Sequence record: NC_054930.1
Source: Escherichia phage PP01
DNA length: 64,000 bases
Direction: 5' to 3' (one strand)
How positions within the stretch are numbered: the first letter of the stretch is position 1; the number at the start of each line of letters is the position of its first letter. Below are positions 1-64,000 of this stretch, one piece after another. Under the pieces are notes generated by a model. The model was not told the origin of the DNA and did no database searches. It worked only from the letters and a program-made list of their open reading frames with translations. The position numbers and the translations under genes were made by a program.

Positions 1-939
1 GCCGAAGTTAAGAAACAAATGGAAGCTGGTGTACTGGTAGAAATCGCTGAAGGTATGGCTACTTCTATCGCTGAACTTCAGGAAGGTTTCAACGGTTCTA
101 CCGATAACCCATGGAATGAAATGGGCTTCCGTATCGATAAACAAGTTATCGAAGCTAAATCTCGTCAGCTGAAAGCTGCTTACTCTATCGAATTAGCACA
201 AGACCTCCGCGCTGTTCACGGTATGGATGCTGATGCTGAACTGTCTGGTATTCTGGCTACAGAAATTATGCTGGAAATTAACCGTGAAGTTGTTGATTGG
301 ATTAACTACTCAGCTCAGGTTGGTAAATCTGGTATGACCCTGACTCCGGGTTCTAAAGCTGGTGTATTTGACTTCCAGGACCCAATCGATATTCGTGGTG
401 CTCGCTGGGCAGGTGAATCCTTTAAAGCTCTGTTGTTCCAGATTGACAAAGAAGCAGTTGAAATTGCTCGTCAGACTGGTCGCGGCGAAGGTAATTTCAT
501 TATCGCTTCCCGTAACGTAGTTAACGTTCTGGCTTCAGTTGATACTGGCATTTCTTATGCTGCACAGGGTCTGGCTACCGGCTTCAACACTGATACTACC
601 AAGTCAGTATTTGCTGGTGTTCTGGGTGGTAAATACCGCGTATATATCGACCAATATGCTAAACAGGATTATTTCACTGTAGGTTATAAAGGTCCGAACG
701 AAATGGATGCTGGTATTTACTATGCTCCATATGTAGCTCTGACTCCACTGCGTGGTTCTGATCCGAAGAACTTCCAACCGGTAATGGGATTCAAAACTCG
801 TTACGGTATCGGTATCAACCCATTTGCAGAATCCGCTGCTCAGGCTCCGGCTTCTCGCATCCAGAGCGGTATGCCTTCTATTCTGAATAGCCTTGGTAAA
901 AACGCTTACTTTAGACGTGTATATGTTAAAGGTATCTAA
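1..939 (+). CDS. 23: Major capsid protein gp23, C-terminal 312 codons (5' end lies outside window)
   Basis: Reading frame open from position 1; stop TAA at 937-939; position immediately upstream of gene 24; followed by terminator hairpin. Confidence 0.85.
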   Translation, partial: AEVKKQMEAGVLVEIAEGMATSIAELQEGFNGSTDNPWNEMGFRIDKQVIEAKSRQLKAAYSIELAQDLRAVHGMDADAELSGILATEIMLEINREVVDWINYSAQVGKSGMTLTPGSKAGVFDFQDPIDIRGARWAGESFKALLFQIDKEAVEIARQTGRGEGNFIIASRNVVNVLASVDTGISYAAQGLATGFNTDTTKSVFAGVLGGKYRVYIDQYAKQDYFTVGYKGPNEMDAGIYYAPYVALTPLRGSDPKNFQPVMGFKTRYGIGINPFAESAAQAPASRIQSGMPSILNSLGKNAYFRRVYVKGI

Positions 940-965
940 TCTCTAACGATAGAAACACAATTTTA

Positions 966-989
966 GGGAACCTTCGGGTTCCCTTTTTC
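966..989 (+). terminator. Intrinsic terminator after gene 23
   Basis: GGGAACC-TTCG-GGTTCCC hairpin followed by TTTTT. Confidence 0.6.
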
Positions 990-1689
990 TATTTTATACG
1001 ATAGCAATCAGGCATATCATCCGCATTTATCCAATTGCGAATAGTTTTAGGACTAACTTTAAAATGCTCCGCTGCGTAATCAGGATTATCAAATTTAACG
1101 CCCTTTATACATATTGGAATAAATTTTTTAATACCACCAAGTTTTTCAGAAATAGCTTTACGGTGTGAAATCGATATAGGTTTATTTTTTCGTGGATGAA
1201 CATGTGTTTTATAATATTCATTGCGCCCTTTAACTCGCTTCGCAATAGTTTCATCAGATTGCTTAACGCCTGTTTTTGCCTTTGATATTTTTCGTTTAGC
1301 TTCCACAGTCATTCCTTCTTTTGTTCGTATTGATAACATATTACGATATGAAGGATCTTGCAAATGAACTATAACTGGATTTCCTCTGCCACCAATAGCA
1401 GCATTATAGGTATCAGTTCTCATAACGAATTCCTCATTGACTAGTAAAGCTTCCATTTTATACATCTCCTCAGATGAGGAGAAAGAATAAAGAATTTCTT
1501 TTTAAAGTTATGAATACCATATTTTTTGATGGATTTTTTGATGTTTACGCCAGAACCCATATAACCATCGTTTTCGTCAAGAGTAGCATGAGCTCCGATG
1601 TAAATTTTTCCATTGATGATATTAGTAATTTGATATATTAAATATTTCATTTTAAACATCGCTCCGTTTGTATATGAATATAATATCAT
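989..1689 (-). pseudogene. GIY-YIG homing endonuclease (Seg family), split by a frameshift; N-terminal catalytic ORF 1441..1689, C-terminal DNA-binding ORF 989..1465
   Basis: N-terminal ORF carries [14 protein letters not shown]...DDGYMGSG...GIHNF (GIY-YIG); downstream ORF in another frame carries ...LVNEEF... and an I-TevI-like C-terminal HTH (AAEHFKVSPKTIRNWI); frames join by a -1 shift at T-AAA-AAG near 1498-1504. Confidence 0.6.
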
Positions 1690-1714
1690 ATTACTTTGGT
1701 CTTGTAAATAACTT

Positions 1715-1722
1715 TATAAATA
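1715..1722 (+). promoter_or_regulatory. T4-type late promoter (TATAAATA) for gene 24
   Basis: Exact TATAAATA 28 nt upstream of the gene 24 ATG. Confidence 0.6.
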
Positions 1723-1749
1723 GTATTATATTTCAACAAGGAAAATACA

Positions 1750-3033
1750 ATGGCTAAAATCAACGAACTTCTGCGCGAATCAACCACAACGAATAGCAAC
1801 TCAATCGGTCGCCCAAATCTCGTTGCTTTGACTCGCGCTACCACTAAATTAATATATTCTGACATTGTAGCAACGCAAAGAACTAATCAACCTGTTGCTG
1901 CTTTTTATGGTATCAAATACCTTAACCCAGACAACGAATTTACATTTAAAACTGGTGCTACTTACGCTGGCGAAGCCGGATATGTAGACCGAGAACAAAT
2001 CACAGAATTAACAGAAGAGTCTAAATTAACTCTCAATAAAGGCGATTTATTCAAATATAATAATATCGTTTATAAAGTATTAGAAGATACTCCATTTGCT
2101 GATATTGAAGAAAGCGACTTAGAGTTAGCTCTTCAGATTGCAATTGTTCTTTTAAAGGTTCGTCTATTTTCTGACGCAGCGTCAACAAGCAAATTTGAAA
2201 GCTCTGATAGTGAAATTGCGGATGCTAGATTCCAGATTAATAAATGGCAAACCGCGGTTAAATCTCGTAAACTTAAAACTGGCATCACAGTTGAATTAGC
2301 GCAAGATTTAGAAGCAAATGGATTCGATGCTCCTAATTTCTTGGAAGATTTGCTTGCAACTGAAATGGCAGATGAAATCAATAAAGATATTCTGCAGTCT
2401 TTGATTACAGTGTCAAAACGCTATAAAGTTACAGGAATTACTGATAGTGGATTCATCGATTTGAGTTATGCATCTGCACCTGAAGCGGGTCGTTCATTAT
2501 ATCGAATGGTATGTGAAATGGTTTCGCATATCCAAAAAGAATCAACTTATACAGCAACGTTCTGTGTTGCTTCAGCTCGTGCCGCTGCGATTCTTGCTGC
2601 ATCAGGTTGGTTAAAACATAAACCAGAAGATGATAAATATCTTTCACAAAATGCCTACGGGTTCTTAGCTAATGGTTTACCGCTTTATTGCGATACTAAC
2701 AGTCCATTAGATTATGTAATCGTTGGCGTAGTAGAAAATATCGGCGAAAAAGAAATTGTTGGATCAATTTTCTATGCTCCGTATACAGAAGGTCTCGACT
2801 TAGATGACCCTGAACATGTAGGTGCATTTAAAGTTGTTGTTGATCCAGAAAGCTTACAACCGTCTATCGGTTTATTAGTTAGATATGCTTTATCAGCAAA
2901 TCCTTATACCGTAGCAAAAGATGAAAAAGAAGCAAGAATAATTGATGGTGGAGACATGGATAAAATGGCGGGTCGTTCAGATTTGTCTGTTTTATTAGGT
3001 GTTAAATTACCAAAAATTATTATTGATGAATAA
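1750..3033 (+). CDS. 24: Capsid vertex protein gp24
   Basis: 427 aa as in T4 gp24; synteny after gene 23; late promoter upstream. Confidence 0.9.
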   Translation: MAKINELLRESTTTNSNSIGRPNLVALTRATTKLIYSDIVATQRTNQPVAAFYGIKYLNPDNEFTFKTGATYAGEAGYVDREQITELTEESKLTLNKGDLFKYNNIVYKVLEDTPFADIEESDLELALQIAIVLLKVRLFSDAASTSKFESSDSEIADARFQINKWQTAVKSRKLKTGITVELAQDLEANGFDAPNFLEDLLATEMADEINKDILQSLITVSKRYKVTGITDSGFIDLSYASAPEAGRSLYRMVCEMVSHIQKESTYTATFCVASARAAAILAASGWLKHKPEDDKYLSQNAYGFLANGLPLYCDTNSPLDYVIVGVVENIGEKEIVGSIFYAPYTEGLDLDDPEHVGAFKVVVDPESLQPSIGLLVRYALSANPYTVAKDEKEARIIDGGDMDKMAGRSDLSVLLGVKLPKIIIDE

Positions 3034-3039
3034 AACAAA

Positions 3040-3064
3040 GGGACCGAAAGGTCCCTTTTTATTT
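3040..3064. terminator. Bidirectional terminator between gene 24 and rnlB
   Basis: GGGACC-GAAA-GGTCCC hairpin flanked by T-runs on both strands. Confidence 0.55.
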
Positions 3065-4070
3065 AGCTCACCAACTCAATCCAAGCTGGACGAAGTACAT
3101 CTTGTACCATTTTAACTAATTCCTTTTTAATCAAAGAAGGATTATCTGCTTGAGTTAGAGTAATACCTTCACGAGAAGTTTCTTCCAAAATATCTTGAAC
3201 AGTTAGCCCCATCACCTTTCCAAAATCCTTTGGACCAATTTCGCCAATTTTAGAAATAACGTTATTTACGCGGTTTAGTGTAACGTAACAAGCTAAAATT
3301 CCAACCAATTTGTTATCAGCTTCTGATAGTTCAACTTTAGCTTTAATAGGCTTATCAGACTTTTTCTTTTCACTAAATTTAGAGTTCTTGCATTTAATCG
3401 CTACACGAGCACCGTTTGGCAGCCATTTAGGGAAACAAGGCTTCAGAACATAACCTTCTGCAGTATTATCACCAATAACATTAGCATCAAATACACAATT
3501 ATTTGCTTCGACAAGGTCTTCCGATGCCGTAACGTTATAAGCGGCTAAGACGGAATCAAGGTCGTTTGGAATCATGATAAGAGCATCAAATGTTCCACGT
3601 CCAAGCATTGGTGCCATTTTAAAACCAAACGTATTACAGAAATCTTGCATTTCGTAATCACTCATGTAATAAGTATCACCGCTTTCCGTGTTTATGATGA
3701 TATCGAATACATAGAAATCTTTTTCACCGTAGTCAACACCTTTCTGAATTCCACCACCAGCGAATTCACCAAAGACTTGATATGTCACCGGCACTGAAGT
3801 TGAAATACTGTCCATGACTTCTTGAACGCCTTTAATAGCTTTATCATACTTTTTGAGTACTATTTCATAGCCATAAAAATCTTCTGCTGGAAGAATAGGG
3901 CCAGTACGTTTAGCGCAAGTTACTTTATCACGCTCAATAATCAATGAGAAATTTGTACCATGAATCTTTTCACGAGCTACCCACTCCCCACCAGTCAATC
4001 CCAAGCTATAAAGTTTTTCAATAAATTTAGAGTTGTAATGATTTTCAAGACTGCTATACTTTTTAAACAT
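3063..4070 (-). CDS. rnlB: RNA ligase 2
   Basis: 335 aa; nucleotidyltransferase lysine motif EKIHGTN; T4 position after gene 24. Confidence 0.85.
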
Positions 4071-4079
4071 AATTAATCC

Positions 4080-4358
4080 TCAAAATGTAATTTCTAACCA
4101 ATCACCATCACGCTGATCACTATTGACTTTAAAGCTGAATCCTTCTTTTCTCAGCCAATCACCAATTTCTTCAGTAATCAATTTATCACGAGCAATACAA
4201 TAATAATTAAAATGTGTTTTACCTTGTTCAGCTGCTTTATTAGCAAGTTCCGAAAAATCTTTAATAAAACATTCTAGCTTAAACTGTTTACTTTTGAATG
4301 CTTTTTCGCGTAATTGATTAGCAAAAGATTCATTTTCATAAAGATCATACTGTTCCAT
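4080..4358 (-). CDS. Hypothetical protein (T4 24.2-like position)
   Basis: 92-aa ORF with ATG start, tightly packed after the upstream ORF. Confidence 0.5.
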   Translation of the reverse strand: MEQYDLYENESFANQLREKAFKSKQFKLECFIKDFSELANKAAEQGKTHFNYYCIARDKLITEEIGDWLRKEGFSFKVNSDQRDGDWLEITF

Positions 4359-4560
4359 TTTTCACCTTTTTATTGATATGTCTTTTTCTATAGACAACTT
4401 TTTCTCGAGTTTCAAATTTATTCTTAGCAGTCATAGCTCGAGCCCATAATACAGCCACTTCTTTTGCCTGTAAGTTCAATTCACGAGCAATTTCAATGAA
4501 TGACTTTCCAGACTCATGGAGTGTAAACACCACAACCTCAGTTCTCATAATCAATCTCAT
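4345..4560 (-). CDS. Hypothetical small protein with possible helix-turn-helix (T4 24.3-like position)
   Basis: 71-aa ORF; segment GKSFIEIARELNLQAKEV resembles an HTH; start uncertain (ATG at 4560 or 4548). Confidence 0.45.
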   Translation of the reverse strand: MRLIMRTEVVVFTLHESGKSFIEIARELNLQAKEVAVLWARAMTAKNKFETREKVVYRKRHINKKVKNGTV

Positions 4561-4610
4561 GTTATCGAGTTGATGCCATTATATACACCGTTTTCTGATT
4601 GTGTTTTATG

Positions 4611-4643
4611 TGCTTTCAAAATGAAGAAAGGGGCCGAAGCCCC
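4611..4643 (-). terminator. Terminator downstream of hoc
   Basis: GGGGC-TTCG-GCCCC hairpin on minus strand followed by U-rich run. Confidence 0.55.
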
Positions 4644-4648
4644 TGAGA

Positions 4649-6067
4649 TTATGGATAGGTATAGATGATACCAGTTTCTAAAGCAGTTTTATGAATGATG
4701 TATCCATTGCGCGATTCTTGAACATCAACTTCTGGATAGTCTTTCATCATCTTCTGAAGAGTGTAACGATGCAAGTAGTATTTACTATCTGGATCTTCAG
4801 TTTTCCAATCTTTACCTTCTTCAGTCATTTTTTGGATTTCATCCATAACCCACCAACCGCACCAGATATAAGCTGAGCTACGATGTGGAAGAGGATGAAC
4901 ATAAGGTAATTCACCTTCTGGTTCCGGAGCAACTTTATCAGTCACTTGAACTTGACCTGTGGCTTTAACTGTTTTACTATCATAGTCAGTTGCTGTAACG
5001 ACAGCAGTAACTTCAATAGTTTGACTTCCAATAGATGATGTATCAACGGTGTATACATTAGTTGACCCTTCTACAGGAGAAGAATCTTTCTTCCATGAAT
5101 ACGTAATTTGTGCTTCTTCCGGAGCATCCGTAACGTTAGCAGTAAATGTAGCCGAAGCATCTTGCTGAACATTAATAGAAGGAGGAGTCAATGTAACCTG
5201 TGGATTCATTGTCTTCTTATTAACTGTCAATGATACTTCATTGGAAGTAACTTCCTTTTCATTATAATTTTCTGCAGTTACTTGGGCTACGCATTTAATT
5301 CTTTTTACTCCACTTGTAGTTGGAGTATAGTTAAATGTAGAGTTAGTTTCTCCACCAACTTGTGAATCATCTACATACCACTGATACGTGGCAGACGCTC
5401 CATCGGGTTGAGAAGCTAAGGCAGCAGTAAATTGAACCGGAGTTCCAATTACTCCAGCAGCAGGACTAGCAGGAGTTACTGCCAAGGTAGTTGTCTGCGT
5501 CTTTTTATTAACCGTCAATGATACTTCATTAGAAGTAACGCTCAATGCATCATAATCTGTCGCAGTTACTTGAGCTACACACTTGATTTTTTTAACTCCG
5601 CTTGTGGAAGGAGTGTAATTGAATGTAGCGTCAGTTGCTTCGTCTACAGGAGAACCGTCAACATACCATTGATACGTAGCAGATGCGCCCGATGGCTGTG
5701 AAGCTAAGGCAGCAGTAAATTCAACGGCTGTTCCGATTACTCCTTCTGGAGGACTATTAGGAGTTACAGCTAAGGTAGTTGTCTGTGTCTTATTTTGAAC
5801 TGTGATAGTTGTACTAATTTCAGCTGTTTCAGCTTCAGCTTCTGGAACTGTATTTGTTGCAACCACTTTAATAGTCTTTTGACCAGCAGGTCCTTTTAAT
5901 ACATAATTAAAGGTTGCTTCAGCTCCATCCTGTGGAACATTATCTACGCTCCAAGCATAGGTAATAGTTCCACCTCCAGTTTCACCACTGGGTGTAGCAG
6001 TAAACTGCTTGGTTTCATCAATAACCCCTGTTGGTGTTTTAGGAGTTATATCAACTGTAAAAGCCAT
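4649..6067 (-). CDS. hoc: Head outer capsid protein Hoc with four Ig-like domains
   Basis: 472 aa; repeated ~96-aa Ig-like units; T4 position between rnlB cluster and inh; longer than T4 Hoc as I recall it (376 aa). Confidence 0.85.
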   Translation of the reverse strand: MAFTVDITPKTPTGVIDETKQFTATPSGETGGGTITYAWSVDNVPQDGAEATFNYVLKGPAGQKTIKVVATNTVPEAEAETAEISTTITVQNKTQTTTLAVTPNSPPEGVIGTAVEFTAALASQPSGASATYQWYVDGSPVDEATDATFNYTPSTSGVKKIKCVAQVTATDYDALSVTSNEVSLTVNKKTQTTTLAVTPASPAAGVIGTPVQFTAALASQPDGASATYQWYVDDSQVGGETNSTFNYTPTTSGVKRIKCVAQVTAENYNEKEVTSNEVSLTVNKKTMNPQVTLTPPSINVQQDASATFTANVTDAPEEAQITYSWKKDSSPVEGSTNVYTVDTSSIGSQTIEVTAVVTATDYDSKTVKATGQVQVTDKVAPEPEGELPYVHPLPHRSSAYIWCGWWVMDEIQKMTEEGKDWKTEDPDSKYYLHRYTLQKMMKDYPEVDVQESRNGYIIHKTALETGIIYTYP

Positions 6068-6076
6068 AAGTTATCC

Positions 6077-6757
6077 TTATTTTAATGTTACGAAAGAAGA
6101 ATTGCGTGTTTCACGAATTAGAACTGATCCGTCACGATTAATGTAGTAAATTAAGCTAAACAAAGTTTGATGCGCAGATGCATGTTCAAAACTAGTTGGG
6201 TGAGATTTCCAATTCGGAGTTTCAGCAATCCACTGGTAAATCCACCAAGGAACAGTGCAGAATCCTGGATTTTTTCCAATCAACTGAAGATTCGGACTAA
6301 AGTTTTCCGGAAGAGTGAATACAGACGGCTTTTCAGATTCAATAATCTCAGCTACAGCCTGTTCGAATTTTTCTTCAACAAAAGGAGTATCTTCAATCAA
6401 AACATCGGTATTTTCGGGAATTTTATCCGTTTCTACTACTTCAATTTTAATGTCAGATTTAACCGGAGAATCAATCAGAAGTGCTGCTTCTGGATTGACC
6501 TCTTCATCGTCATATTTTAACCCCTCTGCAGCATCAGCAGCATCGATTAAGTCTTTAATAGATAACCCATCAGTCTCTGGCATAGGTTCATTAGCGAGCT
6601 TCTGGAGGGCTTCTTCAATATCAATAACGATATTATCAAAAGATTTATTCTTTTTGACCTTTATACCAAACTGTTCAGCATATTCAGCTAATTTAGCCTT
6701 AGCTTCTTTATTATCATCAAGAGCCTTCAGCTCTGCAATATAATCTTTATCTATCAT
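6077..6757 (-). CDS. inh: Inhibitor of prohead protease
   Basis: 226 aa, same length as T4 Inh; synteny between hoc and uvsW. Confidence 0.7.
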   Translation of the reverse strand: MIDKDYIAELKALDDNKEAKAKLAEYAEQFGIKVKKNKSFDNIVIDIEEALQKLANEPMPETDGLSIKDLIDAADAAEGLKYDDEEVNPEAALLIDSPVKSDIKIEVVETDKIPENTDVLIEDTPFVEEKFEQAVAEIIESEKPSVFTLPENFSPNLQLIGKNPGFCTVPWWIYQWIAETPNWKSHPTSFEHASAHQTLFSLIYYINRDGSVLIRETRNSSFVTLK

Positions 6758-6770
6758 AATATTTCCTCAG

Positions 6771-6778
6771 TATAAATA
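6771..6778 (+). promoter_or_regulatory. Late promoter (TATAAATA) for uvsW
   Basis: Exact TATAAATA about 30 nt upstream of the uvsW ATG. Confidence 0.6.
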
Positions 6779-6807
6779 TAGATATATTTATTACATGGTA
6801 TTTAGAC

Positions 6808-8319
6808 ATGACTGACATTAAAGTACATTTTTACGATTTTAGTCACGTGAGAATTGATTGTGAAGAAAGTACATTTCATGAACTCCGTGATTTCTTTAGC
6901 TTTGAAGCTGATGGGTATCGTTTTAATCCGAAATACAAATATGGTCACTGGGATGGACGAATCCGTCTTTTAGATTATAATCGCCTTCTTCCATTCGGTT
7001 TAGTTGGGCAAATTAAAAAGTTCTGTGATAACTTTGGCTATAAAGCCTGGATTGACCCGCAAATTAATGAAAAAGAAGAATTATCAAGAAAAGATTTTGA
7101 TGAATGGATTTCTAAATTAGAAATCTATTCAGGAAATAAAAGAATTGAACCACACTGGTATCAAAAAGATGCAGTGTTCGAAGGATTAGTTAATCGTCGT
7201 AGAATTCTTAATCTTCCAACATCCGCAGGTAAATCTTTAATTCAAGCTTTGCTTGCACGTTATTATTTGGAAAATTATGAAGGTAAAATTCTTATCATTG
7301 TTCCAACAACTGCTTTAACAACTCAGATGGCTGATGACTTTGTTGACTATCGTTTATTCAGTCATGCAATGATAAAGAAAATCGGTGGTGGAGCATCAAA
7401 AGATGATAAATATAAAAATGATGCACCAGTCGTTGTGGGTACATGGCAAACTGTAGTAAAACAACCAAAAGAATGGTTTTCCCAATTTGGTATGATGATG
7501 AATGATGAATGCCATCTTGCTACAGGAAAAAGTATTTCATCTATCATATCGGGTTTAAATAACTGCATGTTCAAATTCGGTTTGTCTGGTTCATTACGTG
7601 ATGGAAAAGCCAATATCATGCAGTATGTTGGAATGTTTGGTGAAATATTTAAGCCAGTAACGACTTCTAAATTAATGGAAGATGGGCAAGTAACTGAGCT
7701 AAAAATTAATAGTATTTTTCTTCGCTATCCTGATGAGTTCACTACTAAATTAAAGGGAAAAACTTACCAAGAAGAAATAAAAATTATTACTGGACTCAGT
7801 AAAAGAAATAAATGGATTGCTAAATTAGCTATTAAACTTGCACAAAAAGATGAAAACGCTTTTGTCATGTTTAAGCATGTATCACATGGTAAAGCTATTT
7901 TCGATTTAATTAAAAATGAATACGATAAAGTTTATTACGTATCAGGGGAAGTTGATACCGAAACACGCAACGTAATGAAAACCTTAGCTGAAAACGGTAA
8001 AGGAATAATTATAGTAGCTAGTTATGGTGTATTTTCTACTGGTATTTCAGTTAAAAATCTGCATCACGTTATTTTAGCGCACGGTGTTAAATCTAAAATT
8101 ATTGTATTGCAAACAATAGGTCGCGTATTACGTAAGCATGGTTCTAAAACAATCGCAACGGTCTGGGACCTCATAGATGATTGTGGTGTTAAGCCAAAAT
8201 CTGCTAATACGAAAAAGAAATATGTTCATTTGAACTATCTTTTAAAACACGGCATTGATCGTATTCAGCGCTACGCAGATGAAAAATTTAATTACGTAAT
8301 GAAAACAGTTAATTTATAA
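6808..8319 (+). CDS. uvsW: UvsW recombination/repair helicase (SF2)
   Basis: 503 aa; helicase motifs LNLPTSAGKS (Walker A) and DECH (Walker B). Confidence 0.9.
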   Translation: MTDIKVHFYDFSHVRIDCEESTFHELRDFFSFEADGYRFNPKYKYGHWDGRIRLLDYNRLLPFGLVGQIKKFCDNFGYKAWIDPQINEKEELSRKDFDEWISKLEIYSGNKRIEPHWYQKDAVFEGLVNRRRILNLPTSAGKSLIQALLARYYLENYEGKILIIVPTTALTTQMADDFVDYRLFSHAMIKKIGGGASKDDKYKNDAPVVVGTWQTVVKQPKEWFSQFGMMMNDECHLATGKSISSIISGLNNCMFKFGLSGSLRDGKANIMQYVGMFGEIFKPVTTSKLMEDGQVTELKINSIFLRYPDEFTTKLKGKTYQEEIKIITGLSKRNKWIAKLAIKLAQKDENAFVMFKHVSHGKAIFDLIKNEYDKVYYVSGEVDTETRNVMKTLAENGKGIIIVASYGVFSTGISVKNLHHVILAHGVKSKIIVLQTIGRVLRKHGSKTIATVWDLIDDCGVKPKSANTKKKYVHLNYLLKHGIDRIQRYADEKFNYVMKTVNL

Positions 8320-8344
8320 GGGCTTCGGCCCTTTGGAGAAAAAG

Positions 8345-8575
8345 ATGTTACTAGAATTTAAACAATTTCTTTATGAAGCTTCTATTGATGAATTTATGGG
8401 TAAAATTGCCTCTTGTCAAACATTAGAAGGTTTAGAAGAACTTGAAGCTTATTATAAGAAAAGAGTCAAAGAAACTGAATTAAAAGATACTGATGACATC
8501 TCTGTGAGAGATGCTTTGGCAGGAAAAAGAGCTGAATTAGAAGATTCAGATGATGAAGTAGAAGAAAGCTTTTAA
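8345..8575 (+). CDS. uvsW.1: UvsW.1 small acidic protein
   Basis: 76 aa from ATG 8345 preceded by GGAGAAAAAG; the ORF-track start at 8333 is a TTG. Confidence 0.7.
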   Translation: MLLEFKQFLYEASIDEFMGKIASCQTLEGLEELEAYYKKRVKETELKDTDDISVRDALAGKRAELEDSDDEVEESF

Positions 8576-8630
8576 ATTAAAAAAGGCCCAACCAAAAAGG
8601 AAGGGCCAAAACTATAGACTAAAGGTCACA

Positions 8631-8798
8631 CTATAGCAAAAGTTGTGTTTCATTTAATTGTTCTTCCGAACTTTCTGAAACTGGTAGTTCTTTAATGTAA
8701 TTATAGCAAGGCCCAGGATGTACAGGACCTTTGTCTGTTTCAACAACCAATGCAGAATCGATTGGAGTTTTACAGACAACACAAATCTTATCTGACAT
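8631..8798 (-). CDS. Small Cys-containing protein, 55 aa (not in ORF track)
   Basis: ATG at 8798 preceded by GAGGAG; translation MSDKICVVCKTPIDS...HPGPCYNY (CxxC plus H/C). Confidence 0.45.
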   Translation of the reverse strand: MSDKICVVCKTPIDSALVVETDKGPVHPGPCYNYIKELPVSESSEEQLNETQLLL

Positions 8799-8921
8799 GA
8801 TTGTCTCCTCTGAATTATATATCTATTTATAACCCCATCTTAAAACGCATTTCTTGTACACGCTTTAAACATGCTTCCATTTCTGCTAAAAGTCTAAATA
8901 CTTCTTTATAATTTGTCATAT

Positions 8922-9149
8922 TTACCCCATATCTCTCATATGCATATCAATGCCCATATCTTTAGAATAAAAATATTCATCAAGATATCCGGCAAATTTT
9001 CCTTTAATATAAAGGACATCTTCACCACACGGGTGGTCGGCCAGGATACGAATATCCTGACGCTTGAGATTATACTTTTTCATTAAGAATTGAATTTCCG
9101 TTTCAAATTCTTCTTCATAATTAAAAGCATCATCAATGCTATATCTCAT
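8922..9149 (-). CDS. Hypothetical protein (uvsY.-1-like position)
   Basis: 75-aa ORF; its start overlaps the uvsY stop (TAATG). Confidence 0.5.
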   Translation of the reverse strand: MRYSIDDAFNYEEEFETEIQFLMKKYNLKRQDIRILADHPCGEDVLYIKGKFAGYLDEYFYSKDMGIDMHMRDMG

Positions 9150-9562
9150 TATTTTCCAGCCTCAAATGCTCGCATGTCTTGAATATGCTTAATAGCAAAT
9201 CCACGTGATTTAATAGCATCAAGAGCTCCGCTACAGAAATCTAATAAAATCCCCCAATACTGTAACGAGGTATCAACCTTTAAAACATCCTTATCAGCTG
9301 ATAGAACTGTCTTCATTTCTGATTTCTCGTAACGATCCATACTAAATTCATCACCATCTCCTCGTCCCGAGTAGTAGTCTAATTTAGCTTTAAGAGCAAC
9401 TTTTTTCTGTGCTTCAATTCTAAGCATTTCCTTTTTAATACTTGAATGCTTATTAAGCCATTTACTATATAACATCACATTATTAGCTGCTTCATATTGT
9501 AATTTAGTCGAATCTATAAACACATCTTTCTTCAATTCTTCTTGAAGATCTTCTAATTTCAT
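9149..9562 (-). CDS. uvsY: UvsY recombination mediator
   Basis: 137 aa as in T4 UvsY; synteny. Confidence 0.85.
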   Translation of the reverse strand: MKLEDLQEELKKDVFIDSTKLQYEAANNVMLYSKWLNKHSSIKKEMLRIEAQKKVALKAKLDYYSGRGDGDEFSMDRYEKSEMKTVLSADKDVLKVDTSLQYWGILLDFCSGALDAIKSRGFAIKHIQDMRAFEAGK

Positions 9563-9628
9563 ACTGTTCTCTATTCAATTGTTATTGGATGGACTTAGAT
9601 TCATTATACCACGTTTATACGTGAAGCA

Positions 9629-10027
9629 TTATACTCTATTACTGGAAGCCAGTTGCAGTTTTATCTGCTCAATATCATCAGGGTTATCAATGACCGAAAA
9701 GCGTATTTCTACTATCAGAGTATAATCATCATAAACCGGTATTACATTAACTGCTAATTTATCAATACGTGGCTCATAGTTTCTTACTGCGCTTTCGATG
9801 TTACGCTCAACCGTATCAGCAGTAAGAGGAGTCATATTTTCAAAAAGCTGATCTGATAAATCACATCCAAATTCAGGGTCAAACGGTCTTGAACCTTTTC
9901 TTGTTGTAATAATTCCTAAAAGACTGTTTTTAATTGACCTTAATCCAAGCGATCTGGAAACGTCTTTGTTCCAATCCATTTTCATTTCCGGGTCAATGTC
10001 AGAATAAAGCTTATTAATATTTGCCAT
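9629..10027 (-). CDS. 25: Baseplate wedge protein gp25
   Basis: 132 aa; synteny 26-25. Confidence 0.85.
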   Translation of the reverse strand: MANINKLYSDIDPEMKMDWNKDVSRSLGLRSIKNSLLGIITTRKGSRPFDPEFGCDLSDQLFENMTPLTADTVERNIESAVRNYEPRIDKLAVNVIPVYDDYTLIVEIRFSVIDNPDDIEQIKLQLASSNRV

Positions 10028-10653
10028 TATAGTAACTCAAAGAACTCTTTGAGGCCTCTTATTACGTGAGCATGGGTTTTTCCACACTCTGGACACTTAA
10101 TTGGAACAGCCAAATAAACGGTAGGTTTTAAAAGCATATCTTTTATAGCTACAATATCTGACTCTGTGATGATAGAATATAAATCTTCTAGTTCCTTTTC
10201 ATTTAAGTCTTCAACTGGAATGCTTTCCCCGTTAGCATGAATCGTTTCTATGCATGATACTATCATGTGGGCTATATTTTTATCATCAAAAATTTTAGGG
10301 TATCGGAATTTAATTTTAATGTCACCCAGTGTATACCAGAGGTCTTCTGGTGCATCTATTTGTGTATGTAATAGATTTATATGGGTTGGTATTTCAGTTC
10401 CACAGGTGCACTTCCAGGAGTTTTCGTGATTAACTTCGCCGAGAGAATGTGCCCATAAATGAATCAACAATAGTTCTGATTCTTGGCGGTTTAAATCTTT
10501 TGCATTTGTGCAGTCTTTGATTAGCTTTTTAACAATTACTTCTACGGAACCATTATTTTTGGCAGTAATAAGTTCTAGATATTCTTTAAGCGTGAATGCG
10601 CGACAATTGATTATTTTAGAACCAACTCTCACATCAAATTTGTATTCATACAT
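10027..10653 (-). CDS. 26: Baseplate hub protein gp26
   Basis: 208 aa; synteny; stop overlaps the gene 25 start. Confidence 0.8.
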
Positions 10654-10675
10654 ATTTTAGCTCCTTTATTTATCA

Positions 10676-10687
10676 TATTTATAAATA
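10676..10687. promoter_or_regulatory. Overlapping divergent late promoters for genes 26 (minus) and 51 (plus)
   Basis: TATTTATAAATA: TATAAATA on plus at 10680-10687 and on minus at 10676-10683. Confidence 0.55.
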
Positions 10688-10704
10688 GAATAAAAGGAGC
10701 ATCT

Positions 10705-11454
10705 ATGGCAAACATTATTCGTTGTAAATTACCAGATGGTGTTCATCGTTTTAAACCATTTACGGTAGAAGATTATCGAGATTTTTTGTTAGTTCGAAAC
10801 GATATAGAACATCGGTCACCACAAGAACAAAAAGAAATAATTACTGATTTAATTGATGATTATTTTGGAGACTATCCGAAGACTTGGCAACCATTTATAT
10901 TTTTGCAGGTATTTGTAGGGTCAATAGGTAAAACTAAAGTACCGGTCACATTTGTATGTCCAAAATGTAAAAAAGAAAAGACAGTTCCATTTGAAATATA
11001 TCAAAAAGAATTAAAGGAACCTGTTTTTGATGTAGCTAATGTTAAAATTAAATTAAAGTTTCCTTCTGAGTTTTATGAAAATAAAGCAAAGATGATTACT
11101 GAAAATATTCATTCCGTCCAAGTAGATGAAATTTGGTATGATTGGAAGGAAATTAGCGAGTCCAGTCAAATAGAACTAGTTGACGCCATCGAGATAGAAA
11201 CATTAGAAAAAATTCTCGATGCAATGAATCCTATTAATTTAACTCTACATATGTCATGCTGTAATAAGTACATTAAAAAATACACTGATATAGTAGACGT
11301 GTTTAAGCTATTAGTTAACCCAGATGAGATATTTACTTTTTATCAAATTAATCACACACTCGTAAAAAGTAATTATAGCTTAAATTCAATAATGAAAATG
11401 ATTCCTGCCGAGCGCGGATTCGTATTAAAACTGATTGAGAAGGATAAACAATAA
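10705..11454 (+). CDS. 51: Baseplate hub assembly protein gp51
   Basis: 249 aa; synteny. Confidence 0.8.
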
Positions 11455-12629
11455 TGAGTATGTTGCAACGCCCCGGATATCCAAATCTCAGCGTTAAATT
11501 ATTTGATAGCTACGACGCTTGGAGTAATAATAGATTTGTTGAATTAGCTGCTACTATTACCACATTAACTATGCGGGATTCTCTTTATGGCCGAAATGAA
11601 GGAATGCTGCAGTTTTATGATTCTAAAAACATCCATACAAAAATGGATGGAAATGAAATAATTCAGATTTCTGTAGCTAATGCAAACGATATTAATAATG
11701 TTAAAACAAGAGTTTATGGATGTAAGCATTTTTCCGTGTCAGTAGATTCAAAGGGTGATAACATCATTGCTATTGAATTGGGAACTATTCATTCTATAGA
11801 AAATCTTAAATTTGGTAGACCGTTTTTCCCTGATGCAGGTGAATCTATAAAGGAAATGCTTGGCGTCATTTATCAAGATCGCACATTATTAACTCCAGCA
11901 ATAAATGCTATAAATGCTTATGTTCCTGATATTCCGTGGACTAGCACATTTGAAAACTATTTGTCATATGTCAGAGAAGTTGCTCTAGCTGTAGGAAGTG
12001 ACAAATTTGTATTTGTATGGCAAGACATCATGGGAGTTAACATGATGGACTATGATATGATGATAAATCAAGAACCGTATCCAATGATTGTCGGTGAGCC
12101 ATCTTTAATAGGTCAATTCATCCAAGAATTAAAATATCCATTGGCATATGATTTCGTTTGGTTGACTAAATCGAATCCTCACAAACGTGACCCAATGAAA
12201 AATGCTACTATCTATGCGCATTCATTTTTAGATTCTTCAATACCAATGATTACTACAGGAAAGGGTGAAAACTCTATTGTAGTGTCAAGGTCAGGTGCTT
12301 ATTCTGAAATGACTTATAGGAATGGATATGAAGAAGCTATTCGTCTTCAAACTATGGCACAATATGACGGCTATGCTAAATGTTCTACTGTCGGTAATTT
12401 TAACTTGACTCCTGGTGTTAAAATTATTTTTAATGATAGTAAAAACCAATTTAAAACAGAATTTTACGTTGATGAAGTTATTCATGAATTATCCAATAAT
12501 AATTCAGTAACTCATCTATATATGTTCACTAATGCAACGAAACTGGAAACAATAGACCCAGTTAAGGTTAAAAATGAATTTAAATCTGATACTACCACTG
12601 AAGAAAGTAGTTCTTCCAATAAGCAATAA
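11454..12629 (+). CDS. 27: Baseplate hub protein gp27
   Basis: 391 aa; TAATG overlap with gene 51. Confidence 0.85.
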
Positions 12630-13107
12630 AGAAGTTTCTATTCCTAAAATGGGTCTTAAACACTATAACATTTTAAAAGATGTTAAAGGACCTGATGAAA
12701 ATTTAAAACTTCTTATTGATTCTATTTGTCCGAATTTATCACCGGCAGAAGTTGATTTCGTTTCTATTCATTTATTGGAATTTAATGGAAAGATTAAATC
12801 TCGTAAAGAAATAGATGGCTATACTTATGACATTAATGATGTTTATGTGTGCCAAAGATTAGAATTTCAATACCAAGGAAATACATTTTATTTTAGACCT
12901 CCTGGAAAATTTGAACAATTTTTAACGGTGAGCGATATGTTATCCAAGTGCTTGCTTAAGGTCAATAATGAAGTTAAAGAAATTAATTTTCTTGAGATGC
13001 CAGCATTCGTTTTAAAATGGGCAAATGACATTTTTACAACTTTAGCAATTCCTGGCCCTAATGGTCCAATAACCGGAATTGGCAATATTATTGGATTATT
13101 TGAATGA
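12574..13107 (+). CDS. 28: Baseplate hub distal protein gp28
   Basis: 177 aa; synteny. Confidence 0.8.
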
Positions 13108-14876
13108 AAAAGCCACAAGAAATGCAAACGATGCGTAGAAAAGTTATTTCAGATAATAAACCAACACAGGAAGCGGCTAAATCCGCTTCCAATACTTTAT
13201 CTGGACTTAACGATATATCTACGAAATTGGATGATGCTCAAGCTGCTTCTGAATTAATTGCTCAAACTGTCGAAGAAAAATCGAATGAAATAATTGGAGC
13301 AATTGACAATGTAGAAAGCGCAGTGAGTGATACTACTGCTGGTTCTGAGTTAATTGCTGAAACTGTTGAAATTGGCAACAATATTAATAAAGAAATCGGT
13401 GAATCGCTCGGGAGTAAATTAGATAAATTAACGAGTTTATTAGAGCAAAAAATTCAGACAGCTGGAATTCAACAAACAGGAACCAGTTTAGCCACTGTTG
13501 AAAGCGCTATTCCTGTTAAAGTTGTTGAGGATGATACAGCTGAATCTGTGGGTCCTTTATTACCGGCTCCTGAAGCAGTTAATAATGATCCTGACGCTGA
13601 TTTTTTCCCTACCCCTCAGCCAGTTGAACCTAAACAAGAATCACCAGAAGAAAAACAGAAAAAAGACGCATTTAACTTAAAATTATCTCAAGCTTTAGAT
13701 AAATTAACAAAGACTGTTGATTTTGGATTTAAGAAATCCATTTCAATTACTGATAAAATATCAAGCATGTTATTTAAGTATACCGTCAGTGCTGCTATTG
13801 AAGCCGCTAAAATGACTGCAATGATATTGGCTGTTGTTGTTGGAATAGACCTGTTGATGGTTCATTTCAAATATTGGTCAGATAAATTTTCGCAGGCTTG
13901 GGATTTGTTTAGTACAGACTTTACTAAATTCTCTAGCGAAACCGGAACATGGGGTCCTTTATTACAGAGCATCTTTAGTTCTATTGATGAAATTAAAAAA
14001 TTCTGGGAAGCGGGAGATTGGGGCGGTTTGACAGTAGCTATTGTAGAAGGACTTGGAAAGGTTCTTTATAATTTAGGTGAACTTATTCAACTTGGAATGG
14101 CTAAATTATCTGCTGCAATTCTTCGAGTCATTCCTGGAATGAAGGATACTGCTGATGAAGTAGAAGGAAGAGCACTAGAAAATTTCCAAAATTCTACTGG
14201 AGCATCTCTCAATAAAGAAGACCAGGAAAAAGTTGCAAATTATCAAGATAAACGAATGAATGGAGACCTCGGTCCAATAGCAGAAGGACTAGATAAAATT
14301 GCGAACTGGAAAACTCGTGCATCTAACTGGATTCGTGGTGTTGATAATAAAGAAGCACTAACTACCGACGAAGAACGTGCAGCGGAAGAAGAAAAATTAA
14401 AGCAACTTTCGCCGGAAGAAAGAAAAAATGCTTTAATGAAGGCTAATGAAGCTCGTGCCGCGATGATTCGCTTTGAAAAATATGCTGATTCAGCTGATAT
14501 GAGTAAAGACTCAACGGTTAAATCAGTTGAAGCTGCCTATGAAGACCTTAAAAAACGGATGGATGACCCGGATTTAAATAATTCACCGGCAGTTAAAAAA
14601 GAACTTGCTGCTAGATTTTCTAAAATTGATGCTACTTATCAAGAACTCAAGAAAAATCAGCCTAATGCCAAACCTGAAACTTCTGCTAAATCGCCAGAAG
14701 CAAAACAAGTCCAGGTTATTGAAAAGAACAAAGCACAACAAGCTCCTGTTCAACAAGCATCTCCTTCAATCAATAATACTAATAATGTTATTAAGAAAAA
14801 TACTGTCGTTCATAATATGACACCCGTAACGAGCACGACTGCTCCTGGTGTATTTGATGCGACTGGAGTTAATTAA
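13104..14876 (+). CDS. 29: Tail tube length-determination (tape measure) protein gp29
   Basis: 590 aa; ATGA overlap with gene 28. Confidence 0.85.
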   Translation: MKKPQEMQTMRRKVISDNKPTQEAAKSASNTLSGLNDISTKLDDAQAASELIAQTVEEKSNEIIGAIDNVESAVSDTTAGSELIAETVEIGNNINKEIGESLGSKLDKLTSLLEQKIQTAGIQQTGTSLATVESAIPVKVVEDDTAESVGPLLPAPEAVNNDPDADFFPTPQPVEPKQESPEEKQKKDAFNLKLSQALDKLTKTVDFGFKKSISITDKISSMLFKYTVSAAIEAAKMTAMILAVVVGIDLLMVHFKYWSDKFSQAWDLFSTDFTKFSSETGTWGPLLQSIFSSIDEIKKFWEAGDWGGLTVAIVEGLGKVLYNLGELIQLGMAKLSAAILRVIPGMKDTADEVEGRALENFQNSTGASLNKEDQEKVANYQDKRMNGDLGPIAEGLDKIANWKTRASNWIRGVDNKEALTTDEERAAEEEKLKQLSPEERKNALMKANEARAAMIRFEKYADSADMSKDSTVKSVEAAYEDLKKRMDDPDLNNSPAVKKELAARFSKIDATYQELKKNQPNAKPETSAKSPEAKQVQVIEKNKAQQAPVQQASPSINNTNNVIKKNTVVHNMTPVTSTTAPGVFDATGVN

Positions 14877-14884
14877 GGAATAAT

Positions 14885-15979
14885 ATGGCAATTGTTAAAG
14901 AAATAACTGCTGATTTAATTAAAAAGTCCGGTGAGAAAATTTCAGCCGGACAGAGTACTAAATCAGAAGTAGGAACTAAAACATACACAGCCCAGTTTCC
15001 AACTGGGCGTGCTAGTGGTAATGACACTACAGGGGACTTCCAGGTAACAGATCTATATAAGAATGGATTATTATTTACTGCATACAATATGTCATCTAGG
15101 GATTCTGGAAGTCTTAGATCGATGAGATCTAACTACTCTTCTTCATCTTCGAGTATTTTACGTACAGCCAGAAACACTATCAGTAATACAGTATCAAAAC
15201 TGTCAAATGGATTAATATCAGATAATAATTCAGGAACAATAAGTAAAGCCCCTGTTGCAAATATTCTTTTACCAAGATCTAAATCTGATGTTGATACATC
15301 ATCACATAGATTTAATGATGTTCAAGAAAGTCTTATCAGCAGAGGCGGAGGTACTGCTACTGGTGTGCTAAGTAATATTGCTTCAACTGCAGTATTTGGA
15401 GCACTGGAAAGTATAACACAAGGTATAATGGCTGATAATAATGAACAGATTTATACGACAGCCAGAAGTATGTATGGCGGCGCTGAGAATAGAACTAAAG
15501 TGTTTACATGGGATTTGACTCCACGTTCAACAGAAGATTTAATGGCTATTATTAATATCTATCAATATTTTAACTATTTTTCTTATGGTGAAACGGGTAA
15601 ATCTCAATACGCTGCTGAAATAAAGGGGTATTTAGATGATTGGTATCGTTCTACGTTAATTGAACCTTTATCTCCGGAAGACGCAGCTAAAAATAAAACA
15701 CTATTTGAGAAAATGACATCGAGTTTAACTAACGTCCTAGTAGTTTCAAACCCGACAATTTGGATGGTGAAAAACTTTGGTGCAACATCTAAGTTTGATG
15801 GAAAAACGGAAATATTTGGCCCATGCCAAATACAGAGCATCAGATTTGATAAAACACCTAATGGTAACTTTAACGGATTAGCTATTGCTCCAAACCTCCC
15901 TAGTACATTTACTCTTGAGATTACTATGAGAGAAATTATCACGTTAAACCGTGCTTCTTTATATGCGGGGACTTTTTAA
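14885..15979 (+). CDS. 48: Baseplate tail-tube junction protein gp48
   Basis: 364 aa; synteny. Confidence 0.85.
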   Translation: MAIVKEITADLIKKSGEKISAGQSTKSEVGTKTYTAQFPTGRASGNDTTGDFQVTDLYKNGLLFTAYNMSSRDSGSLRSMRSNYSSSSSSILRTARNTISNTVSKLSNGLISDNNSGTISKAPVANILLPRSKSDVDTSSHRFNDVQESLISRGGGTATGVLSNIASTAVFGALESITQGIMADNNEQIYTTARSMYGGAENRTKVFTWDLTPRSTEDLMAIINIYQYFNYFSYGETGKSQYAAEIKGYLDDWYRSTLIEPLSPEDAAKNKTLFEKMTSSLTNVLVVSNPTIWMVKNFGATSKFDGKTEIFGPCQIQSIRFDKTPNGNFNGLAIAPNLPSTFTLEITMREIITLNRASLYAGTF

Positions 15980-16944
15980 TGTATTCTTTAGAGGAATTTA
16001 ATAATCAAGCAATAAACGCAGATTTCCAACGTAATAATATGTTTAGCTGCGTTTTTGCGACAACTCCATCAACTAAAAGCTCTTCGTTGATAAGTTCAAT
16101 TAGCAACTTTTCTTATAATAACTTGGGTCTAAATTCAGATTGGTTAGGATTGACTCAAGGCGATATTAATCAGGGAATTACCACGCTAATTACAGCTGGC
16201 ACACAAAAACTGATAAGAAAATCAGGGGTTAGTAAATATCTTATTGGTGCCATGAGTCAACGTACAGTTCAAAGTTTATTAGGCTCATTTACAGTTGGTA
16301 CATATTTAATTGACTTCTTTAACATGGCATATAACTCATCTGGATTGATGATATACTCCGTAAAAATGCCAGAGAATAGATTATCCTATGAAACTGACTG
16401 GAACTATAATTCTCCTAATATTCGTATAACTGGGAGAGAATTAGACCCTTTGGTTATTTCATTTAGGATGGATTCAGAAGCATGTAACTATCGTGCAATG
16501 CAAGACTGGGTTAACGCTGTTCAAGACCCAGTAACTGGACTGCGTGCTTTGCCACAAGATGTCGAGGCAGACATTCAAGTTAATCTTCATGCTCGTAATG
16601 GATTACCTCATACTGCTGTGATGTTCACCGGATGCATTCCAGTGTCAGTGAGCGCTCCTGAGTTATCATATGATGGAGATAATCAAATAACTACATTTGA
16701 TGTTACTTTTGCGTATAGAGTCATGCAGGCTGGAGCAGTTGATAGACAAGCTGCGCTTGAATGGCTTGAATCTGCTGCTATAAATGGCATTCAAAGCGTT
16801 CTCGGAAATAGTGGAGGTGTTACTGGACTATCTAATTCGCTTTCACGACTTAGTAGATTAGGAGGAACTGCAGGAAGCATTTCAAACATTAATACTATGA
16901 CGGGAATTGTCAACTCGCAAAGTAAAATATTAGGAGCAATATAA
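15979..16944 (+). CDS. 54: Baseplate tail-tube initiator gp54
   Basis: 321 aa; synteny. Confidence 0.85.
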   Translation: MYSLEEFNNQAINADFQRNNMFSCVFATTPSTKSSSLISSISNFSYNNLGLNSDWLGLTQGDINQGITTLITAGTQKLIRKSGVSKYLIGAMSQRTVQSLLGSFTVGTYLIDFFNMAYNSSGLMIYSVKMPENRLSYETDWNYNSPNIRITGRELDPLVISFRMDSEACNYRAMQDWVNAVQDPVTGLRALPQDVEADIQVNLHARNGLPHTAVMFTGCIPVSVSAPELSYDGDNQITTFDVTFAYRVMQAGAVDRQAALEWLESAAINGIQSVLGNSGGVTGLSNSLSRLSRLGGTAGSISNINTMTGIVNSQSKILGAI

Positions 16945-16948
16945 CAAT

Positions 16949-16978
16949 GGGGACCTTTCGGTCCCCGTGTTTTTATTT
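16949..16978 (+). terminator. Terminator after gene 54
   Basis: GGGGACC-TTTC-GGTCCCC hairpin followed by GTGTTTTTATTT. Confidence 0.6.
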
Positions 16979-17263
16979 ACGGAATGAAATAAAAGCAGCA
17001 ACTGAAGCAACTAAACTGTCTTCAATATAAACTTCAATTTTTACCGGAGCTTCTGACTCAAATTTACCTGTTACTACACCTTGGAAAATGCTTTCAGTCT
17101 GCTCTGGCTTTGAAAAATTTTCAGAAGGAAAAATTCCGAACTTTTTATCTGTTCCAAAAATTTTGATAAATTCATCATAAACTGCTTCATTAAAAGCGTT
17201 ATCAGCAGGAATAACGCCTTCAACTACGAGTTCTTGACCTAAAAAGCGCAAAGAAGATTTCAT
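16973..17263 (-). CDS. Hypothetical protein (alt.-3-like position)
   Basis: 96-aa ORF with ATG and GAGGA SD, directly downstream of an early promoter. Confidence 0.55.
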   Translation of the reverse strand: MKSSLRFLGQELVVEGVIPADNAFNEAVYDEFIKIFGTDKKFGIFPSENFSKPEQTESIFQGVVTGKFESEAPVKIEVYIEDSLVASVAAFISFRK

Positions 17264-17294
17264 TTTGTGTTCCTCATGTTATGTCAGTAAGATT

Positions 17295-17323
17295 ATTATA
17301 ACACAACACGAGGGACTTGTAAA
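17295..17323 (-). promoter_or_regulatory. T4-type early promoter
   Basis: Minus strand GTTTACA-N17-TATAAT; part of a 55-bp cassette repeated at 32857-32911. Confidence 0.6.
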
Positions 17324-19381
17324 CTACATTTTGAACTTTTTAGACATTCCGTTGATGTTAACCAAAGAAGCCAAGATTTGAGAAACTTCATTTTCCTCTT
17401 CTTTTGATTCTTCTACAAGGAATTGATTAAATCCAGCCATTGGACGAACTTCACCAGTTTCCATTAGATGGTCGCCATCATATACCGATTCTTTTAATTG
17501 TTCAGAAGGAGGAACGATTGTGCCTTCGATTAAATACTTATTATAAGCAGTTTCTTTCATCATGTACGTACTCACTTTATTAATCTTCAGCAAAATTCCA
17601 CGCGGTAAAATAACTTCAGCTTCTGACGGAAATCCTGATAAATGCCCTGGAACGATAACTTTGATTCGCTCAGCTCCTTTAATTACCATACCCACGCTAG
17701 TTTCAGCATCTTCATTCGCATAAGCAGAATGACTGCCCATATGCATTAAATCTTCAGCATCAACGGAACCTTCTCCTTCACCAGAAAATACTGCACCGGA
17801 ATCATCTAGAGCCATATAGTTTTTACCATACTCACCGAAGATATTTGGTTTAAGCGATGTGGATACGAAGTTCTTGAAATAGAACATTTTATTTTCAATA
17901 TTATGACGTAAAGTTTTAAAGGTAACTTCTTGTCCACGGTAAAGTGTAGTTCCTGGAGGAAGAACTGATCCTTTGGCAAAGGCAGAATCCATTGTCTCGA
18001 TGTGTTTAATAGCTCGTTCCATGTATTCTTCACGTGTAGAATCCGGTTTACCTAAAAGGAACGAGTTCATTTCAACATATGAATCTGCACAATAATCTTC
18101 AATTACATCAGACTCAGCCTGAGTTAATCCTTTTGGAGTTACTTCAGTACTTGCATATTCATACGCTTGAGAAGCAGACTCATTAATCAATTTATAAACG
18201 CCATTCATGACAAATTGAATAATAGCTACCTTTTCATCTGGCGTGGCTTTAGAACCTTTAACTAAATCATTGACGATTTTCTTAATAACATCAAAGCTAT
18301 TAGAAATATTAATGTCAGCAAGATCGCTTAAAATTTTATCAGTTTTATAATCAAAAAATTCTTTATTCTTTAAATATTCTTGAGAACCTTGATATGTTAT
18401 ATCGCTCTGTAACTTGATAGATGGATCACGTAAACGTGCATGAGCCAATGCAATATGATTTCGGAAGCTTTCTAGTTCATAATCACTAGATTTAAAACGA
18501 GAAGCACTTCTCATACCACCGATAGCTCCTTTGCTGAAGTTTGAACCAACCTGAATAACGCCGGAGTTCATTGGTCCTTCTGCTTTATATACCGGAACTT
18601 TAGATTCAAACTCTTGGTATTTCTTAGCAGCGAAGCTATCACCCTGAAGTGAAGCATCGACGGTAGAGTATTGAGCTTGTGCTGCTAATCGACGACTAAT
18701 TTTAGTTTTCTGAATAACAGCTTGATCCGTGCGCTTATCATTTTCTAAAGCAATAGAAGCGGCAACAGCGACAGCTTTAGGAACAGCATTACCTGTTTTA
18801 ACATCTACATAAACATCACCAACCTTTGATTCAACTTTTGTGAATAACTCAGTTGAAATAGGAGGTACACCTGGAATGTCTTCTAAATTGGCATTTTTAC
18901 GGTAAACCATAATATATGCATATTTCTTATCATAGTCCCAGATTTCCTTTAAAAGAACATATCGACCTGCTCCTTTAGTACGTACTAAACGGTCGGCAAT
19001 AACTTGCATTTGACGAGCTGCGCCATTTGTTTTACTCTTTAGTACGCGGAATAAGCATGCGTCAATTTTGTACTGTTTCATTGTCTGAAGAGCAGTATCA
19101 AAAACCGCATTAATGACACCAATTGGATTTCCACCCAAGTTTTTAAGTTTAACTAATGATAGTTTCTCATTAACACCTATCATTACGATATGCATCATTT
19201 TATCGCCTGGCTTAACGTTTTTATTCGTATCACCGCCAGAGGTGTATGTACAAAATCTAAATCCAGGAAGCACGCTTTCTTCGCCTGCTTGAATAGCAAA
19301 AATTTGAGGTATTTTATGCTTAGGATTTAAGTTAACAACCGGCGCCGAAGCGCCGTCAAATAATTCTGTAATAAGTTCCAT
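17324..19381 (-). CDS. Alt-family mono-ADP-ribosyltransferase paralog (distal copy)
   Basis: 685 aa; Alt-like N-terminus MELITELFD...; R-S-E motifs LYRGQ, FVSTSL, EAEVILPRG. Confidence 0.8.
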   Translation of the reverse strand: MELITELFDGASAPVVNLNPKHKIPQIFAIQAGEESVLPGFRFCTYTSGGDTNKNVKPGDKMMHIVMIGVNEKLSLVKLKNLGGNPIGVINAVFDTALQTMKQYKIDACLFRVLKSKTNGAARQMQVIADRLVRTKGAGRYVLLKEIWDYDKKYAYIMVYRKNANLEDIPGVPPISTELFTKVESKVGDVYVDVKTGNAVPKAVAVAASIALENDKRTDQAVIQKTKISRRLAAQAQYSTVDASLQGDSFAAKKYQEFESKVPVYKAEGPMNSGVIQVGSNFSKGAIGGMRSASRFKSSDYELESFRNHIALAHARLRDPSIKLQSDITYQGSQEYLKNKEFFDYKTDKILSDLADINISNSFDVIKKIVNDLVKGSKATPDEKVAIIQFVMNGVYKLINESASQAYEYASTEVTPKGLTQAESDVIEDYCADSYVEMNSFLLGKPDSTREEYMERAIKHIETMDSAFAKGSVLPPGTTLYRGQEVTFKTLRHNIENKMFYFKNFVSTSLKPNIFGEYGKNYMALDDSGAVFSGEGEGSVDAEDLMHMGSHSAYANEDAETSVGMVIKGAERIKVIVPGHLSGFPSEAEVILPRGILLKINKVSTYMMKETAYNKYLIEGTIVPPSEQLKESVYDGDHLMETGEVRPMAGFNQFLVEESKEEENEVSQILASLVNINGMSKKFKM

Positions 19382-19384
19382 GAT

Positions 19385-21481
19385 TTATCCTTGAACGAAC
19401 TTGTAAGGCATGTTTGTAATATCTATGCAAGACGCAATAATTCCAAGAGATGATTCTACTTTCTGTTTAATATTTGATGAAACAAATGATGCAAAGTCAA
19501 CTCTGTCTTCTATTTCAATATCATCTGTCATTGCAACTACTTCGCCGGTTTCCATTAGACGGTCACCGTCATAAATTACTGATTCGGTGAGTTCTTCCGT
19601 AGTCATAACTTCAGCTTGAATGAGTTTTGTATTATTAGATGTTGTTCCGTCATTATTAGAAGCATCAGTTATTTTATTAACTTTGACCATCAATCCGCGT
19701 GGTAGAATAACTTCAGCTTCTGTTGCTATTCCGAGACTTCCTGGATATACAACATTAACTTTATGAGCTCCATCAATTGCCCATCCTATTTGAACTTTAA
19801 CGTATTCAGGATTTTCTTTATACGCTCTTATTTCGTTTGGATTGATAGTTATTCCTTCTTCATTTTTATCAACTGTTAATTCATTACGAGCTTCTGGTTC
19901 TAAAAGACCTATACCAGCATGTGTAATTCCAAAACGTCCAAAAATGATAGGAGTTAAAGAAGTAGATACAAAATTTCTGAAATAGAACACTTTATTTTTA
20001 ACTAGTGCTTCGTATATAGGAGCAGTCATGCTTTGAGCACGATAAACTGTAATGCCTTCTGGTATACGGTCACCATTTTCAAAAGCTGAATCTAAATTAT
20101 TTATCGCAGATTCAATTTCTTTTTCACTCATTACATCATATCGTTCTGGATTGTAGCGGCCTAAAAGAAGATTATTGATGTCAGTATATCCTGATCCACA
20201 ATACTCTCTAATGCCGCGCTTTTGCGATGGAGTATATTTAGAACCATCACGTGCAATGGTAATATCAATCATTGGACCTGCACCAATTCCAGAAAAGCTA
20301 TAAATCATTCGTTTGAGGAATTTAGTTTTTGCTGCGTTCCAGGAATTTTTAGTTATTTCTTCCCAGACTTCATCTGGCTGCCCTTTACGAGTTTTATTAT
20401 GTTTATCAAGCCAATTATCTTTATATTCTTCAAAGAATTGATTAACAGCTGCTGCGTATTTCTCTAAACATTTTATTGAAGTAGTTGGTTCATTTTTAAT
20501 CGCATTAAGAATTACATCTTTAATTTTTTCAGAAACTTCATTAACCTCACTTTTTGAAAAGAATTTATAATCATAGTGAAGTTCATCTGCAGTTCCTTCA
20601 GCAATAATTTTTGCTGCCTTAGTTTTAGAAGCTAATGAATTAATTCCAAGTTTCATTTCTTCTGCTTCAGGAATTAAAGGAGCTGTAGCAGGTTTATTGA
20701 AATTAGCTGCGGTAGATTCATACTTCTGGAATAATTCACTTTCAAATCTAGAAGATTCTAATGATTGACTTTGCGCAATTGCTCTACGGGAAATTTTAAC
20801 TTTAACGATTACAGCTTGGTCAGAACGTTTATCATTTTCTTGTGCAATAGAAGCAGCAATTGCCTCATTTTTAGTTACTTGAGCTCCAGTATCTTTATTA
20901 ATATAAACATCGCCGACTTTCGATTCAACTTTAGTAAAGAGCTCGGTACTAATTTCCGGAACTCCTGGAATGTCTTCTAGTGATACATTTTTGCGATGTA
21001 TAAGAATATATGCATACTTTTTATCATAATCCCAGAGTTCCTTAAGAAGGACGTATCTGCCACCTGAACGACTACGGATAAGTCTATCAGCAATAACTTG
21101 AATTTGTCGAGCTTGACCAGCAGTTTTAGACTTAAGAATACGAAGCATGCAGGCATCAATTTTATACTGACGCATTGTTTGCATTGCAATAGTAAAAACT
21201 GAATTGATATAATTAATTGGGCTTGGACCGAGACCTTTTAATTTAGCAATTGAACCTTTAGCAGTTAATGTAAAAGGAACAATATGCATCATTTTATCGC
21301 CCATTTTTAAATCGCGATTAGTATCACCTCCAGATGTATAGGTACATAAACGAAAGCCTGGTTGTTCAATTGCGTCATCAACGTGAACTGAAAAAATTTG
21401 TGGTATTTTCTTCTTTGGATTTAAGTTTGTAATCGGAAGAGTAGTATCTTCGTCAAATAATTCTGTAATAAGTTCCATCAT
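19385..21481 (-). CDS. alt: Alt mono-ADP-ribosyltransferase (copy adjacent to gene 30)
   Basis: 698 aa; N-terminus MMELITELFD; motifs VYRAQ, FVSTSL, EAEVILPRG; late promoter upstream. Confidence 0.8.
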   Translation of the reverse strand: MMELITELFDEDTTLPITNLNPKKKIPQIFSVHVDDAIEQPGFRLCTYTSGGDTNRDLKMGDKMMHIVPFTLTAKGSIAKLKGLGPSPINYINSVFTIAMQTMRQYKIDACMLRILKSKTAGQARQIQVIADRLIRSRSGGRYVLLKELWDYDKKYAYILIHRKNVSLEDIPGVPEISTELFTKVESKVGDVYINKDTGAQVTKNEAIAASIAQENDKRSDQAVIVKVKISRRAIAQSQSLESSRFESELFQKYESTAANFNKPATAPLIPEAEEMKLGINSLASKTKAAKIIAEGTADELHYDYKFFSKSEVNEVSEKIKDVILNAIKNEPTTSIKCLEKYAAAVNQFFEEYKDNWLDKHNKTRKGQPDEVWEEITKNSWNAAKTKFLKRMIYSFSGIGAGPMIDITIARDGSKYTPSQKRGIREYCGSGYTDINNLLLGRYNPERYDVMSEKEIESAINNLDSAFENGDRIPEGITVYRAQSMTAPIYEALVKNKVFYFRNFVSTSLTPIIFGRFGITHAGIGLLEPEARNELTVDKNEEGITINPNEIRAYKENPEYVKVQIGWAIDGAHKVNVVYPGSLGIATEAEVILPRGLMVKVNKITDASNNDGTTSNNTKLIQAEVMTTEELTESVIYDGDRLMETGEVVAMTDDIEIEDRVDFASFVSSNIKQKVESSLGIIASCIDITNMPYKFVQG

Positions 21482-21502
21482 ATCCTCTCTAGTGTTTATT
21501 CT

Positions 21503-21510
21503 ATTTATAA
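21503..21510 (-). promoter_or_regulatory. Late promoter (TATAAATA on minus strand) for alt
   Basis: Plus strand TATTTATA; about 22 nt upstream of the alt ATG. Confidence 0.55.
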
Positions 21511-21532
21511 AATTAAAGGCCCGAAGGCCTTT
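21511..21532 (-). terminator. Terminator hairpin between gene 30 cluster and alt
   Basis: AAAGGCC-TTCG-GGCCTTT hairpin followed by A/U-rich run on minus strand. Confidence 0.5.
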
Positions 21533-21719
21533 AATAATCTAGTGGTAAGAGAGTACGGTATATTTCAAACTTTGGCCCTTTTTCATAGGCATCAAATGTT
21601 TCTGTAAATTTATTATAAGCATACGCATCTACAAATTCGAGAATGACTTGCGATACCGAAGTAGAAACATCTCCACCTTCTTTTTGAGCTATAACAATTG
21701 TTTCTAAGTAAGCTTTCAT
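21531..21719 (-). CDS. Hypothetical protein
   Basis: 62-aa ORF; ATGA overlap with the gene 30 stop. Confidence 0.5.
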   Translation of the reverse strand: MKAYLETIVIAQKEGGDVSTSVSQVILEFVDAYAYNKFTETFDAYEKGPKFEIYRTLLPLDY

Positions 21720-23176
21720 AGACCAGTTACCTCATGAAAATCACCAAATACATCCTCGAATGTATTAGCTTTAGTTTTATCTTCACGTAAACGAATCGCA
21801 ATCGGAAGAAATAATTTAACGTAATCAGTGCGGCCATCAGATTTTAACCAACCATTGCATTCGCACTCTAGAATTTTTCCAATATAATAATTTTGGTTTT
21901 CCATAATGCGAGTACGGTCAAGTTCATGTGATTTTACACCGGCTTTATCTTTTAAGCCTGAACCTGCATTTACTTTAATTTTTCCACACTCTGATTCAAG
22001 AATAAATCCACCCGCTTTAGTAGGGTCTTTACGGTGAGGATAAATTCCTACAATTTTTAAATCAACATCAATTACTTCTTTAAATTTATAGAGATTTTTT
22101 GAACGAGCATTTTCCCACAATCCATCGGTATTTTTGAGAATAATACCTTCAAGACCTTGGTCAATATATTTTTTATAAATTACCTTAGCTTCATCTAGGT
22201 TATTTACTACCTGGTTTTCAATTAAAATTACTTTATCATATCCTGATGCCATTTGTTCTAGTTTAGAAAAACGTACATCATATTTTAAACGAAACGCCGG
22301 AAGACCGTATATTTCTACCAACGGAACATAATCCCAGACCTGAAACTTCATGCATTTGGCTTCTTTTTCTGAAATAGTTCCCTTTAAAGATTTATTGGCG
22401 ATTCCATTAGAAGCAGTACGAGATTCAGCTACTTCGGCAAACTCTTTAGCTTTACTGATTTCAGGAGCATCAAAAAGAAAATCTAGGCCTTCTGGTTCCT
22501 TTTCAACTTGCTCATGGTATACCAATTCGCCATCAATTAACACACCTTCTGGATGAATCTGGCGGGCTTCAGCAGTCATTTTGATTAACTCTTCCTTAAG
22601 AAGATCTAATCCTAAATATTCATTACCAGCTCGCGATAAAAGACGAACATCATCTAATTCATCGCCTCGGACTTCAGCAAAACACCGAGCTCCATCAGCT
22701 TTTAACTGTGCAAAAGCTGGAAACTTGATATTCTTACTAATGCCTTTTTCATCATAAGAACTTGCAAGCATTTGAGGTTGTTCAGGAATTAAACCTGGCC
22801 AAACTTTGTTTGCAATAGATACTGAAGCACCGCATTCAAGGTCTCGCATCATAACTCGACGCAAAACTTCAACATCATCCTTTTTACCATCGGTGATATA
22901 TCCAGTTAATTCCTCAATTGCTGCATTGCCAGTTAATTTCCGAGTAGCTAACGTGAATTCAATGAAGTCAAGCATATCGGTAATAGTCAACATTCCAAAA
23001 CTCTGGGTAGCAATACCAGGTTTAGGCCATTTCTTGATATAATATTGTAACCCACGAGAATAAGTCAGACGATATACTCGTTTAAGCAATTCATTATCTT
23101 TATTCTTTTCAAGAATTGCTTGCTTCTGTTTAGTTGATCCAATAGATGCTATTTCATTCAGAATTTTAAGAATCAT
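21716..23176 (-). CDS. 30: ATP-dependent DNA ligase gp30
   Basis: 486 aa; adenylation motif LKADGAR (KxDG); synteny. Confidence 0.9.
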   Translation of the reverse strand: MILKILNEIASIGSTKQKQAILEKNKDNELLKRVYRLTYSRGLQYYIKKWPKPGIATQSFGMLTITDMLDFIEFTLATRKLTGNAAIEELTGYITDGKKDDVEVLRRVMMRDLECGASVSIANKVWPGLIPEQPQMLASSYDEKGISKNIKFPAFAQLKADGARCFAEVRGDELDDVRLLSRAGNEYLGLDLLKEELIKMTAEARQIHPEGVLIDGELVYHEQVEKEPEGLDFLFDAPEISKAKEFAEVAESRTASNGIANKSLKGTISEKEAKCMKFQVWDYVPLVEIYGLPAFRLKYDVRFSKLEQMASGYDKVILIENQVVNNLDEAKVIYKKYIDQGLEGIILKNTDGLWENARSKNLYKFKEVIDVDLKIVGIYPHRKDPTKAGGFILESECGKIKVNAGSGLKDKAGVKSHELDRTRIMENQNYYIGKILECECNGWLKSDGRTDYVKLFLPIAIRLREDKTKANTFEDVFGDFHEVTGL

Positions 23177-23442
23177 TGCTCATCCTTCAAGGTTTGGTTT
23201 ACAGCTCTATTATAAATCAATTCATCATTAAGCTCAGGCAAAGACTTATGATATGTAGTTCTAACTTTATTTCCTTGCATCCAGTGCTTGACGTAAATGA
23301 AACCTTGCTCTACACATTTTTTAAAAATTCGTTCGTCTTTTTGAGCTCGGAATTCTGGATTGCATCTAAAAAATTGATTTACGTGACCGTAATCACGTGT
23401 AGTATTACCTTCATTTTCATAAATAGTGTGAACGACAAACAT
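23173..23442 (-). CDS. Hypothetical protein (30.1-like)
   Basis: 89-aa ORF overlapping the gene 30 start codon. Confidence 0.5.
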   Translation of the reverse strand: MFVVHTIYENEGNTTRDYGHVNQFFRCNPEFRAQKDERIFKKCVEQGFIYVKHWMQGNKVRTTYHKSLPELNDELIYNRAVNQTLKDEQ

Positions 23443-24281
23443 TAGAATGCTCCTTGAAAAATATTATCACCACTAGTAGGTCTATTATACAAATACTCTA
23501 TGCCACCAGGTTTAATATAGTTCCATGTCTGAAACGGATGTGTCTGATATGGATGATATGGATGATTATAAGGATTAAATCCAGGCGTTCTCCAGGTAGT
23601 GTTCCAAGGAAAAGAATCGTTTTTAACCATCTTCTCAATTACATCTTTTATAGCTTTTTCACTATCAAAACTTTCTTTATTTTCCTTTGGTGAAAAAAGC
23701 TTATTTTCTACATCATTCCATGTATAAACTCGCTGCGCAGTTTTTGGAATATTGTCACGCTCTCCTCGAGCCATCCAATAAACTGGAACATTTAATATTT
23801 CACTCGCATGATCGCAGTGATGAGCGAGATCGTCAATATAACAAATTACGTTATATTTCTCTTTTGCCTTTTTGAACAGCTCTTCTTTTGAAGAATCATG
23901 ACCACACATCATTACTTCTGAGAAGGCACCGGGAAAAAGAGCATTCAAATTAAATTGACGATTCAACAGAGCGTCAATAGAATCACCCAATGCTGTAACA
24001 GCTACAAAATTATAATCTTCCTTTAATTTGTTAATTACACACAGGGCATCTTTATACGGAGACAAGTAACGAATAAAATCTGAACGATTGTATTTTTCAA
24101 TTAACTTGACGCCAAGTTCTTCGTCACAATTAAAGAGTTTACCTGGAGAAATAAATTTCTCATCTTGGATCATTTTTAAAATATGTTCTAATGGAAGATT
24201 ATATTTCTGAGCAAAATAAGGAAGGCCTGATTGCCAGCTTAAACATACTCCATCAATATCAGTCAAAATAGTTGGCTTCAT
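23442..24281 (-). CDS. HAD-superfamily phosphatase, 5'(3')-deoxyribonucleotidase-like (30.2-like)
   Basis: N-terminal ILTDIDGV motif (DxDGV); aromatic/proline-rich C-terminal tail. Confidence 0.55.
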   Translation of the reverse strand: MKPTILTDIDGVCLSWQSGLPYFAQKYNLPLEHILKMIQDEKFISPGKLFNCDEELGVKLIEKYNRSDFIRYLSPYKDALCVINKLKEDYNFVAVTALGDSIDALLNRQFNLNALFPGAFSEVMMCGHDSSKEELFKKAKEKYNVICYIDDLAHHCDHASEILNVPVYWMARGERDNIPKTAQRVYTWNDVENKLFSPKENKESFDSEKAIKDVIEKMVKNDSFPWNTTWRTPGFNPYNHPYHPYQTHPFQTWNYIKPGGIEYLYNRPTSGDNIFQGAF

Positions 24282-24736
24282 AGAGAGTCTCTTAATAGAT
24301 TTAACACATCAATAAATTCAGCTTCGGTTAGTATTGTATCATCTTTTGTTAGACCACTAGCCATGCTGTGCTTCAAAACTTTTCCTTTCGAGGCTTGTAA
24401 TGCATCACGAAAGCCCCTGTTTTGGATCGCTGCTTCAAAATATGCATTTGTGTATAATTCTTTCCACGCTGGAGAGTATCTTGAAAACGGAACTCCAAGC
24501 CAGAACAACGTGCCACGGTCCTGAGCTCTAGCATAAGCTCGTCCAGCTTTTTGCGCGTCCAACCCAGACATCCCAAATATACGACGTTGTTGTTCAACAT
24601 TTTTCACCTTACATCCCTGGAGAAATCCTTCGAGACCTCCAAATTGGATACCATTCATAACGAAAGGCCATTGGGCGAAATTGCTTAATGCACATGATGG
24701 CCATCTAAAATTGCTTCTAATCTCTAACTCAGACAT
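24278..24736 (-). CDS. NADAR/YbiA-like domain protein (30.3-like)
   Basis: Motif LSNFAQWPF...GIQFGGLEGFLQ matches the YbiA/NADAR signature FSNFxxWP...EHYFQ. Confidence 0.6.
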   Translation of the reverse strand: MSELEIRSNFRWPSCALSNFAQWPFVMNGIQFGGLEGFLQGCKVKNVEQQRRIFGMSGLDAQKAGRAYARAQDRGTLFWLGVPFSRYSPAWKELYTNAYFEAAIQNRGFRDALQASKGKVLKHSMASGLTKDDTILTEAEFIDVLNLLRDSL

Positions 24737-24944
24737 CTTTAATACTTATAATTTCAATATCAGCCCAATGACCGTAACCTGGTAGACGGTCCTCAATGGA
24801 TAATCCGCCATCATATTTAAGCATTTTAATTGTCATAATATATGGCTCTAAATGGTCTTCTGTGAGAGGAGAAACGTCAGTCACACGATAAGTAACTTCA
24901 ACCATTTCCGTACCTAATAATTTCTGAATTAATTTCTTAAACAT
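24729..24944 (-). CDS. Hypothetical protein
   Basis: 71-aa ORF, ATG start, operon-packed. Confidence 0.45.
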   Translation of the reverse strand: MFKKLIQKLLGTEMVEVTYRVTDVSPLTEDHLEPYIMTIKMLKYDGGLSIEDRLPGYGHWADIEIISIKDV

Positions 24945-24948
24945 TTTA

Positions 24949-25236
24949 TTAGAACCTCATCTGAAAACCATGCGATTTAACATTACCGCCGCCAATATCA
25001 GAAATGTTAATTTCACGCGCAATTGAAGGGTCAATATCAATTTCACGATTGAGTTTAGTAATAGCTAAAGTATCACGGCCATTTACAGTACGGAACTCTA
25101 AAGGGCAGACTACATTAACGTAGTTTTTAATCGATTCACTGGTAGGTTGCAAATGAGCAGGAAGGTCTTTAGGCGCCTTAGAGAAAACTACTTCACAGAA
25201 ATTTTTGCGGGTATCAAAATAAGTAGTCATAAACAT
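24949..25236 (-). CDS. Hypothetical protein
   Basis: 95-aa ORF, ATG start with GAGGAAAAT SD. Confidence 0.5.
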   Translation of the reverse strand: MFMTTYFDTRKNFCEVVFSKAPKDLPAHLQPTSESIKNYVNVVCPLEFRTVNGRDTLAITKLNREIDIDPSIAREINISDIGGGNVKSHGFQMRF

Positions 25237-25277
25237 AGTATTTTCCTCAGTAAGGGGCCGAAGCCCCTCATTTTATT

Positions 25278-25643
25278 TTAAATGTCAAATTCGTTAAGAA
25301 CTACATCAAAGATTGCTTCAAGATGCTCAGGTTTAGCTCTGTTACTCAGAATATGACGAATCCAAGTTTTAACCAGAAGCTTGCGATTAACGCCATTCCA
25401 ACAAGGATGAGTACCTAAATCACGTTGACGGAAATCATCATCTAATGCGATTTTAAAGGAAGAACCTTCTTTCGTGATTGAAACCGTGATGCCATTTTCA
25501 AATCGCATATAAACGTAGTTAGGAGTCATATACTGTTCAATTTCGCATACTGATCCATTTTGATGTTTCCAAAGGCAAATAGTATCAATAGAACCTGCAA
25601 TACCGTTAGAAACATATTTACGTTCAAAGTTGATGTAGTTCAT
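25278..25643 (-). CDS. Hypothetical protein
   Basis: 121 aa from ATG 25643 (SD GGAGAATAAA); the track start at 25655 is a TTG. Confidence 0.5.
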   Translation of the reverse strand: MNYINFERKYVSNGIAGSIDTICLWKHQNGSVCEIEQYMTPNYVYMRFENGITVSITKEGSSFKIALDDDFRQRDLGTHPCWNGVNRKLLVKTWIRHILSNRAKPEHLEAIFDVVLNEFDI

Positions 25644-25679
25644 TTTATTCTCCAAGATGTTTAATTGCGGTACAGGTAT

Positions 25680-25707
25680 ATAATATCATATCCTGTACCA
25701 AAGTAAA
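25680..25707 (-). promoter_or_regulatory. Early promoter
   Basis: Minus strand GTTTACT-N16-TATTAT; -10 lies inside inverted repeat GGTACAGG...CCTGTACC. Confidence 0.45.
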
Positions 25708-25710
25708 CAA

Positions 25711-26043
25711 TTATTTTACTAATTTCCAATGCTTCATGTCAAGTTTGCCAACTTTTTTCATCTTCTCAATTAAGCGTTCGGCACGTTGGCGAGCTGTAAC
25801 ATAATACCATTCACCTAATTCATTTTGTTCAATTTTTCCAACGATTACTGTATTCAATTCATAAATCCAACCAGTAAAGAAATTATGAACTTGAATTGTA
25901 AAGGTGAAATCTGTTCCCATACCTTCTGTTGTTTCTACTTCAACAATATCACCTTCAACTGCCATTAAGAACCACATAGTTTCATCATATTTACCATTGA
26001 AGCATTTAGTTTTAACCGCAGCGTTCAGATTAATCGTTTTCAT
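25711..26043 (-). CDS. Hypothetical protein
   Basis: 110-aa ORF with ATG and GGAGAATAAA SD. Confidence 0.5.
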   Translation of the reverse strand: MKTINLNAAVKTKCFNGKYDETMWFLMAVEGDIVEVETTEGMGTDFTFTIQVHNFFTGWIYELNTVIVGKIEQNELGEWYYVTARQRAERLIEKMKKVGKLDMKHWKLVK

Positions 26044-26070
26044 TTTATTCTCCTTTGTTTGTGTAAGATA

Positions 26071-26099
26071 ATACTATCACAAAGGAACCATACTGTAAA
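26071..26099 (-). promoter_or_regulatory. Early promoter
   Basis: Minus strand GTTTACA-N17-TAGTAT upstream of the ORF starting at 26043. Confidence 0.5.
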
Positions 26100-26127
26100 C
26101 AACTTTGTGCAATCTTTGGAAAATAAA

Positions 26128-26147
26128 AAAGGACTCCCGAAGGAGTC
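26128..26147 (-). terminator. Intrinsic terminator
   Basis: GGACTCC-TTCG-GGAGTCC hairpin followed by TTTTTTATTTT on minus strand. Confidence 0.65.
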
Positions 26148-26153
26148 CTCAAC

Positions 26154-26372
26154 TTATGCTTTCTGCTTACCAAAACGAGAAGCATCATCTCGAAGAACCG
26201 CACGTGCTCGACGCATGATCTTCTCAACAGTTTGATTGATACGAGAGTTCGACGCACGCTTGTAACCAGCGCGTTTAGAATCACCAACTTTCTTTTCAAC
26301 TGCTTTCTTTGCTTTAGCTTGTTTTGCCATTGTAAATTCTCTTTTAAATGAAAATGCAGGACTTATTGGCAT
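26154..26372 (-). CDS. Small basic protein (30.9-like position)
   Basis: Lys/Arg-rich ORF; alternative ATG at 26330 would give 58 aa (MAKQAKAKK...). Confidence 0.45.
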   Translation of the reverse strand: MPISPAFSFKREFTMAKQAKAKKAVEKKVGDSKRAGYKRASNSRINQTVEKIMRRARAVLRDDASRFGKQKA

Positions 26373-26524
26373 TGCCTGCGCAAGCCCTCAAGGGGAACAT
26401 AGGTTTTGTATATTTACCGACAGGATAACCATAAACCTCGTCAACATTCAAGAGGTACACCGTAAAACAAAGTTCGACGGCTCCTCGATTTTAGCTCACA
26501 CTAAGGCAGTGAATCTCCAATAAA

Positions 26525-26773
26525 TTACTTCAGTGTTACCACAAAGTGACGAACTGCTTTTCGTGCAGCAGAAGCCAGAGGCTTAGCATACTTAAGTTCA
26601 TCTTTTTCCTGGAGCTCAGCAGCTAATGCGGTTTGAGCAGGATTCAGATGTTTGAAATAACGCAGGATTTCAAGAGCTTCGGCTTCAACATCAATAGATG
26701 CGCCATAGTTTTCGTGACCATTATTCCATGCGTTTCGTTGCAGTTCAAGAGCGTGTTGTAATTGTTTAATCAT
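26525..26773 (-). CDS. rIII: rIII lysis-inhibition accessory protein
   Basis: 82 aa as in T4 rIII; synteny between gene 31 and the gene 30 cluster. Confidence 0.75.
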   Translation of the reverse strand: MIKQLQHALELQRNAWNNGHENYGASIDVEAEALEILRYFKHLNPAQTALAAELQEKDELKYAKPLASAARKAVRHFVVTLK

Positions 26774-26920
26774 TTAAAAATTCTCGTTAGAGATTAAAAC
26801 TCGGTAGTCACGTTCTTCTGAATTTCATCTTCTTTCGACAGATCTCTCAGTTGTAGACTACCACGTAGAATTGTTCGGTTAACTTATTATTCCGACACCC
26901 AATTCATATTATTATTTATA

Positions 26921-27256
26921 TCACTTATAAAGACACGGAATAGCTTTATAGTGACAAGTAACGAATTTTTGTTTAATTTCTTTTGGCTGCTTAAGACCCA
27001 GAGCTACAAAAGGATGCGGAACGTTTCGAATTTGACCAACTGGAAGAGAAGTCAAATCACCAACTTCGCAGAAACCTTCAGGAACATCAGGACCAACAGA
27101 GTGAACTACACACAGTTCAGGAACTTCACCTTGAACACGTTTACCGATAATGAGTCCTGATTCTGTAACTTCTTCATCACCAGCTTGCGCAGGTTCAGAA
27201 ACTAAAATAACATATTCACCGACAGCACGAATTGGTAGCTGTTGTACTTCAGACAT
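26921..27256 (-). CDS. 31: Co-chaperonin gp31 (GroES-like)
   Basis: 111 aa as in T4 gp31; middle promoter upstream. Confidence 0.85.
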
Positions 27257-27286
27257 CGTTTTTCCTTTTTGTTAACAGATGAATTA

Positions 27287-27314
27287 ATAATAACAAATAA
27301 TTCTTAAAGCATTT
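27287..27314 (-). promoter_or_regulatory. Middle promoter with MotA box for gene 31
   Basis: Minus strand AAATGCTTTA (MotA box) then 12 nt then TATTAT. Confidence 0.5.
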
Positions 27315-27621
27315 ATTTACCAATAAATTGAAGCAAATGCTCAACTTTCATGCCATTAACGGAAATCAATTTGTCAATAGAAAAACCTCGCCATGCACCA
27401 AGCTCAACATCAAATACTGGAACCATATCAGTAGATTCTTTCCGAGTTGATTCAGTCAATTTACCGGTTTGCATGGTTGGCATAAAGTCAGCATCACGAG
27501 TACCTTTCATAGTACGAATAGTACCGTCAGACTTTTCAAAAACCACGTTTGAAATACCCATAGACAATTTAGTTTTCAAAATTTCACGAATTGCTACTTT
27601 TTGTTCAGTCGTCAGTTTCAT
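27313..27621 (-). CDS. Hypothetical protein (31.1-like)
   Basis: 102-aa ORF with ATG start. Confidence 0.5.
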   Translation of the reverse strand: MKLTTEQKVAIREILKTKLSMGISNVVFEKSDGTIRTMKGTRDADFMPTMQTGKLTESTRKESTDMVPVFDVELGAWRGFSIDKLISVNGMKVEHLLQFIGK

Positions 27622-27858
27622 TTATTTACCTATCACAGTTTTAATATGGGTTGTTCCACGTTCTTTAAGAGTGGAAAGCAATTTTTGGCATTTTTCTAAA
27701 TCAGATTTCCAACTATACGGTCTATCAATACAAACCCAGTCTGACTTATAATACTGTTTCCATTTAGAGAAAAAATACTTCTTATACTCTACAGCAAATG
27801 AAATGTTCTCGTTGGAATAAGAACTAATTGCTGTGAGTTGTACCAAACGAAATTTCAT
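27622..27858 (-). CDS. Hypothetical protein (31.2-like)
   Basis: 78-aa ORF with ATG start. Confidence 0.5.
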   Translation of the reverse strand: MKFRLVQLTAISSYSNENISFAVEYKKYFFSKWKQYYKSDWVCIDRPYSWKSDLEKCQKLLSTLKERGTTHIKTVIGK

Positions 27859-28439
27859 TATTCACCACAGAATTCGTTGATATTTTCCCAGTTTAACTTA
27901 TTCAAGTTTTTCTTAGGAACATTAAACACTTCAATACCTGCATTTCGCAGAATATCATCCCAGCCAGGTTTATTTTTATCGTATGTTTCGCAATAAACCA
28001 ACTTTTTAATTCCAGATTGAGCTATCGCTTTTGCACAATCTGGGCAAGGAGAAAGTGTTACATACATAGTAGCACCTTCAATTGAAGAACCATTTCGTGC
28101 AGCAAACAAAATTGCATTTAGTTCAGCATGAATTTCATTTTTAGGCGACCATTCAGAATGAGCGCTGCGGTGTTCTTTCGCCAAGACAAAACGATCAGTT
28201 GAACCAAACGATACACATTCGGGCTTATGACCTTGAATGATAGTATGTTTAGGTTTATTCAACAACCAACCTTGCTCGGCAGCATAATCACAGCAATTCA
28301 CACCGCCTGCAGGCGAACCATTATATCCGGTAGAAATAATACGTCCATTCTTTTCAATTACTGCTCCTACCTTCCAGGAGCAACATTTTGATTCTTGTGA
28401 TACTAAATATGCAATTTGAAGTACTGTACTCGCTTTCAT
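27858..28439 (-). CDS. cd: dCMP deaminase
   Basis: 193 aa; zinc-binding motifs HAELNAI and SPCPDCAKAI. Confidence 0.9.
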   Translation of the reverse strand: MKASTVLQIAYLVSQESKCCSWKVGAVIEKNGRIISTGYNGSPAGGVNCCDYAAEQGWLLNKPKHTIIQGHKPECVSFGSTDRFVLAKEHRSAHSEWSPKNEIHAELNAILFAARNGSSIEGATMYVTLSPCPDCAKAIAQSGIKKLVYCETYDKNKPGWDDILRNAGIEVFNVPKKNLNKLNWENINEFCGE

Positions 28440-28774
28440 TTCATAATCACCAGATAAGCAGATTTAGCAGTTTCAACACGATAAATTTCGTGACGAAGTT
28501 TAGTTATACTTTTAATAACAGAACTAATTATATTCTGCCCATCTTTAAAGCGGTTTTTCTTATCAATAAAAATTGCACCAGCCATCTTTTTGTGAAGCTC
28601 AACTGGATACTTCGTCACAATAATAGCATCATACACAGAAGGATGAATACTGTTCACCAGAGTATCGTTCATTAAAGTTATTCTAATGAACTGAGCTGTT
28701 TCAGAATCAAGCGCTCTATGATCGCCAGTATCATTTTCAAGACAATTATCAATTATATCAGTTAAATTCATCAT
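28436..28774 (-). CDS. Hypothetical protein (cd.1-like)
   Basis: 112-aa ORF; ATGA overlap with the cd start. Confidence 0.5.
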   Translation of the reverse strand: MMNLTDIIDNCLENDTGDHRALDSETAQFIRITLMNDTLVNSIHPSVYDAIIVTKYPVELHKKMAGAIFIDKKNRFKDGQNIISSVIKSITKLRHEIYRVETAKSAYLVIMK

Positions 28775-29007
28775 AGTACGCCATACACCCTTTGTGCTTC
28801 AACTAATCCATCAAAATCCAATTTGAGATGTGTTATTTGGTCACCATCACCTGGATTCACAATTACTAATACTGAACGAGGAGTTTCGGTAATAACACGA
28901 ACCGACGTTTCAGGAAATCGTTCAGAAACCTTATTTACCAATTCCTGAGCAAATAGTTTAACTTTTTCTTGGAATTCTTTAACAGTAATTGGATTTTCAC
29001 TTAGCAT
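28771..29007 (-). CDS. Hypothetical protein
   Basis: 78-aa ORF; overlapping start/stop. Confidence 0.5.
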   Translation of the reverse strand: MLSENPITVKEFQEKVKLFAQELVNKVSERFPETSVRVITETPRSVLVIVNPGDGDQITHLKLDFDGLVEAQRVYGVL

Positions 29008-29528
29008 GTTGATCCAAGCTCCTTACTTTCAACGTTTTTAACTAATTTGACAGAAACTAATTCAGCATCTTGAGTAATCATTACCGGACCTTCTTCATAC
29101 TCTTCAAGATATTCTAGAGCTTTCTTTTTAGCTTCTTCCTTCGTATCAGTTTGAGCATAGATATAGAACATACAACCAGTAATACCTACTACTTTCCACT
29201 TAATTTCTTTATCAGCTTTAATTTCAAATTTACTGGCAGAATCATCTTTTTGAACTTCTTCGAAAAAAGAATATTCTAACATATAAGCAATTGAAAATAA
29301 CGGACTAACTTTATAGGATTCGCCCATTACATCAACAGCTTTATACCAACAGTCATCAATTTCGCGTTTAATGCTAATAACATTTTTCGCAGGATCTATT
29401 TTTACTTTAAATGAATTTTCCCCAATAAACTGGGCAATTCGTTTATTAGCCCCACAAGTTTCATTAAAAATATCTTTATATCCAGCTTTAAAGCGATAAA
29501 CCTTATCTTCTTCAAACCATTCGCTCAT
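29001..29528 (-). CDS. Hypothetical protein
   Basis: 175-aa ORF preceded by an early promoter and GAGGAAA SD. Confidence 0.55.
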   Translation of the reverse strand: MSEWFEEDKVYRFKAGYKDIFNETCGANKRIAQFIGENSFKVKIDPAKNVISIKREIDDCWYKAVDVMGESYKVSPLFSIAYMLEYSFFEEVQKDDSASKFEIKADKEIKWKVVGITGCMFYIYAQTDTKEEAKKKALEYLEEYEEGPVMITQDAELVSVKLVKNVESKELGSTC

Positions 29529-29558
29529 TTCAATTTCCTCATTTGTTTTGGTAGAGCT

Positions 29559-29587
29559 ATAATATCACAACTCTACCGTAAAGTAAA
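29559..29587 (-). promoter_or_regulatory. Early promoter
   Basis: Minus strand GTTTACT-N17-TATTAT; -10 lies inside inverted repeat GGTAGAG...CTCTACC. Confidence 0.5.
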
Positions 29588-29590
29588 CTG

Positions 29591-29866
29591 TTAAATTGCT
29601 TTGAATTCTGATGTCTGCGATTCAAAGCGAATATCGCCCTTGATAACTAACTCAGCATCAAGACCGAATACGACAATGATATGCGCGGAACCTGGATACA
29701 GCGTAATGGCGATAGAATCCACCTGGTCTGGAAGCAAAGTGTTCAATACATGAGTCACTTGAGCGTGGATTCGAAGTTCAGCTGCATTATCAAGCTTTTC
29801 AAACATGTTATTAACGATAATTTGACTAAACACTACTTCTACGATTTTAGAATAAGTCGGAAACAT
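29591..29866 (-). CDS. Hypothetical protein
   Basis: 91-aa ORF, ATG start. Confidence 0.45.
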   Translation of the reverse strand: MFPTYSKIVEVVFSQIIVNNMFEKLDNAAELRIHAQVTHVLNTLLPDQVDSIAITLYPGSAHIIVVFGLDAELVIKGDIRFESQTSEFKAI

Positions 29867-29868
29867 AT

Positions 29869-30069
29869 TTACCTCACATAATTTTCTTCAAGCCAATCAA
29901 TAACATCCAACGCATTATCAAAAGTTGAACCATCTACTTTGTCTTCTGTTTCATAATCAAGAACATCTAAACCTACTCTTCCATCAACAATAGGCCATAA
30001 ACAAAATAGATATTTCTTTTCTTTTTCAATTTTATCACAAAGTCGATAAATCTTTTCTATGTTATTCAT
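29869..30069 (-). CDS. Hypothetical acidic protein
   Basis: 66-aa ORF, ATG start. Confidence 0.45.
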   Translation of the reverse strand: MNNIEKIYRLCDKIEKEKKYLFCLWPIVDGRVGLDVLDYETEDKVDGSTFDNALDVIDWLEENYVR

Positions 30070-30258
30070 AAGTTTTCCATGGTAAAGGCAGTTTAGTTTT
30101 CTTTACTGTTAGTTCAACATCAGGATTCTTTTCTCTTAATTTAAGACATTCCTCCCAAGCCCTAATTTCACTAGTGAATACGCAAAATTGCCCATTACTA
30201 GTACCAACTAAATCGCTATTTACAATAACAATAGCCCAAGTTTCATGATGCCAAGCCA

Positions 30259-30259
<1 letters not shown>
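30062..30259 (-). CDS. Hypothetical protein
   Basis: 65-aa ORF; stop overlaps the pseT start region. Confidence 0.45.
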
Positions 30260-31477
<1,218 letters not shown>

Positions 31478-31481
<4 letters not shown>

Positions 31482-31708
31482 TTATTTTTCTCAACCAATG
31501 ATTGAATATAATCATGCAGGTCTTTAGATGCTTTGCCCCACTTATTTTGATATTCATTTTTGAGATTAGCACGTGATTGAGCTAATAAAACATCATTAGT
31601 TGGAGGTAAAGATTCTAATCGTTGAATCTGGCGTCCATAAATCATTGCAGCCATCTCAGATTCATAAATCAATCCTTTGAGATGTTCAAATTGATGCCAT
31701 GAAATCAT
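31478..31708 (-). CDS. Hypothetical protein
   Basis: 76-aa ORF, ATG start. Confidence 0.45.
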
Positions 31709-32004
31709 TTACATTTATCCTCTTTTAGCTCTTGACGATAATAACATATCATAGTTTTTTGGTCATGTACATATCGTTTTACATCATTAAGCCAAATACG
31801 AAATTCCTGAGAATCTTCGAATGGCATACCGACCCAAGCTTTACCATCAATAACTTTAACTTGCCAAGATAGTTTAGCTTCGTCATATGACTTTATTTGC
31901 ACAGGCCAATTAGGATGAACTGTTTCTTTCTTTACTTCTAGAGGCTTTGTCGAACAACCAACTAGAAGACCAATAGATAATATTACTGCTGATAGTTTAA
32001 TCAT
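31705..32004 (-). CDS. Outer-membrane spanin (o-spanin lipoprotein; T4 pseT.2-like)
   Basis: N-terminal signal with lipobox LLVGC; ATGA overlap with the upstream i-spanin. Confidence 0.7.
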   Translation of the reverse strand: MIKLSAVILSIGLLVGCSTKPLEVKKETVHPNWPVQIKSYDEAKLSWQVKVIDGKAWVGMPFEDSQEFRIWLNDVKRYVHDQKTMICYYRQELKEDKCK

Positions 32005-32354
32005 TTAGAAAGGTCCTGGATGTCTTCTGCGAACTTGTTGAAGGAGTTGTTGATTTGTTTTTCAACCAATCCTGGCTTATGAGCCACCACATCCGCCTTC
32101 TTTGCATCTTTGCGCAGTTTTTCATTTTCACGCTCAATAGCAGCAATTGCCTCACGATTTTTATTATTCATCGCATCAATATAATTATATTGAATTTTTA
32201 AATCATTCAATGCTAAAGCGTTTTCATTGGCCGTTTTTGTAATTTCAGTAACCGATGTTTCTAATCTTTCTACCTTATTTTTTAAAATAATAGATGTTCC
32301 GCCAAATGCTATTACAAGTAATAGCAATCCAGCTGTAAAATTACTTACATGCAT
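32001..32354 (-). CDS. Inner-membrane spanin (i-spanin; T4 pseT.3-like)
   Basis: N-terminal TM helix FTAGLLLLVIAFGGTSIIL then coiled-coil-like periplasmic region; paired with the lipoprotein. Confidence 0.7.
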   Translation of the reverse strand: MHVSNFTAGLLLLVIAFGGTSIILKNKVERLETSVTEITKTANENALALNDLKIQYNYIDAMNNKNREAIAAIERENEKLRKDAKKADVVAHKPGLVEKQINNSFNKFAEDIQDLSK

Positions 32355-32851
32355 AAAGTTTTAATAACCTCTACAATATCGTCTTGAGAAAGACCGTTAA
32401 TTAAAATATGATGTTCAGCTGGAGATTTAGAAATTTTAAAGCATGCCTCAACATCTTCTGCCATATCTGATGCGCTACGATTTGGATTACTAATTCCAAG
32501 ACGATGTTTTCCCGTCAAAGGATTAACGATGATGTAGCATTTACAGCTATTAATGTGAACATTAGGTTGAGTCTGATTAATGAATACTTCACAATCGTAT
32601 TTCGCAAGCTGATTTTCTAAAAAGACTTTCATCTCCTCGACCGCATCAGGAAGCATATCACGAGCTTGCTCAAGACGACGATTTCGATATTCTTTGATGG
32701 TCGTTTTCCGCTTAACTTGCTTAGCTAAATCTTTCTTAAGATCGGTGATATATCCAACTCGACGATTTCCTTTGAATACAGAAATCCCATCTGTAGTATC
32801 ACCGTATGCTTCAACGACCATCTCAGTAGTAATAAACTGCAAATCCATCAT
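32345..32851 (-). CDS. alc: Alc, inhibitor of host transcription
   Basis: 168 aa, close to T4 Alc (167 aa); position between rnlA and pseT cluster; early promoter upstream. Confidence 0.6.
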   Translation of the reverse strand: MMDLQFITTEMVVEAYGDTTDGISVFKGNRRVGYITDLKKDLAKQVKRKTTIKEYRNRRLEQARDMLPDAVEEMKVFLENQLAKYDCEVFINQTQPNVHINSCKCYIIVNPLTGKHRLGISNPNRSASDMAEDVEACFKISKSPAEHHILINGLSQDDIVEVIKTLCM

Positions 32852-32879
32852 AAAGTCCTCATGTTATGTCAGTAAGATT

Positions 32880-32908
32880 ATTATAACACAACACGAGGGA
32901 CTTGTAAA
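32880..32908 (-). promoter_or_regulatory. Early promoter for alc
   Basis: Minus strand GTTTACA-N17-TATAAT; 55-bp cassette identical to 17271-17325. Confidence 0.6.
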
Positions 32909-32912
32909 CAGC

Positions 32913-34500
<1,588 letters not shown>

Positions 34501-34527
34501 AATAAAATGGGCCTTGCGGCCCACTCC

Positions 34528-35697
34528 TTAAAAATATTTTTTAAAACTCATCATAACTTTATCATCAACATCATTATCAATCTGTGCTACAAGGTAAGAT
34601 GACAGTTCTACTTCTTGCGGCGCGGATTGAACATTATCAGAATTAAGATATTCACGAATCCAAGGATATGGATGTTTAACCGGAGCATCGGTAATTGGGC
34701 ATGGAAGACCGCACTGTTTCATACGAGATACAGTTAAGTAATCAATAAAGCTCCACATGCTATTTGTATTTAATCCAGGAACATCACCATCTTTAAATAA
34801 ATGAACTGCCCAATCTTTTTCTTGACGGTTAACTTCCATGAAAATATCAACTGCTTCTTGTTCACACTCTTGAGCAATTTTAACCCATTCATCACCGTCA
34901 GTGCCAAGTTGAAGTTGACGAATAATATATTGAGTGCCTTTAAGATGAAGTTGCTCATCGCGCGCAATGAACTTCATAATCTTAGCATTACCTTCCATGA
35001 TTTCCATGTTCTTATGGAAGTTAAAGGTACATGCGAAAGATACATAAAAACGAATAGCTTCCAATGCATTGATTACATGAAGGCAAAGATAAAGAGATTT
35101 CATTAGTGCTCGTTTAGTACATTCAACAACTTTGCCTAACTCTTCTTTACGAAATCCTTCTGATAAAATTCCTTCATAATCTTCAACCGCATTCTGATAT
35201 TCACGAGTCTTAACTAGAACATCATCATAATAGCGACCAATGGACTCGGCACGTTTCATAATAGCTTTATCTAATACAATCTCATCAAATACCTTTGATG
35301 GATCAGTATAAAGATTTCGCATGATATGAGTATATGAACGGCTGTGAATAGTTTCACTAAAAGTCCATGTAGCAACCCATGTATCAAGACTTGGGTCTGA
35401 AATTAATGACATAAGTACAGCAGACGGTGCACGACCCTGAATGCTATCCAAAAGTGATTGATACTTCAGGTTATTAGTAAAAATATCTTGCTGATACTGA
35501 GGAAGCTTGTTAAATTGTGCAGCATCCATCATCAAGTTTACTTCTTCAGGACGCCAGAAAAATGACAACTGCTTTTCAGTTAAATCTTCAAAAACTTTAT
35601 GACGTTGAATATCATAACGCGCAATACCAAGACCTGAACCGAAGAACATAGGTTCTTTTAAAACATCAACTGGATTTGTATTAAAAACTGTGCTCAT
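34528..35697 (-). CDS. nrdB: Ribonucleotide reductase beta subunit, uninterrupted (no intron)
   Basis: 389-aa continuous ORF. Confidence 0.85.
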   Translation of the reverse strand: MSTVFNTNPVDVLKEPMFFGSGLGIARYDIQRHKVFEDLTEKQLSFFWRPEEVNLMMDAAQFNKLPQYQQDIFTNNLKYQSLLDSIQGRAPSAVLMSLISDPSLDTWVATWTFSETIHSRSYTHIMRNLYTDPSKVFDEIVLDKAIMKRAESIGRYYDDVLVKTREYQNAVEDYEGILSEGFRKEELGKVVECTKRALMKSLYLCLHVINALEAIRFYVSFACTFNFHKNMEIMEGNAKIMKFIARDEQLHLKGTQYIIRQLQLGTDGDEWVKIAQECEQEAVDIFMEVNRQEKDWAVHLFKDGDVPGLNTNSMWSFIDYLTVSRMKQCGLPCPITDAPVKHPYPWIREYLNSDNVQSAPQEVELSSYLVAQIDNDVDDKVMMSFKKYF

Positions 35698-35748
35698 AAA
35701 TTTTCCGCTTAGTTAATAGATAGTGACTCGTCCGTGAGTCAAATTATA

Positions 35749-38013
35749 TCATAATTTACAGGATGAACAATCTTCAGCTTTTGGAGTTTCTATTTCATAA
35801 TCATCAGTACCAGAACCATCACGGGTATTATGATAATAGAAATTTTTTCCGCCAAAATACCAAAAATACAAAAGGTCATCAATCATTACAGACATTGGAA
35901 CCTTTCCTTTTGGAAAAATCTGCGGGTCATAATATGTATTCGCTGAAGCTGATTGACATACCCATTTCAGCATAATAGCTACCTGCGTAAGATAAGGTTT
36001 ATTACCTTTCTTAGCTAATTTCCATGTATAATCATAGAGGTCTATGTTATGTTCAATATTGGGCACGACTTGATTAAAGGAACCCTCTTTTGATTCTTTA
36101 ACCGAGACTGGTCCACGTGGAGGCTCGATACCATTTGTACTGTTAGAAACTTGGGAAGATGACTCACATGGCATAAGTGCTGATAATGTGCTATTACGGA
36201 TGCCAAAGAGCTTAAGGTCTTCCCGCAGCGCCGACCAGTCACAAACGTATTTTGGAGCTGCGATTTGATCAATCTTTTTATTGTACCAGTCGATAGGTAA
36301 TTCGTCTCGAGACCAACGAGTGTCTGAATAATATTCGCAAGGTCCTTTTTCTTTGGCGAGCTTAATGGATGCTTTAATGAGTCCATACTGTAGTCTCTCA
36401 AATAGTTCATGTGTTAAATCGTTAGCATCTTCATAAGAAGCAAAGTTACTTGCCAGCCAAGCTGCATAGTTAGTAACACCTACACCAAGATTTCGACGCT
36501 TTTTAGCTTTTTCTGCTTCAGGAACTGGATATCCTTGGTAATCCAAAAGATTATCAAGAGCACGAACTTGGACTTCTGCCAATTCATTAATTTTATCTTG
36601 GTCTTGCCAATCGAAGTTATCCAACACAAATGCAGATAACGTACACAATCCAATTTCAGCATCAGGACTATTCACATCATTTGTTGGAATAGCAATTTCA
36701 CAGCACAAGTTACTCTGACGAATAGGTGCCTTTTCACGAATAAACGGAGTATAGTTATTCGTATTATCAATGAACTGTACATAAATCCTTGCTGTTCCTG
36801 AGCGTTCAGTCATGAGCAATTCAAATAATTCACGAGCTTTAATACGCTTTTTACGAATATTAGGATCTTTTTCTGCTGCTTCGTATAATTCACGGAAACG
36901 GTCTTGGTCTTTAAAATAAGAATAATAAAGCTCGCCACCCATTTCATGCGGACTGAACAAAGTAATGTAGTCGTTCTTTCCAAACCGTTCCATCATCAAA
37001 TCATTCAGCTGGACGCCATAATCCATATGACGGATACGGTTTTCTTCTACACCTTTGTTATTTTTCAAAACGAGAAGATTTTCAACTTCCAAATGCCAAA
37101 TAGGATAATAAGCAGTAGCAGCGCCGCCACGAATTCCGCCCTGTGAACATGATTTAACAGCAGTCTGAAAATGTTTCCAAAAAGGAATAACCCCAGTATG
37201 ACGCACTTCACCTGTGCCAATCTTAGAACCTTCGGCACGAATCATACCAACGTTAATGCCGATTCCAGCTCGTTTAGAAATATACTCAACAATTGAAGCA
37301 GAAGCCTTATTGATAGACTTCAGCGAATCACCTGCCTCAATAACAACGCATGAACTAAATTGCCGAGTCGGAGTACGACATCCAGCCATAATAGGAGTTG
37401 GCAATGAAATCTGTCGAGTAGATACTGCTTCATAAAAACGGATAACGTGTTTTAATCTATCAACAGGTTCATCTTGATGCAATGCCATTCCAATAGTCAT
37501 AAATGCAAACTGTGGAGTTTCATAAATTTGACCAGTGGTTTTATCTTTAACGAGATATTTTTCTTTTAATTGCATCGCCCCGGAATAAGTAAATTCCATA
37601 TCCCGCTCATGCTTAATTTTTGATTCTAAAAATGTAATTTCTTCTGCTGAATATTTTGACAACAATTCAGGGTCATATTTACCTTCATTTACGCAGTAAG
37701 AAATATGGTCAATAAATGAACGTGGTTCATACTGCCCATAAACATGCTTACGAAGAGCGAACATTAAACAGCGCGCAGCTACGTATTGATAATCAGGCTC
37801 TTCAACTGAAATAGAATTCGCAGCAGCCTTAATGACAATAGTCTGAATGTCATCAGTTGTCATTCCATCACGGAGATATGATTTAATATTTTCATATAAT
37901 TCATAAGGATCTACAGATGTTCCTTCAGCTGCCCAAGATAAAACTTTAATAATTTTTTGCGGGTCAAAGCTTTGAGAAACACCACTACTTTTGATAACAT
38001 TAATTAATTGCAT
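35749..38013 (-). CDS. nrdA: Ribonucleotide reductase alpha subunit
   Basis: 754 aa as in T4 NrdA; ATP-cone N-terminus; synteny. Confidence 0.9.
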   Translation of the reverse strand: MQLINVIKSSGVSQSFDPQKIIKVLSWAAEGTSVDPYELYENIKSYLRDGMTTDDIQTIVIKAAANSISVEEPDYQYVAARCLMFALRKHVYGQYEPRSFIDHISYCVNEGKYDPELLSKYSAEEITFLESKIKHERDMEFTYSGAMQLKEKYLVKDKTTGQIYETPQFAFMTIGMALHQDEPVDRLKHVIRFYEAVSTRQISLPTPIMAGCRTPTRQFSSCVVIEAGDSLKSINKASASIVEYISKRAGIGINVGMIRAEGSKIGTGEVRHTGVIPFWKHFQTAVKSCSQGGIRGGAATAYYPIWHLEVENLLVLKNNKGVEENRIRHMDYGVQLNDLMMERFGKNDYITLFSPHEMGGELYYSYFKDQDRFRELYEAAEKDPNIRKKRIKARELFELLMTERSGTARIYVQFIDNTNNYTPFIREKAPIRQSNLCCEIAIPTNDVNSPDAEIGLCTLSAFVLDNFDWQDQDKINELAEVQVRALDNLLDYQGYPVPEAEKAKKRRNLGVGVTNYAAWLASNFASYEDANDLTHELFERLQYGLIKASIKLAKEKGPCEYYSDTRWSRDELPIDWYNKKIDQIAAPKYVCDWSALREDLKLFGIRNSTLSALMPCESSSQVSNSTNGIEPPRGPVSVKESKEGSFNQVVPNIEHNIDLYDYTWKLAKKGNKPYLTQVAIMLKWVCQSASANTYYDPQIFPKGKVPMSVMIDDLLYFWYFGGKNFYYHNTRDGSGTDDYEIETPKAEDCSSCKL

Positions 38014-38330
38014 AAGTCCTCAACTTGAAAATCGTCTTTAAACAATCGGTTAACTATATGAGCTATTATATCACCATGACACGGCTTTGGTTTACATGTG
38101 CATCCTAGCCTCATTCCACGTAAAGGCTCTAAATGTGCTTTAGTTATTTCTCCGGATTTAATTCGACGTATAAAATCTTTTTTAAATAATTCAATGGCAG
38201 CCTCCCGGCTGCCAGCATCTTTACCGACGTAATTTCCCCAAAATGTACCGCGGTGAATATTAACATCAAAGTCGGATTTATATTTATTCACTACCCGGCA
38301 TAGACGGCCCGCGCGGTGATAATTCAGCAT
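38004..38330 (-). CDS. Hypothetical protein with Cys/His cluster (nrdA.1-like)
   Basis: 108-aa ORF; [13 protein letters not shown] motif; start uncertain (ATG 38330, or a GTG overlapping the upstream stop). Confidence 0.5.
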
Positions 38331-38547
38331 ATTGTTTTTCCGTCAAAACAGTAATATCGTAGTAACAGTCAGAAGAAGTTTTAACTGTGGAAATTTTATT
38401 ATCAAAATACTCACGGGTCATTTTATGAGTATAATATTTTTTACCATAAATGATAATAGGCTGATTTGGTCCTGGAACTTCTAACTCACTTGGGTTAGGA
38501 AGTGTAAAAAGAACGGCACCAGAAGTATCTTTAAATCGTAAAATCAT
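38284..38547 (-). CDS. Hypothetical protein (nrdA.2-like)
   Basis: 87 aa from ATG 38547 with GAGAGGA SD; the track start at 38559 is a TTG. Confidence 0.5.
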
Positions 38548-38570
38548 ATATCCTCTCAATTAAATTAAAA

Positions 38571-39431
38571 TTATACCGCCATCTTTCCTTTAATTGGCGG
38601 GTGAGATACATAGTTGTTAAGAACGAAATCTTTAGGTCTAAGTTTAAGAACATATTTTAATTGTTCTTTAGTAGAAAGATATCGGAATTTATAAGGTAGA
38701 CCACTTATTACCAGCTCACAAAGCTCTTTAGGTTCACGCCTCAAAATTTCTTTACACTGTTCTACGTGATTCATATAGATATGAGTATTACCACCAGAAA
38801 ATATCAAATCTCCTGGAATAAGATTACACATCTTAGCTACAATATGAACTAACGTAGCATATGATGCAATATTAAATGGAAGACCGAGAAAAACATCTAC
38901 CGAACGTTGATACCACTGCAAATCCAAATAGCCATTACGCACATTAAACTGATAGAACATATGACAAGGCGGTAATGCCATATATTTAAGTTCAGCTGGA
39001 TTCCATGCTGAAACAATTTGACGCCTATCATTTGGCAGTTTTTTAATACGATCAACAACTTCTATAATTTGGTCTACACCACCAAAATCACGCCACTGTT
39101 TTCCATAAATTGGACCAAGTTCACCGCTATGATACCCTAAATCTTTTGCCTGATTTTCGTAATTTTCATCCCAAACTGTTTTGCCTTGAATTAATGAATC
39201 GTGCTGAATTAATCGTAAATCATTGACATTTGTGCTTCCTGATAAAAACCAAAGCAGCTCAGCAATGCAAGCTTTCCAGGCGAGCTTCTTAGTTGTTACC
39301 GCAGGAAAACCTTTAGTTAAATCCCAGCGTAATTTAGTACCAAACAAAGCAATTGTTCCTGTGCCTGTTCGGTCATCGGTTTCATAGCCATTTTCAAAAA
39401 TGTCTTTAATTAAATCTTGGTATTGTTTCAT
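38571..39431 (-). CDS. td: Thymidylate synthase, uninterrupted (no intron)
   Basis: 286-aa continuous ORF; T4 td is intron-interrupted. Confidence 0.9.
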   Translation of the reverse strand: MKQYQDLIKDIFENGYETDDRTGTGTIALFGTKLRWDLTKGFPAVTTKKLAWKACIAELLWFLSGSTNVNDLRLIQHDSLIQGKTVWDENYENQAKDLGYHSGELGPIYGKQWRDFGGVDQIIEVVDRIKKLPNDRRQIVSAWNPAELKYMALPPCHMFYQFNVRNGYLDLQWYQRSVDVFLGLPFNIASYATLVHIVAKMCNLIPGDLIFSGGNTHIYMNHVEQCKEILRREPKELCELVISGLPYKFRYLSTKEQLKYVLKLRPKDFVLNNYVSHPPIKGKMAV

Positions 39432-39476
39432 TTAGTACCTTATATAAATTATAATACATTTTATGAAGCTAAATAA

Positions 39477-39824
39477 TCAATACGGTTTAGCATCAAATTT
39501 TCTCTCAATTTCAGGCGTGAAGTATAATTCTTTGCCACGTTTGGAAAAGCGACCAATAATATGATAATTATTCTCATCAAACGTAATATTGCCAATATCC
39601 ATGGCTTTCAACCAAATATCGATATTTCTATCCAGTTTTATATCAAAATTCCAATACGGAGAACTATTACCGAAAATACTGCAAGCGGATTCAGTGAAAC
39701 AACTACTATAAATCTTGTCTTTAGGAACTACTAATTGATAGACGCCTTTAATAAACTGAGGACCCTGCCATTTAGGTTGTTTCGCGTCTTTTTCTAATAG
39801 AATAGGGTAATAATTAAAATTCAT
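39477..39824 (-). CDS. Hypothetical protein between frd and td
   Basis: 115 aa from ATG 39824; the track start at 39836 is a GTG; no recognisable motif. Confidence 0.5.
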   Translation of the reverse strand: MNFNYYPILLEKDAKQPKWQGPQFIKGVYQLVVPKDKIYSSCFTESACSIFGNSSPYWNFDIKLDRNIDIWLKAMDIGNITFDENNYHIIGRFSKRGKELYFTPEIERKFDAKPY

Positions 39825-39844
39825 ATTTTCCGCCACGCATTATT

Positions 39845-40671
<827 letters not shown>

Positions 40672-40681
40672 ATTATTTTCC

Positions 40682-40924
40682 TTAAACAGACTTTTTCACA
40701 ATTTTCCAATCAGCTTTAAACTGCTCGACGTCAGAATGGTAAATCCAGAATCCTGCGCTTTCTCCATCCTCATAAAGAGGACATCCATCGCATTCATCTT
40801 CCCATCCCATATCACGTAAAAGATGTTCAGCTTTTTCAACAAGTTCAGAATCTTTACCGATGATATTAAAATACCATTTACCTCTAACTTCTGAATCTTT
40901 GATGCTTTGGCGTTGTAATCTCAT
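40682..40924 (-). CDS. Hypothetical protein (frd.2-like)
   Basis: 80-aa ORF with ATG start. Confidence 0.5.
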   Translation of the reverse strand: MRLQRQSIKDSEVRGKWYFNIIGKDSELVEKAEHLLRDMGWEDECDGCPLYEDGESAGFWIYHSDVEQFKADWKIVKKSV

Positions 40925-40978
40925 TTTATTCTCCTTAATTGATAGGGTAATAGTATCACGCTACTACCCTTCTGTAAA

Positions 40979-41359
40979 CTACTTTTTGAAAGTTTTTCGC
41001 AAAAGTTCAATGATTTCATCTACATTGTTTTCGTCAACAATGCAGTGAATTTTTGTTACGCCAGAAACCGGGTCTTTGACTTCATCTTTTTCAGAAGTCG
41101 GTTCTTTATACTCACGAAAACAATGAAATTCGTCTTCGCAAATTTCTAAAAGTCTATCTTTGAGGTAAAAATGTTTTCCATTTGCGCATTCAATGTGTTT
41201 TACTGCTTTATATCCATTAGCGACGGAAACTTCTTTAACTTCAAACCATCCGCCATTCTCTCGAATGGCTTTAACTATTGATGAATTAGAACGTGGGCTA
41301 TAATTAATAAATGTATCAATAAGTCTTGGAACAAGTTCATACTTTTTACCGGTATACAT
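40979..41359 (-). CDS. Hypothetical protein (frd.3-like)
   Basis: 126-aa ORF with GAGGAAA SD. Confidence 0.5.
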   Translation of the reverse strand: MYTGKKYELVPRLIDTFINYSPRSNSSIVKAIRENGGWFEVKEVSVANGYKAVKHIECANGKHFYLKDRLLEICEDEFHCFREYKEPTSEKDEVKDPVSGVTKIHCIVDENNVDEIIELLRKTFKK

Positions 41360-41403
41360 TACGGTTTCCTCATTTTAACGGGGCTGTAATAGCCCCTTGA
41401 TAA

Positions 41404-41631
41404 TTATTGTTCAATCAGTCCCATGTAAAATTCTGCGTCTTCAGAATCCATGCCATCACAATATTCATTAGCCATAAAGAGGGTGAGGTCTTCAAGAGGA
41501 CCTTTAATAACGATTTGAATACTCCAAAACTTAGAATCTTGCACGCTTGTGATACTAAGTTCAGGATAACGATTACGAATAATCTCTTCAATATATTCAA
41601 AATCAACGATGTCAATATCAACTTTAGCCAT
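41404..41631 (-). CDS. Hypothetical acidic protein
   Basis: 75 aa from ATG 41631 (SD AAGAGGAAAA); the longer track ORF would start upstream of its own promoter. Confidence 0.5.
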
Positions 41632-41674
41632 ATTATTTTCCTCTTTAATCATCAGCAGTATTGCCGATAGTTGT

Positions 41675-41703
41675 ATAGTACCATGGAAGGACAAGGATGT
41701 AAA
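41675..41703 (-). promoter_or_regulatory. Early promoter
   Basis: Minus strand GTTTACA-N17-TACTAT with A/T-rich upstream region. Confidence 0.5.
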
Positions 41704-41720
41704 CAGTTTTGTGAAAAATT

Positions 41721-41753
41721 TTTAAATTAAAAAAGGGGACCCTAGAGGTCCCC
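41721..41753 (-). terminator. Terminator downstream of gene 32
   Basis: GGGGACC-TCTAG-GGTCCCC hairpin followed by TTTTTAATTT on minus strand. Confidence 0.65.
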
Positions 41754-41775
41754 AATTAATTAGTAATATAATCTA

Positions 41776-42684
41776 TTAAAGGTCATTCAAAAGGTCATCC
41801 AGGTCCGTGTCATCAGCACTAGATGAACTGCTAGAGCTTGAGCTCATAAAATCATCTTCAGTTTTTGTATTGAAGTCATCAACATTGAATGCATCCAAAT
41901 CATCAGCAACTTTATCAGCTTTCTTAGCAGCAGTTGCAGCGGCACCGCCCATCACAGCAGTTCCCATAACTTGACCGAATTTAGTATTCAGTTCTTCAAA
42001 CGATTTGAATTTATCTTTAGAAGTCATTTCAGAAAGGTCAACCATTTGTTCGAACAGTTCTTTCTGGAAAGATTCATCGTCAATGTTTGGAATCGCAGAT
42101 TGATTCAGGAATTTAGATTCATCGTAGTTACTAAATCCGGAAACTTGTTTAACTTTCAGTACAAAGTTAGCACCTTCCCACGGGCAAGTTACATCAACCG
42201 GAGTTTCACCCATTTCGACATCAACCGCAATCATTGCATTGATTTTATCCCAGATTTTCTTACCGAAACGGTATTTAAATACTTTACCTTCGTTTTCTGG
42301 AGCAGCTGGGTCTTTTACTACAAGAATGTTAGCCCAGTAAGAAGTTTTACGTTTAACAAGACCGTACTCTTTATTGTCAGTGTTGTACAGATCATTTTTA
42401 CTGATGTACTGACATACTGGGCAAGAATCGTAATCACCGTGGGTAGATGAACAGTTTTCAATATACCATTTACCATTTTTCTTGAAACCGTGATTTACAA
42501 GAATTGCGAATGGTGCTTGTTCATCATTTTTAGACGGAAGAAAACGAATTACTGCTTGACCGTTACCCGCATTGTCGAGTTTCAGTTTCCACTCGCCTTT
42601 ATCTTCAGAAGAAAAACCACCTTTATTTCCAGCCAGTTTAGCCATTTGTGCAGCGAGTTCAGCAGTAGATTTACGTTTAAACAT
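41776..42684 (-). CDS. 32: Single-stranded DNA-binding protein gp32
   Basis: 302 aa; zinc ligands [10 protein letters not shown]; acidic C-terminus with poly-Ser then [12 protein letters not shown]. Confidence 0.95.
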
Positions 42685-42783
42685 TTTTATTTCCTTTTTA
42701 ATTTAATTAACAGTTGGTGCTATGACGATGTATGACCTCATAGCTGGTCAGTGAGATAATTATAATTTATTTATAATAAGCAA

Positions 42784-43437
42784 TTAATACTTACAAGATT
42801 TCACAGTTTCAATAAAAACTTTTTTAGCTTCCTGTGAATCGATATTTAAAATTTTTCTATAAGCTTTTAACTTTATAGAATAATTGTTCCAAACTAAATT
42901 ATCAGTTTGTTCATCATGTTTATCAATTATATTTAAAAATGAATCAAGCAAGATAAACGTTTCAAACGAAATTATGTTCGACTGAAGCAGTTTAAAAATA
43001 TAACTTGATTGAACCTTTGGATTATATTCAAAGATTTCTTTAAAAGCAGAAACTTCAACTTTTTTACTAAAATAATAAATGTTGCGAATATCTTCTTCAA
43101 ACTTAAATTTAATTTGCTTTAAGCGTCCGATATATTCACGATAAAACACAAGTGCATCAGCGTCAGAGATGTCACCAATCCAAGCATCTTGGTTAGCAAC
43201 AAGATTGCTTATAAAGATTAAAGCAAGTTCCTTTAATTTATATTTTTCTGATAACTTCTGGAAAAAATACTTATCCCTTCGCTTTTGATAAGCGGCATCA
43301 GACACCCGCATGCACCAATTATACTTAATTACATCATACTTTCCATTCATATGTTGTTTTATCATTAAGTATAATTTATAAACTGATTTACCATCAATAT
43401 ATCTTTCACCACCAGCAGGCATGCGGAGTTTAATCAT
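42784..43437 (-). CDS. 59: Helicase loader gp59
   Basis: 217 aa as in T4 gp59; synteny. Confidence 0.85.
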   Translation of the reverse strand: MIKLRMPAGGERYIDGKSVYKLYLMIKQHMNGKYDVIKYNWCMRVSDAAYQKRRDKYFFQKLSEKYKLKELALIFISNLVANQDAWIGDISDADALVFYREYIGRLKQIKFKFEEDIRNIYYFSKKVEVSAFKEIFEYNPKVQSSYIFKLLQSNIISFETFILLDSFLNIIDKHDEQTDNLVWNNYSIKLKAYRKILNIDSQEAKKVFIETVKSCKY

Positions 43438-43447
43438 AGTAGAAAAT

Positions 43448-43771
43448 CTAATGTATTAGTTTTTCACAACGAACAACAGAAGGACGTAAAAGATTTTCGT
43501 CAATGGCTTCTGACTGAATTTTTTCAATTATACCCGAAGGAATAAATTTAGCAAATTGAGTTTCAGGAATAGAATTTTCTTCTAAGAATGCTGTTGTAGC
43601 TTCAAGATAACTCATTCCAAACTCTTCTACCATTTTTTCAATAATAAATCCATTTTCTTGGCGGTCAAGAAGCTTTGCTATTTCATCCTTTTCTTTCTTA
43701 ATTGAAAGTTCTTTTTCTGAAAGACCGGTCTCATCGACCGGACGAATATCATTTAGAGAAAACTGTGTCAT
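43448..43771 (-). CDS. 33: Late transcription co-activator gp33
   Basis: About 107 aa from ATG 43771 (the track start at 43780 is a TTG); synteny 59-33-dsbA. Confidence 0.7.
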   Translation of the reverse strand: MTQFSLNDIRPVDETGLSEKELSIKKEKDEIAKLLDRQENGFIIEKMVEEFGMSYLEATTAFLEENSIPETQFAKFIPSGIIEKIQSEAIDENLLRPSVVRCEKLIH

Positions 43772-44018
43772 AAAGTTCAACTACCTCTTCAGTTTCAGCT
43801 TCAAACACATCACGGTTATCTTTATGATACAAAGCTAATAGACGATTAAACATCTTACCATCAACGCCAAGTTCATCTTTGGCACGAATTCGAATATCTT
43901 TAATCAGTTCATTATAACCGGAAATTTTCAGTTTATGATCAGATGCTTCTTTAATAAATTTAGCCAAGTCTTCGCCATGGATAGCTTCATCAAATTCAAC
44001 CATTTCTTTTTTAGCCAT
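43749..44018 (-). CDS. dsbA: dsDNA-binding late transcription enhancer DsbA
   Basis: 89 aa as in T4 DsbA; synteny. Confidence 0.7.
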   Translation of the reverse strand: MAKKEMVEFDEAIHGEDLAKFIKEASDHKLKISGYNELIKDIRIRAKDELGVDGKMFNRLLALYHKDNRDVFEAETEEVVELYDTVFSK

Positions 44019-44026
44019 TATTCACC

Positions 44027-44944
44027 TCAAAATTCATTAATGCTATTAGTTAATTTAGAAAGACCCGCTTTTACAAAATATGAATAAATTTTGCCACGCG
44101 GTGGTAATTTATATGAATTATAGTAATTCACAATGTTTGAAGCAATATTATCAGGAATATAATCAAAATCAATTAGAACTAAATTTTCTTTATAACGATT
44201 ATATTCAGATTCTGTGAGAAGCACCTTAGCTTGCTCACGGTCATTAGCAATAGCTTCAACGATTGAAGTTTTCATTGAAGGAGTTCGTTCACCTTCAACT
44301 CTGGTAAACCAAAAGTCAGATCGTACTTTAACTGAAGCAACGTTATCCTTTTTGTCGCCTTTAAGGATTTTAGTCATACAGTCAATTTCAGCAGAACCAC
44401 TTTTAATTTTAACCCATTTCTTATGCATCGGAGACCATTGCTTAACATTTGGGTATTTGTGAAGTTGAGTAAAGTCACCATCCGATGAAATGATTAAAAT
44501 CTTATGTCCTTCTAAAGAGAACTTTTTAACAAGAACAGCAATGTGGTCATCTGCTTCATACTTATCAATATCCATAACAATGTATGGCATATAAGCTTTC
44601 AATTCATCTATAACTTTATGACTGGATTCAAAATAACCTTCCCAGTCCCAAGTAGATTCTTCTCGTGCTTTTCCACGGTTTTTCTTATAATAATAAGCGA
44701 AATCACGACGCCAGTATCCAGATTTCGCGTTATCAATACACAGTACAATTTTAGTGTATCCAAGCGTTTTTGCTTTTTTGACATTAAACTTAATTGAGTT
44801 CAATATCAAATGACGAACCATTGATAAATTAATTTTTTCTTTATCTGGGAAGTTTACAAGAGCAGTTGAAAGCGCAATTTGACTAAAGTCAATAAAGCAA
44901 ATTCCTTCTTTATAGTCTTCATCTAGCATCATTTCTAAATCCAT
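44027..44944 (-). CDS. rnh: RNase H (5'-3' exonuclease/flap endonuclease)
   Basis: 305 aa from ATG 44944 (N-terminus MDLEMMLDEDYKEG); the longer track start is probably an upstream extension. Confidence 0.85.
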   Translation of the reverse strand: MDLEMMLDEDYKEGICFIDFSQIALSTALVNFPDKEKINLSMVRHLILNSIKFNVKKAKTLGYTKIVLCIDNAKSGYWRRDFAYYYKKNRGKAREESTWDWEGYFESSHKVIDELKAYMPYIVMDIDKYEADDHIAVLVKKFSLEGHKILIISSDGDFTQLHKYPNVKQWSPMHKKWVKIKSGSAEIDCMTKILKGDKKDNVASVKVRSDFWFTRVEGERTPSMKTSIVEAIANDREQAKVLLTESEYNRYKENLVLIDFDYIPDNIASNIVNYYNSYKLPPRGKIYSYFVKAGLSKLTNSINEF

Positions 44945-45006
44945 ATGAACCTCGTTCAATTAGTGAGATTTCTATTATATACCATCCAAATCTTAAAGTA
45001 AACAAG

Positions 45007-45014
45007 TATAAATA
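45007..45014 (+). promoter_or_regulatory. Late promoter (TATAAATA) for gene 34
   Basis: Exact TATAAATA about 35 nt upstream of the gene 34 ATG. Confidence 0.6.
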
Positions 45015-45048
45015 CTTATTATTGAAAACACAATAGGAGCCCGGGAGA

Positions 45049-48000
45049 ATGGCCGAGATTAAAAGAAAGTTCAGAGCAGAAGATGGTCTGGACGCAGGTG
45101 GTGATAAAATAATCAACGTAGCTTTAGCTGATCGTGCCGTAGGAACTGACGGCGTTAACGTTGATTACTTAATTCAAGAAAACACAGTTCAACAATATGA
45201 TCCAACTCGTGGATATTTAAAAGATTTTGTAATCATTTATGATAACCGCTTTTGGGCTGCTATAAATGATATTCCAAAACCAGCAGGAGCTTTTAATAGC
45301 GTACGATGGAGAGCGTTACGTACTCATGCAAACTGGACAGCTGTTTCATCAGGACCTTATCAATTAAAATCAGGCGAATCAATTTCAGTTGATACTGCAG
45401 CTGGTAATGACATTACATTTACTTTACCATCTACCCCAATTGACGGTGATACTATCGTTCTCCAAGATATTGGAGGAAAACCTGGAGTTAATCAAGTTTT
45501 AATTACAGCTCCGGTACAAAGCATTGTAAATTTTAGAGGTCAGCAAGTACGATCAGTACTAATGACTCATCCAAAATCACAGATAGTTTTAATTTTTAGT
45601 AATCGTCTGTGGCAAATGTATGTCGCTGATTATAGTAGAGAAGCTGTAGTTGTAACGCCTGCGAGTCTCTATCAGGCGCAATCAAACGATTTTATCGTAC
45701 GTAGATTTACTTCTGCTTCAGCAATTAATATTAAACTTCCAAGATTTGCTAATCATGGCGATATTATTAATTTCGTTGATTTGGATAAATTAAATCCTCT
45801 TTATCACACAATTGTTACTACATATGATGAAACAACTTCAGTACAAGAAGTTGGAACTCATTCCATTGAAGGCCGTACATCGATTGACGGTTTCTTGATG
45901 TTTGATGATAATGAGAAATTGTGGAGATTGTTTGACGGGGATAGTAAAGCACGTTTACGCATTATAACAACTAATTCTAATATTCGTCCAAATGAAGAAG
46001 TCATGGTATTTGGCGCGAATAATGGAACAACCCAAACAATTGAACTTCAGCTTCCGACTGATATTTCTGTTGGTGATACTGTCAAAATTTCCATGAATTA
46101 CATGAGAAAAGGACAAACAGTTAAAATCAAAGCTGCAGGTGAAGATAAAATTGCTTCTTCAGTTCAATTGTTGCAATTCCCAAAACGCTCAGAATATCCG
46201 CCTGAAGCTGAATGGGTAACAGTTCAAGAATTAGTTTTTAACGGTGAAACTAATTATGTTCCAGTTTTGGAGCTTGCTTATATAGAAGATTCTGATGGAA
46301 AATACTGGGTTGTACAACAAAACGTTCCAACTGTAGAAAGAGTAGATTCTTTAAATGATTCTACTAGAGCAAGATTAGGCGTAATTGCTTTAGCTACACA
46401 AGCTCAAGCTAATGCTGATTTAGAAAATTCTCCACAAAAAGAATTGGCAATTACTCCAGAAACGTTAGCTAACCGTACTGCTACTGAAACTCGCAGAGGT
46501 ATCGCAAGAATAGCAACAACTGCTCAAGTTAACCAGGATACTACATTCTCTTTTGCTGATGATATTATCATCACTCCTAAAAAGCTGAATGAAAGAACAG
46601 CTACTGAAACTCGCAGAGGTGTTGCTGAAATTGCTACGCAGCAAGAAACTAATGCAGGAACCGATGATACTACAATCATCACTCCTAAAAAGCTTCAAGC
46701 TCGTCAAGGTTCTGAATCATTATCTGGTATTGTAACCTTTGTATCTACTGCAGGTGCTACTCCAGCTTCTAGCCGTGAATTAAATGGTACGAATGTTTAT
46801 AATAAAAACACTGATAATTTAGTTGTTTCACCTAAAGCTTTGGATCAGTATAAAGCTACTCCAACACAACAAGGTGCGGTAATTTTAGCAGTTGAAAGTG
46901 AAGTAATTGCTGGACAAAGTCAGGAAGGATGGGCAAATGCTGTTGTAACGCCAGAAACGTTACATAAAAAGACATCAACTGATGGAAGAATTGGTTTAAT
47001 TGAAATTGCTACGCAAAGTGAAGTTAATACAGGAACTGATTATACTCGTGCAGTCACTCCTAAAACTTTAAATGACCGTAGAGCAACTGAAAGTTTAAGT
47101 GGTATAGCTGAAATTGCTACACAAGTTGAATTCGACGCAGGCGTCGACGATACTCGTATCTCTACGCCATTAAAAATTAAAACCAGATTTAATAGTACTG
47201 ATCGTACTTCTGTTGTTGCTCTATCTGGATTAGTTGAATCAGGAACTCTCTGGGACCATTATACCCTTAATATTCTTGAAGCAAATGAGACACAGCGTGG
47301 TACACTTCGTGTGGCTACACAAGTTGAAGCTGCTGCAGGAACATTGGATAATGTTCTAATAACTCCTAAAAAGCTTTTAGGTACTAAATCTACTGAAGCA
47401 CAGGAAGGTGTTATTAAAGTTGCAACTCAGTCTGAAACTGTGGCTGGAACGTCAGCAAATACTGCTGTATCTCCAAAAAATTTAAAATGGATTGTGCAGA
47501 GTGAACCAACTTGGGCAGCAACTACTCTGATAAGAGGGTTTGTTAAAACTTCATCTGGTTCAATTACATTCGTTGGTAATGATACCGTTGGTTCAACGCA
47601 GTCATTAGAATTATACGAGAAAAATAGTTATGCAGTATCGCCATACGAATTAAACCGTGTATTAGCAAATTATTTGCCGTTAAAAGCAAAAGCTGTAGAT
47701 AGTAATTTACTGGATGGTCTAGATTCATCTCAGTTCATTCGTAGGGATATTGCACAAACGGTTAATGGTTCACTAACCTTAACACAACAAACGAATCTGA
47801 GTGCCCCTCTTGTATCATCTAGTACTGCTACATTCGGTGGATCAGTTTCAGCAAATAGTACATTAACTATTTCTAATACTGGAACGGCAACTCGTCTGAT
47901 TTTTGAGAAAGGACCTCAAACTGGAACAAACCCGGCTCAAACGATGACAGTCAGAGTGTGGGGAAATCAATTTAGCGGGGAATCAGACACAACACGTTCT

Positions 48001-48918
48001 ACCGTATTTGAAGTTAGTGATGAAACGTCTAGTCATTTTTATTCTCAGCGTAATAAAGCTGGAAATATAACATTTAATATCAACGGTACAGTAACACCGA
48101 TAAATGTTAATGCTTCAGGAACATTGAATGCAAATGGTGTAGCAACATTTGGTAATTCAGTCACTGCAACTGGTGAAATTATTTCTCGAAGCGCAAATGC
48201 TTTCCGTGCTATTAACGGAAATTATGGTTTCATTGTTCGCAATGATGGATCAGTAACGAATTTTATGCTTACTGCATCGGGTGATCAGACTGGTGGATTT
48301 AATGGATTACGTCCTTTAGCTATTAATAATGCATCTGGCCAAGTAACGATTGGTGAAAGCTTAATCATTGCCAAAGGTGCTACTATAAATTCAGGCGGTT
48401 TGACTGTTAACTCGAGAATTCGTTCTCAGGGCACTAAAACATCTGATTTATACACCCGCGCTCCAACATCTGATACTGTAGGATTCTGGTCAATTGATAT
48501 TAACGATTCAGCCACTTATAACCAGTTCCCGGGTTATTTTAAAATGGTTGAAAAAACTAATGAAGTGACTGGGCTTCCATACTTAGAACGTGGCGAAGAA
48601 GTTAAATCTCCTGGTACATTGACTCAGTTTGGTAACACACTTGATTCGCTTTACCAAGATTGGATTACTTATCCAACGACCCCAGAAGCACGTACCACTC
48701 GCTGGACGCGTACATGGCAGAAAACTAAAAATTCTTGGTCAAGTTTTGTTCAGGTATTTGATGGAGGTAACCCTCCTCAACCTTCGGATATAGGAGCAAT
48801 CCCATCTGATAATGGAATAATAGGTAATCTTACTATTCGTGATTTCTTACGAATTGGTAATGTTCGCATTATTCCTGACCCAGTGAATAAAACTGTTAAA
48901 TTTGAATGGGTTGAATAA
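45049..48918 (+). CDS. 34: Long tail fibre proximal subunit gp34
   Basis: 1289 aa as in T4 gp34; repeated TPKKL/ATQ motifs. Confidence 0.9.
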   Translation: MAEIKRKFRAEDGLDAGGDKIINVALADRAVGTDGVNVDYLIQENTVQQYDPTRGYLKDFVIIYDNRFWAAINDIPKPAGAFNSVRWRALRTHANWTAVSSGPYQLKSGESISVDTAAGNDITFTLPSTPIDGDTIVLQDIGGKPGVNQVLITAPVQSIVNFRGQQVRSVLMTHPKSQIVLIFSNRLWQMYVADYSREAVVVTPASLYQAQSNDFIVRRFTSASAINIKLPRFANHGDIINFVDLDKLNPLYHTIVTTYDETTSVQEVGTHSIEGRTSIDGFLMFDDNEKLWRLFDGDSKARLRIITTNSNIRPNEEVMVFGANNGTTQTIELQLPTDISVGDTVKISMNYMRKGQTVKIKAAGEDKIASSVQLLQFPKRSEYPPEAEWVTVQELVFNGETNYVPVLELAYIEDSDGKYWVVQQNVPTVERVDSLNDSTRARLGVIALATQAQANADLENSPQKELAITPETLANRTATETRRGIARIATTAQVNQDTTFSFADDIIITPKKLNERTATETRRGVAEIATQQETNAGTDDTTIITPKKLQARQGSESLSGIVTFVSTAGATPASSRELNGTNVYNKNTDNLVVSPKALDQYKATPTQQGAVILAVESEVIAGQSQEGWANAVVTPETLHKKTSTDGRIGLIEIATQSEVNTGTDYTRAVTPKTLNDRRATESLSGIAEIATQVEFDAGVDDTRISTPLKIKTRFNSTDRTSVVALSGLVESGTLWDHYTLNILEANETQRGTLRVATQVEAAAGTLDNVLITPKKLLGTKSTEAQEGVIKVATQSETVAGTSANTAVSPKNLKWIVQSEPTWAATTLIRGFVKTSSGSITFVGNDTVGSTQSLELYEKNSYAVSPYELNRVLANYLPLKAKAVDSNLLDGLDSSQFIRRDIAQTVNGSLTLTQQTNLSAPLVSSSTATFGGSVSANSTLTISNTGTATRLIFEKGPQTGTNPAQTMTVRVWGNQFSGESDTTRSTVFEVSDETSSHFYSQRNKAGNITFNINGTVTPINVNASGTLNANGVATFGNSVTATGEIISRSANAFRAINGNYGFIVRNDGSVTNFMLTASGDQTGGFNGLRPLAINNASGQVTIGESLIIAKGATINSGGLTVNSRIRSQGTKTSDLYTRAPTSDTVGFWSIDINDSATYNQFPGYFKMVEKTNEVTGLPYLERGEEVKSPGTLTQFGNTLDSLYQDWITYPTTPEARTTRWTRTWQKTKNSWSSFVQVFDGGNPPQPSDIGAIPSDNGIIGNLTIRDFLRIGNVRIIPDPVNKTVKFEWVE

Positions 48919-48926
48919 GAGGTATT

Positions 48927-50042
48927 ATGGAAAAATTTATGGCAGAGTTTGGACAAGGATATGTCCAAACGCCATTTTTATCGGAAAGCAATTCAGTAAG
49001 ATACAAAATAAGCATAGCGGGTTCTTGCCCGCTTTCTACAGCAGGACCATACGTTAAATTTCAGGATAATCCTGTAGGAAGTCAAACATTTAGCGCAGGC
49101 CTTCATTTAAGAGTTTTTGACCCTTCCACGGGAGCATTAGTTGATAGTAAGTCATATGCTTTTTCGACTTCAAATGATACAACATCTGCCGCTTTTGTTA
49201 GCTTCATGAATTCTTTGACGAATAATCGAATTGTTGCTATATTAACTAACGGAAAGGTTAATTTTCCTCCTGAAGTAGTATCTTGGTTAAGAACCGCAGG
49301 AACGTCTGCTTTTCCATCTGATTCTATATTGTCAAGATTTGACGTATCATATGCTGCTTTTTACACTTCTTCTAAAAGAGCTATCGCATTAGAGCATGTT
49401 AAACTGAGTAATAGAAAAAGCACAGATGATTATCAAACTATTTTAGATGTTGTATTTGACAGTTTAGAAGATGTTGGAGCTACCGGGTTTCCAAGAAGAA
49501 CGTATGAAAGTGTTGAGCAATTCATGTCAGCGGTTGGTGGAACTAATAACGAAATTGCACGTTTACCAACTTCATCCGCGATAAGTAAACTCTCTGATTA
49601 TAATTTAATTCCTGGCGATGTTCTTTATCTTAAAGCGCAGTTATATGCTGATGCAGATTTACTTGCGCTTGGAACTACAAATATATCTATCCGTTTTTAT
49701 GATGAATTGAATGGATATATTTCTTCAACACACGCTGAGTTTACTGGACAAGCTGGGTCATGGGAATTAAAGGAAGATTATGTAGTTATTCCAGAAAATG
49801 CAGTAGGATTTACGATATATGCACAAAGAACTGCTCAAGCTGGTCAAGGTGGCATGAGGAATTTAAGCTTTTCGGAAGTGTCAAGAAATGGAAGTATTTC
49901 GAAACCTGCTGAATTTGGCGTCAATGGTATTCGAGTTAATTATGTCTGTGAATCTGCTTCACCTCCAGATATAATGGTACTTCCTACACAAGCATCGTCT
50001 AAAACTGGTAAAGTGTTTGGACAAGAATTTAGAGAAGTTTAA
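48927..50042 (+). CDS. 35: Long tail fibre hinge protein gp35
   Basis: 371 aa; synteny. Confidence 0.85.
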   Translation: MEKFMAEFGQGYVQTPFLSESNSVRYKISIAGSCPLSTAGPYVKFQDNPVGSQTFSAGLHLRVFDPSTGALVDSKSYAFSTSNDTTSAAFVSFMNSLTNNRIVAILTNGKVNFPPEVVSWLRTAGTSAFPSDSILSRFDVSYAAFYTSSKRAIALEHVKLSNRKSTDDYQTILDVVFDSLEDVGATGFPRRTYESVEQFMSAVGGTNNEIARLPTSSAISKLSDYNLIPGDVLYLKAQLYADADLLALGTTNISIRFYDELNGYISSTHAEFTGQAGSWELKEDYVVIPENAVGFTIYAQRTAQAGQGGMRNLSFSEVSRNGSISKPAEFGVNGIRVNYVCESASPPDIMVLPTQASSKTGKVFGQEFREV

Positions 50043-50047
50043 ATTGA

Positions 50048-50071
50048 GGGAGCCTTCGGGTTCCCTTTTTC
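50048..50071 (+). terminator. Terminator after gene 35
   Basis: GGGAGCC-TTCG-GGTTCCC hairpin followed by TTTTT. Confidence 0.55.
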
Positions 50072-50073
50072 TT

Positions 50074-50081
50074 TATAAATA
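50074..50081 (+). promoter_or_regulatory. Late promoter (TATAAATA) for gene 36
   Basis: Exact TATAAATA 24 nt upstream of the gene 36 ATG. Confidence 0.6.
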
Positions 50082-50104
50082 CTATTAAAATAAAGGGGCA
50101 TACA

Positions 50105-50761
50105 ATGGCTGATTTAAAAGTAGGTTCAACAACTGGAGGCTCTGTCATTTGGCATCAAGGAAATTTTCCATTGAATCCAGCCGGTGACGATGTACTCTAT
50201 AAATCATATAAAATATATTCAGAATATAATAAGCCACAAGCTGTTGATAACGATTTCGTTTCTAAAGCTAATGGTGGTACTTATTTAAATAAAGTAATTT
50301 TTAATAAAGGAATGACTGTTCCTGGCGCAGGGTCAGGCGATAACGGTATTTTTGCTGGTCCTGGTGATAGTGCCACGTATGATACTACAAATATGGATAT
50401 TGTTTCGTGGTATGGTATTGGTTTTAAATCATCACAGGGTTCAGCGGGTAGAACTGTAGTAATTAACACGCGAAATGGAGATATTAGCTCAAAGGGTGTA
50501 ATTGAAGCATCACAAATACGCGCAACTTCATTATCTCCAGTAAATAATTATGACCTTACACGGAAAGATTATGTTGATGGAGCAATAAATATTGTTACAG
50601 CAAACGCAAACTCTAGGGTATTACGCTCTGGAGACACTATGACAGGAAATTTAACTGCGCCAAACCTTTTTTCACAGAATCCTGCATCTCAACCCTCACA
50701 TGTTCCACGATTTGATCAAATTGTTATTAAGGATTCTGTTCAAGATTTCGGCTATTATTAA
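50105..50761 (+). CDS. 36: Long tail fibre distal connector gp36
   Basis: 218 aa; synteny. Confidence 0.85.
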   Translation: MADLKVGSTTGGSVIWHQGNFPLNPAGDDVLYKSYKIYSEYNKPQAVDNDFVSKANGGTYLNKVIFNKGMTVPGAGSGDNGIFAGPGDSATYDTTNMDIVSWYGIGFKSSQGSAGRTVVINTRNGDISSKGVIEASQIRATSLSPVNNYDLTRKDYVDGAINIVTANANSRVLRSGDTMTGNLTAPNLFSQNPASQPSHVPRFDQIVIKDSVQDFGYY

Positions 50762-50769
50762 GAGGACTT

Positions 50770-54910
<4,141 letters not shown>

Positions 54911-54940
54911 TTTGAATAAATATCCTTAAAAGGAGGGTCT

Positions 54941-55597
54941 ATGGCAGCACCTAGAATATCATTTTCGCCCTCTGATATTCTGTTGGGTGTTCTAGATCGC
55001 TTGTTCAAAGATAACGCTACCGGGAAGGTTCTTGCTTCCCGGGTAGCTGTCGTAATTCTTTTGTTTATAATGGCGATTGTTTGGTATAGGGGAGATAGTT
55101 TCTTTGAGTACTATAAGCAATCAAAGTATGAAACATACAGTGAAATTATTGAAAAGGAAAGAAATGCACGCTTTGAATCTGTCGCCCTGGAACAACTCCA
55201 GATAGTTCATATATCATCTGAGGCAGACTTTAGTGCGGTATATTCTTTCCGCCCTAAAAACTTAAACTATTTTGTTGATATTATAGCATATGAAGGAAAA
55301 TTACCTTCAACAATAAGCGAAAAATCACTTGGAGGATATCCTGTTGATAAAACTATGGATGAATATACAGTTCATTTAAATGGACGTCATTATTATTCCG
55401 ACTCAAAATTTGCTTTTTTACCAACTAAAAAGCCTACTCCCGAAATAAACTACATGTACAGTTGTCCATATTTCAATTTGGATAATATCTATGCTGGAAC
55501 AATAACTATGTACTGGTATAGAAATGATCATATAAGTAATGACCGCCTTGAATCAATATGTGCTCAGGCGGCCAGAATATTAGGAAGGGCTAAATAA
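54941..55597 (+). CDS. t: Holin T
   Basis: 218 aa as in T4 T; single N-terminal TM segment VAVVILLFIMAIVWY; SD AAGGAGGG. Confidence 0.85.
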   Translation: MAAPRISFSPSDILLGVLDRLFKDNATGKVLASRVAVVILLFIMAIVWYRGDSFFEYYKQSKYETYSEIIEKERNARFESVALEQLQIVHISSEADFSAVYSFRPKNLNYFVDIIAYEGKLPSTISEKSLGGYPVDKTMDEYTVHLNGRHYYSDSKFAFLPTKKPTPEINYMYSCPYFNLDNIYAGTITMYWYRNDHISNDRLESICAQAARILGRAK

Positions 55598-55870
55598 TTA
55601 TTTGTTCGTATACATCTCTAGATATCGATATACACCCTCAAAACCCTCGTTGAATTCGTCGATGAGGGTTTTCTTATCTTCTTGAGTTAATTCAGAAACA
55701 ATTTTACGGAATGAATTCTGATTTAATTTTCTACCTTCATGCGTTACTCCAATCTCATTCAGAAATGCAATAAAATTAGCACGATTTTCAACAATATCTT
55801 CTCTGGAAAATTTAATCAAAATAGACGCAACAGTAATAATTTCACGAACTGTATCAATATTTTTATTCAT
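55598..55870 (-). CDS. asiA: Anti-sigma70 factor AsiA
   Basis: 90 aa; sequence MNKNIDTVREIITVASILIKF... matches T4 AsiA as I recall it. Confidence 0.85.
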   Translation of the reverse strand: MNKNIDTVREIITVASILIKFSREDIVENRANFIAFLNEIGVTHEGRKLNQNSFRKIVSELTQEDKKTLIDEFNEGFEGVYRYLEMYTNK

Positions 55871-55882
55871 TAACTATACCAC

Positions 55883-56035
55883 TCAATTAGTTGACTTTAT
55901 TATAGTATCATCAGACGCTTGATTTGTAAACTGGTCTGTGTTATTTTCTTCAAAAATTTTTTCTACGAATTCCTTGAACGACTTACGTTCCTGAGCTACA
56001 TTATGCTCGATTACCTTTTCAAGATTATGACTCAT
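55883..56035 (-). CDS. Small hypothetical protein, 50 aa (not in ORF track)
   Basis: ATG overlaps the stop of the upstream ORF (ATGA). Confidence 0.4.
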   Translation of the reverse strand: MSHNLEKVIEHNVAQERKSFKEFVEKIFEENNTDQFTNQASDDTIIKSTN

Positions 56036-56310
56036 TCGAAATAATCTTCAATTTCATAATCATGGACATAAATCATTATAGTTTTTAATACATCATCAAT
56101 ACTTTTTCCTGGAGCTGGAATTACGTAAAAATACCCTGCTTTTGAGAGGTCTTTATAAGTTCCAATCAAGAAATCATTATTCTCAAGATGTAGTTCTTCA
56201 ACTAATTCATTAACAATTGAGTGGTATAAATTTGGTAGAAACTTATATAGCTTTTCTAGAATATCAATTTTGATTGTGTATTGAACCACGGACTGAGAAT
56301 CAATAATCAT
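56032..56310 (-). CDS. arn: Probable Arn (anti-restriction, DNA-mimic inhibitor of McrBC)
   Basis: 92 aa, strongly acidic with no Arg; position between asiA and motA as in T4. Confidence 0.55.
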   Translation of the reverse strand: MIIDSQSVVQYTIKIDILEKLYKFLPNLYHSIVNELVEELHLENNDFLIGTYKDLSKAGYFYVIPAPGKSIDDVLKTIMIYVHDYEIEDYFE

Positions 56311-56393
56311 AGACCTTCCCCTTATGTTTCTGTTTGCGATTAGATTCTTTAAACGCTTTCTTCTTATCCTTATGAACAGAAGCTTTATTAAAA

Positions 56394-56612
56394 TTATGTT
56401 TTGCGACTAAATTGTTCATAATGCTGAATTACCTCTCTTAAACATTTGCATGTGAATGAAAACTTTTTAGCTACACCACATTCAAATATATGTTCTCTTA
56501 AATCGTTTGTATCGGTATATCCCATCTCAACAATAAAATGCCGTATTAGATTTTTATCTTTATCATTGAGAGAATTAAAATAATCAGATTTTGAATTAAT
56601 TTCCCTGGCCAA
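56394..56612 (-). CDS. Hypothetical protein
   Basis: 72-aa ORF; probable TTG start with GAAGGTGA SD. Confidence 0.4.
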   Translation of the reverse strand: MAREINSKSDYFNSLNDKDKNLIRHFIVEMGYTDTNDLREHIFECGVAKKFSFTCKCLREVIQHYEQFSRKT

Positions 56613-56892
56613 ATTGAATCACCTTCAGTTGACGTTTTAGCTCTTTTATCATCTCTTCGTTCATCGCAATATAAAGATCGCGTAAAGCAGGTTTTAGCAT
56701 TCCATTTACTGGAGAACTAAATGGACATACATAATCTTTTCCTACAAGCTTTTTGGCGAATTCCATATCGCAGAACTTAAATCCCGGCTCATTGGTATAA
56801 ATTCCCCAATTAGTTGACATCATTTTATTGGCATATTCTAGTGCCTGGATTTGATTAGTAATTCCATCAATTTGAAACTTTTTAATATTCAT
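56596..56892 (-). CDS. Hypothetical protein
   Basis: 98-aa ORF with ATG start. Confidence 0.5.
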   Translation of the reverse strand: MNIKKFQIDGITNQIQALEYANKMMSTNWGIYTNEPGFKFCDMEFAKKLVGKDYVCPFSSPVNGMLKPALRDLYIAMNEEMIKELKRQLKVIQFGQGN

Positions 56893-57359
56893 TAGTAAAG
56901 GTCCTCGGAGTAAAGTTCTTTTTCACTACCACCACGTTCAATACGCACTTGTCCAGCGTAAGTTGCAATAATCATTGCTTCTTCACGTGTCCAGTAATTG
57001 CTATACTGGTCAATAAATCCTTGGTCTTCACCACAAACATGGTCTGATACAAGTTTATCACTTACCTGGTCAAGAACTTCAGCCATATCTTTAGAATAAT
57101 GACGAGCACCAGGAATAACCAGAGTCCCACCATCTTTTAACTTAAAGCGGTTGGCTGCACACACAATTCGACGTTGATATTTTTCATTATTGTTCCAATG
57201 AGCTACTTGCCAACAGATTTCAGGAACCTCTTCTAAAACATCCTCTTCCGTATATTCGGTGTAGTCGCCATAGGCCTGTAATTTAGCTGCTAGACTTTCT
57301 GGAGTTTCACGTAATAAAGCCAGGTCTAATAATTCAAGACGCTCTTTGAAGGTTTTCAT
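56892..57359 (-). CDS. Hypothetical protein
   Basis: 155-aa ORF with ATG start. Confidence 0.5.
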
Positions 57360-57507
57360 TTGGTTTCCTCAACACTTTTAATTTTTATAGCTTGTTTAGA
57401 ACTTTCAAAGCATTGACAATATACTCTTACCGCATCAAACTGGTTGGCCGCTTTAAGATGGACTACACCTTCGCCGTTATAAAATTCTACGACAATTTTA
57501 AATGTTT

Positions 57508-57837
57508 TCATTTAAACCATCCTTTAATACGTTGCCATAAAGTTTTCTGTTGAGCTTTGTTAACACCAATTGAGCGAATAACTGGTTGAGATTCATGGAA
57601 TTCTTTATAATCAGCAAGGTAAATTTCGTAAGCTGAATCCATAAAGGAACTTATAGCTGCCATGAAATTATTGCGAATACCTACTGGAGCATCTTTACTT
57701 TCACGAATAATCATGTATTTACCAGTCTTAATCTTTACAATAGTTCCAAGATAAGCCCCATGGTACCAGATGTCCCATCCCTCTTGAGTGGGTTCTGCAC
57801 AACGACGAAGTTCATTAACAATTTCTAACTTGTTCAT
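57508..57837 (-). CDS. Hypothetical protein (motA.1-like)
   Basis: 109-aa ORF immediately downstream of motA. Confidence 0.5.
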   Translation of the reverse strand: MNKLEIVNELRRCAEPTQEGWDIWYHGAYLGTIVKIKTGKYMIIRESKDAPVGIRNNFMAAISSFMDSAYEIYLADYKEFHESQPVIRSIGVNKAQQKTLWQRIKGWFK

Positions 57838-57847
57838 TATTTATTCC

Positions 57848-58483
57848 TCACAGTTCAGATGCTACAGTGATTACTGCTTCAATGTTTTCTGCCGAGCGTT
57901 TAATGTCAAGATACACATTACCGTTTTTAGCGATTTTACATGACATTCCGATATCAGTAAATTTCTGAATATGATGTTCCATCATTTTGTATCCAAAAAT
58001 TCGCATATTTCCATTATTGTTAATTTCAAAATTACGAATTCCGTGAGTGCGTTTTTCTAAAATGGCAAGATAATTACTACGATAAGTTTCAACCTTTTTA
58101 AGAACAAATCCATTTTCATCTAAAAGTTTTAACATGAGGTCTTTATCTTCTTCCATATCAGAAGTAATCTCACGAGCTTTACGAGTTGCTCGTTTTTTCA
58201 GCAGTTCCGGAGCATTTTCCTGTGCATATAAAGTTGCTGCATTTGAAATAATATCCTGAGCTTCACCAGTAATGATTAATCCATCACCAGATTTCTCCAC
58301 CAGGCCTTTTTTAATCAATACCCCAATATTACTATTAACTACTGCGTTACCTAAATCTGGATGCACCTCACGAACTTCTGCAGCTGTAATGAAATCTTTC
58401 TTAGCAATGGTAATTAAAATCGCAGCAGTTTTTTCATTCAGAACATCGTTAGAAGCTTTGATGATGTAAGTTACTTTAGACAT
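57848..58483 (-). CDS. motA: Middle-transcription activator MotA
   Basis: 211 aa as in T4 MotA; early promoter upstream. Confidence 0.85.
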   Translation of the reverse strand: MSKVTYIIKASNDVLNEKTAAILITIAKKDFITAAEVREVHPDLGNAVVNSNIGVLIKKGLVEKSGDGLIITGEAQDIISNAATLYAQENAPELLKKRATRKAREITSDMEEDKDLMLKLLDENGFVLKKVETYRSNYLAILEKRTHGIRNFEINNNGNMRIFGYKMMEHHIQKFTDIGMSCKIAKNGNVYLDIKRSAENIEAVITVASEL

Positions 58484-58524
58484 TTTCTAATCTCCGTAAT
58501 TCTGTATCAGTAGTTGATAGTTGT

Positions 58525-58553
58525 ATAGTACCACAGTATGCTTTGGTTGTAAA
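58525..58553 (-). promoter_or_regulatory. Early promoter for motA
   Basis: Minus strand GTTTACA-N17-TACTAT with upstream A/T-rich region. Confidence 0.55.
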
Positions 58554-58570
58554 CCGTTTTGTGAAAAAAA

Positions 58571-58605
58571 TTTTAAAATAAAAAAGGGAGAGCCGAGGCT
58601 CTCCC
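58571..58605 (-). terminator. Intrinsic terminator
   Basis: GGGAGAGCC-TC-GGCTCTCCC hairpin followed by TTTTTTATTTT on minus strand. Confidence 0.65.
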
Positions 58606-58610
58606 TAAAA

Positions 58611-58760
58611 TTACTGTTCAAACGCGATTACTATCATGATAACACGCTGAATACCAAAAGCAAGAAGACCTCCTGCTACGGCTGGAACAACACCTAAACC
58701 CGCCAGTAAAATGGCACCAGATACTAACGCAGCGCTTGTAATACCTACGAATGGACTCAT
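58611..58760 (-). CDS. Small hydrophobic membrane peptide, 49 aa (not in ORF track)
   Basis: ATG with GAGGAAA SD; Gly/Ala/Leu-rich TM-like sequence; terminator directly downstream. Confidence 0.5.
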   Translation of the reverse strand: MSPFVGITSAALVSGAILLAGLGVVPAVAGGLLAFGIQRVIMIVIAFEQ

Positions 58761-60085
58761 TTGATTTCCTCTAAATCTTTGGTGTATTCTGTAACTACAT
58801 CAGTAGTTTTCCAATATTCGTTTTCTTCTTTCTTAGCTTTAGCTTCTTCGGCAAGTTTCTTTGCTTCATCAGAAGTCATGTGAAAAATATTCATTCCAAC
58901 TAGTTTATCAACATAAGAAGAATACATGTCAATTTTAGAAAGTTCTTCGGTCAGTTCTTTGCGAGTTTTACCCTGTACAACGATTTCACCTGAAATTACT
59001 TTCTTAATGAAATGTGCCTTGGCAAAGGCTAAACGAAATGCTGATTCAGTTTCTTTGATTTTGTTATCAATTCGTTTTTGGACATAAGTTTTACGAACTT
59101 CAACGAAGTCTTTGATTAAATCGACTACGTTATCGTAAACTTGTAGTTTTCCTTTCTCATTAATAACCGTAATATTCTGAGAACGACGCTCAATCAACCC
59201 GAAGTCTTTCATAATTTTTGCATGACGTTCTTCTTCATTATCGCTCAAAGAATATTCTTTGCGGAATTTAACTTTGAATCCAAAACCATGCTCACCGCAA
59301 GCATCATCCCATGTAATGAAGCCTTTATCTTCAAGTGGGTCTAAGATTTTACTCACATAAGTTTCACGATCATACTTATACGGAATCTCAGTGATATGCA
59401 TTTGAGTTCGTGAAGTAAACTTATATGTTCCACGAATTTCATATTGCCCATCAATCTCAACGACTTCACCACGAAATTCTGGGAATTCTACCTTCGGTTT
59501 AGTTACTTTCTTTCCTTGAAGAGCTTGCAGTACAGCTTTCTTAACAGAAGAAACACTATGAGGAAGAATGTAAGTTGCATAACCAGTTGCAATACCGGAA
59601 ACGCCATTAAGAAGAACGGTAGGAATAATAGGCAAATAGAAAGCAGGCGGAATGTGTTCTTTATCTTGATGTACCGGAGCATATTCAGTATCTTTATATA
59701 CGTTATAGAAATTTTTACTTACACGAGCAAAAATATAACGACTTGCCGCGGCCTTTTGAACAGTACGAGAACCAAAGTTTCCTTGGCCATCTAACAAAGG
59801 AAAGTTATTATTCCAAGTGTTAGCCATCAAAGCACCTGCATCTTGTGCAGAGTTTTCGCCATGGTGATATCCAAGGTCCGCTACACCACCTGCAATAGAA
59901 GCGAGTTTGTGAAACTTATCTTTATTTCCTCGTGCCAAATCAAGAGCTCGAGCAATAACAAATCGTTGAACTGGCTTAAATCCATCAATCATATTTGGAA
60001 TGGCACGATTTTCAACCGTGTACATAGCATAAGCCAATGCTTCATTATCAATGATACTTTTTAAATCGCGATTATTCAGTTGCAT
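58757..60085 (-). CDS. 52: DNA topoisomerase II medium subunit gp52
   Basis: 442 aa as in T4 gp52; synteny. Confidence 0.9.
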   Translation of the reverse strand: MQLNNRDLKSIIDNEALAYAMYTVENRAIPNMIDGFKPVQRFVIARALDLARGNKDKFHKLASIAGGVADLGYHHGENSAQDAGALMANTWNNNFPLLDGQGNFGSRTVQKAAASRYIFARVSKNFYNVYKDTEYAPVHQDKEHIPPAFYLPIIPTVLLNGVSGIATGYATYILPHSVSSVKKAVLQALQGKKVTKPKVEFPEFRGEVVEIDGQYEIRGTYKFTSRTQMHITEIPYKYDRETYVSKILDPLEDKGFITWDDACGEHGFGFKVKFRKEYSLSDNEEERHAKIMKDFGLIERRSQNITVINEKGKLQVYDNVVDLIKDFVEVRKTYVQKRIDNKIKETESAFRLAFAKAHFIKKVISGEIVVQGKTRKELTEELSKIDMYSSYVDKLVGMNIFHMTSDEAKKLAEEAKAKKEENEYWKTTDVVTEYTKDLEEIK

Positions 60086-60089
60086 AAAT

Positions 60090-60230
60090 TTACCATACTA
60101 GTGAATGTAGTGCCATAATAACATCAGAAATGAAAAGCACGACTTGAATTAATCCGAACATTACTCCATAATATAATGCTACCAATAAAGCAGCAAGGGC
60201 TAATGAATAGCCCAAGATTTTCTTAATCAT
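60090..60230 (-). CDS. Small hydrophobic membrane peptide, 46 aa
   Basis: ATG start; single TM-like segment; not in ORF track. Confidence 0.4.
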   Translation of the reverse strand: MIKKILGYSLALAALLVALYYGVMFGLIQVVLFISDVIMALHSLVW

Positions 60231-60381
60231 TAGTAGATAACAACACAAATGTTAAATATGCACACATACCCTGAGCTAAAGCTTGCGAAAACACACTGCT
60301 GGCATCAATACAGATAGTTAAAACACATGCTACTATCCAACAAATAAATGAAATAACTCCTAATAATTTTGCAATATTCAT
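60223..60381 (-). CDS. Small hydrophobic membrane peptide, 52 aa (possibly ac)
   Basis: ATG with GAGGAAA SD; Cys-rich TM-like sequence; position between stp and gene 52. Confidence 0.45.
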   Translation of the reverse strand: MNIAKLLGVISFICWIVACVLTICIDASSVFSQALAQGMCAYLTFVLLSTND

Positions 60382-60388
60382 ATTTTCC

Positions 60389-60469
60389 TCACTGGCGTCC
60401 GAAGACGCCTTTAGTTTTAAGATTATTACGATAAAACTGCATCACGTGTTCGTTGTGAAAATTACTCAT
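60389..60469 (-). CDS. stp: Stp peptide, 26 aa
   Basis: Translation [26 protein letters not shown] matches T4 Stp as I recall it; not in ORF track. Confidence 0.75.
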
Positions 60470-60927
60470 TAATATGCCTGCAAAACGAATTTAAAGTTAT
60501 CAGCCAACATACGGTTCATTTCTTCAAGTGTTTGATACTCAGAATGATGATTACGAGTAAACGCAAAAGCTAACTGTCCTTTTCCAAATCCCGTCGTCAA
60601 AGGTTTCATCTTAGAAGCAGGCAGATAAAATACTGTGTATGGAACATTGTTATTTGCAATAGTACGTGCAAGTTGAGACCGTCGTTGACGAATATGACTT
60701 AGAACTGCACTGAATCCTTGCTTAGAACGCTGATTACCTACATAAAATCGTGCAGACACACATGGATTACTAAATGGACGACCATCTAATTTACTTACTA
60801 AAAAATAAAATCCAGGTTTAGATAAAATATCTTTATGCGGAGTTCCCAAAAACCACTCACCACCCTTGATTGTACCAATAACAGTAGCGCCTGCATTGTT
60901 CAGATCAGTAACAGTCATGTATTTCAT
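60469..60927 (-). CDS. ndd: Nucleoid disruption protein Ndd
   Basis: 152 aa from ATG 60927 (SD AGAGGAAA); the track start is an upstream non-ATG extension; synteny. Confidence 0.6.
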
Positions 60928-60987
60928 ATTAATTTCCTCTAAATTATTTTCTACTCCAAGGCCGCATGAATACACACGGCCATTAAA

Positions 60988-61203
60988 TTAATCGTCGCAG
61001 TCGACGCTCAATTCCCAGAATTCTTCTACGGTATAAGTTTCAGTATCATTTTCAATACAGAAACGTTCATTACTGTTATTTGCTAAAGTAGCGTTAACTG
61101 TCATTTTCTCGCTAGTGCTCTTAAGAGGTGAAATACGAATTAACTGATCACCGTTATCTAAACAAAAAATTTCACCAACTTTTACATCTTTAAAAATTTT
61201 CAT
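60988..61203 (-). CDS. Hypothetical protein (ndd.1-like)
   Basis: 71-aa ORF with GAGGTGA SD. Confidence 0.5.
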   Translation of the reverse strand: MKIFKDVKVGEIFCLDNGDQLIRISPLKSTSEKMTVNATLANNSNERFCIENDTETYTVEEFWELSVDCDD

Positions 61204-61211
61204 AATTCACC

Positions 61212-61322
61212 TCAAGGAGTATAAAATCCAAATGCAGTTGTTGACCATCCCATCCAATATGGGAAATTTGCACCAATGTAAAACATAAGAATATAAAACC
61301 AACCGCTCAGCAAATTCATCAT
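61212..61322 (-). CDS. Small hydrophobic peptide, 36 aa
   Basis: ATGATGA-coupled to the upstream ORF; aromatic-rich TM-like sequence; not in ORF track. Confidence 0.35.
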   Translation of the reverse strand: MMNLLSGWFYILMFYIGANFPYWMGWSTTAFGFYTP

Positions 61323-61516
61323 TTTACACCATTCCAAATTGTTTCAACCACGGATTTTAAACCATTTTGATGAATATCCATTCCGACTACCGCCATCAAA
61401 TAAATTCCAACTACAACTGAACCTAAGGCAAAAATCAGCATGAAAATGAATAAAGCCGGAAAAATATTATCGAAAAACCATTCAATAAATGTAAAAGCAC
61501 TGCGTTTACGCTTCAT
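61319..61516 (-). CDS. Small membrane protein, 65 aa
   Basis: ATG 61516 with GAGGAAAAT SD; TM segment IFPALFIFMLIFALGSVVVGIYLMAVV; the track start is a TTG. Confidence 0.45.
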   Translation of the reverse strand: MKRKRSAFTFIEWFFDNIFPALFIFMLIFALGSVVVGIYLMAVVGMDIHQNGLKSVVETIWNGVK

Positions 61517-61523
61517 ATTTTCC

Positions 61524-61637
61524 TCACATAAATCCAAAGTAAACGTTTAATACATCAATCATTAAAACGATTGGGAATATACTCAAAACTACTAGTATTA
61601 TAACTACATTCCATATAGCTTTAATAATCTTTTTCAT
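61524..61637 (-). CDS. Small membrane peptide, 37 aa
   Basis: ATG 61637 with GGAGGAACAGAAA SD; TM segment VVIILVVLSIFPIVLMI; the longer track ORF overlaps its own promoter. Confidence 0.45.
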   Translation of the reverse strand: MKKIIKAIWNVVIILVVLSIFPIVLMIDVLNVYFGFM

Positions 61638-61665
61638 TTTCTGTTCCTCCGTAGTTGATAGGGTA

Positions 61666-61694
61666 ATAGTACCACGGAAGAACAGTCTTGTAAA
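61666..61694 (-). promoter_or_regulatory. Early promoter
   Basis: Minus strand GTTTACA-N17-TACTAT. Confidence 0.5.
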
Positions 61695-61911
61695 CAACTT
61701 TTTAAAAATATTCGTAATAAATGTGAATACCAACTACTACCGCTGAAACCTGTGCAACCCACCACGCACAAGCAATAAGTACAGAATTCATAATTTTCAT
61801 AATAACCTCATTACAAAAGTAAATGTTAAACAAATTAATGGAATACTAACTAACCAAACAAAACACCACCACAATGAACTCATAGTTCAATCTCAACGAT
61901 TTTCATTTTAC

Positions 61912-62118
61912 TCAATAATCCGCTAAAAGATCAACGATTGCATCACGAAGACACTTATTCGCAATACGTTTAAGAGCAATTTCAGTTTCTGGAGCATTTT
62001 GAATAATCATCGAATTCAACTCAGCCTCAGCAAATTGAAGTTCTTTAACTAGTTCAGCTTTATATTTCCCTTGCCCTTTCTTAGCTTTTGCTCGTTTTAA
62101 TTCAGCTGTAGTAAACAT
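61912..62118 (-). CDS. Hypothetical protein, 68 aa
   Basis: ATG 62118 downstream of an early promoter; the track start lies upstream of the promoter. Confidence 0.45.
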   Translation of the reverse strand: MFTTAELKRAKAKKGQGKYKAELVKELQFAEAELNSMIIQNAPETEIALKRIANKCLRDAIVDLLADY

Positions 62119-62152
62119 TTTATTCTCCAAATCCGTATCAGTTGATAGTTGT

Positions 62153-62181
62153 ATAGTACCACGGTCCTTGTGGTATGTAAA
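62153..62181 (-). promoter_or_regulatory. Early promoter
   Basis: Minus strand GTTTACA-N17-TACTAT. Confidence 0.5.
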
Positions 62182-62198
62182 CTGTTTTGTGAAATTTT

Positions 62199-62756
62199 TT
62201 AAATGGAAAGATACCATCCGTTGTAGTTGCTTTTTCTTACAACCTTACGAAGGTCTTCTCTGTCACCGATGAACTTCGGAGTGTACTGGATGACACCTGG
62301 ATGAATTTCTTTAGTGTTGAATATAATTATACAGTCAGCGACTTGATGATTTAGAATGGGCCCTAGATTTATTCCAGAACCATATGGATACTCTCCGCTG
62401 CATCCCGTTGTTACCGAAATCCAACGTGAGTCAGTTTGATGTGTCTTAACTTCTACACGAAGCCCACAGTATTTTGGATGTGCTAAAACATCCCATGCAT
62501 ACGTGTACGGATCATCGACATCTTCTTGGCCTTTATTGACATATCCGCTTAGCCAATCTGCCACAAAAAACTCTGCGTACACAGCGATACGGCATCTTTC
62601 GATAACTTCTGCCTTATCCTGATTTGGGTTCTGTTTTAAAGAGTATCTTGCAGTATCAGCAATTTTGACCTTCATTTCATTGGTTAAATCGTTGTTCGAT
62701 AGAGTAAATGTTGGAATCTGAAATAGTCTCTGTAACCCAGGATTCGTTTTCTGCAT
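62199..62756 (-). CDS. denB: Endonuclease IV
   Basis: 185 aa as in T4 DenB; position next to rIIB. Confidence 0.75.
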   Translation of the reverse strand: MQKTNPGLQRLFQIPTFTLSNNDLTNEMKVKIADTARYSLKQNPNQDKAEVIERCRIAVYAEFFVADWLSGYVNKGQEDVDDPYTYAWDVLAHPKYCGLRVEVKTHQTDSRWISVTTGCSGEYPYGSGINLGPILNHQVADCIIIFNTKEIHPGVIQYTPKFIGDREDLRKVVRKSNYNGWYLSI

Positions 62757-62805
62757 TTAAACTTTCCTTTATGTCGGAATCACTGATATTCATATAAATC
62801 ATAAT

Positions 62806-62833
62806 TTCTCTTAAAACAAAAGGGCCGAAGCCC
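62806..62833 (-). terminator. Terminator hairpin
   Basis: GGGC-TTCG-GCCC hairpin followed by U-rich run on minus strand. Confidence 0.45.
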
Positions 62834-62838
62834 TTATT

Positions 62839-63033
62839 TTATTTGAATTGTGCAATTCTTTTCTCTAAACAGTCAGCGTAAGATTTCATTGAGATGAACT
62901 GCGAAAGTAGCAGTTCTTGCTCAACTGCGCTAACTGTTAGAAACTTTGCGCTTTCTAAAAATTTACTCAGTGCATTAATTTTGAGCATTAATTGATCGTA
63001 TTCTTCTTTTACTCGTGCTTGATAACCTAACAT
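62839..63033 (-). CDS. Hypothetical protein (rIIB-adjacent)
   Basis: 64-aa ORF with AAGGAAAA SD. Confidence 0.5.
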   Translation of the reverse strand: MLGYQARVKEEYDQLMLKINALSKFLESAKFLTVSAVEQELLLSQFISMKSYADCLEKRIAQFK

Positions 63034-63061
63034 AATTTTCCTTAGTTAAGGGCCGAAGCCC

Positions 63062-64000
63062 TTATTTAAATTGTTCAGTAACGTCTTCAACTACTTCGTA
63101 TTGGCAGGTACGCATTTTAGCATCGTTATAATCAATCGGAATTGATACCACATCGCGAGGATGCACTTTAACTTTTACGACTCGGCTGGTTGAACTGCCA
63201 AAGTGACGAATATAAGATTTAGAACACACATGCAGACCACGTGAACAAGTTTGTGTATCATCGTCATTCACACGAGTACGTGGCATTTTAACTACTTTAC
63301 CCGGACTGTTATCAAAGGTGTTTGAGTGACAGTCAAAGTAATTGCTGCGAACTACTTTCCAAGCATAGAAGTAACCATCTTCTGTAATTTCAATATCGTT
63401 TGCTACCAAGAAATCAAAGAGTCGAGATACCGCTTTTTGGCTTGGGTTTTCCAGTAGATTTTCCAAGAACGGAAAATAAAATTCAAAGTTTTCGCCTTTT
63501 TCCATCGAGTCAAGAATACGATCAACTAAACCGGACCGCAATTCGATATTTTGATAGAACAAGCTTCCACCTTCAATTCGAACATCACCGGAAATATATT
63601 TTTCAACAGCGCGACGAACATTAATTTTTTGTGCCGCTTCTTCCAACTTATCTGCTACGAGCAGATTAAGAATTTCCTGGAAGTTTGAATGAGTATTAGG
63701 AGTTGCATTATAAGTTACACCGTCAACAGTAATTGAAATGAATTTTTTAGATGCATTCCAAATAATGTCAGATTTAGCAACTGGAGCAATAACTGCATCG
63801 CTATTAACTTTAACTGTAATATCACCGCTAATAGTAACTTTAGGGCGTTTAGCTTCTTCAGCATTTTTCAAAACACGACGGATTGTGTCAACCGATACAC
63901 CTTGCCAATCAGCCAATTCCTGTTGGGTGTAATTACCGCTTGAATACAGTTTAACAATTTCAGCTTGTTCGTTTTTGGTCAGGCATTTAATATTGTACAT
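63062..64000 (-). CDS. rIIB: rIIB protein (start codon at window edge)
   Basis: 312 aa; N-terminus MYNIKCLTKNEQAEIVKLYSSGNYTQQELADW matches T4 rIIB as I recall it. Confidence 0.9.
   Translation of the reverse strand: MYNIKCLTKNEQAEIVKLYSSGNYTQQELADWQGVSVDTIRRVLKNAEEAKRPKVTISGDITVKVNSDAVIAPVAKSDIIWNASKKFISITVDGVTYNATPNTHSNFQEILNLLVADKLEEAAQKINVRRAVEKYISGDVRIEGGSLFYQNIELRSGLVDRILDSMEKGENFEFYFPFLENLLENPSQKAVSRLFDFLVANDIEITEDGYFYAWKVVRSNYFDCHSNTFDNSPGKVVKMPRTRVNDDDTQTCSRGLHVCSKSYIRHFGSSTSRVVKVKVHPRDVVSIPIDYNDAKMRTCQYEVVEDVTEQFK

Follow-up and report, generated by a model that had tools for sequence, protein, structure and literature searches.

Does a 26-codon reading frame between ndd and ac in Escherichia phage PP01 encode Stp, the T4 peptide that activates the host PrrC anticodon nuclease, and does the phage also retain the enzymes that mend the resulting damage? 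The question was addressed in a 64,000-nucleotide stretch of PP01 DNA (NC_054930.1), the whole of which is referred to below as the window. A preliminary description of this DNA had recognised the frame as stp and had proposed that, together with pseT and rnlA, it makes up a complete trigger-and-repair set.

Identity and position of stp

The frame lies where the preliminary description had placed it, but its strand had been omitted there; it is the minus strand. Read on that strand, 60389..60469 runs from ATG to TGA and translates as the Stp peptide, whereas the plus-strand frame over the same interval is without a start codon and specifies a different peptide. The relevant genes are, in plain coordinates:

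60389..60469, minus strand: stp, 26 codons followed by TGA; the product, Stp, counters type IC restriction and activates PrrC
60469..60927, minus strand: ndd, nucleoid disruption protein (PF06591, 315.8 bits)
60223..60381, minus strand: ac, acridine resistance, downstream of stp (phrog_2501)
58757..60085, minus strand: gene 52

A 26-codon ORF is by itself no evidence of a gene, because 42 ORFs of at least 20 amino acids, counted over six frames, overlap the 3-kb stretch around stp. Chance ORFs being this abundant, the case for stp as a gene therefore rests on comparison with other sequences. Alignment with T4 Stp, the check that had been proposed, showed all 26 residues to be the same as in the annotated T4 stp product (NP_049878). 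The DNA differs from that of T4 at four nucleotides, all of them synonymous third-base changes (codons 4, 5, 12, and 15). Pfam family PF08133 matched positions 1-26 of the 26 residues at 75.3 bits (cut-off 25; E 2e-21), and the PHROG family phrog_6763 was matched at E 4e-21 (4.4e-21); in a tblastn search of 2.3 Gb of phage DNA, matches that were 100% identical had E values of about 1e-10 to 3e-10. In the T4 reference, NC_000866, stp is found at 165505..165585 and is annotated as 'activator of host PrrC lysyl-tRNA endonuclease'. Complete identity, an end-to-end family match, and a position corresponding to that in T4 thus uphold the assignment of the product as T4 Stp. As every residue is shared with T4 Stp, no position required for activity is changed, the N-terminal 18 and positions 4-14 included, and nothing in the sequence contradicts the identification. 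The ORF is almost certainly the Tequatrovirus orthologue of T4 stp; its PrrC-trigger function, and repair by Pnkp and Rnl1, would be as in T4.

The genes 52 / 52.1 / ac / stp / ndd follow one another as in T4, each of them on the minus strand, and stp sits between ndd and ac, as it does in the T-even early region. The TAA stop codon of ndd and the ATG of stp share one base (TAATG), likewise in T4, and nothing upstream of stp resembles a Shine-Dalgarno sequence except a weak AGG; together, the overlap and the weakness of this element suggest that stp is probably translated by coupling to ndd. A sigma-70 promoter scan of 59900..63000 returned 12 sites where 12.0 were expected by chance, so the scan is uninformative on stp transcription. 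The gene would be transcribed with the minus-strand early genes, and its delayed-early timing is known from the literature (PMC3014915). A tRNA scan of the whole window (1..64000) found no tRNA genes, and an Rfam scan over the same range found no family at its gathering score; no RNA gene is therefore tied to the stp locus. On a separate point, the window covers the nrdB region, where T4 has a group I intron, and, judging from the T4 map, td should presumably fall in this part of the genome as well; a group I intron was not detected in the window, in that no Rfam family reached the gathering score.

Conservation and distribution of stp

By nucleotide comparison, the window belongs to a Tequatrovirus and not to T4 itself, being about 98% identical to many sequenced phages. 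The best match to the 52-ndd region was 98.1% identical (vB-Eco-KMB40), and 566 phage records matched this region overall. With Stp as a tblastn query, 421 records had a match of at least 99% identity; lowering the threshold to 80% raised the number to 571, which is about as many as have the locus. The gene is effectively a core gene of Tequatrovirus and occurs in essentially every record of the genus, so that its retention in PP01 is the rule and unremarkable.

Homologues from 12 other phages were taken for comparison with the Stp of the window. At the level of codons, stp is shown to be under purifying selection: across codons 1-18, comparison with T4, T2, TOPO13, G50, and K1ind2 gave no nonsynonymous differences in any pair and 4-9 synonymous codon differences. 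The largest of these values, nine synonymous and no nonsynonymous, is that for K1ind2, a Kagunavirus and thus a siphovirus of a different family. A core of S-x-[FHW]-H-N-[EG]-H-[VI]-M-Q-[FWL]-[YH]-R-x-x-[LFI]-K is kept in 12 of the 12 homologues; the C-terminal tail is less constant, the T4 type ending in GVFGRQ and the T2 type in NFGILGFKK. A conserved core followed by a variable tail fits the published genetics of T4 stp, where loss-of-function suppressor mutations cluster at residues 4-14 (Uzan and Miller, PMC3014915), and removal of the eight C-terminal codons only moderately lowers activity (PMC3014915). The N-terminal 18 residues were also described as nearly invariant in T4 relatives (PMC3014915).

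Homologues with the same N-terminal core were also observed in siphoviruses, namely in Drexlerviridae (Rtp, P818, and Henu7), Kagunavirus (K1ind2 and ZCEC5), and Caminolopintovirus. The loci, each numbered within its own extracted sequence, are:

1444..2524 of extract L007: Rtp Stp locus (Drexlerviridae)
2501..3591 of extract L011: Henu7 Stp locus (Drexlerviridae)
2501..4956 of extract L010: P818 Stp locus (Drexlerviridae)
2501..2578 of extract L008: K1ind2 Stp homologue (Kagunavirus)
783..875 of extract L009: ZCEC5 Stp homologue (Kagunavirus), the frame being open from 771 with a probable ATG at 783
2459..2581 of extract L012: STGO-35-1 Stp homologue

In the three Drexlerviridae, a gene annotated as 'polynucleotide kinase' lies 0.45-1.8 kb from the Stp homologue; by Pfam, however, it encodes a stand-alone HAD_PNKP 3'-phosphatase domain with the kinase domain absent. 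Regarding an Rnl1-type ligase in the siphoviruses that have Stp, no 45-50-kb record was present in a spread of 30 matches drawn from 1853 tblastn matches.

Function of Stp

The mechanism given in the preliminary description agrees with the accepted model (PMC3014915, PMC1484252, PMC12707154, PMC12409349). In the account of Penner (1995) as cited in PMC3014915, Stp inhibits the type IC enzymes EcoprrI and EcoR124I and spares type IA. Inhibition of EcoprrI in a prr+ host unmasks latent PrrC, which cuts the anticodon loop of tRNA-Lys; the cleaved tRNA-Lys is mended by Pnkp and Rnl1. Strains that are prr+ restrict phage with a mutated pseT or rnlA, and this restriction is suppressed by mutations in stp (PMC3014915, PMC1484252, PMC12409349). 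How Stp inhibits EcoprrI was described in a 2025 review as 'unknown, perhaps through physical interaction' (PMC12707154).

By its identity with T4 Stp, the PP01 peptide would be expected to attach to type IC restriction enzymes (EcoprrI and EcoR124I) and block them. In a prr+ host, inhibition of EcoprrI would then free latent PrrC, leading to tRNA-Lys cleavage; Pnkp, the product of pseT, would heal the tRNA-Lys ends, Rnl1, the product of rnlA, would then reseal them, and wild-type phage would escape as a result of this repair. We infer EcoprrI binding, PrrC activation, and repair in vivo from the T4 literature, on the basis of 100% identity in the case of Stp and of near-identity in the cases of Rnl1 and the Pnkp kinase domain, and with the activity of the divergent Pnkp phosphatase assumed. 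The full circuit needs the host locus hsdM-hsdS-prrC-hsdR, and the window consists of phage DNA only.

It may be asked whether Stp is maintained for a purpose unrelated to type IC anti-restriction, through a different host target, its known activities being side effects. The DNA of T-even phages is modified with glucosyl-hydroxymethylcytosine and is already largely immune to type I enzymes, and the N-terminal 18 residues of Stp are extremely conserved across Straboviridae and Kagunavirus. Furthermore, stp is near-universal in Tequatrovirus even though hosts carry prr only optionally and sporadically (PMC1484252), and the stated uncertainty over the mode of action on EcoprrI also leaves room for such a proposal. 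On the other hand, the reported selectivity for EcoprrI and EcoR124I over type IA enzymes speaks against it, and nothing in the window points to another target of Stp. Anti-restriction would also be directly useful to the siphoviruses with homologues if their DNA is unmodified, as is assumed. A different primary role for Stp is, in our judgement, unlikely.

The repair genes pseT and rnlA

Both repair genes are found, at full length and with their catalytic residues kept, where the preliminary description had located them; their strand is minus:

30259..31164, minus strand: pseT, polynucleotide 5'-kinase / 3'-phosphatase (Pnkp), 301 amino acids
32913..34037, minus strand: rnlA (gene 63), RNA ligase 1 (Rnl1), 374 amino acids

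A distance of 26-30 kb separates them from stp, with which they share a strand; the three genes thus belong together functionally but do not form an operon. With stp, pseT, and rnlA all intact in the window, the claim that the trigger and the repair functions are retained as a set holds.

Rnl1 is the simpler of the two enzymes. It is identical to T4 Rnl1 (PDB 2C5U; E 2e-253) at 369 of 374 residues, and contains the Pfam domains RNA_lig_T4_1 (adenylyltransferase) and the Rnl1-specific C-terminal T4_Rnl1_C. The KEDG of motif I is kept (K99, E100, D101, and G102). The five substitutions with respect to T4 are R141Q, E148K, V181I, T200A, and I217V, none of which is at a residue that we take to be catalytic.

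Pnkp matched the T4 Pnkp structure PDB 1LTQ at E 4e-169. Its Pfam domains are a P-loop kinase, AAA_33, over residues 6-149 and the DxDxT HAD phosphatase HAD_PNKP over residues 160-301, the latter matched at full length with 188.8 bits. In T4 numbering, PP01 Pnkp retains K15, S16, D35, R38, R126, D165, D167, T169, R176, S211, R213, D254, K258, D277, and D278; among these, catalytic roles have been described for K15, D35, and R126 in the kinase and for D165, D167, S211, K258, and D278 in the phosphatase (PMC3592404). The protein is nevertheless a mosaic: whereas the kinase domain is 98.7% identical to that of T4, residues 160-260 of the phosphatase are just 57% identical. This phosphatase-domain allele is rare. 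About 32 phage records carry it at more than 80% identity, eight of them at 99% or more (e.g., phage W143), and it is present at 90% or more in about 24 other records; in comparison, about 966 records, T4 included, are at 60-80%.

A 106-amino-acid ORF at 31161..31481, also on the minus strand, was noted between pseT and pseT.1; it is a full-length match to phrog_2364, of unknown function, and the T4 reference is without a counterpart at this place.

Two readings of the divergent phosphatase can be considered. The first is that it records an arms race over end healing, either an escape from a host blocker or an adaptation to the lesions of another anticodon nuclease. We would give this only a slim chance, but, if true, the trigger-and-repair set would have been not only retained but retuned, with Stp frozen while the healing enzyme changed. 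The second is that the trigger is present but repair is impaired, with 2',3'-cyclic phosphate ends healed poorly by the variant enzyme. The low identity of residues 160-260 relative to the kinase domain and the scarcity of the allele both lend themselves to such a proposal. Yet the reading frame is intact, HAD_PNKP is matched over its full length, and every catalytic or metal-binding residue is present, D165, D167, T169, S211, K258, D277, and D278 among them; in addition, the presence of the allele in about 24 other records with at least 90% identity fits a functional variant. Since its catalytic residues are intact and it recurs in other phages, the allele is unlikely to cripple repair, and a PP01 in which Stp triggers damage that Pnkp heals only poorly is very improbable. 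Repair as in T4 remains the preferred reading.

The hairpin at the 3' end of stp

The last codons of stp also contain a potential RNA structure:

60394..60409, minus strand: C(UUCG)G tetraloop hairpin, GGCGUC-UUCG-GACGCC, within stp codons 21-26

The hairpin ends 5 nt ahead of GAGG, the ribosome-binding site of ac. It is kept in T4, in RB68, and in the Gapriverviruses VR7 and TH22, the last with a compensating U-G wobble; it is missing from the T2-type allele and from the siphovirus homologues, even those that encode GVFGK. The 121-nt region around the hairpin gave an unexceptional fold (z = -1.8). An intrinsic terminator on the sense strand was considered and rejected: the hairpin is not a canonical sense terminator because the sequence behind it on the coding strand, AGUGAGGAAAAUAUG, is no U-run. 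A terminator-like score was obtained on the plus (antisense) strand alone, on which the hairpin precedes TTTAGTTTTA, and for this reason the hairpin may act as a terminator of antisense transcription. In the record of phage G50, only a 'putative terminator' is annotated at the stp locus, with no CDS.

It could thus be supposed that the stp ORF is a chance frame and that the conserved element is the hairpin, which between ndd and ac would terminate transcription or stabilise the mRNA; the hairpin is real and conserved, the G50 annotation is of this kind, and short chance ORFs are common (the 42 noted above). This proposal is extremely improbable, however, as the hairpin makes up just 16 of the 81 nt of stp and has no U-run behind it on the coding strand, its surroundings fold unexceptionally, codons 1-18 have accumulated only synonymous differences even with respect to a siphovirus, the peptide core is present in T2-type alleles and siphovirus homologues where the hairpin is absent, plasmid-expressed T4 Stp suffices to elicit anticodon nuclease (PMC3014915), and missense suppressors in T4 stp exist (PMC3014915). 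The preferable view is that stp is a protein-coding gene, to whose T4-type allele the hairpin adds a second layer.

Standing of the finding and annotation of stp

At the level of sequence, every family feature tested was found in stp and in the accompanying T4-type pseT and rnlA. The finding is correct but already known, and it is the standard state for Tequatrovirus. Stp, PrrC, Pnkp, and Rnl1 constitute a classic circuit of defence and counter-defence that was worked out from the 1980s on, and PP01 carries the standard version of its phage side; as a discovery, the finding carries little weight.

Its practical value lies in annotation, because stp is routinely missed by gene callers and length thresholds. 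The gene is unannotated in most deposited T4-like genomes: in a sample of 41 T-even-type records that encode Stp, taken as a spread of the tblastn matches, stp was named in two, a 'hypothetical protein' that may be stp was given in six, and about 33 had no CDS at this position other than the ndd that overlaps by one base. Any survey of anti-restriction genes or of triggers of defence will therefore undercount stp if it depends on deposited annotation.

Comparison with known systems

The closest known system is that of T4 itself. PP01 Stp resembles T4 Stp (PF08133, 'anticodon nuclease activator'; phrog_6763) in its sequence, in its location between ndd and ac, in the one-base overlap with ndd, and in the 3' C(UUCG)G hairpin. 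The gene is unlike that of T4 only in the synonymous substitutions at codons 4, 5, 12, and 15, and the PP01 genome around it is about 98% identical to other Tequatroviruses and not 100% identical to T4. Rnl1 is likewise alike in domain architecture, in the catalytic residues checked, and in its 369/374 identity. Pnkp shares with its T4 counterpart the domain architecture, all of the catalytic residues checked, and a 98.7% identical kinase domain, but its phosphatase domain is divergent, one residue is deleted, and a Met is added at the N terminus.

Outside the T4 group, nothing in the window relates to PARIS or Ronin. Both belong to the host and respond to other phage proteins (PARIS senses Ocr), and they are conceptual relatives only; they are nonetheless alike in logic, in that the inhibition of a restriction-modification-type complex leads to the release of an abortive-infection effector.
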